Shown here: positions 1 to 64,000 of the stretch, one piece after another
Layout of the letters: the number at the start of each line of letters is the position of its first letter
Position numbering within the stretch: position 1 is the first letter of the stretch
DNA from: a virus
Lineage: Duplodnaviria; Caudoviricetes
Strand: one strand, 5' to 3'
IMG/VR virus record: IMGVR_UViG_3300033067_002106
Coordinates: 1-64,000 of that record
DNA length: 64,000 nt
Program-made: the position numbers and the translations under genes
Notes under the pieces: generated by a model
Told to the model about the DNA's origin: nothing
What the model saw: only the letters and a program-made list of their open reading frames with translations
Database searches by the model: none

Positions 1-1
1 C

Positions 2-3000
2 GATAAAATTGGTTCAGGAAATTTATATACGTATTTAAGTGGAAATAACCTTACCAGTGGAATTTTTATTTGTGGGTCTGATGGTATAACAGATTGCAAT
101 TCATTTAATCTTTATGATTTAAACGCTAGTGGCCACACAATTAATTGTGGTGTTCCGGTGACACAACTTTTACAAGGATTATATGGTGAGTCTGGATTAC
201 CTGTTACCGGTATGACAGAGTTTAAACAAGTTGTAACAGAAAACGCCTTCGGACCAAATTGGAGACACTTTACCACAGAAATTACTGATACAAGTATCAT
301 AAATACTATCACAAATAAAAAATTAAAGTTAACGGTTAGACTTAGTGGTATTTGTGTAGATATGTGTTTTTTAATAGATAACATAAAGCTAAATAAAAAT
401 TGTACTAGTGTAGAGAGAAGTGATATATTTGTCACAACATCTCCCGGATTTGCACTTGATAAGATTAGAGATAACAAAAAATCATGGGTTGCAACAGAAG
501 AGACAACACACAGAACATTCTTTATCGGTAAATCAGATGACTCTCAACAAATCAGAAACACAGATTATTATCTAGATAATGAAAATCAAGTTCTAAATAC
601 GAAGGAAATTGATTTAGATATCAATATAGCTTCTGCTGTTGAAACAGATGTTTGGTGTTATATTTCAGATAATCCTTGTATTTTGACTGGTACAACAGTC
701 GGGACAACATCTTGTGTAAAAAATGTTTATAATATAAACACAGAAACATGTGAACCTAAAACATATTGTTGTAGTGAATATTGTGGTGACGCTAATATTG
801 ATATAGAAGGACTATTAACACAGCCATTGAGTGGTGTTACAACAATTGAAGATTTTGAATATTATTTAACATCTGAATTAATTGATGTTAAAAATAGAAA
901 AATTATACCATCTTATGCGACATTGAGATTACTTTATGATAGATACATGAATTCACTTGGTTTTTGTGGTACGAATAGTTCTAAATTTGATTATTTTAGC
1001 ATGACCAAATTCGCTAATTTAATTGGAAACTATTGGGTTGATTTAATAGAACAGGTTATTCCTGCAACAACAATTTGGGGGGCAACAAGAATATATACAA
1101 ATACTTTATTTGATACCGAAAAATTCAAATACAAGGGATATTCCACATTGTTTGGTGATAACACCTTTACCAATATTAAAGTGTTGAGCCCAGCAACTGG
1201 AAATAGTTGTAGTGCAAGTGCAACAACAACAGTAATCATGGGCTCTGCAACCGGTACAACACAATTTTTTAATAATGGAAATTCTCAAATACATGATAAA
1301 TTGTATGTTGTTCAAATGAATAGTGGTTCCGAATTTGTTGGTAACGTAACCATCTTAGGTAGAAATGGTGGCGGTGGTGGTGGCGTATCAGAATGTGGTA
1401 TAAGGGTTAGAATAGCAAGTACACAACCATCGCTTGGACAATCAAATGGTTCAGCAACAGCTATTGTTAGCGGTTCATTTGGTCCTGTAAGATATTCATG
1501 GAGTCATGATTCAGGCCTTAACTCAACCCCAACAATAACTAATTTAAGCGGTGGAACATACACTGTAACAGTATACGATACAAGTGTTCCGGGATGTTAT
1601 GCTAGGGCTAGTGTTGTAATAACTGAAAGTGATTGTAATTTAACAGCAAGTGCTACAACAACAAGTGCGACAGGTAATACAAATAACGGTACAGCTACAG
1701 CTATAACAACTGGTGGTTTTGCACCATTAACATATAGTTGGAATACAACACCAATAAGAACAACACAAACAATCACAGGATTAAGTGCTGCAACATATAC
1801 TGTAACAGTAACTGACGTTTCTGGTTGTACCGCAACAGCTAACGCTAGTGTTAGCTTGGTTCCATGTAATTTAAGCATTGTGACCAATTCAACAGGTACA
1901 ACAGGTAGTGATGGGGCGGTAAGTGTAACAGTATTAACTGGTTTCCCACCATATAACTATAATTGGGTATTTGTTGATGGACCATCATATATCGGTGGAC
2001 TTAGCGCTGGTACATATACTGTTACTGTTACAGATAACTTTGGATGTCAACAAATAGGGTATGCGGTTGTTAATGATATAGGTTGTACATTAACAGCATC
2101 GACTTCAACAACAAGTTCAACTGGTAATACAGCTAATGGTACAGCAACAGTAAGTATAACTGGTGGTACAGCGCCATACACATATAGCTGGAATACAACT
2201 CCTGTTCAAACAGGTACAACAGCAACCGGATTAACAGCTGGTACATATGTTATAACAGTAAATGATATTAGTGGTTGTACTCAGGTTAAAACAGCCGTTG
2301 TCTCCAATATTGGTTGTTTATTAACTGGTAATGTTACAACGACAAGTGCTAGCACAAACTCATCAAATGGTACTGCAACAGTAAATATAACAAATGGTTA
2401 TCCGCCATACACATATAGTTGGAATACAACTCCTGTTCAAACAGGTACAACAATTAGTGGATTAAGTGCTGGTACATATGTGGTAACGGTAACAGATAAA
2501 TATTTGTGTAGTAGGTCACTTACCGGTATAGTAACAACATTGACATGTACACTTACAGGTCTTGTGTCAACAACAACTGTAAGCTATAACAAGGTAAATG
2601 GTACAGCGACAGCTAATATATCAGGTGGCACGGCCCCATATACATATAGCTGGAATACAACTCCTGTTCAAACGGGTTCTACAATTACAGGATTGACAGC
2701 TGGTACATATGTGGTAACGGTAAATGACAATAGTGGTTGTACCATAACAATTTCAGGTACCGTGGCTCAAAATGGTGCCCATATAACTGTAGACACAAAC
2801 GATTCGACTGATTTGGCAATTACGGGTGTGACGGTCAATAGTATACCAACAACACATATTACCGGTACAATGCCTAATGTTCCGGGAACCAGTGCACTTC
2901 TTGGTACAACTCAAGTTGGTACATATACGGTTGAGATTGGGTATTCAAGTACAACGGTTGACCAACATATTACAATGACGGATAGTAATGGTGTGATTTA

Positions 3001-3106
3001 TTGTGGTAATAATAGTCCATTAAACGGTATTTTGACATTTACAACCGTTGATGTTGCGTCGGTTCCAAGAATAATAATTGTTGCTTCTGATGGACTTTGC
3101 CCATAA
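2..3106 (+). CDS. Large virion/tail protein with six SprB-like repeats (5'-partial)
   Basis: Frame is open from position 2, upstream of the track's GTG at 158. T/G/S-rich; six copies of Y(S/N)W...(G/N)L(S/T)(A/G)(G/A)TY(T/V)(V/I)TVxD, like SprB repeats. Confidence 0.7.
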   Translation, partial: DKIGSGNLYTYLSGNNLTSGIFICGSDGITDCNSFNLYDLNASGHTINCGVPVTQLLQGLYGESGLPVTGMTEFKQVVTENAFGPNWRHFTTEITDTSIINTITNKKLKLTVRLSGICVDMCFLIDNIKLNKNCTSVERSDIFVTTSPGFALDKIRDNKKSWVATEETTHRTFFIGKSDDSQQIRNTDYYLDNENQVLNTKEIDLDINIASAVETDVWCYISDNPCILTGTTVGTTSCVKNVYNINTETCEPKTYCCSEYCGDANIDIEGLLTQPLSGVTTIEDFEYYLTSELIDVKNRKIIPSYATLRLLYDRYMNSLGFCGTNSSKFDYFSMTKFANLIGNYWVDLIEQVIPATTIWGATRIYTNTLFDTEKFKYKGYSTLFGDNTFTNIKVLSPATGNSCSASATTTVIMGSATGTTQFFNNGNSQIHDKLYVVQMNSGSEFVGNVTILGRNGGGGGGVSECGIRVRIASTQPSLGQSNGSATAIVSGSFGPVRYSWSHDSGLNSTPTITNLSGGTYTVTVYDTSVPGCYARASVVITESDCNLTASATTTSATGNTNNGTATAITTGGFAPLTYSWNTTPIRTTQTITGLSAATYTVTVTDVSGCTATANASVSLVPCNLSIVTNSTGTTGSDGAVSVTVLTGFPPYNYNWVFVDGPSYIGGLSAGTYTVTVTDNFGCQQIGYAVVNDIGCTLTASTSTTSSTGNTANGTATVSITGGTAPYTYSWNTTPVQTGTTATGLTAGTYVITVNDISGCTQVKTAVVSNIGCLLTGNVTTTSASTNSSNGTATVNITNGYPPYTYSWNTTPVQTGTTISGLSAGTYVVTVTDKYLCSRSLTGIVTTLTCTLTGLVSTTTVSYNKVNGTATANISGGTAPYTYSWNTTPVQTGSTITGLTAGTYVVTVNDNSGCTITISGTVAQNGAHITVDTNDSTDLAITGVTVNSIPTTHITGTMPNVPGTSALLGTTQVGTYTVEIGYSSTTVDQHITMTDSNGVIYCGNNSPLNGILTFTTVDVASVPRIIIVASDGLCP

Positions 3107-3135
3107 AATAATAAAAAATCAAAGTATTTATAGGT

Positions 3136-3381
3136 ATGCCAATATTAATAACAGAAATTAGAGCGGAAATCTTAGACACCTTTACAGGTGACCTATATTT
3201 TTTTAGCAATTTATCTGGACAAGTTCAGGGAGAAGACTATATTGAACTAGGGGCGTTTATTGCATATTTACAAAACTTGACAAAGGTTGAGGATGAGGTC
3301 GAAACGCTATCAAAACCATTAAATTTTGGACTTAAGAATCAATATAATGTAACAGAAGTAACACTAGAAATTTCGTACTAA
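3136..3381 (+). CDS. Hypothetical late protein
   Basis: ORF with ATG, TATTTAT motif at 3125-3131, TAATG overlap with next gene. Confidence 0.7.
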   Translation: MPILITEIRAEILDTFTGDLYFFSNLSGQVQGEDYIELGAFIAYLQNLTKVEDEVETLSKPLNFGLKNQYNVTEVTLEISY

Positions 3382-6083
3382 TGAGATATCAAGAGAGAAT
3401 ATATATACAAAATGAAAATCGTGCCGTTAGAAATAAGGACATGTTAAATGTTAACATGAGTTCTGATTTTTGCGTATTCGAATCACCTCAATTTGATGTC
3501 AGCGGAGCAACAAAGGTTCAATGTGGCACACTTGTTACATGTGAGCTTAGTGGTGTTTCATTAAGTAACATGTTAACAGCTGCAACGGCAACATGTCTTT
3601 CTGGGTTATCCTCAACTACTTGTTTAACAGCAACAACTTGGGAAGCAAAGATTTATGAAAACGATGAGTTAGCATATAGCGGTACTTTTTATACAACAAC
3701 AATAACTGGTGATACACCATTAGATAGTTATTTTATAAACGGTGTTGAGCTTGGATTAACAACACTTGGTTATACGTATACACAAACAGGGTCAACATTT
3801 ACCATAGATAAAAAGGGTAATGTTGGTAACTTTGAAATCGATGCGTGTTTATCATTCAAGACATCACCGTCAAGATTCTCGTGTCCAATTGGCTTTACAG
3901 CAACACCAGCAAACGATGCATGTGTTCAAATAACAACAACAGCGGCAACATTTAACGGGAGTGGTTCAACGATTGTGGCAGGTAATGCAGCTGTTGACTA
4001 TGCAAGCTCTGGAACAAGATTTTTCACAAATATTCAAAATAATGGTGCCCTACCAGTTTATTATGATGGTCTTTGGGCGTTAAGAGACCAAACAGGTGGT
4101 ACAATAACAGTTGCTAATGTAAATACAACAAATAATTTCTGGTTTAACTCTGGAAACACAACAGATGGGCGACTTAACCATGTTGGTTTAAGTGCTGATA
4201 CTGGTCAGTGGCTTGGTTTTTCATCTTGTATCAATATTCCGGTTGGTAAAACATATTATATCGGATTAGCAGCCGATAATTTTTCAAGATTTACTGTTAA
4301 TGGCGAATTGATAGTAGATTTTAGTGCTGTTACAGGGGCAAACTTTAAATTTTGGACAGTATTCCCAGTTTATTTAAATTCTGGTAAAAACATTATTGAA
4401 CTTTACGGTAGAAACGACGCATCACTAAGCTCATTCGGCGCTGAAATTTATGACCCAATAGATTATGCAACCTTAACAGGTGCAACGAGCACTGCATCGA
4501 CACAAGCAAACACAATTTTTTCTACTGCTGACTATATTGGTCAATATTGGGAACTTGGTTCATCTGTTGGGTATACTTGTCCTCCGGGATATTCATTAGA
4601 TACATGTTCTGGGTATACATGTACAAAAATTGTAACCAGTGGAATAACTGGTACACCATGTACTGGTATATCATGTACAGCATCATGCGCAACAGCTTGT
4701 GCTGACACTTTTCCATATATTAATAACTCAAGTCAGGGTGTTTATATTGTTAATTCGACAACCGGAACAATTTCAATGTCATTTAATTTTACTGCTAATA
4801 CGGGTGAGTTTTTATCATATAACACATCATTTAAGTATGAAATTTATAAGTATGATACAACTTTGGGTATATTTACAGTACCGCCAGTATATAAAAGCGA
4901 AACAATTGCATATTCAGCATTTAGTGGGACAAATATATTAAACGTATCAATACCTGTTAGCGGATTAACACTAGATGGGGATTATCTTATTAAAGGATAT
5001 TACGAGGCAGATGCTTGTACGGATTTTCTTTATAGGTTGGGTAAAAAAATTGACACGGTTGTATATTCAAATGGGTCAGAGTATCAACTTTATAACCCAA
5101 AATTGGATTTCTACTTTGTTGCAACAAGCGAAGCCGATTCTCCAATATTTACACAAAGTCAGGTAGCCGGATTAAGCTCATATGATACCTTACCGTTATA
5201 CCAACAGGTCATTTTTGTTGACGATAATAGTGATTTTGTGGTGGATGAAAATAGTGATTCAGATATAGTGGTAACTGGAAATACATACACAAGAAGTGGT
5301 TCTACAATTAGTTTAAATAGTGAATATATTGGTGATATTATTGTAACATTAAACGGTTTAAGTTTAGCCAAAGATTTGGATTATACGCTTTCTGGTACGA
5401 TTCTAACCTTCTTAGGTTCAATTGTTAATACAGATGTGATTACAATTATTTATACGAGAACGTCGTCATTGACAATTGTTTCTGAAACAATTCAGGTAAA
5501 TTCTTCTATTCCTAATGGGGCAACTGGTAATCAGGGGGATAATAAATATTATTATAACACCACAACAGGAAAATATGAGATTTATACCAATAATGAACCG
5601 TTGGACAATTCCAAGATTATTGTCATGTTAAATGGTGCAACACTTGTCAGTGGGGTTGATTTTTATCAGTCAACATCCAATAAAAATAGAATTATATTGA
5701 CTGGTACCCTTTTGGTAAACGATATTTTAACCGTGGTATATTATCCAAAAGCTAATATAATCAATGGAATAACAGAAACAGATAACACTATTTGGTGGTA
5801 CATTCCGACAACCCCACAAAGCAGTAATGGAGTGTTTTCTCTGGAATATAGTACAGGAAATACCTTTACAACGACAATCGTAAGTGATTTGGTTAGTTAC
5901 GAAGCTGGGGTAACAAATTATAGCGGAAACCTAAGTTTAAGTGGTGAAGTGGGTACCAAATTGTATTATAGGGTCAAAAACACCAAAAATTACGAGTCGA
6001 TTTGTGGAGATTTGATTGAAAGTGTGGCATATAGCGAAACAGTACCTGTTGTCATCCAAAGCAATGCGATTAATTCTTACTAA
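3381..6083 (+). CDS. Virion structural protein, probable PA14-like beta-sandwich insert
   Basis: 900 aa, T/S/G/N-rich; YYIGLAADNFSRFTVNGELIVD resembles PA14-type domains; Cys-rich CPxG repeats. Confidence 0.6.
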   Translation: MRYQERIYIQNENRAVRNKDMLNVNMSSDFCVFESPQFDVSGATKVQCGTLVTCELSGVSLSNMLTAATATCLSGLSSTTCLTATTWEAKIYENDELAYSGTFYTTTITGDTPLDSYFINGVELGLTTLGYTYTQTGSTFTIDKKGNVGNFEIDACLSFKTSPSRFSCPIGFTATPANDACVQITTTAATFNGSGSTIVAGNAAVDYASSGTRFFTNIQNNGALPVYYDGLWALRDQTGGTITVANVNTTNNFWFNSGNTTDGRLNHVGLSADTGQWLGFSSCINIPVGKTYYIGLAADNFSRFTVNGELIVDFSAVTGANFKFWTVFPVYLNSGKNIIELYGRNDASLSSFGAEIYDPIDYATLTGATSTASTQANTIFSTADYIGQYWELGSSVGYTCPPGYSLDTCSGYTCTKIVTSGITGTPCTGISCTASCATACADTFPYINNSSQGVYIVNSTTGTISMSFNFTANTGEFLSYNTSFKYEIYKYDTTLGIFTVPPVYKSETIAYSAFSGTNILNVSIPVSGLTLDGDYLIKGYYEADACTDFLYRLGKKIDTVVYSNGSEYQLYNPKLDFYFVATSEADSPIFTQSQVAGLSSYDTLPLYQQVIFVDDNSDFVVDENSDSDIVVTGNTYTRSGSTISLNSEYIGDIIVTLNGLSLAKDLDYTLSGTILTFLGSIVNTDVITIIYTRTSSLTIVSETIQVNSSIPNGATGNQGDNKYYYNTTTGKYEIYTNNEPLDNSKIIVMLNGATLVSGVDFYQSTSNKNRIILTGTLLVNDILTVVYYPKANIINGITETDNTIWWYIPTTPQSSNGVFSLEYSTGNTFTTTIVSDLVSYEAGVTNYSGNLSLSGEVGTKLYYRVKNTKNYESICGDLIESVAYSETVPVVIQSNAINSY

Positions 6084-6143
6084 ATATTGACAATTGACTA
6101 TTTATAAGTAAAATAAAACGAAAAATAAACATATTTATTGAAT

Positions 6144-8291
6144 ATGAGTTACATAATCAAGAGTACTAGTCCATTTGTAAGTATAAAACTAACGGAGTTA
6201 GGTCGTCAAAATTTGGCTAAAGGACAGCTAAATTTCTCATCATGGGCGATAGGTGATTCAGAAATCAACTATGACAGGGAAGCAATTGTCGATGCCAACC
6301 CAACCAGTCCAGTTTTGTCTGGTTCTAGTAAGGTTATGCGACCATTTGACAGACAACCAAATCTTAAAACCTTCATTACAACAACTGATGGTACTCATTT
6401 AACAGCTGTAGACGCATCGAATATCAACGTAATTAAAGCGGTGGTAAATAATGAAGCAACCGAAAGAGGATTCTTTACAGGGTCTAGCATGACATATACG
6501 ACATTAAGCGCTTCAACATATTCGGTTGGAAATTCAAACCCTTTAAACACAACAATTACTGGTGGAACAGTATTATATTTATCAACAGGATTAACATTAA
6601 ATGTTGGCGATTTTATTCGTTTGAAACTAACAAACAGTAAGGTTGGAACAACCCCACTTGAAAATACTATCCCATTAGCAAATCTTTGGTATAAGATTCA
6701 AGCAACGGCTTCAACAGGTACTGGTAGTATAAGAGTAACTGTCGATAGAACACTTCCAAACGTTTCAAGTCAAACAAACAACTCATATGTTTTTATTTAT
6801 AAGGGTGGTGAAGTGGCCGAATCTTTCGGTTATGATACCTCAACAGCATATTGGGATAGTGGCACACTTTCATTTGATTCGGCGACAAACATAACATGTG
6901 ATGATGTTAAGGTTTGGAATATGAACAATGTTTGGTGTGAAAATTTGGCTGGGATAACAGGGTTAACAACAACCAATCTTTATGAGGATTATACAAAATT
7001 TGGGTCATATAGTTATTTAGGTTCAAAAAATCCATATTTTGAATATGCTTGCGCTACAACTGATACAGAACTTGCGGTTGATTGTAATGGTGTCGGATTT
7101 AGTTACGACGATACGGTAAGCAAATCAATCTCAATCTTACATTATACAAATAATACTATTTCAAACCTGTATGGAGAATTTTTTCATATAGATACGGCTA
7201 ATAATAAATTGGTTAGAATAACATTACCAGATTTAATGTACCATAGAAGAGATTTTGCGACAGGTAGCGGTACATCTATGGGTATGTCATTTGTATCAAG
7301 TGGTGGAACATTTACATTAGGTGACAGTGATATCGAATATGTTAACCTATATGAAGACCCAACACTTATTCCAGATTCAACACCATTGATAGTAGGGCGA
7401 GTGTTCCCACAACTTAAGACTATTGTTATTCACGATGATGAAATCGTTGCGGCAATGTCATATAAATCAAATAGAAACTGGACACTCCCTAAATTGTCTG
7501 CGTTTTTATCAGCGCCAACAGGCGGGACATCAACCGGAGTACTTGAGGTTAACAAAACAATATATTTGACATATGCGTTGGATAACACATCAGCAACGGG
7601 TCTTACCACAACATTACCTTGTCAAAAGTATATAAAGATAACCAACAATACTTCAGGTACAAAAGATGTATCATTTAAAATAAGTGATGTTGATTTATTA
7701 CCATACATGAGAAAAGTTGAATCAGCTAGTTATGATGGGTATGGATTTTATGCAACTAATTTTAAATTACTTTATCAGATAGTTGATGGGATTAATGATA
7801 GGCCAGATGCTGGTAGTTGGAAAGTTTATGATTTTACAACAACATCCCTGACATCAGTTGCCAACCAAACAATAAATCCAACATCTTTGGAGAATCAAAC
7901 TCCAACGGCCAATGGTTTTGTCTTAACAAATGCAATTGGTTCGGCATCAACAACGTTTGATATTACAGTTCCATTATCAATGGCACCAAACACAAATTCA
8001 GATTTGTTACAGTTTGGTGATGAAAGATTCTTTTATGGTAACTTTAATACATTTATTGGTGCAACAATTTATAAAACATTGTTCGATATAAGAATAAATT
8101 CATCTCAATTCACAAAGACAACCAACCCAACAAGAAGTCAACAAGCATCAACAAATCCACCAGATATTAAGGTGTCCGAAGTCGGTGTTTATGATTCAAA
8201 TAGTAATTTGGTTGTAATTGGTAAATTGAGTGAGCCAGTTCGTTTATTAGCTGGCAATACAATAATGCTTGAGCTATCTTTAGATTTTTAA
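6144..8291 (+). CDS. Baseplate/tail-associated structural protein
   Basis: N-terminal LTELGR...IGDSEINY and C-terminal SEVGVYD...LVVIGK motifs, shared with the next gene. Confidence 0.6.
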   Translation: MSYIIKSTSPFVSIKLTELGRQNLAKGQLNFSSWAIGDSEINYDREAIVDANPTSPVLSGSSKVMRPFDRQPNLKTFITTTDGTHLTAVDASNINVIKAVVNNEATERGFFTGSSMTYTTLSASTYSVGNSNPLNTTITGGTVLYLSTGLTLNVGDFIRLKLTNSKVGTTPLENTIPLANLWYKIQATASTGTGSIRVTVDRTLPNVSSQTNNSYVFIYKGGEVAESFGYDTSTAYWDSGTLSFDSATNITCDDVKVWNMNNVWCENLAGITGLTTTNLYEDYTKFGSYSYLGSKNPYFEYACATTDTELAVDCNGVGFSYDDTVSKSISILHYTNNTISNLYGEFFHIDTANNKLVRITLPDLMYHRRDFATGSGTSMGMSFVSSGGTFTLGDSDIEYVNLYEDPTLIPDSTPLIVGRVFPQLKTIVIHDDEIVAAMSYKSNRNWTLPKLSAFLSAPTGGTSTGVLEVNKTIYLTYALDNTSATGLTTTLPCQKYIKITNNTSGTKDVSFKISDVDLLPYMRKVESASYDGYGFYATNFKLLYQIVDGINDRPDAGSWKVYDFTTTSLTSVANQTINPTSLENQTPTANGFVLTNAIGSASTTFDITVPLSMAPNTNSDLLQFGDERFFYGNFNTFIGATIYKTLFDIRINSSQFTKTTNPTRSQQASTNPPDIKVSEVGVYDSNSNLVVIGKLSEPVRLLAGNTIMLELSLDF

Positions 8292-8292
8292 T

Positions 8293-9492
8293 ATGGGATA
8301 TATTACTACTGCAACCACGACAACACTCAGAGCTAAACTAACCCCAATTGGTAGGAAGAAGCTTATAATGACAAATAATAATTTAGTCACATCTTTTAGC
8401 CTTGGCGATTCAGATGCGAATTACTATGCTGCATTGCCATTGACTACTGGGGAGGTTCCATCTAATAGTGGTGATATTGGACCATATTCATCAGTAAGTA
8501 ATAGTGTCGCACCAAATGTTGGAATTAAAAGCTTTTTATTGGTTAATAGTACTGGTACATTAAAAAAGGCTGTTGAACCAGAATCAAATCAGGTGACAAC
8601 AGAATATGTTGCTGTTGGTTCAACAGTAATAAGTGGTAGCTATTTAACACAAAGTATTATTAATAGAAACAATCAGAATACAGACCCATTAGTTAACCTG
8701 TATTATTCGTTTAATCTTCCATTAAATTCGTCTGGTGATTATAACTTTACCGGTTTAACATCAACATATGGTGGTTTTTCGGACACAGCATTAAGTGGAA
8801 TTGCACAAACAAAAATATTGGTCATTGCATTGGATAATACAAAGTATGGCGACCTTATTGACGGGAAAACGGTTAAAATAGAGTTAACAACAACAGCATC
8901 TACATTTACAATTTACAGCACTTTTCAAAACACTGGAGTAGCTAATTCTGTTCAAGATGCTAATTATACTGATTCAGCAACAAATACCTCAAATTTTGGG
9001 GGTAATGTTGCCTTCTTGGTATCAGATGGGATTATGAAACCAAATGGTGGAGATGCAACACTTAGTTGGGCAACTGGTTACGGGACAATAAAACCATTTA
9101 GTGTAAACGCTAAACAGTATTATAATTTAGTAACAAACACAAATCTTTCTGAAACAGCCGACACAGTTGTTGGTATAGCATATCTTGATAAGGGGTTATT
9201 GGTTATTACACATCCGACTATTGTTAATAATTTTGATGTTAGCTCAGTAGCAACTGTGGTAACATGTGATAGTGTATCTACCATGGTCTCTCAGAACATC
9301 ACCTGTCTTTCAAACAGAGGAGAATTTGGAGTATCTACTAACCCAACATTCTCACCTAGTGATACGCCTAGAATCAGTGAGATTGGGTTATATGATACGG
9401 ACGGTGATTTAATTGCCATTGCAAAGATGGATAGACATTTGGTTAAGAATGTAAATGAATTTTTTGCCTTGGGTATTAAAATATCTCTTTAA
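8293..9492 (+). CDS. Baseplate/tail-associated structural protein (paralog of upstream gene)
   Basis: LTPIGR...LGDSDANY and SEIGLYD...LIAIAK motifs. Confidence 0.6.
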   Translation: MGYITTATTTTLRAKLTPIGRKKLIMTNNNLVTSFSLGDSDANYYAALPLTTGEVPSNSGDIGPYSSVSNSVAPNVGIKSFLLVNSTGTLKKAVEPESNQVTTEYVAVGSTVISGSYLTQSIINRNNQNTDPLVNLYYSFNLPLNSSGDYNFTGLTSTYGGFSDTALSGIAQTKILVIALDNTKYGDLIDGKTVKIELTTTASTFTIYSTFQNTGVANSVQDANYTDSATNTSNFGGNVAFLVSDGIMKPNGGDATLSWATGYGTIKPFSVNAKQYYNLVTNTNLSETADTVVGIAYLDKGLLVITHPTIVNNFDVSSVATVVTCDSVSTMVSQNITCLSNRGEFGVSTNPTFSPSDTPRISEIGLYDTDGDLIAIAKMDRHLVKNVNEFFALGIKISL

Positions 9493-9537
9493 ACTATTTA
9501 GTTTTAAATGTTCTGAATTATATTCAGAAAAACTTCT

Positions 9538-10185
9538 ATGGAAAAACCAAATGATAATTTAATTCTTGGTCTTGATGTAAGTACCAAAACAATTGGTATT
9601 GCGTTATTTGAAGACAATAATGGTGTTGGTAATCTTAAATTATTGCACCATGTTAGTCCAAAGGTAAAGCCAGAACCAGAAAGTAAAATGGAAGAGCTTT
9701 TTGAAAAGGCTAGAATTTTTGAAAAGGATTTTTTAAACGCCTATGCTGACATGGGGATTACCAGAGTAATAATCGAGGAACCACTTCTCCAATCAAACAA
9801 TGCTAACACTATTGGTGTTCTTTTAAGATTCAATGGAATGATAGCTAGGTCAGTTTATGAGACGCTTAATGTTGTACCAGATTTTATATCATCATATGAT
9901 GCTAGAATGTATGCATTTCCAGAATTAATGCAAGTAAGGAAGAATAAAAAAAACGGAGAAGAAAGAACAGATAAAGAAATAACCAAGAGTAAACCTGTTC
10001 TTTTTGGTGGGCATGATTTTGATGTTGATAAAAAGATGGTAATCTGGGAATTAGTAGCCGACCTAGTACCACAAATTAATTGGTTTTACGATAAAAAGAA
10101 TAAATTAACAAAAGAAAATTTTGATATGGCCGATGCATTTACCTGCGTAAGAGGATATATGCGAAAAAACGGTTTTTGGGCATAA
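9538..10185 (+). CDS. ruvC: RuvC-like Holliday junction resolvase
   Basis: ILGLDVSTKTIG, VIIEEP and FDMADA acidic catalytic motifs. Confidence 0.8.
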   Translation: MEKPNDNLILGLDVSTKTIGIALFEDNNGVGNLKLLHHVSPKVKPEPESKMEELFEKARIFEKDFLNAYADMGITRVIIEEPLLQSNNANTIGVLLRFNGMIARSVYETLNVVPDFISSYDARMYAFPELMQVRKNKKNGEERTDKEITKSKPVLFGGHDFDVDKKMVIWELVADLVPQINWFYDKKNKLTKENFDMADAFTCVRGYMRKNGFWA

Positions 10186-10254
10186 AAATCAATAAAATCT
10201 GGGGTTATGCTTCAGATTTTTGCTTTTAAGGACTTTTTTTCGTAGATTTGGTCC

Positions 10255-11205
10255 GTGGCGTATATTACAAGCATTTTAGAAAGCTTTTTAGGTGGTCATA
10301 GAAGACACAATGAGGATTCTGGACAAATTAGTTTTGATTGTCCAGAGTGTTCAGCTGAGAAAGGTATGCCAGAAGGTGATGGAAAAGGAAATCTTGAGGT
10401 CAACTACAAAAAAGACGCATTCAAATGCTGGGTTTGTAAGGACACCAACGACATGCATGGGTCGATTACAAGATTAATTAAACGTTACGGTACACCTAAA
10501 AATCTAAAGGATTATCGTTTATTCAAACCAGATATATCACACGTCAAAATTAAACGAGATGTTGTGGTAACTCTCCCAGAGGGCTTTAAATTACTTAAAG
10601 ATTGCACACCTAAAGACTTTAAATACAACACAGCAATACATTACTTAGAAAAAAGAGGGATTACCTCGGATATCATTGAGAAATTTGATATTGGATACAC
10701 AACCAGAGGTAAGTTTTTTAATAGGATAATTATTCCATCGTACAATGAAGATGGAAAATTAAATTATTTTGTTGCAAGATGGTTCGACACACATTATATC
10801 AAGATGAAATACCTCAACCCAGAGGTTGAGAAGCAGGACATAATCTTTAATGAGGGTCGAATTAATTGGGATGCAACTATTTATTTAGTAGAAGGTCCAA
10901 CTGACCATATTGTTGTACCAAATTCAATACCAATGTTAGGAAAATATATTTCAGAAGTGTTACTTGATAAAATATATGAAAAGGCGAATGCAAATATTGT
11001 CATACTTTTGGACGGTGATGCATTTAAAGATGCTGAAATTCTTTATCAAAAACTTAATTTTGGGAAACTAACAGGTAGAATTTGGCTTTGTCATCCGCCA
11101 GAAAAATACGACCCATCAAAAATTTACGAAAAATGGGGTAAAAGAGGGATTATCAAGCTTTTACGTAGAACAAAAAGCTTAGCTGAGTGGCAAAAACTAA
11201 TATAA
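10255..11205 (+). CDS. dnaG: DNA primase (Zn finger + TOPRIM)
   Basis: FDCPEC/FKCWVC Zn ribbon, YLVEGPTD and LDGDA TOPRIM motifs; GTG start. Confidence 0.85.
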   Translation: MAYITSILESFLGGHRRHNEDSGQISFDCPECSAEKGMPEGDGKGNLEVNYKKDAFKCWVCKDTNDMHGSITRLIKRYGTPKNLKDYRLFKPDISHVKIKRDVVVTLPEGFKLLKDCTPKDFKYNTAIHYLEKRGITSDIIEKFDIGYTTRGKFFNRIIIPSYNEDGKLNYFVARWFDTHYIKMKYLNPEVEKQDIIFNEGRINWDATIYLVEGPTDHIVVPNSIPMLGKYISEVLLDKIYEKANANIVILLDGDAFKDAEILYQKLNFGKLTGRIWLCHPPEKYDPSKIYEKWGKRGIIKLLRRTKSLAEWQKLI

Positions 11206-11250
11206 TTTTGGAAAATTAGAATAATAATGTATATTCGCAAATATTGATTG

Positions 11251-12009
11251 ATGATTAAAGAATTTGTTGGCCCAGTATATTTAGAACCAGTAGAACACGT
11301 TTATATTCACCGGGAAACGGGAATCAAATATAGTTCAGTTACAAAGGCGATTGCTAGTATTGAACCACATTTTGATGCCGAAGCTGTGTCTCAAGCGATT
11401 GTTCATCAACCAAATAACGTCAAACAAGAACGTTATATCGGTATGTCTCAGATTCAAATCTTAGACTATTGGCAAATGTTGAATGATGAGGCGAATACGT
11501 ATGGAACCTATGTTCACGATACGATTGAAAAATATTTAAAGGCAAATAAATGGTGGTTTCCAGAGGATGAGTTGGCGCAAAAAGTAATAGTTGGGTATGA
11601 GAATTTGAAAATTGATGAAGGTTCGTGTATGTATCCAGAACGAATAATGTTTGCCGAAGAATATAGGTTAGCAGGTATGTCAGATTTAATTATCGATATT
11701 GATGACATGTTTTTTGACGTGGGTGACTGGAAAACAAATAGATTGTTTAATTATTGGAATCCATATGGGAATGAAACGTTGCTTAAACCATTTGACCATT
11801 TACAAAATTGCCAATGGTCGATTTATACAATACAATTAAGTACCTATGCTCGTATGTATGAGTTGGAAACCGGTAAAAAATGTAGGCACATTTGGATTGG
11901 ATATTGGGACAAGACAGTGGAATCATTTACCAAGATTCCGATAATGTATTTAAAGGGTGAAGCAATGAAATTATTAGAACTTCATAAGTATAACACTCAA
12001 TATAATTAG
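11251..12009 (+). CDS. PD-(D/E)XK exonuclease (Cas4/lambda-exo-like)
   Basis: GMSDL, GDWKT and YTIQLSTY motifs. Confidence 0.8.
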   Translation: MIKEFVGPVYLEPVEHVYIHRETGIKYSSVTKAIASIEPHFDAEAVSQAIVHQPNNVKQERYIGMSQIQILDYWQMLNDEANTYGTYVHDTIEKYLKANKWWFPEDELAQKVIVGYENLKIDEGSCMYPERIMFAEEYRLAGMSDLIIDIDDMFFDVGDWKTNRLFNYWNPYGNETLLKPFDHLQNCQWSIYTIQLSTYARMYELETGKKCRHIWIGYWDKTVESFTKIPIMYLKGEAMKLLELHKYNTQYN

Positions 12010-12010
12010 T

Positions 12011-12166
12011 ATGCGTTATTTATTGTTATTTGCGATACTTTTAGTCTCTTGCGGAGCACCAAAGCATGTTAAAAAGCACATAAATAACAATGACTCAATC
12101 AGGGTTGAAAGAGCCATTGATAGGACACTTGAAAAATATTTTGAAGGTCATTTAACCTCAAAGTGA
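12011..12166 (+). CDS. Small lipoprotein, 51 aa (not in ORF track)
   Basis: MRYLLLFAILLVSC-GAPK...: hydrophobic core plus LVSC lipobox; starts 1 nt after the upstream stop. Confidence 0.6.
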   Translation: MRYLLLFAILLVSCGAPKHVKKHINNNDSIRVERAIDRTLEKYFEGHLTSK

Positions 12167-13110
12167 CTGACAATATAGTCAATGTTATCTTTGGTTAACT
12201 TTTTATGTGTAATGTTTTGGTTCCACCATTGCCATGGAATAATGTACGATTTCAGGTAGGCACCCTTATCATTTTTGTTACCACTTATAGGTGTTTCAGG
12301 TTTTACAATCTTAAATAGTAGATTTTGATAACCAGTATTTTTATTACCAGCATCTTTGATATCACTTGTTTCTCTACTTGGAACGAACACCATCCCAAAT
12401 AATTTATTATTGAAATATATTCCTTCACCGATATCAGCATAGGCGGCAAATTGGTCATATTCAGCCTCTTTTTTGTTAACAATTCTAACATTTGCATATA
12501 CATATTGGTCTTTGGTATATGACTGGTCAGAAGCCTTTTTTTGTACACCAGTATTTGCGTCACTACTCGGCCATGGCACATCACCAATTAATATTTTTGG
12601 TGGTAATACAAAGTTTACCTTTCCGGTAAAAACACCATCTTTTTTAAGCTCTTCGATAAAATTAGCTAAGATAAATCTAGCTGTTTCAGCTCTTTTTTGT
12701 GCTAATTCTCCGGGTTCTAACCTATGTTTATATGTTTGTGAACTTGGTTCCATATCATAGTTCGGAACTCTAGATTCAGATGAAACCAATTCAATTGTAA
12801 AATCAGATGTTTGGTTTTTTAATAGGTGGGCACCAAGTTTTCTTAGCTCACCTTTAAGTGTTTCGCTCTCATCTTGTGTAAAGATATATTTTCCACTATG
12901 AAAGACCTTACCAAAATCTAGTTTGATTGAATCATTCTTAACTTGTTGGTTTACACTAATATTTGTATCCGCTGGAATTTTATTCTGTGCTTTAAGATTA
13001 CCAAAAATCCCGGCAACACTAATAACAGTCGCTAACACATTCTCTTTCCAACCTTCTTCAATTGGCTGTTTTGGTTCAAAATCTTCCTTTATAATATCCC
13101 AAATTTTCAT
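12148..13110 (-). CDS. Hypothetical protein with hydrophobic segment and possible OmpA-C-like domain
   Basis: Likely start MKIWDIIKE; IELVSSESRVPN...LAQKRAETA resembles the OmpA C-terminal pattern. Confidence 0.55.
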   Translation of the reverse strand: MKIWDIIKEDFEPKQPIEEGWKENVLATVISVAGIFGNLKAQNKIPADTNISVNQQVKNDSIKLDFGKVFHSGKYIFTQDESETLKGELRKLGAHLLKNQTSDFTIELVSSESRVPNYDMEPSSQTYKHRLEPGELAQKRAETARFILANFIEELKKDGVFTGKVNFVLPPKILIGDVPWPSSDANTGVQKKASDQSYTKDQYVYANVRIVNKKEAEYDQFAAYADIGEGIYFNNKLFGMVFVPSRETSDIKDAGNKNTGYQNLLFKIVKPETPISGNKNDKGAYLKSYIIPWQWWNQNITHKKLTKDNIDYIVSHFEVK

Positions 13111-13174
13111 ATAATATAAATACTCAATTATTTGCAAATGAGCGGACTAATTGGTATATTTGTATCAAAAAATT

Positions 13175-13990
13175 ATGCCGATTCGTAAAATAATACACTT
13201 AGCTGATATACACATCAGGACATATAGGCTCCACGATGAGTATAAAGACGTTTTTAAGACGTTTTTAGCCCAGTTAACAGATTTGGTAAAGGAATACCAG
13301 AGAGAAGAGTTAAGGGTTGTATTGGCCGGAGATTTGGTCCACCAAAAAATTGTTATTTCTAATGAACAATTAATATTGGGTACATGGTTTATCAGAAAAC
13401 TGGAGGAAATAGCTCCAGTGATAATAATAGCCGGGAATCATGATTTGTTGGAAAACAATAGAGACAGGGTTGACAGTATAACACCAATGGTTCAATTTCT
13501 ACCAGATGCGAATGTGAATTATTTTACTGAGTCTAAGTGTTATTTAGACGATAATATTGTCTGGTGTGTATATTCAATATTTGAAGGTAATACACGTCCA
13601 AATATTGAATCAGCCAGAGCGCAATTTGGCAACGATAAAACATATATTGGCTTGTATCACGCTCCACTACTTAATGCTAAAACAGATATTGGTTATGTAA
13701 TAGACCATGGTGCTGGATTGGATATTTTTGAAGGGTGTGACATGGTAATGCTTGGCGATATCCATAAACGTCAATCCTTTAACCATAAAGGAATTCAAAT
13801 AGCGTATCCAAGCTCGTTGATTCAACAAAATTTTGGTGAAAATGTGTCTAAGCATGGTTTTTTATTTTGGGATATTGAGACCAAGACGTTTACAGAACAT
13901 GATGTTGACAACAAATATCAAATGTATAATTTTAAGATAAAGTCACTAGAAGACTTAGAAAATAACGCTGAAATAATAACCAACTTATGA
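13175..13990 (+). CDS. sbcD: SbcD/Mre11-like metallophosphoesterase nuclease
   Basis: HLADIH, AGDLVH, AGNHD and LGDIH motifs. Confidence 0.85.
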   Translation: MPIRKIIHLADIHIRTYRLHDEYKDVFKTFLAQLTDLVKEYQREELRVVLAGDLVHQKIVISNEQLILGTWFIRKLEEIAPVIIIAGNHDLLENNRDRVDSITPMVQFLPDANVNYFTESKCYLDDNIVWCVYSIFEGNTRPNIESARAQFGNDKTYIGLYHAPLLNAKTDIGYVIDHGAGLDIFEGCDMVMLGDIHKRQSFNHKGIQIAYPSSLIQQNFGENVSKHGFLFWDIETKTFTEHDVDNKYQMYNFKIKSLEDLENNAEIITNL

Positions 13991-14238
13991 CATACAAAGA
14001 TTTAAAAAATTTCATAGCACAAATATCCGATGAATATGATGAATATGAAATAGTAAACGGGGAAGTCGGATACCTAGACCCAAGTGATGAAAATAGTCTT
14101 TCATATAGACTAGATAAACCAATAATTGCACTATACGTTGATGAACAATCAAAAGAACTCTGCTTTCTTCATCAAACCAGAGAAGATGTGTTAAGTACAC
14201 TTAACAAAGGAAGTAATGACCCTACCGAAACAACTTAA
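13987..14238 (+). CDS. Hypothetical protein
   Basis: ATGA-coupled ORF within operon. Confidence 0.65.
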   Translation: MTYKDLKNFIAQISDEYDEYEIVNGEVGYLDPSDENSLSYRLDKPIIALYVDEQSKELCFLHQTREDVLSTLNKGSNDPTETT

Positions 14239-14515
14239 TGATGAAATTTGGGACTATTGCAGGGTCAATAGCATAACAAATATTGACGACTTTATTATTA
14301 AATTGGTAAAGCAGGGATTTACCGTTGAAAAATTTGGGGCAACACCACAAGTCAACGAACGAATCGTTGAGAAAATTGTTGAGGTACCAGTTGAAAAAGA
14401 AGTTTATGTCTCCAACGATGATGAGGTGAATAAATTAACGGATAAGATAAATCAACTTATAATAGAGCTTGATTTAGAAAGAAAAAAGAAAAAAGATATC
14501 TATGGCGAAGGCTAA
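14216..14515 (+). CDS. Hypothetical protein
   Basis: Overlapping operon ORF, coiled-coil-like C-terminus. Confidence 0.65.
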   Translation: MTLPKQLNDEIWDYCRVNSITNIDDFIIKLVKQGFTVEKFGATPQVNERIVEKIVEVPVEKEVYVSNDDEVNKLTDKINQLIIELDLERKKKKDIYGEG

Positions 14516-16868
14516 TATAAACGAACAAATAATTTTATCCCCCTATTCCAAGGTTAAGGTTTATTGGGATGACCGTCCAGAAAATTATAGCAAAGAAGCT
14601 AAAAATAAAATCAAAAATCATATTGCAAAAAAGTATGGTGTTAATAAAAATAACATAGATGTTATTTATCGGCCTGTTAAATTTGCTGATAATGGTGATG
14701 TTATTGAGATAACAGGTGCCAATATAGAAAATCTAATGGACATCAACTATCAACGTGGTTTGATGAAGGAATGGGTGAAGAGAGAGGGAAAAATGATTGG
14801 TGTTGAAAAAATTCTTACACTTGACGATAAAGTTAACACTGAGTTAAAACTAAACAACGAAACAACTCAACATACTAGTTGGACAATCAAATGGTTAAAG
14901 GTAGATAATTTTCTTTGTTTTGGTGAAGAAAATTATTTACCCTTTTCTAGAATCAAGGGGTTAACAGTGGTGAACTCGTTACCAGCCAATACTGGTGGTA
15001 AAACAACACTTACAATCGATACGATTAAGTTTTTACTTCACGGAAACACAACCAAAACAGATAAGAACGAAGAAATATTTAACACTTTTAGCAATAAAAA
15101 TGAGTTGGTTGTCAGGGGGATGATTGAAATTGGTGGCGAGGAGATAATAATTGAAAGAAGAATGAAACGTTCGGCTAAGAAAGGTGGTGGTTGGACAGTA
15201 ACAAATAAAGTTAATTATTTTGAAATCTTACCAGATGGAGAAGAAAAGACCCTCAATGAAGATGATGCAACAAAAACAACAATCAAAATAAACACAACAA
15301 TTGGGAGTGAAAAAGATTTTGAGATGTTGGTATTAGCCACCGAAAAAAATCTGGATGACTTAATTGGATTAACAACAACAGAAAGCGGAAAGGTTCTTAC
15401 TCGATTGATTGGTCTCGAAGTTATTGAGAAAAAAGAAGAGGCGGTGAGAGTAATGTATAATAATTTCAATAAGATTAAGAAATCAAACAATTACGATGTT
15501 ATTACATTAACCAGTGAAATCACTACCCATAATGATAACATTGAGATGGGTAAAACAATTGAAGGAAATTTGAATAACAAACTAAACGAAATCAAAGAAG
15601 AAATTGTTAAGTTAAATGATGAGAACGATAGGTTACTTAATAGTAAAATAACCATCGATGTTACAATAAGCACTCTCAATCCTTCAAAACTTGAGAGTGA
15701 AATATCTGAAATAACCAAAACTGGGCTTAAGTTAAAGGGTAATGTTGAAACACTACAAGTTAGAATAAACGAAATAGGCGTTGTTGAGTTTGACGAGGAT
15801 AAACATTATATAACGACTAGTAATTATAATACAGCTGTTTCAGACAGAAGAATAAAACAAGCTGAAATATCCAGATTAAAGGAAAATATCCAGAATCTTA
15901 TTGATGGGGGTATTTGTAAGGCTTGTAATCGTAAACTTGATAATATTGATAACTCAGAACATATCAACAACCACAATATTTTAATTGGAGAACTTGAAAA
16001 AGAAATAACAATCTTAGACGAGGATATTAATCAATATACAACAATTTTGAACGACCTTAATTTGGTTAAAAAGCTCGTGGATGAGAAGAACAAACTTGAA
16101 TTGGATAAGGATAGAACTGAGGTAGAAATGGGTGCATTAAGGAACCAAATCGTTTCTATGAAAAACGACCTTAAAAAGTATAAAATGAATCAAGAGGCGA
16201 TTGAGCTTAACAAAAAAATTGACGGTGAGGTTGCCATGGTAAAAACAAAACTTAATGTGGCACATTATAGTAAAGAAGACACTTTATCAAAGATTCAAAA
16301 AATAAAACAAGACATTGAATCAAATATAAACCAAATTAGTTCAAAAAATAGCTTAATAGAAGAGCTTAAAAAGGAAGAGGAAATCGAAAGAGTTTATAAG
16401 ATTTATATCGATATTGTCGGTAAAAAGGGTATTAGCAAGTTAGTCCTTAGGTCGGTTCTTCCAATAATAAATTCTGAGGTTCAAAGACTTTTGGAGGAAG
16501 TTTGTGATTTTGAAATCGAGATATTTATTGATGATAAGAACAACGTTCAGTTTTTGATAAATGAAGATGGTGTTTCAAAATTATTGAAATCCGGTAGTGG
16601 ATTCGAAAAAACAGCGTCTAGTTTGGCATTAAGAGGAGTTTTGGGGAAGATTTCGACACTTCCTATGCCTAATTTTATTACATTTGATGAGGTATTGGGT
16701 AAGGTTGCGAATGAAAATCTTGAAAAGTTAAAACCATTGTTCGATAAAATAAAAAATATGTATGAAATTGTTTTCTTGATAACCCATAATGATTTGGTGA
16801 AAGACTGGGGGGATAATATAATAACCGTTGAGAAGGAAAATCACATATCAAAAATCACAATAAAATAA
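14502..16868 (+). CDS. sbcC: SbcC/Rad50-like SMC ATPase
   Basis: Walker A NTGGKTT, CKAC zinc hook, SGSGFE signature, FITFDE Walker B, long coiled coil. Confidence 0.9.
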   Translation: MAKANINEQIILSPYSKVKVYWDDRPENYSKEAKNKIKNHIAKKYGVNKNNIDVIYRPVKFADNGDVIEITGANIENLMDINYQRGLMKEWVKREGKMIGVEKILTLDDKVNTELKLNNETTQHTSWTIKWLKVDNFLCFGEENYLPFSRIKGLTVVNSLPANTGGKTTLTIDTIKFLLHGNTTKTDKNEEIFNTFSNKNELVVRGMIEIGGEEIIIERRMKRSAKKGGGWTVTNKVNYFEILPDGEEKTLNEDDATKTTIKINTTIGSEKDFEMLVLATEKNLDDLIGLTTTESGKVLTRLIGLEVIEKKEEAVRVMYNNFNKIKKSNNYDVITLTSEITTHNDNIEMGKTIEGNLNNKLNEIKEEIVKLNDENDRLLNSKITIDVTISTLNPSKLESEISEITKTGLKLKGNVETLQVRINEIGVVEFDEDKHYITTSNYNTAVSDRRIKQAEISRLKENIQNLIDGGICKACNRKLDNIDNSEHINNHNILIGELEKEITILDEDINQYTTILNDLNLVKKLVDEKNKLELDKDRTEVEMGALRNQIVSMKNDLKKYKMNQEAIELNKKIDGEVAMVKTKLNVAHYSKEDTLSKIQKIKQDIESNINQISSKNSLIEELKKEEEIERVYKIYIDIVGKKGISKLVLRSVLPIINSEVQRLLEEVCDFEIEIFIDDKNNVQFLINEDGVSKLLKSGSGFEKTASSLALRGVLGKISTLPMPNFITFDEVLGKVANENLEKLKPLFDKIKNMYEIVFLITHNDLVKDWGDNIITVEKENHISKITIK

Positions 16869-16873
16869 AGAAC

Positions 16874-17395
16874 ATGAAATTTAGGAACTATTGTTTGGTA
16901 GTAATGGGTAACACTAAAAATATTTTACCTGAGATTATTAAAATTTCAGAAACGAAGCCAAATATGTTAGATGCGAAGGGTATTATTATATCCACATTTA
17001 CTTCTAATATTGAACCTAGGGAATTAAGCGACTATTTTAAATTAAATAAACGAAATTTTTTATTGTTTGATTTGAATGAAAATAATTCTGGGTTTCATAT
17101 TGGAAAAGAAGAAATCAACGAAGGTCTTTTTGGTTTTTTGAAAGATATGGGTGAAACAGAACTAAGACAAAAAACCGATGATTTAATACATGAGATTAGT
17201 TCGACTACTGTAACCAATAAGATAACGAAGTATTCTAGCAAAACAAATAAGACTGAGCCAGACATCTCAATTGAAGATATTGACAAAATGTCATCAGAAG
17301 CTAAGAATGATTTAATGAATAAATTAATAGATAAAGCGTTAAAAAATAATTTGTCAGAACATGATAAAAAAATGCTTGAGAAACTAAGTGATTAA
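16874..17395 (+). CDS. Hypothetical protein
   Basis: 173-aa ORF in operon. Confidence 0.65.
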   Translation: MKFRNYCLVVMGNTKNILPEIIKISETKPNMLDAKGIIISTFTSNIEPRELSDYFKLNKRNFLLFDLNENNSGFHIGKEEINEGLFGFLKDMGETELRQKTDDLIHEISSTTVTNKITKYSSKTNKTEPDISIEDIDKMSSEAKNDLMNKLIDKALKNNLSEHDKKMLEKLSD

Positions 17396-17478
17396 GGGTT
17401 AATAACTTGACTTTTAGCCTTTTTTACGTATATTTATACGTTTATACACGATAACAATTTTTTGAAATTAACAATTAA

Positions 17479-18306
17479 ATGAGTAAAAAATATGTAAACT
17501 TTGACATTGACAACAGCTTAACCCAGTATTTTAAAGATGTTAGAAAATCAACATTATTAACCCCTAATGAAGAGATTGATTTAGCGATAAGGATTCAAAA
17601 CGGTGACAAAATGGCAATTGAAAAATTGGTAAATTCCAATTTAAAATTTGTAATATCAATTGCAAAAGAATATCAAAACCAAGGGCTATCACTAGCTGAC
17701 TTAATAAGCGAAGGTAACTATGGTTTAGTAAAAGCGGCAACTAGATTTGACCACGCTCGTGGTTTTAGATTTATTTCATACGCTGTTTGGTGGATAAAAC
17801 AATCTATCATTCAAAGTTTAAATGAAAACGCAAGAATAGTCAGGCTCCCAGCCAATGTAATAAATAAACTTTCACGACAAAAGAAGGAAATTGAAAAATT
17901 TGAGTTTCAAAATGAACGTGAACCGATTTATGGTGAAATTTTAGACGAAAACGATGAAGCGGTTGAAATTATTTCATACCCTAAGTGTTCATCTCTTAAT
18001 GATGTAATAAATGAAGATGGTGATGAAATGATTGATTTATTATCATCAGATGAAGATGAAAGTTCAATTATCGTTGATGACAGAATAAAAAATCAATTAC
18101 AAAAAACTCTTTCAATTCTTGACGAAAGAGAAAGAAACATTGTTGAGTGTTATTATGGTATCAATATTGATTGTGAGCCAATGACACTTGAAGCAATAGG
18201 TGAAAAATATGATTTAACCAAAGAAAGAATCAGACAAATAAAAGAAAAGGCAATCAGAAAACTAAGACATAATGCCCATGATTTGTATAGTTTGATGAAT
18301 GAATAA
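17479..18306 (+). CDS. rpoD: Sigma-70 family sigma factor (Bacteroidota RpoD-like, no region 1.1)
   Basis: NLKFVISIAKEYQNQGLSLADLISEGNYGL, RGFRFISYAVWWIKQ, region 4 TLEAIG...TKERIRQI. Confidence 0.9.
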   Translation: MSKKYVNFDIDNSLTQYFKDVRKSTLLTPNEEIDLAIRIQNGDKMAIEKLVNSNLKFVISIAKEYQNQGLSLADLISEGNYGLVKAATRFDHARGFRFISYAVWWIKQSIIQSLNENARIVRLPANVINKLSRQKKEIEKFEFQNEREPIYGEILDENDEAVEIISYPKCSSLNDVINEDGDEMIDLLSSDEDESSIIVDDRIKNQLQKTLSILDERERNIVECYYGINIDCEPMTLEAIGEKYDLTKERIRQIKEKAIRKLRHNAHDLYSLMNE

Positions 18307-18325
18307 TATTTATAAATAAAATATT

Positions 18326-19522
18326 ATGAAATTTAGATTTAGTTTTCTAGTAGCTTTAGCAGCTGCATTGGTCGCAGGATGTGCCGCATATTATTCGGTT
18401 TTTGGGTTAAGTCAGTTATTTGCAGGTGCGAGTATTTCCGTTATTATAATGGCATCAAGCTTAGAGTTCGGTAAGATAGTAAGCGTCAGCTTACTCCAAA
18501 GATATTGGAGTAGAATATCAAAGGCGTTAAAGATTTATTTGGTTACAGGTGTTTTCATTCTTGTTTGTATAACATCTGGTGGTATTTATGGGTTCCTATC
18601 AAATGCATATCAACAGACCGCATCAAAATATGAAATTGGTGAGGGTCAGTTAATGGTTTTAAACAATAAGAAAGACCTATTTGATAAAAACATTGAGGAT
18701 AACAAAATAATAATCGAAACAAAATCAAAGAGGGTTCAACAACTTAATGACCTTAGAACAAATCAAGAAGCAAGATTAGACGGAGCAACAAGCAATGCAA
18801 ATAGAAGCAAAGCTAGGGCAGACATAAATTCAGCTACCGTTGAAATTCAAAAGTTAAATACCGAAATCGACAATTTAAACATAAAGAACTCAACATTACT
18901 TGATTCCTCAAATGTATACGCAAATAAAGCGATTGAAGCCAAGGCCGGAAACGGAGCTTCAGCCGAATTAGGTCCATTAAAGTATTTATCTCAACTTACA
19001 GGACAACCGATGGATAAGGTTGTTAACTGGTTTATATTGTTACTTATTTTTGTGTTTGACCCTCTTGCCGTTGCATTGGTAATAGCAACAAATAGGGTTC
19101 TAGAATTAGAGAGTAAACATGGTGATGAACCAGTTAAAAAGAACCCAATATTAAAAACACTTGAAAGTCTAAGAAAAAAACGAGAAGAAATAACACAAGA
19201 CCCGATTGAAGATTTCGAACCCGAACCTGACCCTGAACCAGAACCCGAACCTGAGCCAGAACCTGAGCCAGAACCTGAGCCAGAACCAGAACCTGAACCA
19301 GAACCTGAACCTGAGCCAGCGCCACAAATACACAAAAAAGAACCTGTCATACCAACTGGTAGTGTAAAGCTTGAAGATATAAAAGAAATAAAAGAAAACT
19401 CAAATAGGGGTTTCTCAATGCCCATACCAAAACCGTCTAATAACACAATTGAAAGAATTGGAACCAATAAGTTTTTAAGGAAAGATGACCGTGAAAGTCT
19501 TATTTTTAAAAGAAAACAATAA
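18326..19522 (+). CDS. Membrane protein with coiled coil and (Glu-Pro)n linker
   Basis: Three N-terminal hydrophobic segments, coiled coil, a further TM, EP run. Confidence 0.7.
   Translation: MKFRFSFLVALAAALVAGCAAYYSVFGLSQLFAGASISVIIMASSLEFGKIVSVSLLQRYWSRISKALKIYLVTGVFILVCITSGGIYGFLSNAYQQTASKYEIGEGQLMVLNNKKDLFDKNIEDNKIIIETKSKRVQQLNDLRTNQEARLDGATSNANRSKARADINSATVEIQKLNTEIDNLNIKNSTLLDSSNVYANKAIEAKAGNGASAELGPLKYLSQLTGQPMDKVVNWFILLLIFVFDPLAVALVIATNRVLELESKHGDEPVKKNPILKTLESLRKKREEITQDPIEDFEPEPDPEPEPEPEPEPEPEPEPEPEPEPEPEPEPAPQIHKKEPVIPTGSVKLEDIKEIKENSNRGFSMPIPKPSNNTIERIGTNKFLRKDDRESLIFKRKQ
19219..19320 (+). repeat. GARCCW hexamer tandem repeat encoding (EP)n
   Basis: About 17 consecutive EP/DP dipeptides. 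Confidence 0.9.
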
Positions 19523-20133
19523 TGTTAATAGATGAGACAACATATATTTTACCAGATGCAAATTATGTAAAGGCAGAAACAATTAAAAAACAAATAGTTA
19601 TCGCCCATACTGGTAGTATAGATATGAGACATATACCCAAGTGGAAACACAGATTAAATGGTAGATATAATAAAACAGCCGCATTTTCAATTGATGTGGC
19701 TGGTAATGTTTATAGACATTTCGACCCAATTTATTTTTCAAAATTTATAGGTGACCTTGAACTTGATAAAAAAAGTATTATAATTTTACTTGAAAACGAG
19801 GGTTGGTTATCTAAAAATACCGAAAATGGTGAATTTATTAACTGGATTGGCCATATTTATAGTAAACCAGAAAGTGTGTATGAGAAACGTTGGAGGGGTC
19901 ATGAACATTGGGCACCTTACGGAGTGGAACAATTTGAATCTACATTGGAATTGGTTAAAAAACTATGTGATGAGTTTTTCATCCCAAAGACATCAGTTCC
20001 ACATAACACTAAGTTGGATAATATTAACAACCTAGAAGGTGTTTTATATAGAAGCAATCTAGAAAAATATTACACAGATTTAAGCCCAGCTTGGAACTGT
20101 GAGAAATTCAAATATAAACTTGAAAACGAATGA
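19522..20133 (+). CDS. Amidase_2-like protein, catalytic Zn ligands apparently lost
   Basis: IVIAHT, AAFSIDVAGNVY, SIIILLENEG and TDLSP follow the amidase_2 pattern. Confidence 0.65.
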   Translation: MLIDETTYILPDANYVKAETIKKQIVIAHTGSIDMRHIPKWKHRLNGRYNKTAAFSIDVAGNVYRHFDPIYFSKFIGDLELDKKSIIILLENEGWLSKNTENGEFINWIGHIYSKPESVYEKRWRGHEHWAPYGVEQFESTLELVKKLCDEFFIPKTSVPHNTKLDNINNLEGVLYRSNLEKYYTDLSPAWNCEKFKYKLENE

Positions 20134-20561
20134 AAAATAGAGAAATGATAAACGAACATGACCTAACTAAAAAAATGATTGAAACCTTGAGAGGTGGAAT
20201 GCTATTAGAAGGTGATGAAAATTCGGACGTAATATCACCTACATCAACTGATGCGGTATATAGTGAAGAAGTTAAAAAAATTAGTGATACTGTTGACCCT
20301 AGGGTTCAAATTACAAAGTTCAAAATTTATCCTAGAGACAGGAATGTTGAATTCGAGGGTAGATTGGATTCCGGTATCAACTTCTTTATGTCAACCAAAG
20401 CGATGAAATTGAGTATTTCGATTACCGACGACCAAGGTCAGGCTACTAGGATTTATATGGATAAAGAATTGCTAGCAACAATTCAAAAACTAAACGGTTT
20501 TTATGAAAACTGGACCAGAGAATGGGCACAGAAATTAAACACCGAATATAGAGCAAAATAA
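20130..20561 (+). CDS. Hypothetical protein
   Basis: ATGA-coupled ORF. Confidence 0.65.
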   Translation: MKNREMINEHDLTKKMIETLRGGMLLEGDENSDVISPTSTDAVYSEEVKKISDTVDPRVQITKFKIYPRDRNVEFEGRLDSGINFFMSTKAMKLSISITDDQGQATRIYMDKELLATIQKLNGFYENWTREWAQKLNTEYRAK

Positions 20562-20566
20562 TTTTT

Positions 20567-21016
20567 ATGAATAATAATGAACAAACCCCATCTACCAGTA
20601 TTAAAGATTCTGGAATTTTGTGTTGGATTAAAAAACAAATATCAAAAATAAAGGGTAGAACACTTATTGATATCATCATCATTGCGATTCCGGTGTTATT
20701 GATATATGTTTATTTCAATCTAGACCCAACAGAAATCAAACAAACGCTTAAAGATAACAAAAAAATTGAGAGCAAGATTGATAGCCTAAAAACGGATAAC
20801 CAATTTATTGTTGAACGAATGTATGAACTAGAAAAAAAACAAACGATGTTTTTTGAGCTTATCAATCAAAACAATGATTTGATTAAGGAAAATAATAAAG
20901 AATTGCAGAAATTAAAAAGAATATACAATGAAAAAATTAATTCTATTAATGGGTATAATGTTAGTCAGCTTGATAGCTTCTTCGCAAACAGGTACAAAGA
21001 ATACTACAACAAATAA
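20567..21016 (+). CDS. Membrane-anchored coiled-coil protein (spanin-like?)
   Basis: Single TM followed by coiled coil. Confidence 0.55.
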   Translation: MNNNEQTPSTSIKDSGILCWIKKQISKIKGRTLIDIIIIAIPVLLIYVYFNLDPTEIKQTLKDNKKIESKIDSLKTDNQFIVERMYELEKKQTMFFELINQNNDLIKENNKELQKLKRIYNEKINSINGYNVSQLDSFFANRYKEYYNK

Positions 21017-21377
21017 TATTGATAGTATTGTTCCGTTACCAAAAAATGTTGCAAAAGCCGTTGCTAAAGATTTGATTAAAGGTGATTCACTCTTGGCAGA
21101 GGTTAACGTATTAAAGAAAAATGAAAAATTATTGCAAGATAATTTAAAATTAAAGGATAATGTTATTGAAAATAAAGACAATATCATTACACTTTATAAG
21201 ACTAAAGAGGATAACTACAATACAATGTTAACCCTTAAGGATATTGAGAAAAAGAATCTAGAGACCCTAGCCAATACACTTAAGAAAGACCTTAAAAAAA
21301 CAAAACGAGAGTTAAAACTAACAAAAATCGGAGGCACCGCTATTATTGGTGTGCTAGCATATTTAATTTTAAAATAA
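20928..21377 (+). CDS. Signal peptide + coiled coil + C-terminal TM protein (spanin-like?)
   Basis: MKKLILL...ASS-Q signal, C-terminal IGGTAIIGVLAYLILK; overlaps upstream gene by 89 nt. Confidence 0.55.
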   Translation: MKKLILLMGIMLVSLIASSQTGTKNTTTNNIDSIVPLPKNVAKAVAKDLIKGDSLLAEVNVLKKNEKLLQDNLKLKDNVIENKDNIITLYKTKEDNYNTMLTLKDIEKKNLETLANTLKKDLKKTKRELKLTKIGGTAIIGVLAYLILK

Positions 21378-21859
21378 TGATAGACTTAAATAATTTACAA
21401 CCACCATATGAACCAAAGGTTAAAAACCGTTTTGTTGTTACGCTACCCGAAGAACTCGGATTACCAAGTTGGTTGATTCATTCGACAGAACGACCAAGAT
21501 TCGGAACAAACGGATATCACCTCATACCAGAACCATTGAAGTTTGTTTTACGTGACCCAATTACTCCATCTACAACGCAAGCTGTTTGGGAATTGTTATC
21601 AGGACTTACAGATATTGAAGCCGGAACAGAAATCAACCCAGAATTAAAGATTGAACTTCAGAAGAAATATCAGAAATTCCAACAAGGATTTGATTATACA
21701 TTGGAATTATTGGACCCACTAGGTGTTGTTGTTGAAAAATGGACAATAACAGGGTGTAAATTGATACGAATCGATTTTGGTAACCTTGATTATTCAAATT
21801 CGGAGATGGTTGACATTACGCTAATATTCCGGCCAGTGAGAGCTTATCTTGAATTTTAA
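21377..21859 (+). CDS. Tail tube-like protein (T4 gp19 family)
   Basis: YEPKVKNRF, LRDPITPS, LLDPLGVVVEKW and DFGNLDYS motifs. Confidence 0.8.
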   Translation: MIDLNNLQPPYEPKVKNRFVVTLPEELGLPSWLIHSTERPRFGTNGYHLIPEPLKFVLRDPITPSTTQAVWELLSGLTDIEAGTEINPELKIELQKKYQKFQQGFDYTLELLDPLGVVVEKWTITGCKLIRIDFGNLDYSNSEMVDITLIFRPVRAYLEF

Positions 21860-21862
21860 TAG

Positions 21863-21887
21863 AAGAGACTGAAAAGTCTCTTTTTTT
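21863..21887 (+). terminator. Rho-independent terminator
   Basis: AAGAGAC/GTCTCTT stem followed by T run. Confidence 0.75.
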
Positions 21888-21933
21888 GTTTGTTTTTGTA
21901 TATTTATATTATATTAAAAGACCCTTAATTCAT

Positions 21934-22170
21934 ATGAAAATCAATGAAGAATTGACAAAAGCCGATGTTAACAAAGGTGTAGAAACCTATATGGGAACAG
22001 CCGAATTTAAGGCAAAGATTGAAAAAATTGTCAAAGATAGGATAAAGAACGACAAAGAACTTGAAGACAAAGTGGTTGAAATAACCAAAAACGTCTTAAC
22101 TCAGCTTTATAAAACGCTTTGGGTTAAGAGAAGCTTTTGGAAGAGTAGTTTATCAAATAGCGGTAACTAA
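21934..22170 (+). CDS. Hypothetical late protein
   Basis: MKINEE start downstream of TATTTAT at 21901. Confidence 0.6.
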   Translation: MKINEELTKADVNKGVETYMGTAEFKAKIEKIVKDRIKNDKELEDKVVEITKNVLTQLYKTLWVKRSFWKSSLSNSGN

Positions 22171-22171
22171 C

Positions 22172-23698
22172 ATGAAAAAAATTAAACTTACCAAGGAACA
22201 ATATGACAGGCTAGTCACCAAAAATATATTTGAATCATCAGATGTTAAAGGTGGGGTTAATAGGGTTAATACTACATTTAAGAAAGCATTTAACAAAGCT
22301 GACGTTCAAAATCTTGGTGAAGATGAATTTAATATTACCAGACCAATTGCTGGGCTTCCAAATACAAAAATGAACAAGACAAAGGAAATCCCAACACCTG
22401 AAGCGATTACTGAAGATATTTTTAGTCCCGATGTTCATAAAGCGGTACATGATGTTATTCAAAACATCTGGCTTAATCCATCACAACAGGGGTTGGATAA
22501 ATTTTTTGTTGAAAACGGAATTACATGGGGTGATATAATTAGTTATCTTACTAGTGTAGGAGTTGTTGCGGCTGTTGGAAACGGAATATATAAAGTAACA
22601 AATTACTTTAAAAGAAAATTTAGTGGTAATAAGCAAAAAGATATGCAGATGAAGATGGCCGATATTGAAAAGATGGCCAAGATGGTTGAAAAAGACCCAG
22701 AATCTCCATGGCAAAAAAAGGTTAGATTACAAAGCAAACCAGAAACAGGGTTTGAACCCAAGCCAAAATCATTTAATCCAAATGGTCGTAAGCCTATATC
22801 TAGTTATCCTAATCCAGCTTTACAAAACAAAGAAATGGAAGAAGCTAGTAATTATCCACCCGGAACTGAAGATGACCAATCAGCACCTTGGAATCAGGAT
22901 AGTTCAAACGTTGAGATTTCAAGTGCCAAAAGGATTTACAAACCTATTGTCATGAATTATGATATAGCGGTTCTAAATGGGCCAGATGGTGTGTATATTT
23001 TTTACTATGATGATATCGATAGAAGTGAAATACCAAACGCTGATTATGAGTTAACGATTGACGATTTGGTTGATTACGTAAATGAACATTCTGAAACAAT
23101 TAAAAAAGGTATAGGAATGGAGGGGTGGAATTCAGGTGCCGAACTAATTAAACTGGATGAACCACTCAGGGAAGAGCTTATTAAGCTTTATTCTAAGGAT
23201 AAAGAGTTAATGAAGGCCTTACAAAGACTTGAAGAGATGACCAGCGCAGCAAGCTCTGGTTCGTTTACAGGGCCATTCGGCGGAACACCAGACAAAAACC
23301 GTACAATGGGGTATAGTCCAGCTGAACAAATAGATGAAATGACAGCCGCAGGTGGTGGCGGAGCACCAGAAGTCGGTTCAAGTTCAACAGGCCAATATGT
23401 TCAACCAGCTATTTGGGCCAATGGTAAAAAAAATTGGAAAGCGGCTAAGAAAACACAATATCCGGGTGGAGAAATGGTAGATTTAGATTCTTGTACCAAA
23501 TTAAACAATAATAAATCCGCCCAAAATGGTAAATGTAGTACTGGAGCCGCTGATGGTGTTGTAAAAACACATAAAACCAATCAATCTGTTATTTCTAAGT
23601 CTGTTTATGAAGAAGTGGCTAAAAGAACGGGAAAAACAATAGAAGAAGTAGAGAAAATTATTAAAACAAAACAGGTTAAGGATAAATCTTTAAGATAA
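22172..23698 (+). CDS. Hypothetical low-complexity protein (possible internal head protein)
   Basis: 508 aa, repeated EM(T/E) modules, G/A/S-rich tracts. Confidence 0.6.
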   Translation: MKKIKLTKEQYDRLVTKNIFESSDVKGGVNRVNTTFKKAFNKADVQNLGEDEFNITRPIAGLPNTKMNKTKEIPTPEAITEDIFSPDVHKAVHDVIQNIWLNPSQQGLDKFFVENGITWGDIISYLTSVGVVAAVGNGIYKVTNYFKRKFSGNKQKDMQMKMADIEKMAKMVEKDPESPWQKKVRLQSKPETGFEPKPKSFNPNGRKPISSYPNPALQNKEMEEASNYPPGTEDDQSAPWNQDSSNVEISSAKRIYKPIVMNYDIAVLNGPDGVYIFYYDDIDRSEIPNADYELTIDDLVDYVNEHSETIKKGIGMEGWNSGAELIKLDEPLREELIKLYSKDKELMKALQRLEEMTSAASSGSFTGPFGGTPDKNRTMGYSPAEQIDEMTAAGGGGAPEVGSSSTGQYVQPAIWANGKKNWKAAKKTQYPGGEMVDLDSCTKLNNNKSAQNGKCSTGAADGVVKTHKTNQSVISKSVYEEVAKRTGKTIEEVEKIIKTKQVKDKSLR

Positions 23699-23728
23699 AC
23701 TGGGATATTTATATTAAAATACGACGAC

Positions 23729-25432
23729 ATGGATAAGAACATAATTAAAAAATACTTAAACGAGACCTTTGTATCTGAAGCATCAAAGTCAGAGGCCAAC
23801 GGGACACCTGCTATTAAGCTTGCTGGGAAACTAGCCAAGGATAATAAGAAGGTAAACAAGGATGGTGTTGAAGAAATTGGAAAGGATATGACAAAATATG
23901 AAAAATCCTTAACAAAATCTGATGCTAACGCTAAAACAATGGGTCAGAATAAATTTAATTATGCGGATGATGAGGAAAAGAAGTATCATGATGAAATGGA
24001 AATCATGAATGGGCAGGAGATGATTCAATACGACAGAACAGATGAAAAATTTAGAGAAAGAGCATTAGAAGCAATTGAAGGAAGCTCAAACATGGGAAAC
24101 AATTCAGAGTGGGCGAATGTTGTTGCTAAAGGCCAAGGTGGAGACCCAAAGTTTGGTAAAAACCTAGCAAAAAAGATAAAATCTTCAATTAAGAAAAGAG
24201 CAGAACAAACACCAACAACAAAAATGTTTGGTGATGACTGGGAAGTTACAAAAGGCGAGGGGCATAAAAAATATGCGCTTGAAAATGAAAATAAAAACAA
24301 ACCGAAAATAAAAGAATCTATGAAAAGACTCAAATTTAAAAAAGAATTTAAAGGTGTTGGAAACGCCCTTAAAATGATACCTGAATCATACAAGGTAGAC
24401 AACAAGGTATTTGAAATGACTGACGGAAACGAATCATACAAAGTACGTTGGGAAGGCAATCTTACCGAAGGTAAAGCAGTTATATTAATGGCAGCTGATA
24501 AAACAATGGTAAACGAAGACATTAAAAAAATGAAACACCTTATGGGTTACAAGTCTGAAGATACTCTTGGAACCGTCAAAGGTAAATCAAGAATTGATGA
24601 AGACAAAGCATTTGCTGATGTTTGGGCTAAGACCAAAAAAATCATGGAAAGCGAAGATATCGAAGACCAAGATGCCGAAAAGGAAGCACCATTCGATGAA
24701 GCAGACATCAAACAAGCACCAGAAGCTAAGAAGCACGTTCAAGGTTCTGTTTCAACAGAAAAAGGAACCAAAGCCCCTAAGCCAAAAGAAGGAGCATGGG
24801 AAGAAGCTGATGTAACTCAAGCACCAGAAGCTAAGAAGCACGTTCAAGGTTCTGTTTCAACAGAAAAAGGAACCAAAGCCCCTGCACCAAAAAATGGTGA
24901 ATGGGAAAAAGCAAAGAAAGGTGCCGCACCTGAAGCTACAAAAGATGTTAAAAAAAAAAGTCTAAGTGAGTCTGAATTAGACGATGATGACATAGATTCT
25001 GATGTTCCGGTTAAAAAAAGAGCTGATGCGTATGATGCAAGCCTAGATGTGGCAGACCCAGAAGACATGGCGCAATCAGTATCACCATCAGATATAGCTA
25101 AATCCACCAACGCACCAAAATTCGTAAATAAAGATGTTGATGGTGATGACGATATAGATATTGTTGATGTTGATGAACCAGCACAGCCCAACACTGAAAC
25201 AAAATTAGTTTCAAGTAAGACTAGACCGGGAGTGTTTGGTATCATGACAAAGGTCGGTGGTAAGGTTGTGGGTGTTGAAGATGTTCCCCCACAATATCTT
25301 GAATTAGCTAAAACATCACCAAACGCTGCCTTGGCTAAGATTAAGGCTGAAAAAAGAATGGCTAGTGTTACTGATGATGAAAGTTTAATGGAGGAAATTG
25401 ATAAACATTTTGGAATAACAAGAAAAAAATAA
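23729..25432 (+). CDS. Hypothetical K/E-rich protein with internal repeats (possible internal head protein)
   Basis: 567 aa; QAPEAKKHVQGSVSTEKGTKAP occurs twice; TATTTAT at 23706. Confidence 0.65.
   Translation: MDKNIIKKYLNETFVSEASKSEANGTPAIKLAGKLAKDNKKVNKDGVEEIGKDMTKYEKSLTKSDANAKTMGQNKFNYADDEEKKYHDEMEIMNGQEMIQYDRTDEKFRERALEAIEGSSNMGNNSEWANVVAKGQGGDPKFGKNLAKKIKSSIKKRAEQTPTTKMFGDDWEVTKGEGHKKYALENENKNKPKIKESMKRLKFKKEFKGVGNALKMIPESYKVDNKVFEMTDGNESYKVRWEGNLTEGKAVILMAADKTMVNEDIKKMKHLMGYKSEDTLGTVKGKSRIDEDKAFADVWAKTKKIMESEDIEDQDAEKEAPFDEADIKQAPEAKKHVQGSVSTEKGTKAPKPKEGAWEEADVTQAPEAKKHVQGSVSTEKGTKAPAPKNGEWEKAKKGAAPEATKDVKKKSLSESELDDDDIDSDVPVKKRADAYDASLDVADPEDMAQSVSPSDIAKSTNAPKFVNKDVDGDDDIDIVDVDEPAQPNTETKLVSSKTRPGVFGIMTKVGGKVVGVEDVPPQYLELAKTSPNAALAKIKAEKRMASVTDDESLMEEIDKHFGITRKK
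24713..24883 (+). repeat. Perfect 66-bp direct repeat, 105-bp period
   Basis: 24713-24778 is identical to 24818-24883. Confidence 0.9.
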
Positions 25433-25439
25433 CATTAAG

Positions 25440-25463
25440 AAAGCCCCACTTTGTGGGGTTTTT
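25440..25463 (+). terminator. Rho-independent terminator
   Basis: GCCCCAC-TTT-GTGGGGT stem followed by T run. Confidence 0.7.
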
Positions 25464-25511
25464 CATTTATTAAAATATTTATTTTTAATGGATTAGCCTT
25501 ATAATAATTGA

Positions 25512-25985
25512 ATGCTACAAAATAAAAAACATTTAGAGTTGTTAAGCTATATTAATACACCGATGAGTAGAGAAAGCATTCTATTACTGTTCACAAGTCA
25601 TAATATCAAATATGAAAAATGTGAACTTTACAATGATTTTATCCAATCACTTATTGTACTTATTTTCGATACATATATGGGTGATGATATAACCAATTCA
25701 GTGGAACAAAAAAATCACTTTAAATGGTGCTGGGAGAAGAATGTTAGCAATTTTAAAACAGAAGGTATCTATATTGATGGACAAAAGTTATACAAACATT
25801 TTCTAAGTTTTATGGTTGAACTCTATTACTCAGCCAGTAATAAGGTGGAAAATAGAATTATTCATGACAATATGTTTAGATATTGGGATTACATTTTTGA
25901 TTACAACAATACCAAAAGTAAGTCAGATATGGATAAACTTATTGAAATCTACAAACTCTTCGAAGCCTCAAATATGTCAAAATAA
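25512..25985 (+). CDS. Hypothetical protein
   Basis: 157-aa ORF. Confidence 0.65.
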   Translation: MLQNKKHLELLSYINTPMSRESILLLFTSHNIKYEKCELYNDFIQSLIVLIFDTYMGDDITNSVEQKNHFKWCWEKNVSNFKTEGIYIDGQKLYKHFLSFMVELYYSASNKVENRIIHDNMFRYWDYIFDYNNTKSKSDMDKLIEIYKLFEASNMSK

Positions 25986-26040
25986 TGCCTTTTAGGCTTG
26001 ATTTTTTCATTTCATTTATTATCTTACTGAAAATTCACTT

Positions 26041-26283
26041 ATGGATATTAACAGATTTATCAATGTGGTTATGTCAGACCTCTCACTTGAAAACCTAAAG
26101 CTTCAGGATAATCTTGAGGTTCAGATTAATAGTCAAGAACAGATTGAAACCAAAGTACTTAGGATTAAAACCCTACTAGAAAAAATAGTTATAAACGACC
26201 TTATGATATCAAAATTTAAATCATTGGTTGCGCCTATTATAGATAACAAAAACGAAAATACAGAAGACAATGGAAAAATTTAA
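26041..26283 (+). CDS. Hypothetical protein
   Basis: 80-aa ORF. Confidence 0.6.
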   Translation: MDINRFINVVMSDLSLENLKLQDNLEVQINSQEQIETKVLRIKTLLEKIVINDLMISKFKSLVAPIIDNKNENTEDNGKI

Positions 26284-26461
26284 TCAATTAAAAACCATCC
26301 TAACAGATATGACTGAGGACATGGAAAAATTCTACTCAAAGGGAAACAAATCAGCTGGTGTTAGAATCAGACAACAACTGCAAGACGTTAAAGCACTCGC
26401 ACAGGAAATCAGAAAGGAAATTTCTGAAAAGAAGAAAGAGAAAAAAGATAAAAACGACTAA
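26270..26461 (+). CDS. Small basic histone H1/Hc1-like DNA-binding protein
   Basis: KFYSKGNKSAGVRIR matches the GNK(A/S)AGxR motif of Bacteroidota Hc1-like proteins. Confidence 0.6.
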   Translation: MEKFNQLKTILTDMTEDMEKFYSKGNKSAGVRIRQQLQDVKALAQEIRKEISEKKKEKKDKND

Positions 26462-26462
26462 T

Positions 26463-26675
26463 ATGTTAATTGACATACTTAATAAGTTTCTCATGGTTTT
26501 GTTTTTTGTATCATGTTTAAATACAATAAGACATACCTATTACTTCATTCAAGCATGGTTTACATCAACAGATGATGAACCAGTTAAATATACCATTTCA
26601 AATAAATCATTATTTTTATTAGGAGTATCAATAGCGTATATTATAACCTCTATATTTACAGGAATAAAAATATAA
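26463..26675 (+). CDS. Small two-TM membrane protein
   Basis: Two hydrophobic segments. Confidence 0.6.
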   Translation: MLIDILNKFLMVLFFVSCLNTIRHTYYFIQAWFTSTDDEPVKYTISNKSLFLLGVSIAYIITSIFTGIKI

Positions 26676-26683
26676 ATTCAAAT

Positions 26684-27382
26684 ATGGCCAATTTACAACA
26701 AACACTAGATGCGTTACAACCTTATGTTGTTGGTATAAGATATTTAGAAAAACGACCAATCATCGACGTTGTGTTTAAGGACGGTTGGACAGTACTTGAG
26801 TCAGACTTAATTACAAAAGAAAAGGGTAGCCAAGAACTTAATTACTATATGGTATACAGTAACAAAGAAGGTATTGGACTCGATGAACTCTTATTATATA
26901 TTGAGGCGACAATCAAATTAAATATTGAACGAGAAAAGAAGCACGAACTACTTAAAGATAAGGTAAATGAATTAAAAATTCTTTTTAAAAAGACACCATT
27001 GGCAACATTGAAAAGATTAAAGTTCACATTCAATGAAGAAGAGCTGTTACCAGAAATAAATGAGTTTGATTTGGAAGAAAACAAAGACGAACCCGTTGCT
27101 GAAACTCAAACACAGGTAATTGAAGAAGACCAACCAGTCAACGAACCAGTAATTGTGCAAGAATTGGATGCGGAAGAACGTGAACTATTAGAAGAAGAAC
27201 AAAGGGCAGAAAACTTTAGATTATTGCAACAAAAAACTAAAAGTAACGGACAAATCAAGAAAATAAGCTCAACAGTCGAACTTCCCCCAAAAAGAACGAT
27301 AGAAGAAGTTGTATCACAACCAGATTGTGATTGTGCGCCAGATGAATTTTGTGATAAATGTATGGGGTATAAAGGCCTGTAA
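26684..27382 (+). CDS. Hypothetical protein with C-terminal Cys cluster
   Basis: CDC...FCDKC at the C-terminus. Confidence 0.65.
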   Translation: MANLQQTLDALQPYVVGIRYLEKRPIIDVVFKDGWTVLESDLITKEKGSQELNYYMVYSNKEGIGLDELLLYIEATIKLNIEREKKHELLKDKVNELKILFKKTPLATLKRLKFTFNEEELLPEINEFDLEENKDEPVAETQTQVIEEDQPVNEPVIVQELDAEERELLEEEQRAENFRLLQQKTKSNGQIKKISSTVELPPKRTIEEVVSQPDCDCAPDEFCDKCMGYKGL

Positions 27383-27706
27383 TTATTTATCAAATGCTCG
27401 TTCAAATGCTTCCTGAATAGTATGTGTTAACCAAACACCACCACTAGCAAATAATCCATGTAAGAATACTGATAATACCTTATTATCAACAGTAAGTGGT
27501 GTTGGAACATTTGATAAAATAAGAATGGTTGTTATGGCGAAGCCCATCCATGTACCAAGACACATGAAGCAAGTAAATAGTTTATGAAGGCTATACCCTC
27601 CCGTACCAAATTTAGCTAAATAATTTCTAAATCCCTCAAAGATTGACCCGAAAATAATGTTGTTACATGCTCCATAGCAAATCAGAATAAAAATAACTGG
27701 ATTCAT
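27383..27706 (-). CDS. Membrane protein with CxxC (DUF1360-like)
   Basis: Three hydrophobic segments, KLFTCFMCLGTW. Confidence 0.6.
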   Translation of the reverse strand: MNPVIFILICYGACNNIIFGSIFEGFRNYLAKFGTGGYSLHKLFTCFMCLGTWMGFAITTILILSNVPTPLTVDNKVLSVFLHGLFASGGVWLTHTIQEAFERAFDK

Positions 27707-27773
27707 ATGTTTTATTGTAATGATATTGATTTTTTTTAAAAAATCAATATCTTTAAACATATTTATTAATATT

Positions 27774-28001
27774 ATGGAAACACCAATACAAACCAATATT
27801 GAAAAAGAGCTGGAAAAAAATAAGCAATTGGAACATATTGAGAAATATAAAACGGCACTTAAAAAGGCTCAGTTTATAAATGAAATCAAGAATGGGTTGG
27901 GTAATGAAATCAAGGTAAATCCAAGTAAAATAAGATTTATAAAAAAACCTTGGCATAAAAGGCTTGGTCTGTTTCTTAAAAAAATATTTACAAAGTTTTA
28001 G
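27774..28001 (+). CDS. Hypothetical protein
   Basis: ATG at 27774 following a TATTTAT motif. Confidence 0.55.
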   Translation: METPIQTNIEKELEKNKQLEHIEKYKTALKKAQFINEIKNGLGNEIKVNPSKIRFIKKPWHKRLGLFLKKIFTKF

Positions 28002-28002
28002 T

Positions 28003-28254
28003 ATGAGTTACGATGATTTAATAACAACAATTACAGAAATTGTTAATAACGATTTGATTAAAAAAGAGGGTCTAACGCTTCAATATGAAGTAGGTGAAAA
28101 GACATTCAAACGGTTGAATGAATACTTTTTTTATAAATCAAATCCTCCTGATGCTGAACCAATTAGCGGCGAAATCTTTGAAATAGAAATCGATGGTTTG
28201 ATTGTCAGATTTGTCAAAAAATCGACTATTTTTAAAAAAATAGAAAAAAGTTAA
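28003..28254 (+). CDS. Hypothetical protein
   Basis: ATG 1 nt after upstream stop. Confidence 0.55.
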   Translation: MSYDDLITTITEIVNNDLIKKEGLTLQYEVGEKTFKRLNEYFFYKSNPPDAEPISGEIFEIEIDGLIVRFVKKSTIFKKIEKS

Positions 28255-28329
28255 GAAAAAATTTGCAAAATATCGTTTGGTGTCGTATATTTGTGGTCTC
28301 TATTCGTTTTTTCAACTAAAACATTTTCT

Positions 28330-29766
28330 ATGTCAACATTATTATCTGCTTTGCAGACCAAAGACCGTTTAACTGAAAACGGAATGTCAACCAATTCTTC
28401 ATCTCTGAACAATTGTGTTAATTTATTTTTCCAAATTGGTGCTATGAGAGGTAAAGATAAGCAATTGCTTATCAATGCTTTCGTTAAAGCATATAATGAA
28501 GATGCCTTGACAGCTATAAAGTTGTTATTTTGGGCTCGTGATATCAGAGGTGGTGCCGGAGAAAGAGAAATCTTCAGGAACATAATTAGATATCTTGCAA
28601 ATACACAGCCAGACTCTTTGGCTAAGAATCTATCATTAATACCTGAATATGGTAGATGGGATGACCTATTACAATTAGCTGGTACAAGGCTTGAAAAACA
28701 AGCGTTTGAAATCATTAAGAAAGGTCTTAATGATAACCATGGATTGTGTGCTAAATGGATGCCACGCCCTAACGTTGGTAACCGAGAAAGAAAAAGACTA
28801 GCAAACTCTTTAAGGAAATTCTTAGGTCTTACACCTAAAGAATACAGAAAACTATTGGTTGAAAAATCCAATACTGTTGAACAATTAATGTGTTCTAAGA
28901 ATTGGGGCGCAATTGAGTATTCTAAATTGCCATCTAAGGCTATGTCTGATTATATGAAGGCGTTTAGCAAGAATGACTTGGCCAGATTCCAAGCGTATTT
29001 GACTTCACTTGAAAAGGGTGAAACTAAAATCAATGCCGGTGCAATATACCCATATGATGTAACCAAGAACCTTAAGCATGGTGAGGCAAGAGGTGCTGAT
29101 GCACAGTGGAATGCGTTACCAAATTATATGGTTGGTAATACCGAAAGGTTATTACCAGTGGTTGACGTATCAGGTTCTATGAGTAGCAATTCAGCTGGTG
29201 GAAGCAAGTCAGTTACATGCATGGATGTATCAATATCATTAGGCCTCTATATTTCCGAAAGAAACGAGGGTCCATTTAAGGATGCGTTTGTAACATTTTC
29301 AGATTTTCCAGAACTTCAGTATTTGAAGGGTAAGTTGAGCGAAAGATATGTGCAATTATCCTGTGCAAGCTGGTCCATGTCAACCAATCTTGAATCAGTG
29401 TTTAAACTTATTCTTAGTAAGGGTAAGAGTGAAAATGTTCCACAGGAACAAATGCCAACAATGATTTTGATTCTATCAGATATGGAGTTTAATTCAGCCA
29501 CTAGAAGTAATTGGAATCCAACAGCACAAGAAATGATAGAAAGCATGTATTTAGAAGCTGGATACAAGATGCCTAAGATTGTTTATTGGAACCTTAATTC
29601 TAGAAACCAAAATGTTCCGGTTAAGTTTGATAAGCAAGATACCGCATTGGTATCAGGGTTTAGCCCATCATTGCTTAAGAGCCTGTTGAGTGGTAAAGAC
29701 CTCACACCATTGAGCATGATGTATGAAGTTATAAATAGTGAGCGATACGCTGCTATTACAGTATAA
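28330..29766 (+). CDS. TROVE/Ro60-like helical repeat + vWA protein (DUF2828 family)
   Basis: FWARDIRGGAGERE, YGRWDDL, MIDAS VVDVSGSM, ILSDMEF, IVYWNL. Confidence 0.85.
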   Translation: MSTLLSALQTKDRLTENGMSTNSSSLNNCVNLFFQIGAMRGKDKQLLINAFVKAYNEDALTAIKLLFWARDIRGGAGEREIFRNIIRYLANTQPDSLAKNLSLIPEYGRWDDLLQLAGTRLEKQAFEIIKKGLNDNHGLCAKWMPRPNVGNRERKRLANSLRKFLGLTPKEYRKLLVEKSNTVEQLMCSKNWGAIEYSKLPSKAMSDYMKAFSKNDLARFQAYLTSLEKGETKINAGAIYPYDVTKNLKHGEARGADAQWNALPNYMVGNTERLLPVVDVSGSMSSNSAGGSKSVTCMDVSISLGLYISERNEGPFKDAFVTFSDFPELQYLKGKLSERYVQLSCASWSMSTNLESVFKLILSKGKSENVPQEQMPTMILILSDMEFNSATRSNWNPTAQEMIESMYLEAGYKMPKIVYWNLNSRNQNVPVKFDKQDTALVSGFSPSLLKSLLSGKDLTPLSMMYEVINSERYAAITV

Positions 29767-29837
29767 AGATACTCTCCTTTGCTGAATTTGCTACTCAGCT
29801 GCCTTAAGGAGAATAATTTTGAGTAGCTTGTTTGTTA

Positions 29838-30010
29838 AAGATGTTTTCTGCAACCAAAAAAAAATCTAGATATCAATTGCAAACAACGTAGGTCTTTTAG
29901 TATTGTTTCTGCCTTTATCGCATTCTGGGGCCAGTTAATAGGATACCCAATTTGTACCTTACAGAAACAACCTTCATCACTGAGTTCGAAGTAAAAGCTC
30001 CCACATCTTG
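29838..30010 (+). ncRNA. Candidate structured RNA (closing stem + YCTGCAA motif)
   Basis: AAGATGT/ACATCTT closing stem, TTGTTTCTG/CAGAAACAA inner stem, followed by a terminator. Confidence 0.45.
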
Positions 30011-30028
30011 TAAATAAGCGAAAGAATT

Positions 30029-30055
30029 AAGGTCCGTAGAAATACGGACCTTTTT
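30029..30055 (+). terminator. Rho-independent terminator
   Basis: AAGGTCCGTA-GAAA-TACGGACCTT plus T run. Confidence 0.85.
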
Positions 30056-30113
30056 ATTTAAACTATTTACACTATCAAAAAAAACCAGTAGACTTACATA
30101 CTAAATCGAATAT

Positions 30114-30317
30114 ATGTATATATCAGTTAAGACTATTGACACACTTAAAAGCACAGTGCATAAGGGGCGACTAATTTCCGAATACATCATTTATGTGATG
30201 ATTGGAGACGTTGCAATTAAAGCCTATACAGAATATGGGTCAAAAGCCTGTGTTGATAGAATTGATGAATTAAAGAAAGAGTATAACATAAATGATGCCT
30301 TTTACGAAATAAACTAA
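30114..30317 (+). CDS. Hypothetical protein
   Basis: 67-aa ORF. Confidence 0.55.
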   Translation: MYISVKTIDTLKSTVHKGRLISEYIIYVMIGDVAIKAYTEYGSKACVDRIDELKKEYNINDAFYEIN

Positions 30318-30319
30318 TT

Positions 30320-30619
30320 ATGAACAACAAAACTGAACACCCACTTGTATTGGTCTTTTATTTGGACCGTTTACTCATGCAAAACACCGAAATAATCAAA
30401 ACCTTTGGTGAATCAATTAATCATATGATTAATGTTAAACAATTAAATGCTTTAGCTCTATTTATGCCAACAGACGATGAAGAAAGGGTTGAATGTATTA
30501 ACCCTGTTATTGCCACAGATGAACAAATGTCTGAAATAACAAAACTTATAAGCGATATTAAAAAACAATTCAGTGTCGGAGACGATACATCAAACATTCA
30601 ATCACCAACCCATGACTAA
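30320..30619 (+). CDS. Hypothetical protein
   Basis: 99-aa ORF. Confidence 0.6.
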   Translation: MNNKTEHPLVLVFYLDRLLMQNTEIIKTFGESINHMINVKQLNALALFMPTDDEERVECINPVIATDEQMSEITKLISDIKKQFSVGDDTSNIQSPTHD

Positions 30620-30800
30620 CGAACAAAAAGCAATTTATTACGATGAATTACTACGTGAAAGCGATAAGTTACAACGAATTAATTCTAAACTTAAGTCTGA
30701 ATATGTAACAGATATTCCCCCACATGTTCAGAAAATAATAGATGAAAACAATGGTAAGATTGCGTTATTGGTAACTAAATTAGAAAACCTATTACGTTAA
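30612..30800 (+). CDS. Hypothetical coiled-coil protein
   Basis: ATG at 30612 overlapping upstream gene end. Confidence 0.55.
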   Translation: MTNEQKAIYYDELLRESDKLQRINSKLKSEYVTDIPPHVQKIIDENNGKIALLVTKLENLLR

Positions 30801-31456
30801 GGTCTGGTTGACCGTCTTCTTATTTTGGTCATCGGCCATTTGGTGTGTTCATGAATAATTTCATACATTCTACTAACCGTTGCTGGCGTAGCTGTGCCCA
30901 TAAACATCAGACTTTTTATCTTCTGCTTTTTGGCAATCTTATTCAACACATGGTGTAAACGTTGAGCGTCTTCTTTACATTTACACACGACCATATCAAA
31001 TTGGTCTTCGTTATAAATGACGAGTTTATTATGTACAACAATGACTTGTTTTACCATTTTAGCTTTATATGCCCCGGAAACAAGACGCTTAACAACCTCA
31101 TTTATTGTTGGTCTATTGGCTTTTGAATTTAAACCAAATATCCAAAATGTCTCCTCTAATTGGTAATCACTTGAAGCCAAAATTGTCCAATCCCCAATAG
31201 GTTTTTCAACATATGTCTTCCCATAATCATCCCTTATTGTTCTAAATGTATCGGTTGGTTCTGTTGGTTTTATCACACAAATTTTATATTTTACTGGTTT
31301 GATTTTCAATGTGTTAACAAATTTTTTTGGAAATTTGATTTGTTTATTTTTTTCAATAAGATTGTGGTAATTAATAAATGATGTTTCCTTTGTTTTACAG
31401 GTGTGTAAGGTTTTTTTATATTTCCCGTTATATGTTAAAATTACTCTATAAATCAT
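30797..31456 (-). CDS. Hypothetical basic protein
   Basis: 219-aa ORF. Confidence 0.65.
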   Translation of the reverse strand: MIYRVILTYNGKYKKTLHTCKTKETSFINYHNLIEKNKQIKFPKKFVNTLKIKPVKYKICVIKPTEPTDTFRTIRDDYGKTYVEKPIGDWTILASSDYQLEETFWIFGLNSKANRPTINEVVKRLVSGAYKAKMVKQVIVVHNKLVIYNEDQFDMVVCKCKEDAQRLHHVLNKIAKKQKIKSLMFMGTATPATVSRMYEIIHEHTKWPMTKIRRRSTRP

Positions 31457-31506
31457 TTTTGGTTTTGTTTAATAATTTACGTATATTTGTAGCAAAATAA
31501 AGTGAA

Positions 31507-32550
31507 ATGAGTAAAAGAGATTTCTATGATGTTCTCGGTGTAGCCAAAACCGCAACTCAAGCTGAAATAAAAAAAGCTTACAGGTCATTGGTTAAAACAC
31601 ATCATCCAGATAAGGGAGGTGATGAAACCGCTTTTAAAGAAATAGCCGAAGCATATGAGGTGTTGTCTGATGAAAAAAAACGCAAAGATTATGATACCTT
31701 TGGTCATACCAAACCTTCTCAATTTGGCGGTGGATATGACCCGATGGATGATTTTTTACGAAAAGCGGGTTTTGATACATTTAGAACAGCAAAGCAGCCA
31801 GAAATTAAAAAGGGACCAAACCTTCATATGACGGTTAAACTTACCCTTGAAGAAATATTCAATGGAACAACTAAAAAAATCAAATACAGAAGGAATGTTA
31901 TGTGCGCAACGTGTTTAGGTAAGGGTGGAACCGGTGTCAAAGATTGTGGCACATGTTCAGGCCATGGATTTGTCACACAAGTAAGACAAACAAATTTTGG
32001 ACAGTTCAGACATACAATTAATTGTCCTACTTGTAACGGTGAAGGTTCATCATATGAAACAGAGTGTAATACATGTAAGGGCCATGGTGTTAATCTGGAA
32101 GAAGACATCAATGAAATTAGCATTCCACATGGTGTTCTTGATAATATGACAATGTTTTTAGAAGGAAAGGGCCATGCGATTAAAAACGGTATCTCTGGGG
32201 ATATGCTTATTACAATAATGGAGCTTCCACATGATTTATATGTAAGAAACGGTAATGACCTTCGATTTAATCTTAAGCTGACATACCCTCAATTAATTCT
32301 TGGTGATAAAGTCGAGATACCAACAATTGAAGGAACAAAAATAAGAGTAAATATTGCTGAATATACAAAGGTTGGGGAGACATTAAGAGTTTTGGGAAAG
32401 GGAATGAAGGTAATGGAAACAGAAAGTAGGGGTGACTTGTTATTGGTTACAGATTTAAAGGTCCCTGAGAAATTAACAGCCAATGAATTGAACCTTATCA
32501 AAGAATTAAAAAAACTTGAGACCAAAGTTGCAACTCAAGAAAGTAATTAG
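31507..32550 (+). CDS. dnaJ: DnaJ chaperone
   Basis: J domain with HPD, four CxxCxGxG repeats, C-terminal domain. Confidence 0.95.
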
Positions 32551-32578
32551 TATATTTGCAGTATAAAAATCCGTAACC

Positions 32579-33004
32579 ATGGCAAAATTCGAAGAAGTTT
32601 TTGAGGACACACAGGCCTTATTCACAAATTTTATCTCAGACATAGACAATTTAAGAGAGGTAAATATTAAAATCCTTGCAAGTAAAAATCTTAAAGAAAT
32701 AGGCAAGGTGGTCAAAGCAAATGATTTGCTTAAATTTATGACCAAAGAAGATATCATCATCCTTTTAAATGAAACAATTTTTGAACAACTTGATGATGAA
32801 CAAAAAATGATGGTTGTTGAAGAATTACTTGCTGCAATATACTTTGATGCTGAAAAAAGCAAGGTTAGTATCATTAAGCCAGACATCAATACATTCTCAT
32901 TATTGCTTCGCAAATATGGGTATGAAAAGTATGAAACCTTACACGAATCAGTTAAGGCACTTTTTGCACAAGCAGATGAAGAAGCAGCTGAAAACAATCT
33001 GTAA
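32579..33004 (+). CDS. Putative phage metallopeptidase-like protein
   Basis: 141-aa ORF; resemblance to phage metallopeptidase-domain proteins is by eye only. Confidence 0.45.
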   Translation: MAKFEEVFEDTQALFTNFISDIDNLREVNIKILASKNLKEIGKVVKANDLLKFMTKEDIIILLNETIFEQLDDEQKMMVVEELLAAIYFDAEKSKVSIIKPDINTFSLLLRKYGYEKYETLHESVKALFAQADEEAAENNL

Positions 33005-33255
33005 TGACACCAAGTGAAGTAGCAGAGTTTAATCCAGAAGCGTATATATGCGATGGATTTGATGAAGCTTTGATAGGAATTGCCGAACGAATAAATCTCG
33101 GCCCAGTTGCGGCATATTCCGTTGAAAAAATTATTGATATTCTTGTTTTGAGAGATGGAATGTCATACGATGATGCAAGAGAATATTTTGAGTTTAATAT
33201 TCTAGATGCTTGGGTTGGAGAAAACACACCAGTATTTATTACAATGACAACATAG
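33004..33255 (+). CDS. Conserved phage hypothetical protein
   Basis: DGFDEALIG...AYS...EYFEFNI pattern common in phages. Confidence 0.6.
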   Translation: MTPSEVAEFNPEAYICDGFDEALIGIAERINLGPVAAYSVEKIIDILVLRDGMSYDDAREYFEFNILDAWVGENTPVFITMTT

Positions 33256-33258
33256 TGT

Positions 33259-33471
33259 ATGTTAAGATTATTTAACTTCTTTAAGAAGAAGAAACAACCA
33301 AAAAATGAACCAATAATTCATGTTATTGGCGGAAAAGAATGTCCGATTTGCGGAGAATATGGACTTTTTAGTTATCACACAAAAGAAAAGGGCAAATATT
33401 ATTTTTGTGAAGACTGTTTTAGAGAAATATCCAACGCACAGTTTGAAAAATTAAAAAAAGAAAAGAAGTAA
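33259..33471 (+). CDS. Small Zn-ribbon protein
   Basis: CPICG...FCEDC. Confidence 0.6.
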   Translation: MLRLFNFFKKKKQPKNEPIIHVIGGKECPICGEYGLFSYHTKEKGKYYFCEDCFREISNAQFEKLKKEKK

Positions 33472-33472
33472 T

Positions 33473-34183
33473 ATGGACCAGTACAACGAATTTAAAGATT
33501 ATGCTGTAAAACACATGGGAATTTCATCATTAAATTTTCATTATTGGGAACAAACTCAAAACAGACTTTATGGACCAAGTTCATCATTAACACCATATAT
33601 TCTTGAAGAAAGAGAAATGCGTGTTACTCAAATGGATATCTTTTCAAGAATGATGATGGACCGTATCATTTGGTTGGCTGGCCCAGTTAATGATATGATG
33701 AGTACTGTTGTTCAAGCTCAGCTTATGTTCTTGGATAACTTAGAGGTTAAAGATATTACAATGCATGTTGATACACCGGGAGGTTCTGTTAAATCTGGTC
33801 TTTCAATGGTTGATGTAATGGATTATATTTCTTCAGATGTTATGACAATCAATACCGGTATGGCGGCTTCAATGGGTTCCATTCTTTTAGGTGCTGGTAC
33901 AAAGGGAAAACGTTATAGCCTTCGCTTTAGTAAAGTGATGTTACATCAGGTTAGCAGTGGTGCAGAAGGCAATATTCAAGATATCAGAATTACACTTCAA
34001 GAAAGTGAAAAATATAACGAAATTCTTTTCGGGTTGTTGGGGAAATACACCAACAAAGACCCAAAACAAGTTCTAGACGATGCCAAACGTGATATGTGGT
34101 TAACAGCTGAAGAAGCAGTTAATTACGGAATTATTGATGGTATTGTACATAATAAAGTAAAAGTAAAACCAAAAATTCTATGA
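33473..34183 (+). CDS. clpP: ATP-dependent Clp protease proteolytic subunit
   Basis: MDIFSRMMMDRII, TPGGSV, GMAASMGS (catalytic Ser), MLHQ (His), RDMW (Asp). Confidence 0.95.
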   Translation: MDQYNEFKDYAVKHMGISSLNFHYWEQTQNRLYGPSSSLTPYILEEREMRVTQMDIFSRMMMDRIIWLAGPVNDMMSTVVQAQLMFLDNLEVKDITMHVDTPGGSVKSGLSMVDVMDYISSDVMTINTGMAASMGSILLGAGTKGKRYSLRFSKVMLHQVSSGAEGNIQDIRITLQESEKYNEILFGLLGKYTNKDPKQVLDDAKRDMWLTAEEAVNYGIIDGIVHNKVKVKPKIL

Positions 34184-34494
34184 ATTATTCAGAAAATGTA
34201 GGAAGACCTGTCTATTTGGGTGAAGAAAAAGCACCAAGTGGATTAGGAGTACCTAGAAACGATGAGGCCAGATTAGCAGACCAAACGCCAATTGCGACAG
34301 CAGAGATTAATTTACGACCAGTTAATATTGAACCATTAAATTCTGGTTATGTGGTAAGGGTTGGGTGCCAAACAATAGCAGTTGAAACAACCGAAAAACT
34401 ATTGGTATATCTCGGTGAGTACCTTAAAGACCCAGTCAAATTTCAAGCAAAATGGTTTTCTATCACGGATAGAAATAAATTGAATTTTATGTAA
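34180..34494 (+). CDS. Hypothetical protein
   Basis: ATGA-type overlap with clpP. Confidence 0.6.
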   Translation: MNYSENVGRPVYLGEEKAPSGLGVPRNDEARLADQTPIATAEINLRPVNIEPLNSGYVVRVGCQTIAVETTEKLLVYLGEYLKDPVKFQAKWFSITDRNKLNFM

Positions 34495-34582
34495 TGTTTT
34501 TTATTAAAAATTGTATATTTATTCGAAATGTAGTATATTTGTGCTACATTTCGGATACTTATATTAATAGTTCTTTTTTTAT

Positions 34583-34936
34583 GGGGGATTTACGGTATTG
34601 ACTAGGTATAGTCGTAAATTGTAAGCATGTGGTGCTAAATGGATGCACCATAATCTGTCTATTAAAACACAAACGACAACGATTTTATCGTTTCAGAAAA
34701 TTTCCTTGATGAAGCTGTTTACAGCTTCGCTGGAGAGCTTGCTGTAGCCTAATATAGCGATGGTGGTAAACCACCAAAAACATCTTTTTAGAGTGAGGAT
34801 GTAAAAGAAACTCTGGGTTCATTTGGTTTCCAACATTAAAACCAAAATATTTAGAAGGATTAGAAAATCCTGTTCTAAACATGTAGAAAGCTTTTGAAGA
34901 ATACTTAACACAGCGGTTCGATTCCGCTATCCTCCA
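34583..34936 (+). ncRNA. ssrA: tmRNA
   Basis: 5' GGGGGAT...TTGAC and 3' GCGG-TTCGATT-CCGC-TATCCTCC-A with G3:U70; tag ORF 34669-34752 TNDNDFIVSENFLDEAVYSFAGELAVA*; CCA not encoded. Confidence 0.9.
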
Positions 34937-34983
34937 CGTTACTTTTTTGTACCTAGCACATATTTATATAGAAATGTATAGAT

Positions 34984-35598
34984 ATGCCTAGAAAACAAAA
35001 AACAATTCACTACCTTTATAAAACCACATGCTTGGTCACTGGTAGATATTATATCGGAATGCATAGTACATCTAACCTTGAAGATGGTTATTTAGGGAGT
35101 GGAAAAGTAATAAGACGTTCAATTCGGAAATATGGACCGGAAAACCATAAAAAAGAGATATTAGAGTTCTTTGAGAGTAGAGAGTTATTAATTGAGGCTG
35201 AGAAGATGGTAATAACACCGGAGATGGTAGTTGATAAAATGTGTATGAATTTGATACATGGAGGTATTGGTTGGATGTTATCCCATAACAAAGCCTTTAG
35301 CGAAAAACTTAAATTGGATGAAGAATTCAGATTAGATTTTTCAAATAAAATATCAAATGCTCGGAAACGAGAATTAAAATTTAATCTTCGCCCAAACTTT
35401 AATTGTGATTGGACGGGTAAGAAACATTTAGAATCAACAATTATAAAGATGCGTGAAAAAAAACTTGGTACTGGAGTAAAAGAAGCAAATTCAAAATATG
35501 GAACTTGTTGGATTACGAATGGTGTTGAAAATAAAAAAATCAACTTAGTCGACCTTGATAACTATTCTAATTCAGAATGGTTTAGAGGTAGAACATAA
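34984..35598 (+). CDS. GIY-YIG (Seg-like) homing endonuclease with NUMOD-like tail
   Basis: YLYKTT...YYIGMH...YLGSG; GKKHLEST. Confidence 0.8.
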   Translation: MPRKQKTIHYLYKTTCLVTGRYYIGMHSTSNLEDGYLGSGKVIRRSIRKYGPENHKKEILEFFESRELLIEAEKMVITPEMVVDKMCMNLIHGGIGWMLSHNKAFSEKLKLDEEFRLDFSNKISNARKRELKFNLRPNFNCDWTGKKHLESTIIKMREKKLGTGVKEANSKYGTCWITNGVENKKINLVDLDNYSNSEWFRGRT

Positions 35599-35733
35599 AC
35601 TCTCTTATCAAGATTCCAACCATTAACCACCTTAGGATTGGAACTAACGGCCCTCAGCAAATCGCTTTGTTGGGGGCTTAACTTTTTAAAAAAAAACGGA
35701 GCCGTGGCCCCGTTGATAATTTGTATAACTAAT

Positions 35734-35856
35734 TTACTTACTTGGTCTTACTGTTGGTATAGTAACAGTTGTTTGAGTTGTTTGAGTAGTGTTAGTATTG
35801 GTAGTGGTAGTAGCGGGTGTTGCCGCTGTTGTACCCTTTTTGCATCCGCACCCCAT
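35734..35856 (-). CDS. 40-aa MGCGCK-start Thr-rich peptide (not in ORF track)
   Basis: MGCGCKKGTTAATPATTTTNTNTTQTTQTTVTIPTVRPSK*, followed on the minus strand by a hairpin + T run (about 35685-35715). Confidence 0.6.
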   Translation of the reverse strand: MGCGCKKGTTAATPATTTTNTNTTQTTQTTVTIPTVRPSK

Positions 35857-35953
35857 AGGTTAAATTTTAATTTGATGTTATTATACTAATAAATATATCT
35901 GGAATCTTTATCTTTATCATAATTTTGATATATTGTAAGAAATTTACAATAAG

Positions 35954-36178
35954 ATGTTCAAAAGAAAATATTCAATAACAATTCTTGATGATAAATGGGA
36001 AAAATTAGTTCTTAATTATAATTTCACCCATATACCAAGACGTGATGAGTTGATATTTTTGGATTCAATCGGGAAATATTATAAGGTTTTAAACGTTATT
36101 CATTATCTCACCAAAAAACAAGGTATTTTCATCATTGTCAAGGAGTTCGAACATGAATTTCATCTAAACCCAAAATAA
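35954..36178 (+). CDS. Hypothetical protein
   Basis: 74-aa ORF. Confidence 0.6.
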   Translation: MFKRKYSITILDDKWEKLVLNYNFTHIPRRDELIFLDSIGKYYKVLNVIHYLTKKQGIFIIVKEFEHEFHLNPK

Positions 36179-36225
36179 TTTTGAAAAAAAAATCAAAAAA
36201 ACTTGACACGAGCCAATTCTTTTCG

Positions 36226-36233
36226 TATCTTTG
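36226..36233 (+). promoter_or_regulatory. Bacteroidota-type -7 promoter element TAnnTTTG (representative)
   Basis: Same motif upstream of genes at 13155, 28286, 31482, 34534, 37547, 38480, 41612, 46323, 47085, 56165, 59751, 62239. Confidence 0.75.
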
Positions 36234-36274
36234 CATATATTTACTAAAAAGCTCTTAATTTACTGATACCCAAA

Positions 36275-36441
36275 AAAGTGGTTACGGCAACGTAAACAAA
36301 AACAATAAATGCTAAAGTAGGTATACCATCCTACTTGCTAGCCTTTTGCTAGTAAACAAAAAATGGTACTGTTATGGTGGCAGTATAAAATCAGCCCTTG
36401 TATCTGTTAGTCAAGTAAAATAAAGGCAAACCATCACTTTG
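36275..36441 (+). ncRNA. Candidate structured RNA (closing stem + TACGGCAA)
   Basis: AAAGT-GGTT pairs with AACC-(ATC)-ACTTT; several internal hairpins. Confidence 0.4.
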
Positions 36442-36456
36442 GGGTAACTTTTTAAA

Positions 36457-36516
36457 GGAATCATTACAGCAAATAAAATATTCTTGACTCAAAATTAAGA
36501 CCAAAAAATGATTCCG
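36457..36516 (+). ncRNA. Candidate small RNA with anticodon-arm mimic
   Basis: GGAATCAT/ATGATTCC stem, TACAGCAA, inner TCTTGA-CTCAAAA-TTAAGA hairpin. Confidence 0.5.
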
Positions 36517-36521
36517 TATTT

Positions 36522-36587
36522 GCGTCCTTGGTGTAAGATAACACGGCTCCGCTGAGGAGTTAATCCAGTATCGAGTCTGGGGACGCA
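36522..36587 (+). tRNA. Short atypical tRNA-like gene (possibly CTG anticodon)
   Basis: GCGTCCT/GGGACGC acceptor and GTGT/ACAC D stem, but non-canonical anticodon and T loops. Confidence 0.35.
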
Positions 36588-36594
36588 CAAATAT

Positions 36595-36666
36595 TGCGAG
36601 GTAGAGCAGTAGTAGCTCGTGTGGCTCATAACCATAAGGTCGGGGGTGCAAATCCCTCCCTCGCAA
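36595..36666 (+). tRNA. tRNA-Met(CAT)
   Basis: Full cloverleaf; loop CTCATAA; T loop TGCAAAT; paired 1:72. Confidence 0.8.
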
Positions 36667-36721
36667 CATCATCAAAATAACGTCAGCGGAATTGGACTGC
36701 TGTTTATTATTGATAAAAAAT

Positions 36722-36805
36722 CGTGGGATGGTGTAACGGCAACATGCTAGGCTCATAACCTAGAGACATCAAATGCAAGTGTAGGTTCGAGTCCTACTCC
36801 CGCAA
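36722..36805 (+). tRNA. Initiator-like tRNA(CAT) with long variable region
   Basis: C1xA72 mismatch, CTAGG-CTCATAA-CCTAG arm, 17-nt variable region. Confidence 0.7.
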
Positions 36806-36851
36806 CAAAGCAAAGGCCCTTAGGGGCCGTTTGCATTTAAAAAAGAAATAT

Positions 36852-37532
36852 ATGAAAAAGAACATTACCCTAGAAATCAGAGATGCTGAAGGTGGCTCTG
36901 ATGCAAAACTTCTGGTCTGTGATATGAGAGACATCTATATCAGAGCAGCAAAGAATAACGACTTCAACTGAAGGGTTCTCGAAGAACGAGATGGGTTTGT
37001 CAATATCTGACTCTCAGGCCCAAATGTCGAAAAATTTTATCAAAACGAAATAGGTTCTCACAGGTGGCAAAGAGTTCCACCAACCGAAAAACGTGGTAGG
37101 GTTCATACCAGTACCATTACCGTTGCATTGCTTGAACTTACCAATTATCAAAATATTGAGGTACCACAAAATGAACTTAAGGTTGAAACAACCAGAGGTA
37201 CAGGTAATGGTGGACAACATAAAAATTCTACTGATTCGTGTGTTGTAATGACCCATATACCAACAGGTATAAAGGTTGTGAGAGATGGTAGAAGTCAACT
37301 TACAAATAGGGAAGATGCATATAAAGAGATAAATCGTAGAGTAAATGAATATTATCGTACTGGTCAAATGTGTGAAGAATCTGAAATTCGAAAAGAACAA
37401 ATCGGTGACGGTGCTAGAAGTGATAAACGAAGAACCTATCGTGTTAGGGATGGAATAGTCGTAGACCACATTACAAATAAAATTGCAACAATAAAAGAAA
37501 TTTTAAAGGGTAAGATTAATTTATTGTCATAA
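36852..37532 (+). CDS. RF1-like peptide chain release factor (lacks domain 1) with two in-frame TGA codons
   Basis: Continuous frame MKKNITLEIRDAEGG...FN*RV...NI*LSG...QRVPPTEKRGRVHTST...GGQH; TGA at 36969-36971 and 37008-37010. Confidence 0.85.
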
Positions 37533-37567
37533 TCAAAAATTTTTCGTATCTTTGTTTAAAATATTTT

Positions 37568-38074
37568 ATGCAAAATGAGATTCGTCTTCTTATAATCGGA
37601 CCAGCCAGACATGGTAAAGACACATTGGCGGAAACAATGCGTGATAATTTTGGACTTAACTTTAAATCATCATCACAAGCTTGTTCAGATATCTTTATTT
37701 TTAATGAATTAAAAGATAAGTATGGTTATACAACACCAGAAGAATGTTTTGAAGATAGATTGAATCATAGAGCTGAGTGGTATCAATTGATTTGTGGTTA
37801 TAACGTAGATGATAAAGCCAGATTAGCCAAAGAAATATTGAAAGATAACAACACATATGTTGGTATGAGAGATAAGGATGAAATCAAAGAATGTATGAAT
37901 CAGAAATTATTTGATTTGATTATCTGGGTAGATGCCGAAGGAAGACTTCCAAACGAATCCTCGGAGTCATTTAATATCACCAAGGACCTTGCCGATATTA
38001 TTATTGAAAATAATGGTACACCAGAAGAGTTTAATAAAAAAATTATCAGATTGGGTAAATTTTTAAAAAAATAA
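37568..38074 (+). CDS. P-loop nucleotide monophosphate kinase-like protein
   Basis: IIGPARHGKDT Walker A. Confidence 0.7.
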   Translation: MQNEIRLLIIGPARHGKDTLAETMRDNFGLNFKSSSQACSDIFIFNELKDKYGYTTPEECFEDRLNHRAEWYQLICGYNVDDKARLAKEILKDNNTYVGMRDKDEIKECMNQKLFDLIIWVDAEGRLPNESSESFNITKDLADIIIENNGTPEEFNKKIIRLGKFLKK

Positions 38075-38109
38075 TTGACTTTTTTAGAAAATCTTAGTAT
38101 ATTTGTTCC

Positions 38110-38454
38110 ATGGAAAAATCGGTAATTGAAATATTAAAAAGAACCAATATCGTTGAAAATGACGAAATTGAAATTCAAAATCTGAAGAACATTGTGGTCA
38201 ATTGGCCAACCGTTGAAATAAGGGACTCATTTGATGATGAAGAAATTGAAGAAGAGGAAGTTGACCTTGAAAACTGGGAAATTATATCGATTTCGGATGA
38301 AAAACTAACAATGTGTGCTGGGGGTGATTGGCAGGAACCAACAATCTTTAGCTTGGTTCCTTATGACGAAAACTATTTGATGGCCACTAATATTCGTGAT
38401 GGATATGAGGATGGAATGCATTATGATGACGTTTTGAAAATTTTAACAAATTAA
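38110..38454 (+). CDS. Hypothetical acidic protein
   Basis: 114-aa ORF with AGGDWQEP. Confidence 0.6.
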   Translation: MEKSVIEILKRTNIVENDEIEIQNLKNIVVNWPTVEIRDSFDDEEIEEEEVDLENWEIISISDEKLTMCAGGDWQEPTIFSLVPYDENYLMATNIRDGYEDGMHYDDVLKILTN

Positions 38455-38497
38455 ATTTGGTTGTTCCAAAAATTCGCCATATCTTTGTTCTCTAATT

Positions 38498-38568
38498 GGC
38501 TCGGTGGTGTAACGACAACATTTAGGACTCTAAATCCGAAAGATAAGGGTTTGAATCCCTTTCGAGTC
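38498..38568 (+). tRNA. Amber suppressor tRNA(CTA), Gln-like body
   Basis: Cloverleaf; loop CT-CTA-AA (anticodon 38530-38532); own TATCTTTG promoter at 38480; one mismatch in anticodon stem. Confidence 0.75.
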
Positions 38569-38582
38569 TCAAAACCTTGAAA

Positions 38583-38774
38583 ATGAATATAAAAGAAGCG
38601 AAAAGTAAACTTTGGGAAGAATTAAAGGTGAGTGATTTTGTTGTTGGAATATCCTGCGATGAGACAAAAATCGTGGTACATCTTTTAAACGGCAAATCAA
38701 AAAAATTGATACCCAAAGATTATGAGGGGCATAAGGTTACGACTAAAGTAACAGGTAGGATAACGCTTCAATAA
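38583..38774 (+). CDS. Hypothetical protein
   Basis: Short ORF. Confidence 0.55.
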   Translation: MNIKEAKSKLWEELKVSDFVVGISCDETKIVVHLLNGKSKKLIPKDYEGHKVTTKVTGRITLQ

Positions 38775-38824
38775 ATTGATTTTTTTTAAACTTGTAATAT
38801 ATTTATTATTATAAAACAACACAG

Positions 38825-38911
38825 ATGACACACTAGATTTCTAACAACGAAAAGTTACGTATTGTAACAAGAAGGGATATCCCCCTACAGTATGCGGCAG
38901 TACAAGCTGGC
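38825..38911 (+). pseudogene. 5' fragment of a PTH2 gene (MTH*ISNNEKLRIVTRRDIPLQYAAVQAG)
   Basis: Clearly homologous to the start of the intact copy at 39630, including TAG at codon 4. Confidence 0.8.
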
Positions 38912-38941
38912 CTTTTCGATTTCTCTCCATATTTATATTAT

Positions 38942-39625
38942 ATGAAAAGACCAAATGTTAGAAAAACAACCGAGAAGTTTATTCAAGAATGTCAAAAAAT
39001 TCACAAAAAATACGACTATTCATTAGTTGAGTACGTTACAAATAAAACTCCTGTCAAAATTATTTGTAACATACATGGTGTATTTAGCCAAATTCCATCC
39101 CATCATTTAAAAGGTTCTGGGTGTCCAAAGTGTGCCAATGACGTTAAATCAATAGAGTTCTTCATTGAGAAATCAAAATTGATTCATGGTAATTATTACG
39201 ATTATTCAAAAGTAGAATTTAAAAACACGAATAATAAAGTAATTATTGTCTGCCCCAAACACGGTGATTTTAGTCAACAACCAAAACATCATTATAATGG
39301 TGCTGGGTGCCCATATTGTAAGCAATCTAAAGGTGAAAGGGACATAATAAAATATCTTAAGGAAAACAATATAAAATTTATTTCACAAAAGAGATTTAAT
39401 GATTGTAGAGATAAAAAACCATTACCGTTTGATTTTTATCTACCAGAATTAAATATTTGTATTGAATTTGATGGTGAACAACATTTTAAAAGTAAATCAG
39501 TTTTTGGTGGTGACAAAGAATTTGAGAATAGGGTCAGACGTGATGTAATAAAAACCAATTATTGTGATAAAACTGGAATTAAATTAATAAGAATTAAAAA
39601 TAACGAAACAATTAATCTAAAATAA
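38942..39625 (+). CDS. Putative homing endonuclease (DUF723-like Zn repeats + Vsr/DUF559-like nuclease)
   Basis: Two YDYS...IICxxHG...HxxGxGCPxC repeats; FDFYLP...IEFDGEQH. Confidence 0.8.
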   Translation: MKRPNVRKTTEKFIQECQKIHKKYDYSLVEYVTNKTPVKIICNIHGVFSQIPSHHLKGSGCPKCANDVKSIEFFIEKSKLIHGNYYDYSKVEFKNTNNKVIIVCPKHGDFSQQPKHHYNGAGCPYCKQSKGERDIIKYLKENNIKFISQKRFNDCRDKKPLPFDFYLPELNICIEFDGEQHFKSKSVFGGDKEFENRVRRDVIKTNYCDKTGIKLIRIKNNETINLK

Positions 39626-39629
39626 AACT

Positions 39630-39986
39630 ATGACACATTAGGTATCAACAACAGAAAAACTAAGGGTGGTTACCAGACGTGACCTATCATTTGGTGCGCA
39701 ATCAATTCAATGCGGTCATGCCGCCATCGATTTTCAACACCAGCATCCAGAATTAGCCAAACTTTGGCACTCCCATTCAAATTATTTAGCGTATTTAACC
39801 GTCAAGGACGAACAAGAGCTTATTGACTTAATCGTCAAAGCAACCTTGCGTGGTATCAAATACACAATCTTCAGGGAGCCTGATATCAATAATCAAATTA
39901 CAGCGGTGGCCTTTGAGCCAACAAGTGCTAGTCGTAAGTTAACTAGTTCATTACCACTTCTGGGAAAGGAGGTAAGCTATGCTTAA
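39630..39986 (+). CDS. pth2: Peptidyl-tRNA hydrolase 2 family protein with in-frame TAG at codon 4
   Basis: ATG ACA CAT TAG GTA...KLRVVTRRDL...IQCGHAA...FREPDINNQITAVA. Confidence 0.8.
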
Positions 39987-40239
39987 CATCAACGAAAGAA
40001 CTGAGATAATCTTCCATTTCAATAAGAAGTATTTGGAAGATAATACCATCCCCATGTGGATTATCAAAGCCAAGGGTGAGACATACTATGTTCACCACGT
40101 GGATATGGAAAGCGGTGTTGGATTTTCAACCAAAGAAACACCAGATAATCCCCATACCAAGGGTTCAATCAAATTTAAGGGTAAATTAAGTATTCATCCA
40201 AATGAACATGGAGAATTGATAGCAACAATTTCACCTTAA
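39979..40239 (+). CDS. Hypothetical protein
   Basis: 86-aa ORF overlapping PTH2 end. Confidence 0.65.
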   Translation: MLNINERTEIIFHFNKKYLEDNTIPMWIIKAKGETYYVHHVDMESGVGFSTKETPDNPHTKGSIKFKGKLSIHPNEHGELIATISP

Positions 40240-40245
40240 TGAGAA

Positions 40246-40316
40246 GGTCAAGTGGCCGAGTGATAAGGCATGGTTCCGCAAGGACCAGTACGGTGGTTTG
40301 AATCCATCCTTGACCT
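40246..40316 (+). tRNA. tRNA-Cys(GCA), atypical C33
   Basis: GGTCAAG/CTTGACC acceptor, U73, loop CCGCAAG. Confidence 0.6.
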
Positions 40317-40321
40317 CACTA

Positions 40322-40348
40322 GATGCATTAGCTCAGCGGCAGAGCAAT
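40322..40348 (+). pseudogene. 5' half of an interrupted tRNA gene
   Basis: GATGCAT-TA-GCTC-AGCGGCA-GAGC-A then abrupt loss of tRNA structure. Confidence 0.65.
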
Positions 40349-40385
40349 AATTTGACGTTTTATCATTTTCATGATATTTATTAAT

Positions 40386-40970
40386 ATGGAAAAAGAATTA
40401 TTAAAAAAATATATTGATGAGGGTCTCTCAATAAGAAAAATTGCTGAAAAATTAAGTTGTTCAGCAACAACAATTAGGTATTATTTAAACAAATTTGATT
40501 TGGTAAGCAAATGGCATCAGCCAAATAAATTTAATGTTGAAGTAATTAGAAAATTATGTGAAGAAAAAATTAGTATTTCTGAAATTTTACGTGAATTAAA
40601 TTTACATGTTAGCAACACTAATTTTTTATCTATAAAGAGATTTGCAAAAAAAAATAATATTATATTGCCTAAAAATGGAAATAAAAGCGGAAATAAACGA
40701 TTTCCAAAAAGAACGAATAGTGAAATTTTTTGTGTAAATAGTCCCGTTAGTAGGGGGGTGGTAAGAAAACGATTATTAGAAGAAGGTCGAGGTGAAAAAT
40801 GTGAATTATGTACACAAGGTATTGAATGGAACGGAAGAAAAATATCTATGATATTAGACCATATTAATGGGGTTCCAGACGATAATAGACGTGAAAATTT
40901 AAGATTTATATGCCCAAATTGCGACTCAACATTAGACACATTTTGTGGGCGAAATAAAAGATATAAATAA
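40386..40970 (+). CDS. HNH homing endonuclease with N-terminal HTH
   Basis: CELC...LDHING...NRRENLRFICPNCDS. Confidence 0.85.
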   Translation: MEKELLKKYIDEGLSIRKIAEKLSCSATTIRYYLNKFDLVSKWHQPNKFNVEVIRKLCEEKISISEILRELNLHVSNTNFLSIKRFAKKNNIILPKNGNKSGNKRFPKRTNSEIFCVNSPVSRGVVRKRLLEEGRGEKCELCTQGIEWNGRKISMILDHINGVPDDNRRENLRFICPNCDSTLDTFCGRNKRYK

Positions 40971-40971
40971 T

Positions 40972-41042
40972 GTGGGTGTAGCTTAAAGGTAAAGCGATGG
41001 TCTCTAAAACCATTGTTGACAGTTCGATTCTGTTCATCCATA
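40972..41042 (+). tRNA. Amber suppressor tRNA(CTA), Trp-like body
   Basis: ATGGT-CTCTAAA-ACCAT anticodon arm, canonical D and T arms. Confidence 0.8.
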
Positions 41043-41050
41043 CAGATACT

Positions 41051-41074
41051 GTGGGTTCGAATCCCGTATATCCA
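41051..41074 (+). pseudogene. 3' remnant of tRNA (T arm + degenerate acceptor)
   Basis: GTGGG-TTCGAAT-CCCGT-ATATCCA. Confidence 0.5.
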
Positions 41075-41235
41075 ACTAACAATAATGTTAATTAAAAATT
41101 TAAAGCTATGATGTAGATTATTAGGGGACCAACTTAAGTTTTAATCTGGACACTAACTTGGACAAAGTGTCCAGATAATCATCCAAGTCCAAAAAAAAAA
41201 AATAACACAATAAAAAACAAATTAAAACTTAAGTT

Positions 41236-41550
41236 ATGAAACAGAATCCCACAACCGCAATCAAATGTAAATTTTCAAATGCTGTACACAAAATGTTAGA
41301 ACCTAATACGGATATCAAACAACGTGATAGGTGGCGACACAGAGATAAGTATAAGCTCACCGACAAACAAAAGCTTGAAATGTTTGAAGAAATCTTAAAG
41401 CTTCATGCTGAATGTTCAAAAGAGTTAACAACTTATCAGTATGACAGACGAGAAAAGAAAAGAGTTCAAAAAGCACGTATTGCACGTGGTTATGTACCTA
41501 AGAAAAAGACCAAAAAAGATGATTATTTAAAGGCTGTTAAATCAGCATAA
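41236..41550 (+). CDS. Hypothetical basic protein
   Basis: 104-aa ORF followed by a GC hairpin (41551-41579). Confidence 0.6.
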   Translation: MKQNPTTAIKCKFSNAVHKMLEPNTDIKQRDRWRHRDKYKLTDKQKLEMFEEILKLHAECSKELTTYQYDRREKKRVQKARIARGYVPKKKTKKDDYLKAVKSA

Positions 41551-41632
41551 AAATGGGGGCATATGCCCCCATTTCTTTTAAGATATATTTGGTGTTTTCC
41601 GAAAAATTTCCTATGTTTGTAGTATAAAACAA

Positions 41633-43597
41633 ATGATAATGAAAAAAATCATCACATTTCTAGCAATTCTGATTGGTTTTCAGGGACTTACACAAGATAC
41701 CCTAAAGATTATAACCCTTGAAAGGGCCTTGGTAACTAGTGTTAGGGCGGATAAAAAAACCCCTATAACACAGAAAACAATCGGGGATACATCCATACAG
41801 GAAACATATCAGGGTCAGGAGATTCCGATGCTTTTAGGCTCTCAGCCATCAATAAATTCAAATAGTGATGGTGGTCATCCATTCGGTTATAGTTATTTTA
41901 GTCTTAGAGGGGCTAGTCAAAGCAGAATCAATATGACGCTTAATGGTGTACCACTTAATGAACCGGAAGACCATGGTGTATATACATCAAACTATCCAAG
42001 CTTTATTAATTCAATTCAATCGATTCAAATACAAAGAGGTGTTGGAACATCCTCTAACGGTGCTGCATCGTTTATTGGGTCTATTAATTTTCAAACAAAA
42101 AATGGTCTTAAAAAAGCGACAGATATTCAGTTGGGTGCCGGTGCTTTCAATACGCTACGGTTTAATGCTTCAACAGCATCTGGATTAAATAAAAACAACA
42201 TTGCATATGTGGTAAATATTGGTGGAATCAGAACCGATGGTTTCCGTGAAAACTCTGGAAGTGTTGGTGGTTCAGTATTTACAAGTCTTGGTTATTTTGG
42301 AAATAAAAGAATCACCAAGGTAGTATTTTTTTCTGGTCAGAGTAAAAACAAAATGGCGTGGGATGGCTCAGATGAAAGTGTTTTGAAAACAAACTTTAGG
42401 GACAATCCAAGAGGTTTGGATAATACGGATTTGTTCACCCAATCCCATATTCAATTACACAATGTAAACATGTTCAGTAAGAAATTTAAACTTACAACAA
42501 CTGTTTTTTATAATCATTTAAGGGGCCATTACGATGTTTATAGCATGAAGGATATTTCAGCCATTGGTTATTATGCCGCCGAAAAACAATCATCTAATTG
42601 GTTTGGCTATATCAATCAATTCGATTATAAATCACGTACAACCAATCTTAGCGTTGGTGTGTCATTAAACACATATAAACGGAACCACAATGGTGTTAAA
42701 TATTATGATAGCACAACAAGCTTAGAATATAGCAACCATGGAGTAAAGAATGAGGCTAGTGGGTTTGTTAAGGTAAACTTTGGTGATGATGTGGTCAGAT
42801 TTTATGCTGACCTCCAAGGCCGTTACATTGATTTTAAATATCTGGGTGATGTTCCAATGAATAAACAATCATGGTTCTTTATAAATCCAAAGATTGGTCT
42901 AAAGATATTCTTCAACAAGGATATCGATGTTTATTCCAGTTTAGCAATATCCCACAGGGAACCAACAAGGTCAGTTTTATTTGGTGGTGGATTTTATTTA
43001 ACAACATTAAATTTGATTAAACCTGAAGAGGTTATCGATTTCGAACTTGGAACAAACTATAAAACGGACAGGCTCAGACTTCAATCCAATATTTTTTACA
43101 TGGCGTTTAGGAATGAAATTATTCCAGCTGGTCCAATAGGTTCAAATAGCCTACCAACAATGATTAATGTTGATAAAAGCAAAAGATATGGACTTGAAGT
43201 TGACGCTCAATATGCTTTATCAGACAGGGTTTCATATGATGGTAATCTTACTCTTTCACGGAGCCAATTCGGGGACCAAAAAAATGAACAACTGTTTTCA
43301 CCAAGAGTAATGTTTAATCAATCTATAACGCTTGAATATCGAGAACTATCACTTGGGGTAAACCAAACTGTTTTTTCTAAATCATACATTGATATTACAA
43401 ACACAAACTCAATGGCTGGTTATTTTGTGTATGGGGTTAATGTGTCTTATGAAAAAAATAATTATAGGGTCAGCATACAAGCCAATAACATAACAGATAA
43501 AAAATATTATTCGAATGGTTATGTTGCAAATGGTGTGAGATATCTTTATCCAAATGCTCTAGCCAGCTATTATGTGACGGTTAAAATTAGGTTATGA
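41633..43597 (+). CDS. TonB-dependent outer-membrane receptor
   Basis: Signal peptide with Q+1, plug motifs FSLRG...NGVPLN and IQIQRG...GSINF, beta-barrel pattern. Confidence 0.9.
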   Translation: MIMKKIITFLAILIGFQGLTQDTLKIITLERALVTSVRADKKTPITQKTIGDTSIQETYQGQEIPMLLGSQPSINSNSDGGHPFGYSYFSLRGASQSRINMTLNGVPLNEPEDHGVYTSNYPSFINSIQSIQIQRGVGTSSNGAASFIGSINFQTKNGLKKATDIQLGAGAFNTLRFNASTASGLNKNNIAYVVNIGGIRTDGFRENSGSVGGSVFTSLGYFGNKRITKVVFFSGQSKNKMAWDGSDESVLKTNFRDNPRGLDNTDLFTQSHIQLHNVNMFSKKFKLTTTVFYNHLRGHYDVYSMKDISAIGYYAAEKQSSNWFGYINQFDYKSRTTNLSVGVSLNTYKRNHNGVKYYDSTTSLEYSNHGVKNEASGFVKVNFGDDVVRFYADLQGRYIDFKYLGDVPMNKQSWFFINPKIGLKIFFNKDIDVYSSLAISHREPTRSVLFGGGFYLTTLNLIKPEEVIDFELGTNYKTDRLRLQSNIFYMAFRNEIIPAGPIGSNSLPTMINVDKSKRYGLEVDAQYALSDRVSYDGNLTLSRSQFGDQKNEQLFSPRVMFNQSITLEYRELSLGVNQTVFSKSYIDITNTNSMAGYFVYGVNVSYEKNNYRVSIQANNITDKKYYSNGYVANGVRYLYPNALASYYVTVKIRL

Positions 43598-44136
43598 TAG
43601 AGATAATTGCAGTTGTGTTTTCTTTATTATCGGTTTATCTTACAATAAAGATGAAGGTCGTTAATTGGCCAATTGGGATAATCGGAATCATCGCATATCT
43701 TATATTATTTTGTCAACAACATCTTTATGGACAAGCTGTCCTTCAGTTAATCTTTATTATTCAATCAATTTATGGTTGGATTGTTTGGAAGAAATATAAT
43801 GAGCGTGAACTTTGTTTTATTCCGATGAACACATTTCTGAGGCATTTAATGGCTACAATTGTTTTGATTTGTGTAATGACCTTTGTTCTCGGTAAATATA
43901 CAGACAACCCACAACCAGCGTTTGATTCAATTACGACATTATTCAGTTTATTGGCAACATGGTACATGGCAAAAAAGATTATTTACAATTGGTTGGTCTG
44001 GCTGATGGCTGACATATATTTTGTTTTGATGTTTCTTGAACAAAAAATGTATTGGTCTGTTGGACTATATTTTATACTTATATTTTTAGTAATTAAAGGT
44101 TTAATAGAATGGGGAAGAAATTCAACGACGGCTTAG
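43594..44136 (+). CDS. pnuC: PnuC-family nicotinamide riboside transporter
   Basis: NWPIGI, LQ...SIYGW..W, DSITT..S..A.W..A.K, WLVW. Confidence 0.9.
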   Translation: MIEIIAVVFSLLSVYLTIKMKVVNWPIGIIGIIAYLILFCQQHLYGQAVLQLIFIIQSIYGWIVWKKYNERELCFIPMNTFLRHLMATIVLICVMTFVLGKYTDNPQPAFDSITTLFSLLATWYMAKKIIYNWLVWLMADIYFVLMFLEQKMYWSVGLYFILIFLVIKGLIEWGRNSTTA

Positions 44137-45119
44137 TTCTTGGTAAGTTCATGCCGCCACAAAATGGTCACCTGTATCTCATTGATACAGCTGCATCACA
44201 ATGCAACACACTTCATGTAATGGTATGCTCAGACGAAACCCAACCAATTCCGGGTGAGTTACGTTATAAATGGTTTCGTGAGATATATAAAAATCAACCA
44301 AACATAAGAATCATTTGGTGTCAGGACCCAAATCCACAATACCCGAATGAGTGTGAATCGGTTGATATCTTTTATAACAAATATTGGGTACCCAGCGTAT
44401 ACAAACACATCAAAAAATTGGATGTTGTATTTACATCTGAAGAATATGGCGATGAGTTTGGTAGATATTTAGGTGTACCTCACGTACAAGTTGACCAACC
44501 AAGAAGTCACTATGCAGTTTCTGGAACAGCTGTCAGAACAGACCCATATACCAATTGGAAGTATATCCCAAGACCCGTAAGGCCTTATTACACAAAAAAA
44601 GTTGTTGTAATGGGACCAGAATCGGTTGGTAAGTCAACACTGATGAAAAAGTTAGCGGTACATTATGATACGTATTATGTTGAAGAGTATGGACGAACAT
44701 ATACTGAACTTAGCGGAACACATAGTATTTCTAATCAGGACTTCATTAATATTGCCGAAGGTCAGGTTGAATTGATTGAAAAAACAATTAATAAGGGAGA
44801 AAAGGTTATATTTGTGGATACTGAGGCCATGACAACAAAAATTTTTGGTGAGATGTATCTGGGGAATGAATTCGACCCAACAAATATTAATAAAATCATC
44901 AAAAACCAAAAATTTGACCTGTATTTACTCTTGGATATTGATGTACCATGGGTTGATGATGGTACTCGTGAATTTCCACATGCAAGGGTTGAACATTTTG
45001 AGCGAATCAAGAAAGAATTGACCGATAATAACATATCTTACGTTTTGATTAGTGGGGATTATAATGAAAGATTTGAAAAAGCCGTAAAAGAAGTGGATAA
45101 ACTGGGATATTTATATTGA
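44109..45119 (+). CDS. nadR: NadR-like NMN adenylyltransferase / nicotinamide riboside kinase
   Basis: LGKFMPPQNGH, SGTAVR, GPESVGKSTL, EEYGR, WVDDGTR; no HTH. Confidence 0.9.
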   Translation: MGKKFNDGLVLGKFMPPQNGHLYLIDTAASQCNTLHVMVCSDETQPIPGELRYKWFREIYKNQPNIRIIWCQDPNPQYPNECESVDIFYNKYWVPSVYKHIKKLDVVFTSEEYGDEFGRYLGVPHVQVDQPRSHYAVSGTAVRTDPYTNWKYIPRPVRPYYTKKVVVMGPESVGKSTLMKKLAVHYDTYYVEEYGRTYTELSGTHSISNQDFINIAEGQVELIEKTINKGEKVIFVDTEAMTTKIFGEMYLGNEFDPTNINKIIKNQKFDLYLLLDIDVPWVDDGTREFPHARVEHFERIKKELTDNNISYVLISGDYNERFEKAVKEVDKLGYLY

Positions 45120-45132
45120 AACGCTAAAAGCG

Positions 45133-46296
45133 ATGAAAACGTTTATTAAAGAACAACTAAGAAGATTTATTTTAATGGAACAAAGGATTAAATATGATAT
45201 GCATATTCCTGATGATATCTTAGCAATCAAAGACGTTTTTAAAAAGAACGGCTATAAGCTATATGTTGTTGGTGGAGCGGTTCGTGATGCTATCCTAGGC
45301 AAAACACCAAAAGACTTTGACCTAGCAACCGATGCTGTTCCAGACAAGGTTGAAGAAATAATGAAAAATGCTGGATTGAAAACCCTTCCAACCGGAAAAG
45401 CTTTTGGTGTAATAAATGTTTTTACAAATAAAGGTGAATATGAGATAGCTACCTTCCGTGAGGATAGCTCTACTGGTGATGGCCGTAGACCAGACTCAGT
45501 TAGCTTTACAAACATCGAGGGTGACGTTAAACGACGAGATTTGACCATCAACGCCCTTTTCTATGATATAGATACACATGAGGTGGTTGACTTGGTTGGG
45601 GGCGTAAATGACCTTAAAAACGGTGTGGTGAGAACCGTGGGAAGTCCAGAAGAAAGGTTCAACGAAGATAAGCTTAGGATTCTTAGGGCCATCAGATTTG
45701 CTGGTCGGTTTGGTTCTGGTTTGGACCCTGCTGTGGATGCCGCATTAATGAAAGATGCTAGCCTTCAAGGAATATCTGGTGAAAGAATCAGAGATGAATT
45801 CCTTAAGGGTATCAAATCATCCAAATCAGTTGTTCAATTTTTAAGACTTATCGATAAATACAACCTGTTTGACTGGATATTTAGGGGGTTAAAGGTTAAT
45901 AAAGAATTTGTGGAAGACAAGGACCCAATCCTTGTAATAGCTAACCTATTGAAATTCAATGAATCTTCAGTACTCAACAAACAATTAAATGTTTATAAGT
46001 ATACCATTGAAGAAATACGAGCTATTACATTCTTAATCAATCTTTTAAAATTGAGTCCAGAAACAGCTGTTGCACTGAAGAGAGCCCAAAAGATTTCTGG
46101 TGTATCAGATGAACAAATTAGAAAGTTTGGCCATCAGGAAGGGTTGAATTCTAAGCTTTTAGAAGCTTTTTTGAAGTTTAGATTAACTGTAAATGGTGAA
46201 CAACTCATGCAACAGCTTAATATGAAGCCGGGAAAGGAACTTGGTGATGCAATAAATAAGGCTGAATACGATAATTTTAAAAAATTGTTGGGGTAA
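45133..46296 (+). CDS. cca: CCA tRNA nucleotidyltransferase (class II)
   Basis: YVVGGAVRD, DFD, RRDLTINAL, EDKLRILRAIRF. Confidence 0.9.
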   Translation: MKTFIKEQLRRFILMEQRIKYDMHIPDDILAIKDVFKKNGYKLYVVGGAVRDAILGKTPKDFDLATDAVPDKVEEIMKNAGLKTLPTGKAFGVINVFTNKGEYEIATFREDSSTGDGRRPDSVSFTNIEGDVKRRDLTINALFYDIDTHEVVDLVGGVNDLKNGVVRTVGSPEERFNEDKLRILRAIRFAGRFGSGLDPAVDAALMKDASLQGISGERIRDEFLKGIKSSKSVVQFLRLIDKYNLFDWIFRGLKVNKEFVEDKDPILVIANLLKFNESSVLNKQLNVYKYTIEEIRAITFLINLLKLSPETAVALKRAQKISGVSDEQIRKFGHQEGLNSKLLEAFLKFRLTVNGEQLMQQLNMKPGKELGDAINKAEYDNFKKLLG

Positions 46297-46370
46297 AATT
46301 TGCACGAACTGATTTTTTGTCGTATCTTTGTGTTCTTAATTGTATAATAAATTATTAAATCAAAGTACAC

Positions 46371-46613
46371 ATGTCTAAAACACAAACACAAAAAACCAGA
46401 ACGCAAGTTTCCGTTGAAAACGGTATCAAAGTTTTAAAACTTGCAATCAGAGGAAAACTTTCCTTGTCTGAAGCCTCAAGAAGAAATTCTTTTGGAAGAA
46501 ACTACGTTTCTGATGTAAAAGCAAGAATTGCTGATAACTACAGAAACAAGAATGTTGATAAAGAAACTTATCAAACATTCAAAACACTTTTGAAAACCTA
46601 CGCAACTCTTTAA
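46371..46613 (+). CDS. Small basic, possible HTH protein
   Basis: LSLSEASRR pattern; TATCTTTG promoter upstream. Confidence 0.55.
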   Translation: MSKTQTQKTRTQVSVENGIKVLKLAIRGKLSLSEASRRNSFGRNYVSDVKARIADNYRNKNVDKETYQTFKTLLKTYATL

Positions 46614-46687
46614 GGTTACAAAGGACATCAATTCAAAGAAATAATTATGGCGCTATTCAAAGTAGCGCCATATTTATTTAAAAAAAT

Positions 46688-47032
46688 ATGGCAAGGTATA
46701 TAGCAATCTTCACGGATAATCATAATGAAGAATTTGATGTTAACGGATTCAAAACAATGACAGAACGTGAAGTTGAGAATTTTGAGAATTTAGCAATGAG
46801 TATTACATGGGAATTTAGTTATCGTGCAAATGACGAAGCCCTAACCTATGTGAGTGGTGAGGATTTACTATCAAGAATAGAATTCAAAGAGATATCCAAG
46901 GCTGAATATGACTCGTTGGAGAAAGTGTTTGGTGGTGAATTTGGCACCTTTATCAGTGAAGAATATCTTGAAACAATCATTGATGATGAGGAAGGCCCAG
47001 ATACTGAAGATTGGGATGAAGAGGACCAATAA
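46688..47032 (+). CDS. Hypothetical acidic protein
   Basis: 114-aa ORF after TATTTAT. Confidence 0.6.
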   Translation: MARYIAIFTDNHNEEFDVNGFKTMTEREVENFENLAMSITWEFSYRANDEALTYVSGEDLLSRIEFKEISKAEYDSLEKVFGGEFGTFISEEYLETIIDDEEGPDTEDWDEEDQ

Positions 47033-47265
47033 AAAAATATTTAAAAAAAAGTCAGAAAAAACTTGTTTATTTGGAAAAGTTTTGTATATTTGCATTCTAA
47101 TTGATAACAATCCACGCAGTAACTGAGACCAATGGATTGGGTGTTAAGCCTGAATAAGAAGCTGGTAAAACCGATAAATTTGTTTCTCAGCAAGTGCTTC
47201 TAAAAGAAACTGACACAAATATCAATTAGATTTTTGATTTTTTTGCTTTTTTTAATTTTGTAACA

Positions 47266-47272
47266 TATTTAT
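47266..47272 (+). promoter_or_regulatory. TATTTAT putative late promoter motif (representative)
   Basis: Recurs shortly upstream of starts at 3125, 6099, 18307, 21901, 23706, 34961, 38800, 38930, 40375, 45108, 50192, 53028. Confidence 0.65.
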
Positions 47273-47303
47273 TACTTAACGGGTAACCCATAAACATAAA
47301 ACA

Positions 47304-47402
47304 ATGAGAACTATTAACATACATATGAATTCGATTAATTGGAGACGCAATAGTCATTCAAATCGACAGGTCATGCTTAATAGTGACGATACTTGGGGAT
47401 AA
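47304..47402 (+). CDS. Leader peptide, 32 aa: MRTINIHMNSINWRRNSHSNRQVMLNSDDTWG
   Basis: ATG 47304, TAA 47400-47402, 20 nt before a strong terminator. Confidence 0.75.
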   Translation: MRTINIHMNSINWRRNSHSNRQVMLNSDDTWG

Positions 47403-47422
47403 CCCAGCAATCAAAATACTTT

Positions 47423-47457
47423 AAAGCCTCTGACCCAGAAATCAGAGGCTTTTTTTT
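47423..47457 (+). terminator. Attenuator-type terminator upstream of tRNA array
   Basis: AAAGCCTCTGA/TCAGAGGCTTT 11-bp stem plus 8-T run. Confidence 0.85.
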
Positions 47458-47460
47458 ATT

Positions 47461-47631
47461 ATGTTAGATGAAAGATACAAGAAACTAGGTAGTGAAACAC
47501 AAAAAAATCTAAATACTGATTTTGACAGAATATATGAGAAGTACAAAGAGAAAGCATTGGAGCTGGGGTTTATGGGTGAATTGAAGTTTGTGAAGGAACG
47601 TGGAAGAGTGTTGATTTATGTAGTTATTTGA
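47461..47631 (+). CDS. 56-aa hypothetical protein (not in ORF track)
   Basis: MLDERYKKLG...GRVLIYVVI*, first gene after the attenuator. Confidence 0.6.
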   Translation: MLDERYKKLGSETQKNLNTDFDRIYEKYKEKALELGFMGELKFVKERGRVLIYVVI

Positions 47632-47647
47632 AATAGATTTTATATAC

Positions 47648-47718
47648 ACAGGTATGGTGCAATGGTAGCATACGAGTCTCCAAAACTTTTGATGTGGGTT
47701 CGAATCCTACTACCTGTG
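47648..47718 (+). tRNA. tRNA-Trp(CCA)
   Basis: Canonical cloverleaf, loop CTCCAAA, G73. Confidence 0.85.
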
Positions 47719-47815
47719 CATTGTGCATCGCCTAGCCTCTTATTGGCTCTCTAAACCAATTACGAAGCGATTCCCTAACGCAAGGGAGATACGTTAATAA
47801 TAAGAATGTATCACA

Positions 47816-47899
47816 CACCTCGGCTCATTGGCGTGACCAGTCGGTTCCAACCCGATAATGCGTAAGCGTGGTTAAGAGTTCGAATCTCTTCCTTGGTGC
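47816..47899 (+). tRNA. Atypical tRNA(CCA) with long variable arm
   Basis: GTCGG-TTCCAAC-CCGAT arm, AAGAG/CTCTT T arm, mismatched acceptor. Confidence 0.45.
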
Positions 47900-47903
47900 A
47901 AAT

Positions 47904-48073
47904 TGATGAGTGTTGAAAATTAAGGGCCAGAAGGCCCAACGGCAGACATGCCCCTTTGTCTCAGGGGTGGTGATAACGAGATAGATAAACAGTAACGGGT
48001 TGACCACAAGCTTGCAAGCACACATGCTGTTTACCGAATCGCACCGTGGATGGTTCGAATCCTCCCTCATCAG
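47904..48073 (+). tRNA. Expanded 170-nt tRNA-Asp(GTC)-like gene
   Basis: TGATGAG/CTCATCA-G73, CCCCT-TTGTCTC-AGGGG arm, TTCGAAT T loop; hairpin insertions in D and variable regions. Confidence 0.6.
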
Positions 48074-48215
48074 CAAAGTTTGAATGACGTAAACGTGGGA
48101 AAATTTCATTAACTGGGTTCGAATCCTAGGTCTGGGTCTAACCCAGACATTGATAACATATCAAACGATATTTAGTTTACTTGGACAACGTTCTATAAAA
48201 ATCGGAGTCCGTTAT

Positions 48216-48304
48216 GGAGAGGTCGCATAATGGTAGTGCAGCAGTCTTGAAAACTGCCGTGTCGATGATGAGTCGGCTTTAGGGTTCGAGTCCCTATCTC
48301 TCCG
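48216..48304 (+). tRNA. tRNA-Ser(TGA)
   Basis: Type II cloverleaf, loop CTTGAAA, G73. Confidence 0.9.
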
Positions 48305-48350
48305 CAAAGTAATCGAAAGAACAGTACTTAACGATTAGATTACTAGACAG

Positions 48351-48437
48351 ACCCTATTGGTCGAGAGGCTTAAGACATCTTGCGAGAAGCAGGAGGCCCC
48401 GTGAAATGGTCCGTGGGTTCGAATCCCACATAGGGTT
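48351..48437 (+). tRNA. Ser-like type II tRNA with atypical anticodon loop
   Basis: Good acceptor, T and variable arms; loop CGAGAAG lacks U33, so the anticodon is ambiguous. Confidence 0.5.
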
Positions 48438-48446
48438 TGTCAACTT

Positions 48447-48532
48447 GGAGAGTTAAGGAAGGGAAGGTCCCTCGCTTGCTTGGAAAGCAAGAACCCATTA
48501 AGTTGGGCGGTTTTCGAATAGCCAGCTCTCCT
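48447..48532 (+). tRNA. tRNA-Ser(GGA)
   Basis: CTTGC-TTGGAAA-GCAAG, long variable arm, weak T stem. Confidence 0.7.
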
Positions 48533-48544
48533 CCTTGACTTTAC

Positions 48545-48619
48545 GGTGGCGTTAGCTCAGTTGGTTAGAGCATCAGATTGTGATTCTGAGGGTCGTGGGT
48601 TCGAACCCCATACGCCACC
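48545..48619 (+). tRNA. tRNA-His(GTG)
   Basis: Canonical, G-1:C73. Confidence 0.9.
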
Positions 48620-48628
48620 CCCTGATAT

Positions 48629-48704
48629 TGTTAAGTGGTGTAATTGTAGATAGCATGACTCTAGCGCAGGGGTAGGAAGTTGGTGCAACTCCAATACTTA
48701 ACAG
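48629..48704 (+). tRNA. Degenerate tRNA-like gene, anticodon unclear
   Basis: TGTTAAG/CTTAACA acceptor, D arm and TGCAACT T loop; irregular anticodon arm. Confidence 0.35.
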
Positions 48705-48710
48705 CAACAT

Positions 48711-48801
48711 GGTGTGTGTGGTCCGAGTGGTCGAAGGAATCTGCCTGTGAAGCAGAATGAGATTATATCAAACGTCGTGGGTTCAAATCCCATCATGCAC
48801 C
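48711..48801 (+). tRNA. Type II (long variable arm) tRNA-His(GTG)
   Basis: TCTGC-CTGTGAA-GCAGA, G-1:C73, Tyr/Ser-like D arm, 20-nt variable region. Confidence 0.7.
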
Positions 48802-48846
48802 CTTTAAGATGGTTGTGAGTATACTGTAATCAGAAACTCTCAAATC

Positions 48847-48924
48847 GGTGTCGTAACCCCCCTGTCTGATACACAGGACAAAGGTAATTGGTGGGAGATA
48901 TGGGTTCGAGCCCCATCGACACCA
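48847..48924 (+). tRNA. Rearranged (D-arm-displaced) tRNA-Ile(GAT)-like gene
   Basis: Perfect acceptor, anticodon and T arms; only 7 nt between acceptor and anticodon stem; GTAATTGG follows the anticodon arm. Confidence 0.7.
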
Positions 48925-48931
48925 CAGACAA

Positions 48932-49014
48932 CCTGACGAGGCAGACTGGTTGATGCACCACCCTGATAAGGTGGGTTCGCAAGAACAAGGTGGGTTCGAT
49001 TCTCACCGTCAGGA
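48932..49014 (+). tRNA. Type II tRNA-Ile(GAT)
   Basis: CCACC-CTGATAA-GGTGG, variable hairpin GTTC-GCAA-GAAC. Confidence 0.7.
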
Positions 49015-49016
49015 CA

Positions 49017-49214
49017 ATGAAAATTGAAAAAGCAATTGAGGTATTACATGATGTTGGTGTTGCTAAAAGTACAACATTAGAGATTATGTATGAATTATTA
49101 GAAAATGCAAATAAATATGCCAATAATTCAGAAGCAATCGAAAAGCTTTTAAAAGAAAAGCTTTCAATTGAAGAATTCATCTCGGTTAAAAATCAATTTA
49201 TTTTGGACGCTTAG
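49017..49214 (+). CDS. Hypothetical protein within tRNA array
   Basis: MKIEKAIEV... 65 aa. Confidence 0.55.
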   Translation: MKIEKAIEVLHDVGVAKSTTLEIMYELLENANKYANNSEAIEKLLKEKLSIEEFISVKNQFILDA

Positions 49215-49278
49215 CTCAGTTGGTTAGAGCAGCTGACTCATAATCAGCGGGTCACTGGTTCGAACCCAGTAGTGTCCA
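49205..49278 (+). tRNA. tRNA(CAT), probably Ile2 (lysidine type)
   Basis: Canonical; GCTGA-CTCATAA-TCAGC; sits among Ile tRNAs. Confidence 0.8.
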
Positions 49279-49481
49279 CGGGGATGGGGAGGTTAAATCT
49301 CGCTCGGACAAAACTGAGTAACCCTTAATCGGGGTTCGATTTTATCAAAGACCATCAAAGAGACCTGAAAAAAGAGTAACTAACACAACGGGATGTTGTT
49401 GTAGAAGAAAATTTTCTAACATTGGAGATGAAAACTGGATAAATAGAATAAGCGGGTGAAATTCCCGTCGTCGCCAAACCT

Positions 49482-49572
49482 TGGGTAGTAGCAGCGGTGC
49501 CTTATACGCATCACACTTGTAACTGGCATCTTGAGATAACTTCAAATGTGGGTTCGAACCCCATCTACCCAA
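49482..49572 (+). tRNA. Rearranged tRNA-Ile(TAT)-like gene
   Basis: TGGGTAG/CTACCCA, GGTGC-CTTATAC-GCATC, GTAACTGG after the anticodon arm. Confidence 0.7.
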
Positions 49573-49638
49573 CAATTGGAATCATATTCTTGTTGCCCCG
49601 TTTGGGATATGATATTGAAATTGAGTTACGGGGCCCTT

Positions 49639-49723
49639 GGATGGGTTGCTTTAGAGGCCGAAAAGTCTAGATTGTTAATCTAGTGTCGCAAGACCACCGT
49701 GGGTTCGACTCCCACCCCATCCT
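49639..49723 (+). tRNA. Type II tRNA-Asn(GTT)
   Basis: CTAGA-TTGTTAA-TCTAG, variable hairpin GTC-GCAA-GAC. Confidence 0.75.
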
Positions 49724-49730
49724 CAAATAT

Positions 49731-49804
49731 TCTGATGTAGCTCAGTTGGTTAGAGCATCTGACTGTTAATCAGAGGGTCGTAGGTTCGAGTCCCACCATC
49801 AGAG
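49731..49804 (+). tRNA. tRNA-Asn(GTT)
   Basis: Canonical, G73. Confidence 0.9.
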
Positions 49805-49818
49805 CAAATAAATGTGTT

Positions 49819-50055
49819 ATGGAACTTAAAAGCATTTCAAAAGAGGTTATCGATGAGTACAAAGAATTTATTCTTGAGCGATTAACTATCCGTCCAACTG
49901 ATACTCCAACAGCTATTGCTAGCAGAGCATGGTATCGTGGGTTTAAGGATTTCAGGTTTGATGATGCTAGGGCTTTGGCTGAGAAGGTTAAACAGATTTA
50001 TTTGACACATATCAACAAGAAAACTATTTCTGAAGTTAGAGATATGATTTTTTAA
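49819..50055 (+). CDS. Hypothetical protein within tRNA array
   Basis: 78-aa ORF. Confidence 0.55.
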   Translation: MELKSISKEVIDEYKEFILERLTIRPTDTPTAIASRAWYRGFKDFRFDDARALAEKVKQIYLTHINKKTISEVRDMIF

Positions 50056-50056
50056 C

Positions 50057-50131
50057 GGACAATTAGCTATTAATTGGTAGAGCGAGTGGTTGTTAGCCAC
50101 AGGGTTGTGGGTTCGAATCCTACATTGTCCG
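50057..50131 (+). tRNA. tRNA-Asn(GTT), divergent copy
   Basis: GTGG-TTGTTAG-CCAC arm, G73. Confidence 0.75.
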
Positions 50132-50222
50132 CTTTTTTAGTTCTTTGAAATTATTTTTGTTTTAAAGTTTAAACTTTGGGTATAGTTTCGGTATTTATTA
50201 AATGATAACTTTCGTTTAATAA

Positions 50223-51296
50223 ATGCAACAAACAATGCCACACAACACCAAGGTACTTTTTATCCTAAAAAGAAGACAAGATTATAATGGAGACAAACAT
50301 TCACATGCTAATTTAAGCACTGGGTTATATAATTCAGCGGCTTTTATGAATGATATGTTAAATGAACAAGGTATTCGTTCTAAGATTGCTGTTGTTAGAG
50401 ATAACAATGATATCGATAGACAAGTCACCAAGTTCAAACCAAAATATGTTATTATTGAAGCACTTTGGGTTGTTCCAAGTAAATTCAGTGTTTTATGTAA
50501 GCTACACCCTAATGTAAAATGGATTATTCGTTTACATAGTGAAATTCCATTCTTAGCAAATGAGGGAATAGCAATGGATTGGTTGGGTGATTATCCAGCT
50601 TTTCATAATCTTATTATAGCAGCAAACGCTCCGAGAGCATTAAAAGACCTTAGATTTTATTTAAAGACAAAGTATCATTGGAACGATGAAAAACTTGAGA
50701 AGAAAGTCATCTATCTTCCAAATTATTATCCAGATACTTACAAACGTAAGGAATTTGATGATACCAAATGTCACATTGACATTGGTTGTTTTGGTGCAAT
50801 CAGACCAATGAAAAATCATTTAACTCAAGCAATTGCGGCAATAAAGTTTGCTGAATCTATTGGTAAAAAATTAAGATTTCATATCAATGCTGGAAGGATT
50901 GAACAAAAGGGTGATAGTGTATTGAATAATCTTAAAGCTTTATTTACACAATTAAAGTCTTCTGGTCATCAGTTGATTGACCATGGTTGGATGCCTAGGG
51001 AAGAATTCTTAAAGGTGTGTGGAAAAATGGATATTGGAATGCAAGTTTCAATGTCAGAAACCTTTAATATTGTTGGTGCTGATTTGATGGGCCAAGGTGT
51101 TCCTCTTGTCGGTTCAAATGAAATTCCTTGGATGTGTAAGTTTTTTACTGCTAAACCAACAGATACTGAAAGCATTTATAGAAAACTAAGATTAACTCAT
51201 TGTTTTTCTAAAGTGAATGTTTTCTTAAATCAATTATTCCTGAGAAAATATACAAATAAAACAAGGAAGATATGGGTTAAATACTTCGAAGATTAA
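50223..51296 (+). CDS. Glycosyltransferase (GT-B/GT4-like)
   Basis: IGCFGAIRPMKNH, QVSMSETFNIVGAD. Confidence 0.75.
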   Translation: MQQTMPHNTKVLFILKRRQDYNGDKHSHANLSTGLYNSAAFMNDMLNEQGIRSKIAVVRDNNDIDRQVTKFKPKYVIIEALWVVPSKFSVLCKLHPNVKWIIRLHSEIPFLANEGIAMDWLGDYPAFHNLIIAANAPRALKDLRFYLKTKYHWNDEKLEKKVIYLPNYYPDTYKRKEFDDTKCHIDIGCFGAIRPMKNHLTQAIAAIKFAESIGKKLRFHINAGRIEQKGDSVLNNLKALFTQLKSSGHQLIDHGWMPREEFLKVCGKMDIGMQVSMSETFNIVGADLMGQGVPLVGSNEIPWMCKFFTAKPTDTESIYRKLRLTHCFSKVNVFLNQLFLRKYTNKTRKIWVKYFED

Positions 51297-51313
51297 ATTA
51301 AAACAAAGGTAAC

Positions 51314-51592
51314 ATGAAAAAAAGAAACAAATTAACTATTAATATTACACAATGGAAAAATGGTGTGCTAGACGTATCTGATATTGAATGTGATTCACTA
51401 GATGAAGCAAAAGGATTTATCAGGGGTCTTAAGGGTAAAATGAAGGTTAAGGTTTATGATGGAAATAAAAGAGTTCAACATTCAGAGGACATAGATAATG
51501 AAGATAAACATGAACACCACGAACACCACGAACATCATGGACATCATGAACACCATGGTCATCATGAGCATGATAACGATTCATATTGTTAA
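51314..51592 (+). CDS. Small protein with His-rich C-terminal tail
   Basis: HEHHEHHEHHGHHEHHGHHEHD. Confidence 0.65.
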   Translation: MKKRNKLTINITQWKNGVLDVSDIECDSLDEAKGFIRGLKGKMKVKVYDGNKRVQHSEDIDNEDKHEHHEHHEHHGHHEHHGHHEHDNDSYC

Positions 51593-51704
51593 TATTAGCT
51601 TTCTATTTTTCATTTAAATGCCGATGTATCCAAGTGGCCAAAGCTATATTTGGATAAAATTGGAGTGTATTTCCCTGTGACAATTAGCACAAACTAAAAT
51701 ACAT

Positions 51705-51774
51705 TGCATGAGTTATTGGAATACAGCCATCTCTCATAAGGAAGGCCAAGGCGGTTCGACTCCGCTTCATGCAA
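51705..51774 (+). tRNA. Atypical tRNA(CAT) with reduced D arm
   Basis: TGCATGA/TCATGCA acceptor, GGCGG/CCGCT T arm, CTCATAA loop. Confidence 0.5.
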
Positions 51775-51780
51775 CAACAA

Positions 51781-51859
51781 GCCGATGTAACCAGTTCTGT
51801 CTTCGAAACAGTTATCTGTAATGGAGTTGCAAATGTGGGTTCGAATCCCTCCATCGGTT
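51781..51859 (+). tRNA. Rearranged tRNA-Arg(TCG)-like gene
   Basis: GCCGATG/CATCGGT, CTGT-CTTCGAA-ACAG, GTAATGG after the anticodon arm. Confidence 0.65.
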
Positions 51860-51912
51860 CAACAACACTTATAGAGCCTCTCAATGATGCGCAACTTCTA
51901 TAGGTTTTATTT

Positions 51913-51988
51913 GGCTTTATAGTTTAACTGGATAAAACACCTGATTGCGAATCAGGAGACGTGATGGGTTCGAATCCCTCTAAGGTCA
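51913..51988 (+). tRNA. tRNA-Arg(GCG)
   Basis: CCTGA-TTGCGAA-TCAGG. Confidence 0.8.
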
Positions 51989-52043
51989 CAAATTGTATTA
52001 TGATTGTATTTTTAAAATATGAATGTGTTTATGTTGACCGACT

Positions 52044-52274
52044 ATGTGGGTCAACATCATACAACTTCGTGTAAACGAAAAGCAATCAAAAAAAATTGAT
52101 AGAAGCAAGGTTGAGAAACATAGAAAACACCTTGAAATGGGCGGTGACATGTTTCCAATCGACGTTGTAAAAATCAATGAAGAAGAACACTGTATTTGCG
52201 GCAATGGCAGACACCGTTACTATGGTGCGTTGGAAGCCGGTGTTCAATTTATTGATGTCAATGTACTGAATTAA
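52044..52274 (+). CDS. Small ParB/sulfiredoxin-like domain protein
   Basis: PIDV...GNGRHRY.GA. Confidence 0.6.
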   Translation: MWVNIIQLRVNEKQSKKIDRSKVEKHRKHLEMGGDMFPIDVVKINEEEHCICGNGRHRYYGALEAGVQFIDVNVLN

Positions 52275-52275
52275 T

Positions 52276-52353
52276 GGTCTCGTAGTGTAACAGGATAACA
52301 TAGACGTTTCCTAAACGGCCAGAGTAAGGGTTCGAATCCCTTCGAGACTACCA
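52276..52353 (+). tRNA. tRNA-Arg(CCT)
   Basis: Loop TTCCTAA, encoded CCA. Confidence 0.8.
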
Positions 52354-52358
52354 AATAT

Positions 52359-52447
52359 GCCCCAGTAACCGAGTCGGCCTTCTAAGCTGTTAATCGTAAT
52401 TGGAGTTGAGATTGTATCAAACGCAGGTTCGAATCCTGTCTGGGGTT
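52359..52447 (+). tRNA. Rearranged tRNA-Arg(TCT)-like gene
   Basis: GCCCCAG/CTGGGGT, CGGC-CTTCTAA-GCTG, GTAATTGG after the anticodon arm. Confidence 0.65.
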
Positions 52448-52453
52448 CAAGAT

Positions 52454-52529
52454 GGTTCCATAAGCTAACTGGATAAACTGGCCGCCTTCTAAGCGGCACT
52501 TATGGGTTCGAATCCCGTTGGAACTACCA
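52454..52529 (+). tRNA. tRNA-Arg(TCT)
   Basis: Canonical, encoded CCA. Confidence 0.9.
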
Positions 52530-52597
52530 AATATTTCGTATGAATGTACCATACAGTATGGCATCCAGTACTAGGCAAAAACCCCTAGTCGGTAGCC

Positions 52598-52885
52598 ATG
52601 AACAAGAAAAGAAGACAAGAGCTTAAACAGCTTAAATTTATTAATCGTATTAAACGATTTATTGCAAATGGTAAATATTATTTTACCAAGGATAGAGAAC
52701 GGATTGATTCGCCAACCGTTCAAGATATAATCAACGATGGTGGGTTTTTATGTTATAAAACAACATCAACACCATGTTCCTGTTATACGTGCTCTGGGGA
52801 ATATAAATACCGTAGACATGAGCATAAAATAATAGAAAGAAAGTTGGTTCAAGAAGGATTGGAAGATTATTACAACCTAGATTAG
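52598..52885 (+). CDS. Hypothetical basic protein
   Basis: TPCSCYTC motif. Confidence 0.6.
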   Translation: MNKKRRQELKQLKFINRIKRFIANGKYYFTKDRERIDSPTVQDIINDGGFLCYKTTSTPCSCYTCSGEYKYRRHEHKIIERKLVQEGLEDYYNLD

Positions 52886-52897
52886 TCTAGGTATTTT

Positions 52898-52986
52898 GGA
52901 GGATAGGCAGATACGGTTTGCTGCGTTAGTTTGCTAAACTAATCTACCCCACAAGGGTAGTGAGGGTTCGAATCCCTTGTCCTCCG
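52898..52986 (+). tRNA. tRNA-Ser(GCT)
   Basis: Type II cloverleaf, G73; terminator follows (about 52990-53016). Confidence 0.9.
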
Positions 52987-53044
52987 CTAAAGGCCACACA
53001 TGTGTGGTCTTTTTTTGTTTTATACCATATTTATTACTAAAAGT

Positions 53045-53434
53045 ATGGCATTCATTCCCAATCACTTACATTTGATAGTTAAGGGTAAAATCAACAACCC
53101 ACCTAAAGAAGAAATCGACTTAAATAATTGGTTTATAGAGCTGGTAAAGGGTGTCCGAATGGTAGTAGTGGCGGGTCCGACATCAGTTTACGTAAAAGAT
53201 GAAGGGAATGAGGGGTTAACCGGAACGGTGACACTTGCCACATCTCATGCTTCAATTCATATTTGGGACAATACAATCCCATCTCTTTTTCAATTTGATA
53301 TTTATTCGTGTTCATGTTTTACCGTTGAGGAGGTATTACAACATTTAAACAAATTTGACCTAAGTGAATATGAGTACATATTTATTGATAGAAATAATGA
53401 AATAAAGATTATAGATACTGGGAAAAATCAGTGA
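53045..53434 (+). CDS. speD: S-adenosylmethionine decarboxylase proenzyme-like
   Basis: HLHLIV, GLTGTVTLATSHASIHIW, FDIYSC. Confidence 0.8.
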   Translation: MAFIPNHLHLIVKGKINNPPKEEIDLNNWFIELVKGVRMVVVAGPTSVYVKDEGNEGLTGTVTLATSHASIHIWDNTIPSLFQFDIYSCSCFTVEEVLQHLNKFDLSEYEYIFIDRNNEIKIIDTGKNQ

Positions 53435-54000
53435 AAATTGGTGAAATATATAATGAGATTTTTGAAGAAAGCGGTGAAAGGGTTTTTTACCATGGTTCTC
53501 CATATCAGTTTGACAAATTTGATTTTGATAGAATAGGTAGTGGTGATGGGTTGGCTAAGTTTGGTTATGGGTTGTATTTTACTGATAATCCAGATTTAGC
53601 GATTTATTACGCAAAAGAGCTTTCAAAGGGTGAACTAAAAAAAACAGGATTTAACTTATATACGGTTAAGCTTTACAATTTGGATGAATTTTATGTTTGG
53701 GAGGAAGAAACCCCGGAATTTGTTGCTCAGTGTGTTGTAAGAAAACTTTTAAAACTTGGTAAAACAAGTGATGCTGAATTGATAACTACAGAATATGAAG
53801 AGTATGGTAAATACTGGGAACTAAAAAACATGTATTCAGTCTTAACTGATATTTTAGGAACTCAAAAAGAAACATCTGAATGGTTAACTATTTGTGGTGT
53901 TGGTGGGGTCATAAGTGATGCAATAACACATAGTGGTAAGATATATACCGTTTATGATGATTCATTAATAAAGATTGTCAACGTAGAAAATTTAAGATGA
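53431..54000 (+). CDS. ADP-ribosyltransferase-like fold protein
   Basis: FYHGS...FDKF...GYGLYFT...AIYYA. Confidence 0.6.
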   Translation: MKIGEIYNEIFEESGERVFYHGSPYQFDKFDFDRIGSGDGLAKFGYGLYFTDNPDLAIYYAKELSKGELKKTGFNLYTVKLYNLDEFYVWEEETPEFVAQCVVRKLLKLGKTSDAELITTEYEEYGKYWELKNMYSVLTDILGTQKETSEWLTICGVGGVISDAITHSGKIYTVYDDSLIKIVNVENLR

Positions 54001-54632
54001 AAATAGGAAAACTATATGATGAGGTATTGGGTGAAGAGTATCCAAGTTCTTGGAACATAGAAGAATTTGCAAATTTAAAATCATTTAATCAAAGAAAAAA
54101 CTATTGTGAACAAAATCTTCGACGTATTTCTTCTGGTAGTGGTCGAATTGTTTATCAAGTAGATAATGAAAAGGTATTAAAGTTAGCCAAGAATAAAAAA
54201 GGTGTTGCACAGAATGAAGTGGAAATTCAATATGGAAACGAGAGGTATTTTTCAAGCATTATTGGGCAAACTTATAACTCTGATGACAATGCTTTATGGG
54301 TTGAAATGGAATTGGCAAAAAGGGTAAGTCCAAAACAATTTAAAAATATTGTTGGTGTTGATATCGACACATTTGGAGGATATATTCGAAATCAAGTGGC
54401 CGTCAATCGAGGAAGGCCAAGTTATTTTAGAATTGACCCAGACATCAAGGAGCAATTAGATAATAATGAAATAGCCAATGATACAATTGATTTCGTTATG
54501 AATACCGATAGCGAAGCTGGTGATATAGGAAGATTAAGTACATGGGGATTGGTACATAGGGAAGGAAGTGATTCATTGGTAATTATTGATTATGGATTGA
54601 CACAAGGTGTTTATACAACATATTATAGATAA
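53997..54632 (+). CDS. Protein kinase-like fold protein
   Basis: SGSGRIVY, VLKLA, QNEVE, VIIDYG. Confidence 0.65.
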   Translation: MKIGKLYDEVLGEEYPSSWNIEEFANLKSFNQRKNYCEQNLRRISSGSGRIVYQVDNEKVLKLAKNKKGVAQNEVEIQYGNERYFSSIIGQTYNSDDNALWVEMELAKRVSPKQFKNIVGVDIDTFGGYIRNQVAVNRGRPSYFRIDPDIKEQLDNNEIANDTIDFVMNTDSEAGDIGRLSTWGLVHREGSDSLVIIDYGLTQGVYTTYYR

Positions 54633-54678
54633 TAAATAAACATGAAACATTCGTGTTTATAATAAAAAACAAAAAAAA

Positions 54679-55167
54679 ATGGACAACGTTACACAACAAA
54701 GAATTCAATTGTTACACCCAAGTCTAAGAGATGAAGTAACAAATTTAATTAATCAAGCTGATGCAAGCTTAACAAAGCATTCCCAAGTAAGAATTGTACA
54801 AGGGCTAAGAACAATCGCTGAGCAAGATGCGTTATACGCACAGGGAAGAACAGCACCCGGCCCTAAGGTCACCAAAGCCAAGGGTGGTCAATCATTCCAT
54901 AATTATGGTGTTGCAATTGACTTTGCACTTCTTATTGATGGTAAGGAAATATCTTGGGACACCAAAAAAGATTGGGATGGCGATAAGATAGCCGATTGGA
55001 TGGAAGTAGTAAGCATTTTCCGTAAAGCTGGTTGGGCTTGGGGTGGTTCATTCACGTTCAAAGATAACCCACATTTTGAGAAACCATTTGGAAACACATG
55101 GCAACAACTTTTAGCCAAATATAAAGCGGGTAATTTTGTTCCCGGAACAAAATATGTGAATCTTTAA
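54679..55167 (+). CDS. M15 family peptidase endolysin (L-Ala-D-Glu type)
   Basis: GLRT..EQ..LYAQGR, SFHNYGVAID, WGG...D.PHFE. Confidence 0.9.
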   Translation: MDNVTQQRIQLLHPSLRDEVTNLINQADASLTKHSQVRIVQGLRTIAEQDALYAQGRTAPGPKVTKAKGGQSFHNYGVAIDFALLIDGKEISWDTKKDWDGDKIADWMEVVSIFRKAGWAWGGSFTFKDNPHFEKPFGNTWQQLLAKYKAGNFVPGTKYVNL

Positions 55168-55206
55168 AATAAATTTGGTTATATAAAGTTTTTAACTTAC
55201 CTTTGC

Positions 55207-56139
55207 ATGAAGAACTATATTAGAAAACTATTAAAAGAGAATCTGATGGTAAATGCATTGGGTATTAAGGTTTCACGTCCAAACCAAGTATTGGTTATTA
55301 TGAGGGGTATATCCGGTAGCGGTAAGTCCACAAAGGCTAAATCCATTGTGGGTGAAGGTGTTATACACTCAACAGATGCTTTGATTGAAGCAACTGGTGA
55401 TTACAATGGTTTTTTTGCTGAGATGAACAAAACAAAAAACTTCATTGGGTTAAGCCGTATGCACTCAAAGAACTTAGCCAACGCAAAGAAATCAATGAAT
55501 GAGGGTGTTTCACCTGTTGTTATTGATAACACAAATTTGAAGGCAAATGAAGCTAAGGCTTATGTTAAATATGCTTTGGAATTGGGTTATGCTGATGACA
55601 ATATCAAGATTATTGATGTTGGTACTGGTGGTTTAACAGCTGAAGGGTTGGCTGCAAGAAACCAACATGGTGTTCCATTGGAAAAAATAGAACAAATGGT
55701 TAAGTCACATAAGAGTGTCGGACCACTCACACTTAAAAGGATATTGGAGTCCAAGGATATGTATCCAAACTCTGATATCCTTTATTCAGCGGTTGTTTTG
55801 GATGAAAAATCAAGAAGCAAACTACTTGCAGCGTATGGTAAAAATATTCCTTCCGGTTGGGATGTAATTGCTCATCACATGACAATTGCTTTTGGCAAAC
55901 CAGTAAAGAATGAAGAAGACTTGGGCAAAACCGTATGTCTTAGAGTTACAAAGGTTGGCGCTAGCGATATGGCATATGCTGTTCAGGTTGAAGGATATCC
56001 ATCAAACAACGCTATTCCACATATTACCTTGGCCATCAATCCAGATGGTGGAAAAGCGATGATGTCTAACGACATAACTAATTGGATGTCAACGAAGGGT
56101 ATTGAAGTTTGTGGTGTTGTGACAAATATCAAGAAATAA
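55207..56139 (+). CDS. Polynucleotide kinase (AAA_33) fused to 2H cyclic phosphodiesterase
   Basis: RGISGSGKST, VIDNTN, RNQHGVP; HHMT and PHIT 2H motifs. Confidence 0.85.
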   Translation: MKNYIRKLLKENLMVNALGIKVSRPNQVLVIMRGISGSGKSTKAKSIVGEGVIHSTDALIEATGDYNGFFAEMNKTKNFIGLSRMHSKNLANAKKSMNEGVSPVVIDNTNLKANEAKAYVKYALELGYADDNIKIIDVGTGGLTAEGLAARNQHGVPLEKIEQMVKSHKSVGPLTLKRILESKDMYPNSDILYSAVVLDEKSRSKLLAAYGKNIPSGWDVIAHHMTIAFGKPVKNEEDLGKTVCLRVTKVGASDMAYAVQVEGYPSNNAIPHITLAINPDGGKAMMSNDITNWMSTKGIEVCGVVTNIKK

Positions 56140-56185
56140 ATTTGTAAGGGGCGATTCTTTTACGTATATTTGCTAAAATTACTCT

Positions 56186-56554
56186 ATGAATAATGAAGCA
56201 AGAAGAATCGATTTAAGTACCAAACTTCGTCAGATGGGGGACTCCCTAATGAACGAATCCAATGTTTCTGGTGATGAAAATCTCTTGATAACTGGAAATC
56301 TTATGGGCTTTATAAGTACTCTTATCCTTTTTGATGAGGATATAAGAAGTTTTAGTTTATTAAGTGAAATGTTTTCAGCAAAAAGGGTTTTGGATTCAAT
56401 GTTACATGGGATTCCTGATAATATATCTCCGGCAGTAGCTGCGCATATACAAGAATCTGCTGATAAACTTGAAGAAAAACTTGGTGTTAAAAAGAAAAGA
56501 GCCCCTAGGAAAAAAAAGAATGACAATTCTAAGGGTGAAGAACCAACACCTTAA
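56186..56554 (+). CDS. Hypothetical protein
   Basis: 122-aa ORF after TATATTTG. Confidence 0.6.
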   Translation: MNNEARRIDLSTKLRQMGDSLMNESNVSGDENLLITGNLMGFISTLILFDEDIRSFSLLSEMFSAKRVLDSMLHGIPDNISPAVAAHIQESADKLEEKLGVKKKRAPRKKKNDNSKGEEPTP

Positions 56555-56580
56555 AATTTTTGTGGTTTAAAACCACAAAT

Positions 56581-56609
56581 GCATCAGTAGCTCAGTTGGA
56601 TAGAGCACA
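56581..56609 (+). pseudogene. 5' half of split tRNA-Arg(TCT)
   Basis: GCATCAG-TA-GCTC...GAGC-A; acceptor strand pairs with CTGGTGT at 57156-57162. Confidence 0.8.
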
Positions 56610-56642
56610 TAATTAGTTCTTTGATATATTGGAAAGATTTAG

Positions 56643-56716
56643 GGTCTTGTAGCATAATTGGATAATTCAACTGCCTTCTAAGCAGTAGACTACAGGTTCG
56701 AATCCTGTCGGGACTA
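56643..56716 (+). tRNA. tRNA-Arg(TCT)
   Basis: ACTGC-CTTCTAA-GCAGT, full cloverleaf. Confidence 0.85.
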
Positions 56717-57073
56717 CATTAAATGATGTCTAATTCTGTGGCAATTTGAGCACAGTAAAACACATTTATCTAACTCTTTTGTAATTTGATTCCACGGTCT
56801 TAAACGTAATCTATTCCAGTCAAAATCTTTCTCGGATGGAGTAATATGATGAAAATCAAATATTACATAAGGCATTTCTGGGTAAGTTACCTGACAATCT
56901 ACGCATGAACAACCCTTATATTCAATAGCTTTAATTTTTTGGTTAATCCATCGTTGAATACAATATTTATTGTGACATTTCTTACATTTTGAAGCACCAC
57001 TTTTTCTATCTTTTTGATGATAAAACTCAGATATTGATTTAGTTAAATTACAAACAGTACATATTTTCTCCAT
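56714..57073 (-). CDS. HNH homing endonuclease
   Basis: CTVC...CKKC...CVDC...FDFHH...LLCSNCHRIRH; likely start MEKIC. Confidence 0.85.
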   Translation of the reverse strand: MEKICTVCNLTKSISEFYHQKDRKSGASKCKKCHNKYCIQRWINQKIKAIEYKGCSCVDCQVTYPEMPYVIFDFHHITPSEKDFDWNRLRLRPWNQITKELDKCVLLCSNCHRIRHHLM

Positions 57074-57122
57074 ATTAATAAATATATGGAAAGAAGCCAA
57101 AAATCTATCCAATATATTAAAA

Positions 57123-57166
57123 TTCTAAGTTTGGGGTCATAGGTTCGAATCCTATCTGGTGTACCA
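57123..57166 (+). pseudogene. 3' half of split tRNA-Arg(TCT)
   Basis: T-TCT-AA-GTTTG-GGGTC-ATAGG-TTCGAAT-CCTAT-CTGGTGT-A-CCA. Confidence 0.8.
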
Positions 57167-57176
57167 AACCTATTTT

Positions 57177-57419
57177 ATGAAAACATTCATCGAATGGTTG
57201 GTAGATAAAACCAACGAAGATGACCTACCGTTTGACATGTCAAAAGATGATGTTATAACTTGGGTTAAGAACATTCAAGAGATACTTATCTCTGATGAAA
57301 AGAAGCCTTATATGGGACGGCATTACGGTGATTGTACGAAACAAAATATTCCTTGCCAACTTTGTTTATATTTGAATTGGTTGGTAGACTATAAAGAATA
57401 TTGTATATCGATTATATAA
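57177..57419 (+). CDS. Hypothetical protein
   Basis: HYGDCT...CQLC. Confidence 0.6.
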   Translation: MKTFIEWLVDKTNEDDLPFDMSKDDVITWVKNIQEILISDEKKPYMGRHYGDCTKQNIPCQLCLYLNWLVDYKEYCISII

Positions 57420-57431
57420 ATAATTAAACAC

Positions 57432-57767
57432 ATGTTGGACCCACGAACATTTGGCGGCTCAAGAGCGGCTGAAGTTTTGGTTGAAAGATTGAAAGCTCAC
57501 GACTCAAAAATGATTAATAAGGTTGGTCATATTTGGGTTTCTTATAGTCAAACTTTTAACGAAATAAAAAAGTTAGACAGCAGGATTTCAATCGGGTTAG
57601 CCAAATTGGTATATCATAATGCAATAGGAAAGGCTGATACCTTTCCTGATGATATTAAAACTTATTTTAAAAACATAATCAGTGCTCGTTATAGGGTTTT
57701 TCTAATTGAAAGGGACGCACACAAACCTTATAAACATAGGGCGGATTATCCGGCAAAACAAAAATAA
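57432..57767 (+). CDS. Hypothetical protein
   Basis: 111-aa ORF. Confidence 0.55.
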   Translation: MLDPRTFGGSRAAEVLVERLKAHDSKMINKVGHIWVSYSQTFNEIKKLDSRISIGLAKLVYHNAIGKADTFPDDIKTYFKNIISARYRVFLIERDAHKPYKHRADYPAKQK

Positions 57768-57768
57768 C

Positions 57769-58875
57769 ATGTTAGCAATAATCAGATACATAAAGACACA
57801 TGGCCTAGCTAAGGCTATTGAAACTTTCAAACTCAAGACTAGAGTCTATGAGAAGAAAATTCTATTGAACTATGACCAAATAGAATCCAATATGTCCTTC
57901 GAGGAAGTTCAAGACTGTCGTGGTCTTATTCTTGAAAGAGATACATGGAAGGTTATGTCCATGTCATTCAGAAAGTTCTTCAACCATGGTGAAGGAAATG
58001 CTGCAACAATTGATTGGAATACCGCACGTGTACTTGAAAAGGTAGACGGAACGATGATTCAACTTTATTGGGATTGGCATAAGAACGAATGGTTTGCGGC
58101 AACAACTGGTATGGCTGAGGCAGAGGGAGAGGTCAATAATATCGAGAAAACTACTTTTAGTTTATTGTTTTGGAACACAGTTAAACTAGACAAAAATAAG
58201 TTGGATAAAGATTTAACCTATGTCTTCGAGCTATGCACACCAGAAAATATTGTTGTAACACCACACACTGAATATAAGGCTATTTTATTAGCGGTTAGAA
58301 ATAAAATTTCACTAAAGGAAATGTCATATTCAGAACTTGAATCCGTTAGTCAAGTATTGTCAATTCCATTGGTCAAGTCAATCGAGATGACATTTACTTC
58401 TGTTGAGGATATAAAGAAGACATTTGAAAATATGCCATTTAGCGAAGAAGGTTATATCATTATTGATGCTAATTTTAATCGTATCAAGATTAAGAATCCA
58501 GCATATGTTGCCGCACATATATTAAAAGGAAAGTCTGGATTTCATCACATCATGGATATTATTAAAACAAATGAAGTTGAGGAATATGTCGCAACATTTC
58601 CAAACAGAAAGGATGAAATCTTGAAACTTAAAGTAAATTACGACAACTTAATAAATCGGTTAACCAATTTGTGGAGTATACTGATAAAAGAAACACCTAA
58701 GAATGATGGTAAAACACAAAAAGGTTACGCTGAATCAGTATTTAAACTTACAAGTGAGCATGGGCTAAAATGTTTTTCGGGTTTGTTCTTTAATTTGGCA
58801 AACGATAAAGTATCAAACATTGATGAGTTTGTCTCTAACTTTGATAATAAGATTCTATATGAACTACTTCGGTAG
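57769..58875 (+). CDS. T4 Rnl1-like RNA ligase
   Basis: DCRGL, FRKFFN, EKVDGT (motif I), FELCTP, EGYII, KIKN. Confidence 0.85.
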   Translation: MLAIIRYIKTHGLAKAIETFKLKTRVYEKKILLNYDQIESNMSFEEVQDCRGLILERDTWKVMSMSFRKFFNHGEGNAATIDWNTARVLEKVDGTMIQLYWDWHKNEWFAATTGMAEAEGEVNNIEKTTFSLLFWNTVKLDKNKLDKDLTYVFELCTPENIVVTPHTEYKAILLAVRNKISLKEMSYSELESVSQVLSIPLVKSIEMTFTSVEDIKKTFENMPFSEEGYIIIDANFNRIKIKNPAYVAAHILKGKSGFHHIMDIIKTNEVEEYVATFPNRKDEILKLKVNYDNLINRLTNLWSILIKETPKNDGKTQKGYAESVFKLTSEHGLKCFSGLFFNLANDKVSNIDEFVSNFDNKILYELLR

Positions 58876-59298
58876 TTCATTTTTTTTGATAACCCTATTA
58901 ATATAACTACATAGTGGTTGGAGATTAGTATAATGGTTTAATCGGATTATATCCTCTTCTGTTTTTGCAGAGGATAATGGTATTATATGGTCAAGGTCCC
59001 ATCCATAGCCCTCAGTACCATTATATAGTCCATGGTTTCCCCAGTTCATCCAAGGCTCAAATTTGGATTCAATCCGTTTTTTAAGTTCTTCAAAAGAACA
59101 TCCTATAATACTTAATGTTTTCGAAGTTTTTGATAAGGAATTTTGTTTAAAAGCTTTAATTATTGATAATCTAATTTTATTTTTTAATTTGAATAAGGCA
59201 TCAGTTTTAATCTTTTTTCTGTAATGCTCTCGTCTTTTTTTATTTATTGCGTCTTTATTATTTTTATCATACGTTATATTCTGAGAGTCGAAAAACAT
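58864..59298 (-). CDS. HNH-family endonuclease, probably 5'-truncated
   Basis: IGCSFEEL...WDLDHIIP...NHYTNLQPL; N-terminus overlaps the antisense methyltransferase. Confidence 0.7.
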   Translation of the reverse strand: MFFDSQNITYDKNNKDAINKKRREHYRKKIKTDALFKLKNKIRLSIIKAFKQNSLSKTSKTLSIIGCSFEELKKRIESKFEPWMNWGNHGLYNGTEGYGWDLDHIIPLSSAKTEEDIIRLNHYTNLQPLCSYINRVIKKNELPK

Positions 59299-59726
59299 GG
59301 CCTGAGATACCGTATCTTGAAATGGCTAAGAAGTTAGAGAAAAGACCTGATTGGATTGTCGGTGACTTTGGTTGTGGTGAGAATCTGATGGCCAAAGAAA
59401 TAAAGAATAAGGTTTATGCTTTTGACCACATTGCGATTGATGATTCGGTTACCGCTTGTGATATCGCTAGGGTACCGCTTCAGGACGCATCCTTGGACGT
59501 TGCAGTATTTTCCTTATCGCTTATGGGTAGCAATTATTTGGACTACTTAAAAGAGGCGTATAGGGTTCTGAGACCATATGGAAAAATATTTGTATGTGAA
59601 CCAGCAAACAAGTGGGGTGAAAACGGTGAGGAATTGAAAGAAGTACTTGAAAGTGTTGGTTTTAAGTGTTTTGGTGCGGTTAAAAATACGGATAAGTTCG
59701 TATATGTTTACGGGGATAAAAATTAA
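59247..59726 (+). CDS. Rrp8-like class I SAM-dependent methyltransferase (start uncertain; ATG at 59322)
   Basis: VGDFGCG, AFDH, CDIARVP, DVAVFSLSLMGSN, EAYRVL. Confidence 0.7.
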   Translation: MRLYYFYHTLYSESRKTWPEIPYLEMAKKLEKRPDWIVGDFGCGENLMAKEIKNKVYAFDHIAIDDSVTACDIARVPLQDASLDVAVFSLSLMGSNYLDYLKEAYRVLRPYGKIFVCEPANKWGENGEELKEVLESVGFKCFGAVKNTDKFVYVYGDKN

Positions 59727-59776
59727 TTTTGAATTGATTGATATTTTACGTATATTTGCATTTCTCAACATAAATA

Positions 59777-60040
59777 ATGGATAAAAATAATCTAAATTTT
59801 TTAAGGAATAGCCGACCACATAATTTGGTTTTGGGTGAAGATTACATTGTTTGGTATGGGCAAAAACCGGAACTCTGCAAGTTCATTCAACCAACCGAAA
59901 AGGGGTTTAATTTCCTTAATTTAGATACATCAAAATGCATTCTTAAAAGACATCTCTATCCTTCAAAAAAAATCGGTACCGGAAGTACATTTTTTATTCA
60001 TTCTTTCATTTCAATTCTCAAACATCAAAAAGTAGCATAA
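59777..60040 (+). CDS. Hypothetical protein
   Basis: 87-aa ORF after TATATTTG. Confidence 0.6.
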   Translation: MDKNNLNFLRNSRPHNLVLGEDYIVWYGQKPELCKFIQPTEKGFNFLNLDTSKCILKRHLYPSKKIGTGSTFFIHSFISILKHQKVA

Positions 60041-60831
60041 TGAAGTTCAAAAACACATTATCTGAAAATAATCTTTATGGTAATATAGCCGTCTATTCGC
60101 CGGATATGGATTTTATGTTTTATTGTAATCAGAGGAAACTTAATTTTTATATCAAGAACAATTTAATCAAAGAGATTGGTGAAGATAAGTTTCAACTTAC
60201 CTTCAAACCAAGTGGTTTAGGACATTCCGATACAGATAGTCTTTGTGGATTTGGTATCAAAAGCAAACGTGAAAATATGTGTGTTGTAACGGGGAAAACA
60301 AATAACCTAACAAAGCACCATATTGTTCCCACTTTTTTCAGAAAACATCTTCCGACCAAATACAAATGTTCTTATTTATTGGTCGTTTTGATAGAAGCAA
60401 ATGAGCATCGTCGGTATACAATTGAAGAACAAAAATTCTATAACGTATTGGCCGAAAAATATGGTGTTGAAAAATGGGAAATTGAAAGGAACGCTCAAAA
60501 TAGACGACCAAACAATATTGCATATGCTCTGCTTAGCTATGCTTCGGCAATACCTGAAGAAACACAAGCAAACTTAAGGGTTGAGTTCAAAGAATTAACA
60601 GGCTTAGAAGCGACTGAAGAAAACTTAACCGAATATAACACAAAAAAAGCCAAGAAGGGTTCCAATGATTTATTTGGGGCTAAGCTTGTTGCCAAGATAA
60701 CAGATTTTGAAGAATTTGAAAAGATTTGGTTGAATCATTTTATTGAAACAACCAAACCAAACTTTTTACCTGAAGATATTATTCTAAAATATAAACCAAA
60801 ACAATACAATGACTATCAAACAAATTTTTGA
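60040..60831 (+). CDS. HNH-like protein resembling the C-terminal domain of EXD2
   Basis: YGNI..YSPD...C..RK...Y, L.FKP.G, CVVTG...HHIVP..FRKH.P..YK. Confidence 0.65.
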   Translation: MKFKNTLSENNLYGNIAVYSPDMDFMFYCNQRKLNFYIKNNLIKEIGEDKFQLTFKPSGLGHSDTDSLCGFGIKSKRENMCVVTGKTNNLTKHHIVPTFFRKHLPTKYKCSYLLVVLIEANEHRRYTIEEQKFYNVLAEKYGVEKWEIERNAQNRRPNNIAYALLSYASAIPEETQANLRVEFKELTGLEATEENLTEYNTKKAKKGSNDLFGAKLVAKITDFEEFEKIWLNHFIETTKPNFLPEDIILKYKPKQYNDYQTNF

Positions 60832-62191
60832 TGAAATAGCAAATGAATCTTCAACCAATAAAAAGATGGAGATTCTTGGTAAGTATAAAGATAATGACCA
60901 GCTCAAACGGGTCTTATATCTGGCAAACTCAAAACGGGTAAAGTTCTATATCAAACAAATACCAAGCTATACCAAAGCCATGCTTACACATGACTTAAGT
61001 GATGCGTTGGATGCCCTTTCACAGTTAAGTGAAAGAACGCTTACTGGTAATGCCGCTAACACACACTTAGCCGCTGTTCTATCCCTTTGTGAACCTGATG
61101 ATGCTTATATCATTGAGCGTATCATCGAAAAGGATTGTAAGATTGGTATGGGCACATCCAATATGAACAAGGTATTCCCTAAGCTCATTGAAGATACCCC
61201 TTATATGGGTGCAAAATCCTTCAGCGAAGACCTTGCAAAGAAAATTTTTAAGGATGGGCCCGCTTATAGCCAAATCAAAATGGATGGCCGTTATTGCAAT
61301 GCAATTATCCGTTCTGGAGAGGTTGATTTGGAAAGCCGTCAAGGTGAGCCAACAATCCTTACAGGTGCCAAATTTTTGGAAGAACTATCAAGAGTAAATG
61401 ATTGTGTGCTTAATGGTGAGTTAACGATGAACAACATTTCACGTTATGAAAGCAATGGTATTATCGCCTCATTAATTAGTATTGGTAAAAAACGAGCGGA
61501 TGGCGAAGATGTAACTAAAGAAATCGCCAAGTTTGAAGAAAAACATATGGGTTATCAAAAAGCGCTTGATAAGATTGTCTTCACAATCTGGGATAGAATT
61601 ACCGTCGACGAATATTTTGAAGTTAAATCAACAGTCCCATATAATGTTAGATTTGATGCAGTTGTTGAATTGGTAACATATGTTGCTGAGCCATTCACAA
61701 ACCTAGCATTCGTTGAAACATATAGGGTTGATACATATGAGGACGCAATTGCACATTTCCAAGATGCATTGGCGAGAGGTGAAGAAGGAACAATCTTAAA
61801 ATCACGCAAGGGTATGTGGAAGGATGGTAAGCCCAACTGGCAGGTTAAGATGAAACTCGAAATGGATGTGGACCTTAAGATTGTTGGGTTCAATTACGGT
61901 ACAGGTAAAAACGCAAATGTAATTTCAAGTGTAAATGCTGTATCATCCGATGGTAAAGTTTTTACCCGACCAACGGGTATTGATGAGGAAACAATGCAAT
62001 ACATTACCGACAATCAGGATAAATTGCGTGATACTATTCTTGAGGTTAAATGTTGTGGATTATCTAGCGATTCTGATGGAAATTATTCACTCTTACATCC
62101 TGTATTTAAGAAGCTCAGGGATGATAAAAACACTTGCGATAGTCTTGAGTCAATCAAGGATATTGAAGCAATGGCCAAGGGGTTAAAATAG
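60809..62191 (+). CDS. ATP-dependent DNA ligase
   Basis: QIKMDGRY, LNGEL, EGTILK, KMK, OB-fold end. Confidence 0.9.
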   Translation: MTIKQIFDEIANESSTNKKMEILGKYKDNDQLKRVLYLANSKRVKFYIKQIPSYTKAMLTHDLSDALDALSQLSERTLTGNAANTHLAAVLSLCEPDDAYIIERIIEKDCKIGMGTSNMNKVFPKLIEDTPYMGAKSFSEDLAKKIFKDGPAYSQIKMDGRYCNAIIRSGEVDLESRQGEPTILTGAKFLEELSRVNDCVLNGELTMNNISRYESNGIIASLISIGKKRADGEDVTKEIAKFEEKHMGYQKALDKIVFTIWDRITVDEYFEVKSTVPYNVRFDAVVELVTYVAEPFTNLAFVETYRVDTYEDAIAHFQDALARGEEGTILKSRKGMWKDGKPNWQVKMKLEMDVDLKIVGFNYGTGKNANVISSVNAVSSDGKVFTRPTGIDEETMQYITDNQDKLRDTILEVKCCGLSSDSDGNYSLLHPVFKKLRDDKNTCDSLESIKDIEAMAKGLK

Positions 62192-62280
62192 TCCTTTTTT
62201 TAGTTAAAAATAAATTTGGATAGAAATCAAATTCTTCGTATATTTGTCTTTCAATATTACATAATTAAACACAAAAAACA

Positions 62281-62844
62281 ATGAAAATCGGAAATTTCCA
62301 AGTACCAAATTTTTTAAAATGGTTAGTCCTTATTGGTCTGCCCCTTCTCTTCATTATTTCGACATATGCTTCGTTTAATAACCGTGAGGTTGATTTACGA
62401 ACCACGTTTGAAATGCAAATGAAGAATCGTACCGCCCTGTTTGATAAGATGTGGAAAGTAATTTCCCAAAAGGCTCAGATTACCAAAGCGTATGACTCAT
62501 CATTTCTTCGTATCGTACAGGCTGCGATGGACCCTCGTAAAGACGGTGCCGGAATCATGATGAAATGGGTTAAGGAAAGCAACCCAACCTTACAAGCCAA
62601 CACAGTACAAGAGCTTTATAAAGACCTTGGACGTACAATTGAGAGTGAGCGTAACGGCTTTTTCGAACGTGAAGAAACACTCGCATCTATTCAGCAACAA
62701 CACTCTAAGTTTTTAAGAAGTTTTCCAAACAACCTGTATAATGTTTTTATGGGTCGGAAAGAATTGAATTACAATCCGATTTCATCCGATAAGACCGACG
62801 ATGTTATGCGAACTGGTAAGGACAACGATACAAAAGTTTTTTAA
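62281..62844 (+). CDS. Membrane-anchored hypothetical protein
   Basis: N-terminal TM, helical periplasmic region. Confidence 0.65.
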   Translation: MKIGNFQVPNFLKWLVLIGLPLLFIISTYASFNNREVDLRTTFEMQMKNRTALFDKMWKVISQKAQITKAYDSSFLRIVQAAMDPRKDGAGIMMKWVKESNPTLQANTVQELYKDLGRTIESERNGFFEREETLASIQQQHSKFLRSFPNNLYNVFMGRKELNYNPISSDKTDDVMRTGKDNDTKVF

Positions 62845-62880
62845 TCAAAAGGGGCCTAGCCCCTTTTAAAATTTACCTTC

Positions 62881-64000
62881 ATGATAATTTGGTTTGCAAT
62901 GTTACTCCCATTTATTGGGTGTGCAATAGCATATAAGCTTTGGAGAAACAAATTTGTTTGGTGGGAATTAACCTTACCTACGATTTTGTCATTTCTTTTT
63001 ATATTGATTACAAAGTTCAGTGTTGAAAGTTCAATGCTTTCCGATACTCAATATAAGGGTGGAATGATAGTTGAGGCCAGATATTACGAATACTGGTCAA
63101 CATGGGTACATAAAATATGTTCAGAACAATATGCTTGTGGAACGTATACAACTGGTACTGGTAACAATAGAACAACACATACCAGATATTGCACAAGATA
63201 TTATGATTGCTCATATTGTGATAGAAATGACCCATATTGGGTTGTTTTGGATGACCAAGGCCACACATGGAGAATAAGTGAAAACGAATACAATCGCCTT
63301 AGAATTCAGTGGAAAGCAGCACCACAATTTGTTGAACTTAATCGAAATATCAATTACCATGGTACTTGTGGTCAAGATGGTAACATGTATTCTATTAAAT
63401 GGGATGGGGGAATGTTAACATCAGAATCATCAACATGGGAATCAACATATGAAAACCATGTTCAGGTTTCAAAATCAAATTTTGACCTCAGAGATGTTTC
63501 TAAATCGGAAGCTAAAAAATATGGACTATACGACTATCCAAATGTCAACACATATTATCAAACAAGCATATTAGGTATTGATAGTCTTACGTTTTTACAA
63601 CCTAGTTATAAACTTGGTGCTGTTAAAATGTTTGATTATTTTAACGGTGTATATGGGCCTAAACGAAAAATAAGGGTATTTGTTCTTCTGTTTAATGATA
63701 AACCGTTCGATGTTGCCATCAAACAAAAAAATTATTGGGATGGTGGAAATAAGAATGAGGTTGTTATTTGTATTGACGTTAATAAAACCACTGGTAAATT
63801 AAATTGGGTTTATCCATTTACGTGGGGGGAGAATAAACGTATATCGATTGATTTACGAGAAGATATAATGAATCTTAATACGTTGAATTTTACCCAGATG
63901 TATCACATTGTTGATTCGGCCACGGTTAATTTTACATACAGAGATTTTAAACAATTCAATTATCTCTCAGTGGACCCGCCAACATGGGAAGTGTGGTTGG
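62881..64000 (+). CDS. Membrane protein, 3'-partial (absent from ORF track)
   Basis: ATG 62881; frame open to window end; two N-terminal TMs, Cys-rich periplasmic region. Confidence 0.7.
   Translation, partial: MIIWFAMLLPFIGCAIAYKLWRNKFVWWELTLPTILSFLFILITKFSVESSMLSDTQYKGGMIVEARYYEYWSTWVHKICSEQYACGTYTTGTGNNRTTHTRYCTRYYDCSYCDRNDPYWVVLDDQGHTWRISENEYNRLRIQWKAAPQFVELNRNINYHGTCGQDGNMYSIKWDGGMLTSESSTWESTYENHVQVSKSNFDLRDVSKSEAKKYGLYDYPNVNTYYQTSILGIDSLTFLQPSYKLGAVKMFDYFNGVYGPKRKIRVFVLLFNDKPFDVAIKQKNYWDGGNKNEVVICIDVNKTTGKLNWVYPFTWGENKRISIDLREDIMNLNTLNFTQMYHIVDSATVNFTYRDFKQFNYLSVDPPTWEVWL

Follow-up and report, generated by a model that had tools for sequence, protein, structure and literature searches.

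The window, a stretch of 64,000 nucleotides of DNA (positions 1 to 64,000 of IMG/VR record IMGVR_UViG_3300033067_002106), derives from a wastewater giant phage and carries a short RF1-type release factor gene without domain 1 (36852..37532, + strand), recognized by frame reading, Pfam, NCBIfam and structure match. The gene is interrupted by two in-frame TGA codons. From the sequence data, we consider it fairly probable that the factor is made only via read-through of these two weak UGAs, and that the contest between a tRNA and RF2 at each of them reports the state of termination.

With the two TGA codons included, the frame comprises 226 codons and runs open from the ATG at 36852 to the TAA at 37530-37532 on the + strand. 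It translates as MKKNITLEIRDAEGG...PPTEKRGRVHTS...GNGGQHKN, with exactly two internal stops. The first, gate 1, is codon 40 (36969..36971, + strand) in the context AAC TGA AGG; the second, gate 2, is codon 53 (37008..37010, + strand) in the context ATC TGA CTC. The first-pass annotation had described a single release factor frame with stops at these two codons, and inspection of the sequence confirms it. The same holds for its remark that the ORF track catches only the 3′ part of the gene, as a mechanical ORF lister calls nothing but 37128-37532 (134 aa). Because gene callers truncate gated factor genes, phage release factors are under-annotated. Chance as the origin of the interrupted frame is excluded by the homologues.

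Domain architecture of the release factor

The read-through translation matches the Pfam families PCRF (PF03462, 69.6 bits, profile positions 99-194 only) and RF-1 (PF00472, 81.2 bits). Among the NCBIfam models, prfA (195 bits) ranks above prfB (108) and prfH (66), every score lying under its cut-off; for the prfA equivalog NF001859 that cut-off is 400 bits, and the factor thus falls short of a full-length RF1. Compared with solved structures, the factor scores 135 bits against RF1 chains and 87 bits against RF2 chains. The alignment covers only residues 89-313 of the 342-residue RF1, and domain 1 is therefore missing. An AF2 model built on an alignment of 38 family members reaches a pLDDT of 88 and superimposes on ribosome-bound RF1 with a TM score of 0.90 and an rmsd of 2.1 Å. 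Both gate stops fall within the β2-β3 hairpin of domain 2 in this model (strands 39-46 and 49-56), gate 1 in strand β2 and gate 2 in strand β3.

The functional motifs of an RF1-type factor are retained. The codon-reading PxT motif is present as PPT at codons 76-78 (37077..37085, + strand), embedded in RWQRVPPTEKRGRVHTS, and the peptidyl-tRNA hydrolysis motif GGQ occupies codons 120-122 (37209..37217, + strand) and is invariant in the 38 sequences. The reading elements Gln73, Pro-Pro-Thr 76-78 and His-Thr-Ser 85-87 are, like the GGQ, invariant or nearly so in this set. The factor displays several features of a class I release factor of the RF1 type: PCRF and RF-1 domains, a domain 2-3-4 fold, a PxT motif with the flanking Gln and His-Thr-Ser, and GGQ. 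On these motifs we assign it as RF1-type and predict that it reads UAA and UAG. The earlier assignment to RF1 from the PxT motif is hence borne out by the motifs, by the prfA score exceeding prfB and by the RF1 chains outscoring those of RF2. PrfH was considered as an identity and rejected, as the factor scores 65.9 bits against TIGR03072 (cut-off 166.65) and its model matches the PrfH structure with a TM score of 0.63, compared to 0.90 for RF1.

Gate forms among relatives

IMG/VR contains 354 relatives of the factor; stops and changes of frame were recorded at 86 loci, counting the window. In the phage collection, the top-scoring matches are uncultured huge phages (595-735 kb), and four of these five show an in-frame TGA at the same position or one close by. 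Stop positions are kept in relatives of 40-78% identity, with in-frame TGA at the same sites in those of 45-78%. All but two of the complete loci among the 86 are gated between codons 38 and 55, either by an in-frame TGA (rarely TAG) or by a prfB-like +1 frameshift at CTT-TAG-C or CTT-TGA-C. The window's own arrangement, TGA40 with TGA53, is found in 18 of the 86 phage loci, window counted, and TGA38 in another 18. TGA53 stands alone in 16 loci, and 5 combine TGA45 with TGA53. TGA49 also occurs in 5, TGA45 with TAG53 in 3 and TGA45 alone in 3, while a single TGA or TAG at 39, 40 or 49 accounts for 4. The +1 frameshift is placed at CTT TAG C, exactly at site 53-55, in 9 loci (one also with TGA40) and at CTT TGA C in 1. 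One locus with TAG49 plus TAA183 looks degraded, 2 are ungated and 1 is partial. Codon 53 is the commonest gate site, with a stop in 35 of 66 distinct in-frame members, and it is also the +1 frameshift site in sister phages.

Records of bacterial and archaeal genomes yielded 126 further relatives, of which 80 were scored. A clean CTT-stop +1 frameshift (TGA, TAG and once TAA), mostly at codon 39, is present in 43 of the 80; these frameshift loci belong mostly to Myxococcota and include the Minicystis rosea chromosome. An in-frame TGA is found in 12 and no gate in 8, and in most others the N-terminal part was unplaceable. Several of the "genomes" that hold relatives of the factor are plainly mis-binned phage contigs. 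Two records filed as Methanobacterium and Aenigmatarchaeota MAGs (L184, PLXT01000115.1; L186, JAPLUX010000131.1) contain copies 64-69% identical to the factor, the former gated by TGA40 and TGA53 and the latter by a TAG near codon 55 accompanied by a shift of frame; both are almost certainly mis-binned huge-phage contigs.

In a quick maximum-likelihood tree of the C-terminal part, the gate types interleave, and the frameshift forms nest among those with TGA40 and TGA53. In-frame gates are almost always UGA, while frameshift gates use UGA or UAG freely. Stop-less members carry an aromatic residue at gate sites 38 and 49, where Phe, Tyr or Trp is found in them and in cellular RF1. Sister phages have Cys codons at both gate sites; at other gate sites the aligned residue is Phe, Tyr, Glu or Lys. 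The conservation of the TGA positions, which the first-pass annotation had proposed to examine in homologues, is thus seen in the 18 phage loci of the window's type among 86, with the same pattern in the 80 loci from genome records. Judged from these comparisons, gating is common to the family, and its forms (UGA, UAG and +1 frameshift) are interchangeable.

Authenticity and selection

Contigs from four public runs, belonging to three studies (2020-2025), contain the 2.1-kb stretch around the factor gene without a single difference; the sources are wastewater RNA libraries from 2024, a river metagenome from 2025 and activated sludge from 2020. As these sequences are contigs, they demonstrate presence and not transcription; the contigs from RNA libraries contain the TGAs unedited. 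Pairwise comparison of the closer relatives gives dN/dS values of 0.13 (codons 1-37), 0.38 (the gate stretch, codons 38-55) and 0.16 (codons 56-226). The low value at codons 1-37 indicates that the part 5′ of the stops is kept as protein in this frame, and the comparison of both sides, suggested beforehand as a check, gives purifying selection on each. Measured in this way, the factor gene is under purifying selection across both UGAs and is neither an error nor a pseudogene. The case set out in advance as refuting a functional gate, with stop-less homologues, a pseudogene or a sequencing error, is contradicted by conserved stops, purifying selection and identical independent assemblies.

Stop codon context and RNA structure

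Of the three stop codons, UGA is the one most prone to read-through in bacteria, and prfB has its stop in the context UGA-C. Of 85 distinct gate TGAs, 48 are followed by A, 35 by C, 2 by G and none by T. The 177 true TGA terminators of related phages are followed by T in 76 (43%), A in 67, C in 17 and G in 17. The difference is pronounced (Fisher p 2e-16 for T and 1e-8 for C), with the events not phylogenetically independent. Wherever a Leu codon follows a gate TGA it is CTN (34 of 34), compared with 58% TTA/TTG among the Leu codons of this phage. A U located 3′ of the stop is reported to strengthen bacterial termination (PMC5289835). By this comparison, the gate stop contexts are weak and selected to leak.

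No conserved RNA structure was found 3′ of the gate UGAs (RNAalifold 0 pairs; single-sequence z-score -0.02), and neither stop in the window is preceded by a purine-rich, Shine-Dalgarno-like stimulator. The CUU-stop-C heptamer with its +1 shift is likewise absent from the window's gene, in which both stops are in frame. The sequence hallmarks of programmed read-through are present: a position-conserved stop, coding selection on both sides and a weak stop context.

Genetic code of the phage

The window belongs to a contig of 82.8 kb, about 23% of the genome by CheckV. For comparison we used related genomes, of which G2 and G4 are complete, G5 is complete with terminal repeats and G1 is 96% complete. 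Of 110 simple ORF calls made on the 82.8-kb contig, 84 (about three quarters) end in UAA and 11 in TGA; among the latter is the ClpP gene, which terminates at its expected C-terminus with a full-length Pfam match. Across eight related genomes (the window's own and G1-G7), TGA ends 9% of genes. Of these 177 TGA terminators, 117 are ATGA start/stop overlaps, leaving free-standing TGA at only about 3% of all stops.

In-frame stops were screened in the best-scoring frame at each place, since a screen of any frame was swamped by off-frame matches. Over roughly 48,000 aligned residues (14,467 between the window's own genome and G2, 6,183 between own and G1, and about 27,000 between G1 and G2), in-frame stops inside conserved coding sequence occur only in the factor gene. 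Genome-wide use of code 4 or code 15 was rejected, as stop-to-stop coding coverage barely rises with TGA or TAG as sense. Two statements of the first-pass annotation thereby stand: TGA is a normal stop elsewhere, and the genome is not recoded as a whole, stops within conserved genes being confined to the factor gene. The phage genomes examined contain one RF-1-domain gene each and two copies in G4, and an RF2 gene was not found in them. The second copy in G4 (complete, 362 kb), located about 3 kb from the first (G004:C1:51923-52204) and interrupted by TAA, is probably a decaying duplicate.

Candidate decoders of the gate UGAs

A tRNA-Trp(CCA) gene (47648..47719, + strand; ARAGORN, Rfam 61 bits) is the candidate decoder of the gate UGAs. 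Its C27.U43 mismatch leaves an anticodon stem of 4 bp, and the U11:A24 pair is present. Of the two downstream CCA-anticodon tRNAs proposed earlier, this one is solid; the other (47817-47899) is doubtful, as it appears only at a relaxed ARAGORN threshold with no Rfam match, and we left it uncounted. UGA read-through by tRNA-Trp(CCA) was reported to increase about 2.5-fold in E. coli when the anticodon stem has only 4 bp (PMC13092985, 2026), in a study that makes no mention of phages. The unpaired 27:43 in the window's tRNA-Trp makes the suggestion of a CCA-anticodon tRNA as UGA misreader plausible by comparison.

The window phage and all related phages examined encode a tRNA-Trp(CCA). Position 27:43 is also unpaired in G4 (C.C), G6 (A.C), G7 (G.A), W01 (A.C) and W02 (A.C), and the occurrence of four different mismatches suggests that the lack of pairing itself is kept. 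In a set of 424 phage tRNAs, the mismatch affects 6 of 11 tRNA-Trp and 54 of 413 others (p 0.002). Its association with UGA gating is a trend only (6/11 versus 1/5, p 0.31), and UGA-gated phages include some whose tRNA-Trp stem is paired. A tRNA-Trp pattern search of five records gave no match, the pattern probably being too strict. Among the amber tRNA(CUA) genes of the window and seven relatives, 27:43 is unpaired in five of seven genes, in a set that includes G2, G3, G4, G6 and G7. Both copies in the window are paired there, the first with a mismatch at 28:42. When tRNA(CUA) and tRNA-Trp are pooled, 27:43 is unpaired in 11 of 18, compared with 49 of 406 other tRNAs (p 3e-6).

A tRNA(UCA) was found neither in the window's contig, which represents about 23% of the genome, nor in G1, G2, G4 or G5, and the window's contig contains no tRNA-Sec. 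G3, gated by TGA40 and TGA53 like the window, encodes a tRNA(UCA) (L274:19866-19941, equivalent to G003:C1:239866-239941), and the stem of its tRNA-Trp is fully paired. On account of this genome, different family members may use different UGA decoders. For the gate UGAs in the window, the decoder is most likely tRNA-Trp(CCA), with Trp inserted; the aromatic residues at sites 38 and 49 of stop-less members fit such an insertion.

Genomic neighbourhood

The factor gene resides in a block of conserved order: ClpP, tmRNA, two tRNA-Met, factor gene, tRNA(CUA), Pth2-like gene, tRNA-Cys and second tRNA(CUA). ClpP (33473-34183) lies directly 5′ of the phage tmRNA (34583..34937, + strand; the pair spans 33473-34937), whose predicted tag is long (DNDFIVSENFLDEAVYSFAGELAVA); the two genes resemble a self-sufficient system for tagging and degradation. 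Two tRNA-Met(CAT) genes (36595..36806, + strand), syntenic in relatives, are located directly 5′ of the factor gene, followed by a terminator-like GC hairpin with a T-rich tail (36815..36828, + strand) that lies 24 nt before the start codon. The first amber-suppressor tRNA(CUA) (38498..38570, + strand) is syntenic with the factor gene in most relatives, and the second is found at 40972..41043 (+ strand).

Between the two tRNA(CUA) genes lies a Pth2-like peptidyl-tRNA hydrolase frame (39630-39986) that begins ATG ACA CAT TAG, with TAG as its fourth codon. From its sequence it looks like a second stop-gated translation gene, 2 kb from the factor gene, and its TAG is a likely target for the phage amber suppressors in a genome otherwise of standard code. 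In-frame TAG was not found in conserved genes of the related genomes, except in the G1 factor gene. Candidate amber read-through fusions were rejected at two other places: the homologues end before the TAG at 33253-33255, and beyond the TAG at 82404-82406 there is a separate small ORF.

Further features surround this block. A TonB-dependent receptor gene of 654 residues (Plug and β-barrel; 41633-43597), whose TGA stop is immediately followed by TAG, points to a Gram-negative host; huge-phage relatives have been assigned to Bacteroidetes hosts (PMC7162821). Homing-endonuclease-like genes (GIY-YIG, PvuRts1I-like/DUF723 and HTH-HNH) are dispersed among the tRNA and translation genes at 34984-35598, 38942-39625 and 40371-40970. 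Several tRNA genes (Met, His, Ile and Asn) measure 84-91 nt and have extra arms (36722-36806, 48712-48802, 48932-49015 and 49639-49724), and the 48-52 kb tRNA array includes calls by ARAGORN only (48350-48438, 48629-48705) and by Rfam only (51781-51859). Querying the phage collection at the nucleotide level with an 8-kb piece of the window returned no match.

Proposed mechanism and alternative explanations

Since nearly every relative is gated in the same short stretch, the factor is probably synthesized only when the UGA stops are overridden. We postulate that at each gate UGA a near-cognate tRNA competes with host RF2, the phage supplying its own tRNA-Trp(CCA) with an unpaired 27:43 so that Trp would be inserted. 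As the two gates are arranged in series, the output would follow the product of two read-through probabilities, roughly a square, and the response would therefore be steep, rising sharply when termination at UGA lags behind decoding. The gene would report either the termination state or the arrival of phage tRNAs, and its answer would be extra UAA/UAG termination capacity. Such a response could serve load-sharing: when RF2 is overloaded, extra RF1-type activity would relieve it of UAA. In relatives with CUU-UAG-C, the gate would sense RF1-type activity directly, as prfB senses RF2. We infer the inserted residue, the decoder, RF2 as competitor and the benefit of the gate, each from sequence. 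Since UGA lies outside the reading range of an RF1-type factor, an advantage from tying its synthesis to RF2 status is argued here and not observed. Moreover, close relatives swap UGA for UAG frameshift gates, which weakens RF2 as the specifically sensed input, and a phage-supplied timer or a plain throttle fits the sequence data as well as the sensing of low RF2 activity put forward in the first-pass annotation.

In the timer explanation, the onset of the factor would be set, regardless of RF2, by a dedicated phage suppressor that decodes the UGAs efficiently: the tRNA-Trp with the 4-bp stem, or a tRNA(UCA) encoded in the roughly three quarters of the genome that lie beyond the contig. G3, with its tRNA(UCA), fully paired tRNA-Trp stem and TGA40 plus TGA53 gate, is an example that fits; the window's contig covers only about 23% of its genome, and the Pth2-like gene, with UAG at codon 4 and a tRNA(CUA) on either side, looks likewise gated. 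However, the complete genomes G4 and G5 and the 96%-complete G1 hold UGA-gated copies and no tRNA(UCA), and a suppressor that decoded opal codons efficiently would run past the ends of the 9% of phage genes terminated by TGA as well, which leaves a timer of this kind unlikely, though worth keeping in mind. We regard as less probable still that the stops merely keep an additional release factor, which might be harmful, at a constant and very low level, with no sensing. The free variation of gate type (UGA, UAG, read-through, frameshift) and exact position between close relatives suggests that any inefficient recoding event would do, as this throttle would have it, yet a weak start or promoter would be cheaper, nearly all members keep the stop-codon device, and many retain the exact autoregulatory heptamer of prfB. 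In addition, it is the leakiness of the stop contexts, beyond the mere presence of stops, that appears selected.

Two further explanations are already contradicted. Were UGA sense throughout the host or phage (code 4 or 25), the TGAs would be ordinary Trp or Gly codons. The rarity of free-standing TGA terminators, 117 of 177 being ATGA overlaps, would agree with this, but the other conserved genes contain no in-frame TGA over about 48,000 aligned residues, coding coverage hardly increases, ClpP ends at a TGA and relatives have TAG or a frameshift at the same site, so that we give this explanation very little weight. We give even less to a decaying pseudogene, an assembly error or selenocysteine insertion. 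Identical independent assemblies, purifying selection on both sides and stops conserved in over 150 relatives speak against the first two. The Cys codons at both gate sites in sister phages resemble the situation in selenoprotein families, but there is no conserved hairpin or SECIS 3′ of the UGAs, and other gate sites match Phe, Tyr, Glu and Lys rather than Cys.

Returning to read-through set by the contest of tRNA and RF2, a broader circuit can be envisaged, which we put forward as a tentative and rather doubtful extension. The phage tRNA-Trp(CCA) and the two tRNA(CUA) would gate two genes of translation quality control, the RF1-type factor (at UGA) and the Pth2-like hydrolase (at UAG), respectively; the factor would counter amber suppression, and the termination regime of the host would be set in stages with the code unchanged.

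Comparison with known systems

Huge phages are known to encode RF1, RF2 and tmRNA (PMC7162821). In the full-text literature on phage release factors, frameshifting, in-frame UGA and huge-phage codes, we found no description of stop-codon gating of an RF1-type gene. The family described here has at least three interchangeable kinds of stop-codon gate, and its members occur in giant phages, on plasmids and in myxobacterial chromosomes. To our knowledge, the RF2 frameshift has for forty years been the only textbook case of a release factor gene under its own kind of signal. A gate that responds to termination capacity would offer a second, independent system for studying how stop decoding is gauged and kept in balance by cells and viruses, and it would imply that phages can use single-gene recoding as a switch without genome-wide codon reassignment.

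The prfB gene, encoding RF2, is autoregulated by a programmed +1 frameshift at SD-N3-CUU UGA C. This frameshift has been reviewed (PMC5009743). Like prfB, the window's gene is a release factor gene whose frame meets an early UGA in a leaky context (UGA-C at gate 2), and its full-length product needs failed termination. Sister genes carry the exact heptamer at the site of the gate, as CTT TGA C or CTT TAG C; a CUU-stop-C heptamer with a +1 shift occurs in 10 of 86 phage loci and in 43 of 80 loci from genome records. The parallel to prfB drawn in the first-pass annotation is supported by these relatives, which use the prfB heptamer itself at the window's gate site. Unlike prfB, the window's gene stays in the zero frame and needs read-through twice, with no frameshift; its gate is placed in the domain 2 hairpin, with domain 1 absent and no Shine-Dalgarno stimulator. 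Its product is RF1-type and cannot read UGA, and the control would therefore be cross-regulation instead of the autoregulation of prfB.

Recoded phages carry code-change modules of RF1 or RF2 with a suppressor tRNA and an aaRS (Borges et al., bioRxiv 10.1101/2021.08.26.457843). The window resembles these modules in having a phage release factor beside suppressor tRNAs, and in both cases stop codons are proposed as regulatory devices. In the phages of Borges et al., the code-change genes are in standard code and the recoded stop is found in many late genes, whereas the window's genome is standard and the stops lie inside the release factor gene itself.

The A1 protein of Qbeta is a UGA read-through protein. 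In A1 and in the tRNA-Trp(CCA) read-through cases (PMC13092985), a near-cognate tRNA-Trp decodes a leaky UGA, as the window's tRNA-Trp with its unpaired 27:43 probably does. Those cases give a C-terminal extension or genome-wide reassignment, and not a gate within a translation-factor gene.

PrfH (RF-H) is a release factor homologue without domain 1 that is paired with RtcB. The window's protein likewise combines the absence of domain 1 with a GGQ domain but, unlike PrfH, retains the PxT reading loop. ArfA, under the control of tmRNA, is a backup rescue factor made only upon failure of the primary system. The factor of the window would similarly be a backup termination factor whose synthesis is blocked by the activity it backs up; the two share no homology, ArfA being controlled through a non-stop mRNA and tagging and the window's factor through stop-codon read-through.

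What the first reader, a model, noticed from the sequence alone, without database searches (positions are those of the whole stretch)
38825..39986. PTH2 gene starts with a conserved Met-Thr-His-amber minigene
Seen: both the intact PTH2 (ATG ACA CAT TAG, 39630) and the diverged 5' fragment (ATG ACA CAC TAG, 38825) keep TAG at codon 4 while neighbouring codons differ. Homology continues in frame after the stop (xSxxEKLRxVTRRD). Established: PTH recycles peptidyl-tRNA from drop-off, which minigenes promote. Inference: expression needs amber read-through, so it would rise with the two phage amber suppressors and fall when the RF1-like factor is made, forming a stop-codon logic circuit.
Basis: partly seen in the sequence, partly recalled or inferred. 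Interest (0 to 1): 0.85.

Follow-up and report, generated by a model that had tools for sequence, protein, structure and literature searches.

The report
Amber-gated phage PTH2-like gene
A large wastewater phage that uses the normal genetic code keeps a UAG stop as the fourth codon of a small peptidyl-tRNA-hydrolase-like gene. It sits next to the phage's own UAG-reading tRNAs, so the enzyme is probably made only when those tRNAs override the stop.

Summary
ATG ACA CAT TAG opens the intact PTH2-like gene at 39630, and ATG ACA CAC TAG opens a diverged 5' fragment at 38825. An independent activated-sludge assembly has both TAGs.

Across IMG/VR I collected 83 unique homologous gene starts, forming 20 clusters at 60% identity.
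- 82 have an in-frame TAG 0-8 codons before the conserved K-L...R-R-D-L strand. The TAG follows ATG plus 0-6 variable codons.
- The single TAA case sits beside a tRNA-UUA instead of a tRNA-CUA.
- None has a canonical start between the stop and the invariant Lys.
- The base after TAG is never T.
- A tRNA-CUA lies within 4 kb in 66 of 79 loci.

This genome and a complete 368-kb relative are not TAG-recoded.

Only TAG is conserved, not Met-Thr-His. The 5' fragment is a remnant left by a homing endonuclease, which recurs at this site in at least five other lineages.

Best reading (0.62): translation starts at the leader ATG and needs suppressor-tRNA read-through. Nothing is experimental. The RF1-like antagonist and the minigene drop-off link are untested.

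This scan has found the same cassette before on other DNA. I found no paper describing it.

The parts
38498..38570 (+). tRNA with CUA anticodon (amber suppressor 1); atypical D and anticodon arms
   Evidence: ARAGORN; Rfam tRNA 46.9 bits against a cut-off of 29. In close relatives the tRNA-CUA ends about 40-190 nt upstream of the PTH2 leader ATG.
38799..38806 (+). ATATTTAT promoter-like motif, 18 nt before the fragment's ATG
   Evidence: The motif occurs 22 times on the + strand and 5 times on the - strand of the window. It also precedes the tmRNA and the HEG ATG. Related TATATTTATA strings precede the leader ATG in relatives. Promoter function is inferred.
38825..38911 (+). Diverged 5' fragment of a PTH2-like gene: ATG ACA CAC TAG (TAG at 38834-38836), then 25 homologous codons ending at ..A-V-Q-A-G
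   Evidence: It is open in frame into the HEG ORF.
38942..39625 (+). Homing endonuclease ORF (zinc-finger repeats plus a PD-(D/E)XK-like C-terminal domain), in frame with the fragment
   Evidence: PHROG 559 E 2.5e-63 and PHROG 9084 'homing endonuclease' E 1.5e-29; Pfam DUF723 and DUF4379 above their cut-offs, with sub-cut-off PvuRts1I-like_N and DUF559 matches over the C-terminal part. Homologues sit at the same PTH2 site in L129/130, L126, L121/122, L186 and L004/080.
39630..39641 (+). Leader of the intact gene: ATG ACA CAT TAG (TAG at 39639-39641), followed by G
39630..39986 (+). Intact PTH2-like gene, 118 codons including the TAG, ending in TAA
   Evidence: Pfam PF01981 37.4 bits against a cut-off of 23. 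AlphaFold model pLDDT 92.8; best fold matches are Pth2/Bit1 structures with TM 0.72-0.80.
39979..40239 (+). Conserved 86-aa ORF of unknown function. Its ATG overlaps the PTH2 stop and its GGAGG lies inside the last PTH2 codons.
   Evidence: tblastn gave 56 alignments among the fetched loci, which include duplicate fetches of the same contigs. No Pfam, PHROG or Atlas match.
40972..41043 (+). tRNA with CUA anticodon (amber suppressor 2), canonical cloverleaf, unrelated in sequence to suppressor 1
   Evidence: ARAGORN; Rfam tRNA 66.7 bits; alignment.
36852..37532 (+). RF1-like ORF lacking domain 1, with PPT and GGQ motifs and two in-frame TGA codons (codons 40 and 53). Context only; a proposed antagonist of the gate.
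34583..34937 (+). Phage tmRNA (context: ribosome-rescue genes clustered with the cassette)
   Evidence: ARAGORN; Rfam RF00023 66.4 bits.

Best explanation
Ribosomes start at the leader ATG (39630). After two sense codons they meet UAG in a weak-termination, good-suppression context. They go on into the PTH2-like frame only when a phage tRNA-CUA decodes that UAG. The enzyme is therefore made in proportion to amber-suppressor activity relative to RF1 activity.

The inserted residue lies in a disordered N-terminal tail six residues before strand beta-1, so its identity need not matter.

A tRNA-CUA plus a TAG-led PTH2-like gene is a conserved two-part cassette of large phages that otherwise use the standard code.

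In this window a homing endonuclease has entered the gene at its most conserved motif. It left the old TAG-led 5' end as a fragment and carried in a complete TAG-led copy.

Shown: the anatomy, the conservation, the linkage, the standard code and the PTH2 fold. Inferred: that read-through happens, that the tRNAs are charged, and why the enzyme is coupled to suppression. My guess for the coupling is that the enzyme clears peptidyl-tRNA or rescue by-products of read-through, alongside the phage tmRNA.
For: 1. In 83 unique homologous starts (20 clusters at 60% identity, 33 at 70%), 82 have in-frame TAG and 1 has TAA. Each follows ATG plus 0-6 variable codons and lies 0-8 codons before the invariant K-L.
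2. 0 of 83 have ATG, GTG or TTG between the stop and the invariant Lys. In many, the first canonical start is 20-100 codons in, or absent. In the window, GTG 39666 lies inside beta-1, downstream of the invariant K6 and L7.
3. A tRNA-CUA lies within 4 kb in 66 of 79 loci, usually about 40-190 nt upstream of the leader ATG in close relatives. The complete 368-kb relative G001 has exactly one suppressor tRNA, and it sits directly upstream of this gene.
4. The only TAA-led member (L053/L158) has a tRNA-UUA and no tRNA-CUA within 5 kb.
5. The base after TAG is A in 65, G in 17, C in 1 and T in 0. At genuine TAG stops of G000 and G001, T follows in 15 of 46 (Fisher p = 3e-8). From memory, a purine after UAG favours suppression (Bossi 1983).
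6. The codon after TAG is not a possible start in about a quarter of cases (GTA, GTT, AGC, AAC, AAA, ACA, CTT, GGC).
7. Three otherwise intact homologues carry one extra internal stop. All three are TAG; none is TAA or TGA.
8. The genome is not recoded. Reading TAG as sense gains no more ORF cover than reading TGA as sense, and TAG-joined ORF pairs are not enriched.
9. TAG is kept in every 5' fragment left by mobile-element insertions, even where the fragment's leader differs from that of the full copy.
Against: - There is no experimental evidence of any kind. tRNA expression, charging and the inserted residue are all unknown, and the suppressor tRNAs are very diverse with no assignable isoacceptor origin.
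- 71% of the codons after TAG are AUU, AUA or AUC, which are weak near-cognate start codons.
- In cluster C mycobacteriophages the arrangement is [A/G]TG TAG GTG, with a Shine-Dalgarno sequence well placed for the GTG. There the gene may start after the TAG.
- 13 of 79 loci show no tRNA-CUA within the fetched flank.
- Some distant homologues are ungated: L181, L201, L211, L212, the XacN1 ORF364 fusion and the Lak phages.
- The stop-anticodon covariation rests on one contig, whose gene also carries one frameshift.
- TAG still ends 8-11% of the phage's own long ORFs, so strong suppression would have a cost.
Confidence: 0.62

Rival explanations
1. Start-stop mini-ORF with re-initiation. The 2-8 codon ORF ending in TAG recruits ribosomes. 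After RF1-dependent termination they restart at the very next codon (AUU, AUA, AUC or GUG). The suppressor tRNA is not needed, and the TAG is conserved as the coupling signal.
For: - 59 of 83 codons after TAG are ATT, ATA or ATC.
- Mycobacteriophages have [A/G]TG TAG GTG, where GTG is the annotated start with a well-spaced SD.
- In the INNQ clade the ten codons after TAG are conserved even at synonymous sites (0.05 against 0.3-0.45), as an initiation region might be.
Against: - 24 of 83 following codons are not start codons (GTA, GTT, AGC, AAC, AAA, ACA, CTT, GGC).
- The model does not explain why the stop must be TAG rather than the far commoner TAA, the physical linkage to tRNA-CUA, the TAA/tRNA-UUA pair, or the tolerance of extra internal TAGs.
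- Ile and Val alternate through different codons, which suggests the residue is translated as such.
Confidence: 0.15
2. The leader acts mainly as a bar-like minigene. Ribosomes stall or drop off at the early UAG, producing fMet-X-tRNA. The element senses or loads the peptidyl-tRNA pool, and PTH2 synthesis responds to that rather than simply to the suppressor level.
For: - Leaders have 1-7 sense codons, and 2 in 50 of 83.
- From memory, very short ORFs are known to promote peptidyl-tRNA drop-off (lambda bar minigenes).
- The downstream gene is a peptidyl-tRNA-hydrolase homologue.
Against: - No feature found here links drop-off to downstream translation.
- The leader's last sense codon is not conserved (K, T, H, Y, N, S), and bar-type toxicity is codon-specific.
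- There is no conserved RNA structure around the leader (mean z about 0).
- The idea is compatible with read-through rather than a replacement for it.
Confidence: 0.1
3. TAG is simply a sense codon because the phage uses a TAG-reassigned code (code 15), so the gene is ordinary.
For: Suppressor tRNA-CUA genes are present. Lak phages, which are TAG-recoded, have a homologue.
Against: - ORFs of 100 aa or more cover 79.4% of G000 and 78.0% of G001 under the standard code. Reading TAG as sense adds no more than reading TGA as sense.
- TAG-joined ORF pairs number 5 against 5 for TGA in G000, and 11 against 18 in G001.
- Other early TAGs in the window are followed at once by normal starts.
- A sense codon would alternate with its synonyms among 83 homologues. 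It never does.
Confidence: 0.02

Closest known systems
Stop-codon-recoded phages with phage-encoded suppressor tRNAs (TAG read as Gln, 'code 15'; crAss-like, Lak and others; Borges et al. preprint 10.1101/2021.08.26.457843)
   Same: A phage tRNA-CUA overrides UAG. In-frame stops are proposed to hold back translation of certain genes until the suppressor is made. A release-factor gene accompanies the tRNA.
   Different: Here the genome keeps the standard code. The gate is one codon in one small gene, always at the very start and never replaced by a sense codon. The gated gene is a translation-quality enzyme beside the tRNA, not a late structural or lysis gene. The accompanying factor is RF1-like, whereas the TAG-recoded phages in that preprint carry RF2.
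prfB (RF2) autoregulation through an early in-frame UGA
   Same: An early in-frame stop in a translation-factor gene makes its synthesis report on termination efficiency at that stop.
   Different: The stop in prfB is passed by a +1 frameshift and is read by the gene's own product. Here the frame is unchanged, passage would be by a dedicated tRNA, and the product is not a release factor.
Lambda bar minigenes and other 2-3 codon minigenes (from memory)
   Same: An ATG, one to a few codons, then a stop; and a functional link to peptidyl-tRNA hydrolase.
   Different: bar minigenes stand alone and are toxic when Pth is limiting. Here the minigene is fused in frame to a hydrolase-like gene and the stop is always UAG.
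PTH2 of jumbo phages as catalogued by Iyer et al. 2021 (PMC7824862)
   Same: The same protein family in large phages, proposed to hydrolyse peptidyl-tRNA during ribosome rescue.
   Different: That survey does not mention the leading TAG or the linkage to suppressor tRNAs. The XacN1 paper (PMC5852040) states that no targets of its two CUA suppressors could be found.
Free-standing homing endonucleases of T4-like phages that invade conserved genes
   Same: An HEG family ORF with presence/absence polymorphism at one site in the most conserved coding motif of the target.
   Different: The insertion leaves a 5' duplicate of the target in frame with the HEG and restores a complete gene downstream. 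There is no intron, intein or split gene.

Membership tests
PTH2 peptidyl-tRNA hydrolase (Pfam PF01981) | Profile match above the curated cut-off | tested here: met
   37.4 bits against a cut-off of 23; residues 10-110 match profile positions 2-114 of 115. A PDB profile search hits archaeal Pth2 at E about 3e-8.
PTH2 peptidyl-tRNA hydrolase (Pfam PF01981) | PTH2 alpha/beta fold | tested here: met
   AlphaFold model pLDDT 92.8, pTM 0.86. The top 13 Foldseek PDB hits are all Pth2/Bit1 family structures. TM is 0.72-0.80 for the crystal structures, including 3erj at TM 0.80 and rmsd 2.0, and 0.58 for the NMR model 1rzw.
PTH2 peptidyl-tRNA hydrolase (Pfam PF01981) | Equivalog-level similarity to archaeal Pth2 (NCBIfam TIGR00283 / NF003314) | tested here: not met
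   29 bits against a cut-off of 82, and 25 bits against a cut-off of 126. It is a distant, phage-specific branch. Only 7 hits appear in 185,579 species genomes, all on MAG contigs that look like binned phage.
PTH2 peptidyl-tRNA hydrolase (Pfam PF01981) | Catalytic residues of archaeal Pth2 (Lys in the G-K motif, Asp, Thr; recalled from memory of the S. solfataricus work) | tested here: inconclusive
   In the HMMER alignment to 1rzw and 2zv3, the G-K lysine column is variable in the phage family. The Asp column aligns with an invariant Glu in F-x-E-P-D. The His of H-A-A is kept. No structural superposition of side chains was made.
PTH2 peptidyl-tRNA hydrolase (Pfam PF01981) | Hydrolysis of peptidyl-tRNA | not testable with these tools
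   Needs an enzyme assay.
TAG-reassigned (code 15) phage | Many genes across the genome interrupted by in-frame TAG; low coding density under the standard code | tested here: not met
   on G000 (82.8 kb) and the complete G001 (368.5 kb).
TAG-reassigned (code 15) phage | Phage-encoded tRNA with CUA anticodon | tested here: met
   Two in the window; present in 66 of 79 related loci.
prfB-type autoregulatory in-frame stop | The stop is recognised by the gene's own product and is bypassed by a +1 frameshift | tested here: not met
   Homology continues in the same frame directly after TAG, and the product is a hydrolase homologue, not a release factor.
bar-type minigene | A free-standing ORF of 2-3 codons that causes peptidyl-tRNA drop-off | tested here: inconclusive
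   The length fits: the leader has 2 sense codons in 50 of 83. But it is fused in frame to a gene, and drop-off cannot be tested here.
Free-standing homing endonuclease | HEG family match plus presence/absence at one conserved target site among relatives | tested here: met
   PHROG 559 E 2.5e-63 and PHROG 9084 'homing endonuclease'. The same site (after ..Q-A-V-Q-x or ..T-P-G-Y-Q) is occupied in the window, L129/130, L126, L121/122, L186 and L044, and by other ORFs in L200 and L202. It is empty in most relatives. Cleavage activity is not testable.

The most novel reading that the evidence does not exclude
The tRNA-CUA, the UAG-led PTH2-like gene and the UGA-interrupted RF1-like gene form a self-contained three-node stop-codon circuit of standard-code jumbo phages.
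- The hydrolase-like enzyme is made only while UAG is being read through.
- It then acts on the products of that read-through, or on the suppressor tRNA itself, holding suppression at a set point.
- The RF1-like factor is itself released by UGA read-through and closes the gate.

Mobile endonucleases that invade the gene may inherit the same gate through their in-frame fusion to the TAG-led fragment.
Probability: 0.15. Interest if true: 0.9.

Novelty: new variant of a known kind. Interest (0 to 1): 0.72.

Why it matters
Many large phages with the standard code carry 'orphan' amber-suppressor tRNAs with no known target. The XacN1 authors said so explicitly (PMC5852040).

A strictly conserved, single-codon UAG gate on the neighbouring PTH2-like gene gives those tRNAs a concrete natural target. 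It would also be a natural translational switch built from a tRNA and one codon.

It suggests that stop-codon read-through in phages is used well short of whole-genome recoding. That may represent a precursor state of recoding, or a way to couple ribosome-rescue capacity to read-through load.

There is a practical side too. Gene callers truncate or miss this gene, and mycobacteriophage records annotate the start just after the TAG.

The system can be tested with a simple reporter and in cultured cluster C mycobacteriophages.

Tried and rejected
- **Whole-genome TAG recoding:** rejected.
- **Other TAG-led genes in the window:** all early TAGs elsewhere are followed at once by normal starts. A scan of G000 and G001 for the same layout gave a few unverified candidates and no clear excess over TAA or TGA.
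- **Conserved RNA structure around the leader:** none. Mean folding z is about 0 over 40 sequences.
- **Amino acid inserted at UAG:** not resolved.
  - The suppressor tRNAs are highly diverse. Most have discriminator A and no assignable isoacceptor parent.
  - Internal TAGs fall in E, E/D and T/K columns, which only reflects one-step mutations.
- **More TAA- or TGA-led members:**
  - Two pattern scans of IMG/VR (TAAA.., TAAG..) found no further case.
  - The covariation therefore stays at one contig.
- **XacN1:** its PTH2-like domain is the C-terminal part of ORF364 and has no TAG leader.
- **Tenacibaculum phage PTm1:** no match with the profile.
- **Distant DNA search of the gene against phage records:** nothing useful.
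- **Sequencing runs:**
  - The DNA occurs in wastewater, sludge and river samples of 8 studies.
  - RNA libraries are held only as contigs, and the laid RNA run (X2) covered almost none of the stretch, so nothing about transcription can be said.
  - Only X11 gave usable cover.
- **ESM Atlas:** no usable hit for the 86-aa ORF, and the machine was busy for the PTH2-like protein.

Full report
**What is there**

The window is part of an 82.8-kb fragment of a large phage (CheckV completeness 23%) with 34% G+C. One search shows ATG ACA CAC TAG at 38825 and ATG ACA CAT TAG at 39630.

Read through, the second gives a 118-codon protein that matches Pfam PTH2 above its cut-off (37.4 bits against 23). 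The first gives 29 codons of a diverged PTH2-like N-terminus. That fragment then runs on, in the same frame, into a 227-aa homing endonuclease (HEG) ORF.

Two tRNA genes with CUA anticodons flank the region, at 38498-38570 and 40972-41043. Both pass the Rfam tRNA model.

Upstream lie a tmRNA (34583-34937) and an RF1-like ORF (36852-37532). Contigs from an independent activated-sludge run are identical over both TAGs.

**Is the TAG conserved?**

Yes, almost without exception. Two scans of IMG/VR with the protein and with a 20-member alignment, plus pattern scans, gave 83 unique leader-plus-ORF sequences. They form 20 clusters at 60% identity and 33 at 70%.
- 82 carry an in-frame TAG and one carries TAA.
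- The stop lies 0-8 codons upstream of the invariant K-L that opens the first beta strand.
- It follows ATG plus 0-6 variable codons. Leaders include MK, MT, MTH, MN, MKN, MKDT, MKKPFYY, MEHT and MS.
What is conserved is ATG, a short spacer and TAG.
- None of the 83 has ATG, GTG or TTG between the stop and the invariant Lys. In many the first canonical start is tens of codons inside the domain, or absent.

In the window, GTG 39666 is the third residue of strand beta-1 in a confident model (pLDDT 92.8). It lies downstream of the invariant K6 and L7, so it is not a credible start.

**Is TAG just a sense codon here?**

No.
- ORFs of 100 aa or more cover 79% of this genome and 78% of a complete 368.5-kb relative (G001) under the standard code.
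- Reading TAG as sense adds no more than reading TGA as sense.
- ORF pairs joined by a single TAG are not enriched.
- Other early TAGs in the window are followed at once by normal starts.
- G001 has exactly one suppressor tRNA, and it lies directly upstream of this gene.

**Evidence that the stop is read by the suppressor**

1. Linkage. A tRNA-CUA lies within 4 kb in 66 of 79 loci. In close relatives it ends about 40-190 nt before the leader ATG.
2. Covariation. The one TAA-led gene (L053/L158) has a tRNA-UUA and no tRNA-CUA within 5 kb. Its single frameshift leaves 55 conserved codons open in the new frame, so it looks like an assembly slip and not decay. This is one case only.
3. Context. 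The base after TAG is A in 65, G in 17, C in 1 and T in 0. Genuine TAG terminators of G000 and G001 are followed by T in 15 of 46 (Fisher p = 3e-8).
4. The following codon. It is not a possible initiator in 24 of 83 cases: GTA, GTT, AGC, AAC, AAA, ACA, CTT or GGC.
5. Extra stops. Three otherwise intact homologues (L049, L123, L162) carry one additional internal stop. All three are TAG, although TAA should be the commoner nonsense mutation in these A+T-rich genes.
6. Position. The TAG sits in the disordered tail six residues before beta-1, where any residue should be tolerated. That fits the great diversity of the suppressor tRNAs.

**Points against**

- Nothing is experimental.
- ATT, ATA or ATC follow the TAG in 71% of cases. 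In one clade the ten codons after TAG are conserved even at synonymous sites (0.05 against 0.3-0.45), which would also suit an initiation region.
- In cluster C mycobacteriophages (Catera, JustHall, Myrna, ScoobyDoobyDoo) the arrangement is [A/G]TG TAG GTG. A Shine-Dalgarno sequence lies 7 nt before the GTG that annotators use, and a tRNA-CUA lies about 130-300 nt downstream. There the gene could start after the TAG.
- Some distant homologues are ungated.

I therefore put read-through gating at 0.62 and mini-ORF re-initiation at 0.15.

**The 5' fragment**

It is a by-product of a homing endonuclease.
- HEGs of the same family occupy the same site in L129/130, L126, L121/122, L186 and L044. Other ORFs occupy it in L200 and L202.
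- The layout is always the same: a TAG-led 5' fragment ending after ..Q-A-V-Q-x or ..T-P-G-Y-Q, which is the most conserved coding motif of the gene.
- The mobile ORF follows in the same frame, and then a complete TAG-led gene.
- The promoter-like ATATTTAT motif precedes the fragment, not the full copy. So the fragment marks the original gene start.
- The fragment and the full copy come from different alleles: 9 of the 14 codons with the same residue differ, and the leaders differ in L129 and L126.
- This makes the retained TAGs informative but not fully independent. I cannot tell whether the in-frame fusion means that the HEG shares the gate. Each HEG also has its own Met just after an ATATTTAT-like string.

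**What the protein is**

It has the PTH2 fold. The best fold matches are human Bit1 and archaeal Pth2, with TM 0.72-0.80. It is nevertheless a distant branch:
- NCBIfam equivalog cut-offs are not reached.
- The lysine of the archaeal G-K motif is not conserved.
- In 185,579 species genomes it appears on only 7 MAG contigs that look like binned phage.

Its substrate is unknown, so 'PTH2-like' is the safe name.

The RF1-like ORF is best matched by prfA (195 bits, aligned to positions 103-333 of 347). It has PPT and GGQ motifs and lacks domain 1.

It contains two in-frame TGA codons. They are conserved in at least ten relatives and are replaced by Cys codons in others. That it lowers read-through at the PTH2 leader is possible but untested.

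**Literature and earlier scan notes**

Iyer et al. 2021 list PTH2 in jumbo phages without noting the gate. The XacN1 paper reports that no targets of its CUA suppressors could be found. Work on recoded phages proposes that in-frame stops regulate late genes. Seven full-text searches found no description of an amber-led PTH2.

This scan has reported the same cassette several times on other genomes. Those notes are unchecked AI notes and were read only after my own reading was formed.

New here:
- the HEG hot spot with TAG-led fragments;
- the base-after-TAG statistics;
- the internal-TAG tally;
- the TAA/tRNA-UUA pair;
- the conserved TGA/Cys columns of the RF1-like gene.

Noticed in passing
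window 36852-37532; L005, L006, L009, L016, L017, L019, L055, L092, L095, L101 against L069, L087, L091: The RF1-like ORF (PPT and GGQ motifs, no domain 1) has two in-frame TGA codons at codons 40 and 53. They are conserved in at least ten relatives. In other relatives both columns are Cys codons. No tRNA-UCA exists in the 82.8-kb record.
   Followed up: partly
window 40246-40317; L002:3690-3762; L014:3598-3667; L020:3592-3661; L026:2512-2584: A Cys-type tRNA (discriminator U, 3-bp D stem) sits just after the PTH2-orf86 pair. At the same place some relatives have a similar tRNA body with a 6- or 8-nt anticodon loop that ARAGORN cannot name.
   Followed up: partly
window 38825-39625; L129:2977-3990; L126, L122, L186, L200, L202, L044: The conserved Q-A-V-Q / H-A-A coding motif of the PTH2-like gene is a hot spot for mobile ORFs. 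Each insertion keeps a TAG-led 5' fragment in frame with the inserted ORF and restores a whole gene downstream.
   Followed up: partly
window 39979-40239: An 86-aa ORF of unknown function overlaps the PTH2 stop by 8 nt, and its GGAGG lies inside the last PTH2 codons. tblastn gave 56 alignments among the fetched loci, which include duplicate fetches. No family match.
   Followed up: partly
window 34515, 38799, 38929, 40374, 47265 and 17 other + strand sites: ATATTTAT occurs 22 times on the + strand and 5 times on the - strand. It sits shortly before the tmRNA, the PTH2 fragment, the HEG ATG and a tRNA array, so it is a likely phage promoter element.
   Followed up: no
L008, L009, L010, L012, L017, L019, L101, L103 (first 10 codons of the PTH2-like gene): Synonymous differences are almost absent in the ten codons after the TAG (0.05 against 0.3-0.45 in the rest of the gene), while leader codon 2 varies freely (T, K, N).
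   Followed up: partly
window 40371-40970 and 40972-41043: A second mobile-type ORF (HTH plus an HNH motif) ends one base before the second tRNA-CUA. Relatives of it lie near the PTH2 cassette in other loci.
   Followed up: no
window 38577-38774: A 65-aa ORF with no relative in any fetched locus lies between tRNA-CUA 1 and the PTH2 promoter-like motif. Close relatives have only about 40-190 nt there.
   Followed up: no
L168 (Lak-B5), L169 (Lak-A1): The Lak megaphage homologues show no stop in the 20 codons before the domain and have a tRNA-UUA about 0.7 kb upstream, although Lak phages are described as TAG-recoded.
   Followed up: no
window 34583-34937: A phage tmRNA with a 25-residue tag ending in ..ELAVA. 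The complete relative G001 shows no tmRNA with ARAGORN.
   Followed up: no

Follow-up and report, generated by a model that had tools for sequence, protein, structure and literature searches.

A TonB-dependent receptor, PnuC, and NadR in one operon of a Bacteroidota jumbo phage: a proposed route from a scarce pyridine precursor to NAD+

An intact operon in a jumbo-phage fragment

The stretch of DNA analysed here (64,000 nucleotides, called the window below) comes from an 82.8-kb IMG/VR contig with a CheckV completeness of 23%. Among its genes are ones for phage replication and RNA repair, and it encodes 21 tRNAs and a tmRNA. It also has a 900-aa open reading frame in common with complete genomes of about 360 kb that end in direct terminal repeats. 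These features support a phage origin, the window being a fragment of a jumbo phage of about 360 kb, whose host phylum is the Bacteroidota. A search of the complete relatives for Terminase_6C gave no match; these are taken as phages because of their terminal repeats, their CheckV estimates, and the phage genes they share. The locus under study comprises the following features.

41551..41574, plus strand: intrinsic terminator hairpin of the preceding gene (41236-41550)
41584..41619, plus strand: two Bacteroidota-type -7 promoter motifs, read from the sequence, with a predicted promoter function
41633..43597, plus strand: TonB-dependent receptor, 654 aa (Pfam Plug and barrel)
43594..44136, plus strand: PnuC-family inner-membrane facilitator, 180 aa (PF04973, TIGR01528)
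44109..45119, plus strand: HTH-less NadR, 336 aa (NF005988)
45133..46296, plus strand: CCA-adding tRNA nucleotidyltransferase (PolyA_pol head domain, 6.3e-40)
46646..46672, plus strand: terminator, the first strong one downstream on this strand (stem and T-rich tail)

The original prediction named three overlapping genes, and all were found as open reading frames. The start of PnuC lies over the stop of the receptor in a 4-nt overlap (ATGA, 43594-43597), and PnuC and NadR overlap by 28 nt (44109-44136); the three form a translationally coupled, intact operon. Its leader is 82 nt long and is filled by the terminator and the promoter motifs. The hairpin consists of a ten-pair GC-rich stem and then UUUCUUUU (the U tract), with a folding energy of -17.7 kcal/mol (z -3.4) that none of 200 shuffles equalled, and it shields the operon from transcription of the upstream gene. 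As for the single TAnnTTTG promoter that had been proposed, the motif is there, but in two copies, TATATTTG (41584-41591) and TATGTTTG (41612-41619), the second ending 14 nt 5′ of the receptor ATG. Over the whole window the motif occurs at chance level, with 109 copies observed against 98±9 expected, so only its position is informative: of the 64 copies on the plus strand, 17 have their end 1-45 nt upstream of a gene start, where 3.5 would be expected (p 4e-8). From sequence and placement, the two copies upstream of the receptor would act as its promoter.

At the other end of the operon, the CCA-adding gene starts 13 nt downstream of NadR and is probably co-transcribed with it. It is not a functional member of the NAD module; in the relatives it is syntenic, at a variable distance from the operon. 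No convincing terminator was found between 41633 and 46646, and the transcription unit likely ends at 46646-46672, where a twelve-pair stem with 5 GC pairs is followed by the T-rich tail. No nucleotidase gene lies beside the operon.

The receptor and the distribution of the operon

The receptor matches the Pfam families Plug (2.5e-10) and TonB_dep_Rec_b-barrel (1.1e-25). Read by eye, its N-terminus is hydrophobic, a putative signal peptide, and is followed by a TonB-box-like segment, LERALVTSVR, of a conserved LxxxLVTSVR type in which L29 is nearly invariant and R38 invariant. In the AF2 model (pTM 0.75) the barrel has about 22 strands at a pLDDT of 80-90, and in Foldseek the model reaches a TM score of 0.75-0.80 to full-length PqqU, FyuA, FoxA, and FhuA. 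The modelled fold is thus that of a TonB-dependent transporter, with a plug in a barrel of about 22 strands. The plug region itself was modelled at a pLDDT below 50, so that no binding pocket could be read from it. Sequence and fold matches in the PDB were rejected as a guide to the substrate, since they comprise only generic transporters at 13-17% identity, with PqqU at the top.

The order of receptor, PnuC, and NadR was found in 15 of 17 related viral contigs, which a single-sequence search had missed altogether and an alignment query recovered, and in deposited huge phages of 634, 642, and 735 kb. It also occurs on a few Bacteroidota chromosomes: in Saprospira, in three survey genomes, and in one Bacteroidales MAG. 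The bacterial copies, which include those in Saprospira and in L021, were met on chromosomal contigs of 0.78-4.9 Mb. Since the same three-gene operon resides on Bacteroidota chromosomes, the module is host-derived.

This distribution bears on the possibility that the receptor remodels the surface of the infected cell, by superinfection exclusion, receptor masking, or as a decoy, and merely lies beside a PnuC-NadR pair. Phage outer-membrane proteins such as lambda Lom can block receptors, TonB-dependent receptors often serve as phage receptors, and a preprint on huge-phage outer-membrane proteins raises a surface role for them (bioRxiv 10.64898/2026.10.24.761521). Moreover, at one locus (L005) the receptor is present while both PnuC and NadR are missing, and in Lak the receptor is kept and PnuC was not detected. 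Against this, the receptor is tied to PnuC by the stop/start overlap, the gene order has been kept across phage lineages of 360-735 kb, and the operon stands on bacterial chromosomes, where superinfection exclusion explains nothing. Plug, TonB-box-like segment, and barrel are all retained as well. We therefore regard surface remodelling as quite improbable.

Thiamine receptors, carriers, and the NadR enzyme

In Bacteroidota, thiamine is taken up by the outer-membrane receptor OMthi (BT2390), the carrier PnuT (BT2396), and Tnr3, under the control of TPP riboswitches (PMC5613172); the mechanism of PnuT has been described (PMC5749112). The likeness to the phage operon is considerable, as both consist of a receptor that depends on TonB, a facilitator of the Pnu family, and a kinase that traps the substrate, and these are often encoded in a single operon. 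The phage receptor is a homologue of TPP-riboswitch-controlled receptors, and the carriers, too, share a common descent. Thiamine uptake, with an OMthi-type receptor and a PnuT importing vitamin B1 rather than a pyridine precursor, is a rival reading that was tested here.

The window receptor is 30-34% identical to TPP-riboswitch-controlled receptors and belongs to the same family. The original prediction had seen a resemblance to vitamin (thiamine) receptors, and in this the trees bear it out; yet the phylogeny it proposed as a check also separates the two types. All riboswitch-controlled receptors fall into one clade with a support of 100/100, and every NadR-linked receptor, phage or bacterial, lies outside it, the window receptor in a separate phage clade, again with 100/100. 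The midpoint root, a provisional one, leaves the phage and thiamine clades together on one side, a point against the proposed NAD+ route. From its context, the riboswitch clade probably corresponds to OMthi. Twelve alignment columns separate the NadR-linked from the thiamine type, six of them in the plug, including a triplet that reads E110-P111-E112 in the window receptor and D-M-I in the thiamine type. A further difference is the N-terminal CarboxypepD_reg domain, which is present in most riboswitch-clade receptors and missing from the window receptor. By sequence, then, the window receptor belongs to the type linked to NadR, a sister of the thiamine type. The further suggestion that such a receptor may have been redirected to a pyridine precursor fits this tree, but not as a redirection by the phage, given the same operon on Bacteroidota chromosomes.

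The two types are split by regulation as well. Wherever the upstream sequence of a thiamine-type locus was available, it contained a TPP riboswitch, and none was found at phage or NadR-linked loci; in the window there was no match to RF00059 or to a custom TPP model. The custom model recovered seven riboswitches, those with long insertions among them, that the Rfam gathering threshold had missed.

The carrier does not discriminate. The window PnuC matches PF04973 over the full model (5.8e-42), scores 76 bits on TIGR01528 against a cutoff of 42, and has the WxxWxxxD motif with D at its final position, as in PnuT. All of this is compatible with a thiamine carrier. In L038 a close PnuC-family homolog lies inside a TPP-controlled operon, and a TPP-controlled homolog also scores above the cutoff of TIGR01528, the NCBIfam PnuC equivalog, so this model was discarded as a discriminator between nicotinamide riboside (NR) and thiamine. 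The D/N ligand position was discarded too, since it varies in every context group, and the PnuC tree does not separate these groups. The sequence of the window PnuC gives no reading of its substrate.

NadR, the third gene, scores 218 bits on NF005988 (cutoff 201) and comprises an N-terminal NMN adenylyltransferase (NMNAT) domain and an AAA_28 kinase domain. Pfam found no HTH in it, and the model match covers residues 65-404 of 411 positions; it is of the enzyme-only type, unlike the trifunctional enterobacterial NadR with its N-terminal HTH. It aligns end to end with 8x7f, with 1lw7, and, at E 1.4e-44, with 9x6f, the structure of Bas30_86, a phage NadR of established function. Its C-terminal ribosylnicotinamide kinase (RNK) domain contains GPESVGKS, EEYGR, DTEAMTT, and DDGTR, and the signature E.GR / DT...TT / DG[TL]R is common to the NadR of E. 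coli, H. influenzae, and Bas30. The stand-alone kinases at thiamine-type loci, in 17 of 17 cases, read EYAR / DP[QL]RE instead. The kinase signature of the window is hence that of NR kinases, and the kinase is joined to a strongly conserved NMNAT domain, which has no role in thiamine metabolism. A domain search near the operon found no thiamine pyrophosphokinase. Together with the lack of a riboswitch, the receptor clade, and the twelve columns, this makes thiamine uptake very improbable indeed, its kinship of receptor and carrier notwithstanding.

There is still the question of whether NadR completes the synthesis. As the original prediction noted, the first NMNAT motif, GKFMPPQNGH, reads QNGH and not HxGH, a departure from the nucleotidyltransferase signature (H/T)xGH. 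Were the Q to inactivate the domain, NadR would only convert NR to nicotinamide mononucleotide (NMN), and a host NMN adenylyltransferase or a deamidase route would complete NAD+; the stand-alone, kinase-only homologs that occur in bacteria imply that a lone kinase is useful beside a Pnu carrier. The caveat was fair, but it is weaker than feared. QNGH is common to three diverged phage lineages that are 57-71% identical, and SGTAVR, the second signature, is preserved. The NMNAT domain is under purifying selection (dN/dS about 0.1) and is the better conserved of the two domains, at 78% identity to L002 against 65% for the kinase domain. Moreover, in Bas30_86, whose function is validated, T stands in place of the Q (TRGH), which indicates a residue tolerant to change. 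Bas30_86 was compared by whole motifs, since the numbering of its mutant residues (E230, D275, and others) did not agree consistently between paper and chain. On this evidence a partial route is unlikely, and the NMNAT would be active with QNGH.

A proposed route and its relation to known systems

The closest known counterpart is NARP3 of phage Bas30/TrudiRoth, a PnuC-like transporter (Bas30_87) and an HTH-less NadR (Bas30_86), for which NR import, NAD+ rebuilding, and the defeat of Sir2-HerA were established by experiment (Sci Adv 2026, PMC13464706). The PnuC-NadR core of the original prediction, as a phage system for rebuilding NAD+, has thereby been validated. The window operon has in common with NARP3 the adjacent phage PnuC-family carrier and HTH-less NadR, with NMNAT and RNK domains and the same kinase motifs. 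Unlike it, the operon opens with a TonB-dependent receptor, no outer-membrane component being mentioned for NARP3 (PMC13464706); it belongs to a jumbo phage of Bacteroidota rather than to a phage of Enterobacteriaceae, has QNGH in place of TRGH, and has a predicted function.

We consider it probable that the operon serves NR import and conversion to NAD+, to raise or restore NAD+ in a Bacteroidota host. For export the receptor would use the Sec and BAM machinery of the host, and host TonB would energise it, as no phage TonB was found. At the surface it would capture a scarce pyridine precursor, most likely NR and possibly NMN or NAD+, and pass it to the periplasm; NR would then cross the inner membrane through PnuC by facilitated diffusion. 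NadR would phosphorylate NR to NMN, thus trapping it, and adenylylate NMN to NAD+, so that the NAD+ of the infected cell would be raised or restored. The purpose may be to counter NAD+-depleting defences, as the two-gene NARP3 does, or to supply a long jumbo-phage infection. The phylogeny supports such an import-to-NAD+ route. The identities and intactness of the genes, their operon layout and conservation, and the separation from thiamine receptors by tree and regulation are what the analysis establishes; substrate, transport, NMNAT activity with QNGH, and purpose, the anti-defence role included, are what we infer.

We know of no biochemically characterised member of this receptor clade. NR is small enough for porins, and the need for a TonB-dependent NR gate is argued by analogy with thiamine. 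In Haemophilus influenzae, NAD uptake runs through the porin OmpP2, the periplasmic NadN and e(P4), PnuC, and NadR (PMC4081464). The logic is similar in its outer-membrane passage, PnuC import of NR, and conversion to NAD+ by a NadR (1lw7) with which that of the window aligns, but a porin and periplasmic nucleotidases stand there in place of the TonB-dependent receptor. The OMthi-PnuT-Tnr3 system, in turn, has the receptor and differs in its TPP riboswitch, its receptor clade, and its kinase, a thiamine pyrophosphokinase rather than NadR (RNK and NMNAT).

Parts of the pathway have been noted in huge phages before. According to the preprint cited above, huge phages encode 22-stranded TonB-dependent receptors, with transcribed ones in Lak phages among them, and nicotinamide mononucleotide transport genes are among their neighbours (bioRxiv 10.64898/2026.10.24.761521). 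Of the 174 NAD-jumbo phages in a 2024 study, many of which infect Bacteroidota, 68 have pnuC (PMC11662467). In the available text of these two sources, receptor, PnuC, and NadR are not joined as one pathway, and neither a kinship of the receptors with thiamine receptors nor a chromosomal operon is reported. What was already known is the PnuC-NadR core; what is added here is the outer-membrane receptor, a sister of the thiamine receptors.

A more specific reading is offered tentatively, as one that we hold to be nearly evenly balanced. Receptors of the NadR-linked type would be the first among TonB-dependent transporters to carry an NAD precursor. They would share their origin with the thiamine receptors, the two having parted by a change of specificity that lay mainly in the plug (E110-P111-E112 in the window against D-M-I). 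Placed by giant Bacteroidota phages in the outer membrane of the infected cell, such a high-affinity gate would let a NARP3-type pathway use external NR at nanomolar levels once host NADase defences have drained the NAD+ pool. The thiamine and NR systems correspond as homologues part by part, and a dozen receptor columns and a clear kinase signature set them apart, so their specificity determinants are open to residue swaps.

To our knowledge, uptake-based NAD+ reconstitution has been shown only in phages of Enterobacteriaceae, and we know of no earlier work that raises the question of how the NAD precursor passes the outer membrane in NARP3-type uptake. The operon suggests that a Bacteroidota phage also supplies this outer-membrane step, in a three-gene module that several lineages of huge phages (360-735 kb) have as a stable component. 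If true, this would be a rare case of an energised outer-membrane importer added by a virus, and it predicts a new class of TonB-dependent substrate, a vitamin B3 nucleoside, beside vitamins B1 and B12.

The receptor operon and its jumbo-phage setting

Three genes lie exactly where the original prediction of a phage-encoded import-to-NAD+ route placed them:

41633-43597, plus strand: TonB-dependent receptor (TBDR), 654 aa, with Plug and TonB-dependent barrel domains
43594-44136, plus strand: PnuC, 180 aa, the match spanning the whole PnuC model
44109-45119, plus strand: NadR, 336 aa, with NMNAT and AAA_28 kinase domains

They overlap by 4 nt (TBDR/PnuC) and 28 nt (PnuC/NadR); the NadR scores above the NCBIfam NadR cutoff, and domain searches found no HTH domain in it. 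Upstream, a strong terminator hairpin closes the preceding gene. The single TAnnTTTG promoter proposed for the operon exists as a motif, but in two copies, both in the 82-nt spacer after this terminator; over the whole window the motif is not over-represented and is concentrated just before gene starts. Downstream, the CCA-adding enzyme gene (45133-46296) probably shares the operon's transcript, since the next convincing plus-strand terminator appears only at 46646-46672.

The parent contig (82,835 bp, viral in IMG/VR), whose first 64 kb make up the window, has a CheckV completeness of 23%, implying a genome of about 360 kb, and a 900-aa window ORF has homologs in two complete genomes (362.5 and 360.5 kb) with direct terminal repeats. 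All large genes of the window are on the plus strand, and its gene content includes a Hoc-like decoration protein, SbcCD, a RuvC-like resolvase, a primase, an exonuclease, a phage sigma factor and an ATP-dependent DNA ligase. The phage genes, the implied size and the homologs in complete terminal-repeat genomes thus identify the contig as a jumbo-phage fragment. An RNA-repair set of RtcB, the CCA-adding enzyme, a polynucleotide-kinase-like ATPase and an Rnl1-like RNA ligase (28291-29766, 45133-46296, 55207-56139 and 57706-58875) is interspersed with 21 tRNA genes and one tmRNA, with the NAD operon lying inside this translation/RNA-repair region. Close upstream of the operon and amid tRNA genes are two apparent mobile nuclease genes (38942-39625, 40371-40970), whose products carry endonuclease-type (PvuRts1I-like, HNH) and HTH domains.

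A homolog search with the receptor alignment recovered 17 viral and 43 bacterial-genome loci. Of the viral loci, 15 have receptor, PnuC and full-length NadR in this order, an arrangement also carried by deposited huge phages of 634, 642 and 735 kb. Prevotella phages Lak-A1 and Lak-B2 are also represented (L065/L066); Lak-A1 has the receptor and, 5 kb downstream, a NadR-like gene, and tblastn detected no PnuC in it. At L019 (JAJFLM010000305.1), from a Deltaproteobacteria MAG bin, receptor, PnuC and NadR all nest inside the phage-only clade beside a 362 kb phage, and the locus is probably a misbinned phage fragment rather than deltaproteobacterial; a 690-aa ORF adjoining its operon has no Pfam match. 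No TonB is encoded by the complete relatives, so the receptor would depend on the host TonB system for its energy. A NAPRTase/NAMPT-family gene is also present in three of these relatives (G001:C1:354843-355553; G002:C1:82858-83556; G003:C1:210946-211629), and these phages may have a second, nicotinamide-based NAD+ route alongside uptake.

Thiamine receptors and NadR-linked receptors

With Rfam, a TPP riboswitch was found directly upstream of the receptor in 27/43 bacterial loci, and none in the window or any viral locus. A custom covariance model, built from 20 of these riboswitches and run on 77 sources, added seven loci below Rfam's threshold. It also detected the element at each of the 26 thiamine-type loci that a survey of 401 Bacteroidota genomes had added, and it matched nothing in the window, any viral locus or any NadR-linked chromosomal locus. 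Cryomorphaceae TPP riboswitches with long insertions (L042:5492-5603; L043:1949-2081; L050:563-695; L051:4426-4567; L052:5510-5648) fall under the Rfam gathering score and reach 38-54 bits with a model from neighbouring hits.

Two maximum-likelihood receptor trees, one quick and one careful with bootstraps, both fit the riboswitch split. All riboswitch receptors form one clade (100/100), and the window receptor lies outside it, in a phage-only clade (100/100) together with the 634 kb phage. In a third group (100/100), NadR-linked receptors encoded on chromosomes (of Saprospira, the three survey genomes and a Bacteroidales MAG) cluster with viral ones from the 735 kb phage, from one other viral contig and from Lak, the Lak receptor sitting on a very long branch. 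There are zero riboswitch receptors among the NadR-linked ones and zero NadR-linked receptors in the riboswitch clade; since the tree is unrooted, the ancestral type is not readable from it. Tree placement and riboswitch absence both support the import-to-NAD+ reading, with a receptor akin to thiamine TBDRs.

NadR-linked and riboswitch-linked receptors are told apart by twelve alignment columns, of which six are plug positions (window E63, G85, E110, P111, E112, Y117) and six are barrel positions (e.g., H352 versus N, N368 versus D). An additional N-terminal CarboxypepD_reg domain is present in most riboswitch-type receptors. The AlphaFold2 receptor model (31-sequence alignment, pTM 0.75) has a confidently predicted barrel of some 22 strands and a poorly modelled plug. 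Foldseek matched it to full-length TonB-dependent transporters (TM 0.75-0.80), the cofactor importer PqqU foremost, at only 13-17% identity, and a PDB sequence search returned distant siderophore receptors only. As modelled, the fold is confirmed as that of a TonB-dependent transporter and gives no indication of substrate.

The NadR active site and its kinase relatives

The reported QNGH in place of HxGH in the window NMNAT is a real substitution, common to the window and the homologous loci L002/L009 and L006; HxGH is kept in other phage NadRs and in every chromosomal NadR. Bas30_86, the enzyme validated in the phage pathway NARP3 (PDB 9X6F, 9X6H), has TRGH at this alignment position. Identity to L002 is 78% in the NMNAT domain versus 65% in the kinase domain, and NMNAT dN/dS is near 0.1, with dS saturated. 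Given this conservation and the TRGH tolerated in Bas30_86, it is plausible that the window NMNAT would be active despite QNGH.

Full-length NadRs all carry E.GR, DT...TT and DG[TL]R, common to the solved E. coli, H. influenzae and phage Bas30 NadRs; the stand-alone kinases beside riboswitch receptors read EYAR, DT.L.V[IL] and DP[QL]RE (17/17). Many Cytophagia and Flavobacteriia genomes have a PnuC-family gene and a stand-alone AAA_28 kinase of about 170 aa beside a TPP-controlled TonB receptor (L023:4743-8079; L028:4443-7992; L038:1326-4823; L054:3741-7346; about 12 further bacterial loci), the PnuC-like gene of L038 lying inside the riboswitch-controlled operon. Such kinases may represent a thiamine or thiamine-precursor kinase not yet described, which would trap the substrate of a PnuT. 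Neither the NCBIfam model nor the WxxWxxxD/N motif reported for PnuT (PMC5749112) assigned PnuC substrates correctly at loci where the context is known, and the PnuC tree gives little resolution.

Chromosomal counterparts and known pathways

The original prediction was that a vitamin receptor may have been repurposed; the operon was not repurposed by the phage but is host-derived, with counterparts on bacterial chromosomes. Tightly packed receptor-PnuC-NadR occurs in three survey genomes (contigs of 0.78-4.9 Mb), and L021 has the same overlapping layout among ordinary bacterial neighbours. The Saprospira order is receptor, a 331-aa gene, PnuC and NadR, adjoining an EPSP-synthase-family gene; the conserved 331-aa protein (L024:2328-3323; L057:8181-9176), without Pfam match, may serve the bacterial system as an accessory protein in the periplasm or at the surface. 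The module is thus a rare bacterial operon, present in 4/401 sampled Bacteroidota genomes, and phages took it up, apparently on more than one occasion.

The PnuC-NadR core of the operon is an established phage pathway, validated as NARP3 (2026, PMC13464706), in which PnuC and an HTH-less NadR import nicotinamide riboside, rebuild NAD+ and defeat Sir2-HerA; that paper mentions neither TonB nor the outer membrane. The window operon shares this core, adds the TBDR as first gene and may have an anti-defence role. Of 174 NAD-jumbo phages in a 2024 study (PMC11662467), many of them infecting Bacteroidota, 68 are reported to carry pnuC; in the text consulted, no receptor is described. An October 2026 preprint (bioRxiv 10.64898/2026.10.24.761521) describes huge-phage beta-barrel outer-membrane proteins, including transcribed TonB-dependent receptors, and lists nicotinamide mononucleotide transport genes among the receptor neighbours, with no pathway drawn. 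The thiamine system OMthi-PnuT-Tnr3 has been described (PMC5613172); in the literature searched, we found no paper on a TonB-dependent receptor for NAD precursors. What is new here is, first, a dedicated outer-membrane receptor as the conserved first gene; second, its placement, by sequence comparison, as a riboswitch-free sister of the thiamine receptors; and third, a chromosomal counterpart of the phage operon. The reading of this operon as a predicted route that would carry a precursor from uptake to NAD+ is supported.

Follow-up and report, generated by a model that had tools for sequence, protein, structure and literature searches.

Leader-peptide attenuators of enterobacterial amino-acid operons include those of ilvGMEDA (Ile/Leu/Val) and thr (Thr/Ile), together with trpL, hisL, leuL and pheL, and the E. 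coli pheST genes, coding for phenylalanyl-tRNA synthetase, are likewise controlled by a leader-peptide attenuator. To our knowledge, all described leader-peptide attenuators regulate either amino-acid biosynthesis or aminoacyl-tRNA synthetase genes. The tRNA genes of phages are commonly viewed as constitutively expressed cargo, which either corrects a mismatch in codon usage or makes up for tRNAs that host defence systems destroy. In the literature searched, we found no published trp-operon-style control of tRNA genes and no regulatory leader described for large-phage tRNA arrays.

The window analysed here comprises 64,000 nucleotides of an 82.8-kb phage contig. Our data make it very likely that its region 47304–47460 is a ribosome-mediated, leader-peptide transcription attenuator gating a phage tRNA operon; the novelty is an attenuator regulating tRNA genes. 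The tRNA block of this giant phage is probably made only upon slow decoding of the matching leader codons. An earlier note on this DNA had proposed the logic of the trp, his and thr attenuators for this region, a proposal supported by the comparative evidence (orthologues, covariation, constrained folds and leader/array tracking). What is established here is the sequence anatomy with its conservation, the covarying antiterminator and the agreement between leaders and arrays. The elements from the start codon to the T-run are as follows.

47304 to 47402, + strand: leader ORF, 32 codons plus TAA, its frame open in 48/48 homologues
47313 to 47357, + strand: sensor codons 4–18, encoding only Ile, Asn, His, Met, Ser, Trp and Arg
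47368 to 47379, + strand: segment 2, the antiterminator 5' strand (codons 22–25), from covariation and folds
47424 to 47435, + strand: segment 3, the terminator 5' arm and loop, partner of segment 2, from duplex and covariation
47423 to 47460, + strand: intrinsic terminator, stem-loop 47423–47452 and T-run 47453–47460, from fold and conservation

The 32-codon ORF was confirmed, with its ATG start and TAA end, and a recount bore out that 26 of its 32 residues belong to the amino acids which the earlier note had assigned to the downstream array. This is the top score among all 32-codon stretches in the six frames of the contig (the runner-up reaches 24), while by the same composition measure the small ORFs of the contig average 0.40 (sd 0.095). 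The search for orthologous leaders, put forward as a check, yielded 48 distinct jumbo-phage loci carrying both ORF and terminator. A blastn search of 46600–49400 against the phage collection returned tRNA-sized matches only, and a search for related loci with the 56-aa protein encoded past the terminator found nothing; the relatives were gathered via the neighbouring CCA-adding enzyme. Their terminators were located by a fold-based finder, a perfect-stem requirement having missed 29 loci. The homologous leaders are 29–33 codons long, with frame 0 open in all 48 and the other two frames in 0/48, and their indels are multiples of three. Codons 4–18 are conserved and the C-terminus is variable.

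In relatives whose CCA-adding enzyme is 58–70% identical at the protein level, nucleotides 47304–47360 are conserved at 85–90%. Such very high nucleotide conservation, as well as the use of terminator/antiterminator logic by riboswitches, would suit a ribosome-independent RNA switch, in which codon-like triplets directly bind anticodons or a protein (a T-box-like specifier array), the ORF being incidental. We consider this reading very improbable, given the open frame and the indels in threes. Moreover, one Ser position alternates between the unrelated AGY and TCG codon families; therefore, it is the amino-acid or tRNA identity that is kept, not the sequence. In addition, RNAalifold on 45 leaders detected no conserved structure in the sensor region, and Rfam scans (the window at the gathering threshold; 46600–53100 at E<=1) returned only tRNA/tmRNA and chance-level matches, with no leader family at either threshold. 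A T-box riboswitch identity was rejected, with no covariance-model match at Rfam gathering or E<=1.

Downstream of the attenuator the following features were mapped.

47461 to 47631, + strand: conserved 56-aa ORF, first gene past the terminator, conserved in relatives
47648 to 52987, + strand: putatively controlled tRNA array, about 15 tRNA genes (ARAGORN, Rfam)
47648, + strand: Trp-CCA
47817 to 47899, + strand: atypical Trp-like tRNA
48216 and 52898, + strand: Ser-TGA and Ser-GCT
48545 and 48712, + strand: His-GTG, twice
48932 and 49205, + strand: Ile-GAT and a CAT tRNA
49639, 49731 and 50057, + strand: Asn-GTT, three times
51913, 52276 and 52454, + strand: Arg-GCG, Arg-CCT and Arg-TCT
48350, 48629, 51781 and 52359, in the array: weaker tRNA calls
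52989 to 53020, + strand: strong intrinsic terminator closing the unit, directly 3' of tRNA-Ser-GCT

Earlier statements on this region had to be corrected. The terminator had been placed directly before the tRNAs, but the 56-aa ORF intervenes; it has no Pfam or PHROG match and is missing in a few relatives, in which tRNA-Trp lies directly 3' of the terminator. The array had also been credited with an Asp tRNA, whereas neither ARAGORN nor Rfam finds one between 47648 and 52987; the Asp-GTC tRNA of the contig maps at 82665, behind a different leader, and Asp is not among the families sensed by the 47304–47402 leader. Small ORFs and one 357-aa ORF are interspersed among the tRNAs.

The 15/15 sensor codons are decodable by array tRNAs, both in the window and in the complete relatives, and 99% of the sensor residues across homologues belong to the seven amino acids that the array serves (Ile, Asn, His, Met, Ser, Trp and Arg), which together account for 0.297 of the proteome. 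Rare codons are kept in the sensor, namely TCG and CGC, which make up 5% of the Ser codons and 2% of the Arg codons, respectively. The claim that each listed leader codon has an array anticodon stands for the sensor and falls for CGA and GAY: codon 21, CGA, lacks a strict cognate, as it is not read by anticodon GCG, and GAY codons have none in the 47648–52987 array. Both lie outside the conserved codons 4–18. No leader codon corresponds to the Arg-CCT tRNA of the array. Lys, Glu, Phe and Tyr are missing from leader and array, as previously remarked, because related phages put those tRNAs in other leader-bearing arrays.

At least three leader units are present in the contig and four in close relatives, the latter covering all 20 amino acids. 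Specifically, contig leader 2, at 76946, contains Leu, Val and Cys codons, the Leu ones (TTG, CTT, TTA and CTA) addressing four isoacceptors, and is followed by Cys, Val and Leu tRNAs. Leader 3, at 82518, contains Phe, Asp, Ala and Glu codons with tRNA-Asp downstream, and in relatives Phe, Glu, Asp and Ala tRNAs follow this leader, as predicted from its codons, while a fourth leader (Thr/Tyr/Gln/Lys/Pro/Gly) precedes the tRNAs for those amino acids. Distant phages of 634–642 kb (LR756502.1, LR745206.1) show other tRNA partitions, with six to seven leader families that follow the arrays; of 5040 permutations, the identity assignment alone scores as high. Over all genomes, 324/479 leader residues match their own array, versus 120 expected (p<=2e-5). 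Leader composition therefore tracks array content, as the earlier note had suggested checking, in four close-relative and six to seven distant families. The DNA pattern for Leu/Val/Cys leaders was loose, giving at least 116 mostly unrelated matches that were filtered by a generic leader finder; one candidate of this finder, in L007, was false and lies inside a tRNA. The huge-phage paper with LR745206.1-type genomes (Al-Shayeb et al. 2020, PMC7162821) makes no mention of leaders, attenuation or terminators.

These families also bear on the strong conservation of the N-terminal 19 residues, which resembles that of a functional peptide and could indicate an independent micropeptide gene ending in a terminator of its own, the tRNAs being transcribed independently and the match reflecting coincidence or shared ancestry. 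This appears extremely improbable: the match between a peptide and its own array recurs in four to seven families unrelated to one another, the C-terminus varies freely, and pairing with the terminator dictates residues 20–25. Furthermore, the next ORF or tRNA begins 4–25 nt past the T-run, which leaves no room for a promoter.

As regards the terminator itself, stem-loop 47423–47452 has the 11 pairs counted previously, followed by T8, and the fold z-score of 47290–47470 is -5.1. The terminator is conserved in structure, not in sequence: the latter differs at each locus, each of the 7 consensus pairs shows compensatory changes, and leader codons 20–25 pair with the 5' arm of their own terminator. 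The proposed pairing of 47369–47378 with 47424–47435 proved to be the best duplex and covaries in relatives; at -10.8 kcal/mol in the window, it ranks among the weakest antiterminators of the family. Across 27 terminator types, cognate antiterminators average -14.4 kcal/mol versus -9.9 (sd 0.53) kcal/mol for permuted partners (p<5e-5). In alignment A1, 82.5% of cells are paired, compared to 16–58% in slid controls, and double-change cells number 31 versus 10.6 in shuffles, with 0/500 shuffles as high.

Footprint-constrained folding, which the earlier note had recommended, leaves the antiterminator free solely for A-site positions from codon 4 to codon ~18. With the A site at codons 4–16 it forms in 98–100% of leaders, against 0–12% at codons 20–28; unconstrained by a ribosome, 83% of leaders adopt it by default. 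RNAalifold on 45 leaders returned the terminator only, and no anti-antiterminator (1:2) helix was conserved; pairing of the 5' leader with segment 2 is possible in the window alone and is not conserved. The element would therefore be a two-state variant rather than a trp-type four-segment layout, and untranslated RNA would read through by default. In constrained folds, a ribosome at the stop codon leaves segment 2 uncovered, so that termination would need a particular ribosome/polymerase lag or steric blocking, which we assume.

A default antiterminator implies that translation loss would open all units, as expected if the attenuator were real but reported general translation capacity or infection timing, its codon content not being sensed. 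The promoter type and the start (Met, then Arg/Lys, then Thr/Asn) shared by all leader families point the same way. However, a generic sensor needs no 15/15 array-matched codons, and such a sensor is at odds with leaders that differ between units of one genome and shift with the array partition, and with the retention of rare codons of particular isoacceptors. Its chance of being correct is, in our opinion, small, and we favour an attenuator that senses its codons.

Upstream of the leader, four features were recognised.

47063 to 47092, + strand: Bacteroidota-type promoter-like site (TTG, 19 nt, TAnnTTTG box), from a pattern search
47096 to 47264, + strand: insertion of 169 nt, absent from the closest relatives; L010 is contiguous across the site
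47264 to 47271, + strand: conserved -7-like box (T/C)ATATTTA, from the alignment of relatives
47281 to 47289, + strand: small 5'-UTR hairpin (GGG-loop-CCC), then an A-rich stretch to the ATG, in many relatives and before leader 3

The TATTTAT motif reported at 47266 falls inside the conserved -7-like box. The site at 47063–47092 is the sole paired -33/-7 match within 46600–53100, a scan that gave none inside the tRNA array, and its sequence recurs before contig leaders 2 and 3 and leader 1 of L010/L001; the pattern TTTG-N21-TATATTTA is found before leaders 2 and 3. The insertion, which has terminal inverted 10-mers and a fold of -32.5 kcal/mol, splits and disturbs the ancestral promoter/5' UTR, and no second copy occurs elsewhere in the contig or among the loci fetched. 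At 50152 and 51645, isolated -7-like boxes might allow attenuator-independent transcription of the distal array. Four wastewater RNA libraries contain the stretch, as contigs only, which are even over coding and non-coding sequence, bridge the terminator and reveal neither RNA ends nor transcription.

For the 47304–47460 unit, we infer translation of the leader, ribosome stalling, feedback and the direction in which regulation acts. Transcription would begin upstream of 47304 and the 32-codon leader would be translated, its codons 4–18 sampling the downstream species Trp, His, Asn and Met, two Ile, two Ser and two Arg isoacceptor types. Slow decoding of any sampled codon would hold the ribosome upstream of codon ~18; segment 2 (47369–47378) would then pair with the newly made 47424–47435 and block the terminator, and polymerase would transcribe the 56-aa ORF and the tRNA genes before stopping at the 52989 terminator. 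With fast decoding, the ribosome would lie over codons 19–29, the terminator would fold and the transcript would end at 47453–47460. As the tRNAs made would speed leader decoding, the loop would be a negative feedback, fitting tRNA supply to demand. Judging from sequence, the quantity sensed may be stated only as slow decoding of the matched codons.

It is conceivable, although we hold it doubtful, that the leader set is a complete codon-by-codon audit of the decoding capacity of the cell, with host tRNA loss (by anticodon-nuclease cleavage or decay after host shut-off) triggering only the matching backup array. If true, this would represent an inducible counter-defence and a supply-control circuit for the genetic code itself. 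More generally, the control of these tRNA genes can be read from sequence, as genes apparently wired to a sensor of their own codons, and the unit appears to be a compact, movable promoter–leader–terminator cassette which makes testable when and why large phages need their own tRNAs. The leaders may also serve as an annotation tool, since their codon content predicts the downstream tRNA genes; this prediction held for the third leader and for the atypical Trp-like tRNA missed by default finders.

In comparison with known systems, the phage tRNA clusters resemble those of T4, T5 and huge phages, with tmRNA, CCA-adding enzyme and suppressor tRNAs. With T-box riboswitches the element would share the goal of sensing a specific tRNA state through a terminator/antiterminator switch in front of translation-related genes; however, a T-box binds uncharged tRNA directly, without a ribosome and one tRNA per element, whereas the phage element has a conserved ORF. 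As in pheST, leader-peptide attenuation would act on a component of the translation apparatus, but pheST concerns one amino acid and yields a protein, while the phage products are tRNAs that read the leader, so that the feedback would be direct. With the amino-acid-operon attenuators the unit has in common a short codon-rich leader, predicted to be translated, an intrinsic terminator and a mutually exclusive antiterminator freed by stalling and, with the multivalent ones (ilvGMEDA, thr), one leader sensing several amino acids. Unlike trp-type attenuators, it has no conserved 1:2 helix, and the regulated genes are not biosynthetic enzymes: downstream lie the 56-aa ORF and ~15 tRNA genes, with no biosynthesis or synthetase genes. 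In addition, its leader samples seven amino acids and ~ten isoacceptors, mostly with one to four codons each and no runs, providing a natural case of one short ORF sampling many isoacceptors. In contrast to the enterobacterial attenuators, the element is carried by a phage whose host is probably a member of the Bacteroidota, and the phage leaders form sets partitioning all 20 amino acids, which would extend leader-peptide attenuation from amino-acid metabolism to tRNA supply.

The contig carrying the window is 82.8 kb long with a G+C content of 34%, the window being its first 64 kb, and from 34.5 kb on the window is a translation island, where over 30 tRNA genes are found together with a tmRNA, a CCA-adding enzyme and a pair of CTA suppressor tRNAs. 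The leader 1 unit, composed of a small ORF, a terminator and a tRNA array, belongs to this island.

Features of the leader 1 unit and the neighbouring CCA-adding enzyme
45133-46296: CCA-adding enzyme
47304-47402, plus strand: leader ORF, ATG start, 32 codons
47423-47452, plus strand: terminator, a strong hairpin starting 20 nt past the leader stop, plus a run of eight T
47461-47631, plus strand: 56-aa ORF, directly after the T-run
from 47648, plus strand: tRNA-Trp, first of the array
52898-52987, plus strand: tRNA-Ser-GCT, last of the array
52989-53012, plus strand: second strong terminator, closing the array

The unit is thus bracketed by two terminators. The ORF, the hairpin and the eight T described in the earlier note are all present; the terminator does not stand directly before the tRNAs, as had been proposed there, since the 56-aa ORF lies in between. 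Both ARAGORN and Rfam were used to define the array species, namely Trp, Ser, His, Ile, a CAT tRNA, Asn and Arg; these had all been listed before, together with an Asp tRNA that was found by neither tool.

As previously counted, 26 of the 32 residues of leader 1 belong to the array amino acids of that earlier list, and no other stretch of 32 codons, in any of the contig's six frames, scores as high. Specifically, codons 4-18, hereafter the sensor, encode only seven amino acids, which account for a fraction of 0.297 of the contig's long ORFs, and all 15 codons are decodable by the array tRNAs. Rare codons (TCG, CGC/CGT) are favoured in the sensor, with one codon per isoacceptor family, a choice that fits a device testing each tRNA species.

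Orthologous leaders, which the earlier note had suggested looking for, were reached through the neighbouring CCA-adding enzyme, which led to 23 related IMG/VR loci. In 15 of these, no other non-coding-looking stretch is as well conserved as the leader region, which can be read as an ORF of 31-33 codons. A DNA pattern of the conserved core matched 60 loci, corresponding to 48 distinct leaders, and the frame is open in all 48, the remaining two frames in none. Length differences amount to whole codons, and residues 1-19 are conserved while the rest of the peptide varies. One Ser position switches between AGY and TCG, two unrelated codon families, which argues that selection probably acts on decoding rather than on the RNA sequence.

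A G+C-rich hairpin followed by a T-run lies 20-35 nt past the stop of each leader; its sequence varies among lineages, with compensatory changes in 7/7 consensus pairs. In each locus, codons 20-25, lying 58-75 nt from the ATG, complement the 5' arm and loop of the local terminator, as in the pairs GAGTCGG/CCGACTC, GAATCGG/CCGATTC and GGTCAAGG/CCTTGACC. Over 27 terminator types, the mean duplex energy is -14.4 kcal/mol for cognate partners versus -9.9 (sd 0.53) for exchanged ones (p<5e-5). In the MAFFT alignment A1, 82.5% of the cells of this antiterminator helix are paired, and double-change cells number 31 versus 10.6 in shuffles, a value reached by 0/500 shuffles; sliding the partner columns makes the pairing collapse. 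The window's own antiterminator (47369-47378 with 47424-47435, -10.8 kcal/mol) is the very pairing pointed out from the sequence alone, and the helix covaries in relatives.

The folding analysis proposed at that time gave a result consistent with the expected switch. When nascent-RNA folding was constrained by a 28-nt ribosome footprint, placing the A site at codons 4-16 allowed the antiterminator to form in 98-100% of the leaders, and placing it at codons 20-28 in 0-12%, the boundary between the two folds coinciding with the end of peptide conservation. No conserved 1:2 helix, segment 2 being the antiterminator 5' strand, was found among the leaders, which points to a switch with two states, where termination would follow from efficient translation.

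Some further features of the unit are worth reporting. The product of the 56-aa ORF belongs to a conserved family of small proteins (55-65 aa) with no Pfam or PHROG match; it is the first product past the leader 1 terminator in about 40 of the 48 loci, is absent in a few and is replaced or interrupted in two. The related locus L016 carries leader 1 and the small protein in two tandem copies (11942-12272 and 13502-13831) with different terminators, each copy having its own matching antiterminator. Within the array, several of the tRNAs for His, Ile and Asn exceed the usual length, at 84-91 nt, and T-arm-like motifs without a called tRNA occur at about 48052, 48117, 48903 and 49333.

Upstream of leaders 2 and 3, two further leader ORFs of the same contig, and of leader 1 in relatives, we found the motif TTTG-N21-TATATTTA, which resembles the Bacteroidota -33/-7 promoter. 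Relative to the related loci L010 and L001, the window carries a 169-nt insertion (47096-47264) inside the ancestral leader promoter, parting its upstream half from the -7-like box. This insertion has inverted 10-mers at its termini and folds stably (-32.5 kcal/mol), and neither the rest of the contig nor the fetched loci yielded a second copy. Transcription in the window may start from an intact upstream site (47063-47092), with read-through of the insertion, or from a weaker site recreated by the insertion itself. Inside the array no paired promoter match was found, and isolated -7-like boxes are two, at 50152 and 51645.

In 14 relatives, the tRNAs behind leader 1 are always the same seven species, in varying order. 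A scan for terminators with a small ORF upstream revealed leader 2, and a scan for the shared promoter revealed leader 3.

Further leaders on the contig
76946-77026: leader 2, core of Leu, Val and Cys codons
82518-82607: leader 3, rich in Phe, Asp, Ala and Glu

The tRNAs behind leader 2 number two for Cys, two for Val and five for Leu, and the four different Leu codons of this leader match four of the five Leu anticodons; leader 3 is followed by tRNA-Asp and then by the contig end. Both have perfect 7-8 bp antiterminators, positioned as in leader 1. In five large relatives (230-370 kb), leader 3 has Phe, Glu, Asp and Ala tRNAs downstream, as predicted, and a fourth leader (Thr, Tyr, Gln, Lys, Pro, Gly) is followed by exactly those tRNAs, so that the four units divide all 20 amino acids 7+3+4+6. 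All fetched loci were then scanned with a generic finder blind to leader family, which asked for a small ORF, a terminator, an antiterminator and a tRNA within 700 nt. It gave 76 candidates, all with the peptide character of the four families except a false one inside a tRNA, which was rejected. One Leu/Val/Cys-type leader (G003b) was not covered by the motif classifier.

The same finder detected no leader-terminator cassette in a separate cluster at 34583-41043, in which the tmRNA is joined by a Cys tRNA and by pairs of Met-CAT and CTA (amber-reading) tRNAs. The N-terminus of a 204-aa ORF is seen twice, at 34984-35598 after the tmRNA and at the contig end (G000 82803-82835; L083) after tRNA-Asp, and may represent a repeated or mobile gene of the tRNA island. 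The stretch 46900-48300 is present in sludge, wastewater and river metagenomes from nine studies, some of them possibly the source sample, which places the phage in wastewater-type habitats.

Two published phages of 634-642 kb, LR745206.1 and LR756502.1, whose predicted hosts are Bacteroidetes (PMC7162821), have a CCA enzyme only 38% identical; their units of this kind number six to seven and are partitioned differently from those of the close relatives.

Units of the distant phages
His/Phe/Lys(/Trp)
Ser/Arg(/Met)
Glu/Tyr
Ile/Gly/Ala
Asn/Leu/Val/Ile/Thr/Arg(/Met)
Pro/Asp/Gln

Within every unit, leader and array correspond; LR745206.1, for instance, has Met in the Ser/Arg leader as well as in the array behind it, and LR756502.1 in neither. 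Of the two, only LR756502.1 has, at position 69515 of the joined loci L249+L251, four Gln tRNAs behind a leader of 17 codons that includes an unbroken run of seven Gln codons, a his-leader-like, single-amino-acid form of the same device. When arrays were exchanged among leaders within genomes, sensor residues matching their own array were 324/479 versus 120 expected over all genomes (p<=2e-5, permutation), and in the distant genomes the true assignment alone, among 5040, scores that high. Leader composition therefore tracks array content across four families and distant phages, in the comparison that the earlier note had put forward.

As a side observation, the window has at 47817-47899 an atypical Trp(CCA)-like tRNA of 83 nt whose D arm is reduced; ARAGORN calls it only at relaxed threshold, and it shows 94% identity to an element of the LR756502.1 His/Phe/Lys array, whose leader has a Trp codon.

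In conclusion, we observed the anatomy of the unit, its conservation, a covarying alternative pairing and a correspondence between sensor codons and downstream tRNA species. Judging from sequence comparison, leader 1 is a real, conserved regulatory element, and very probably a leader-peptide attenuator that controls the very tRNAs by which its leader is read. According to the proposed mechanism, the leader would be translated, and slow decoding of any matched codon would hold the ribosome upstream of segment 2, preventing termination; the tRNAs then made would restore fast decoding, in a negative feedback. Candidate causes of slow decoding are a host codon-usage mismatch, host tRNA decay after shut-off, anticodon nucleases and lack of charging.

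Full-text literature searches returned no description of leader peptides or attenuators before phage tRNA genes, nor are these mentioned in the source of the 634-642 kb genomes (PMC7162821). The multivalent attenuators of amino-acid operons share the working principle of the phage element, which differs from them in its target, in a sensor for many isoacceptors, in working without a 1:2 helix and in forming a genome-wide set.
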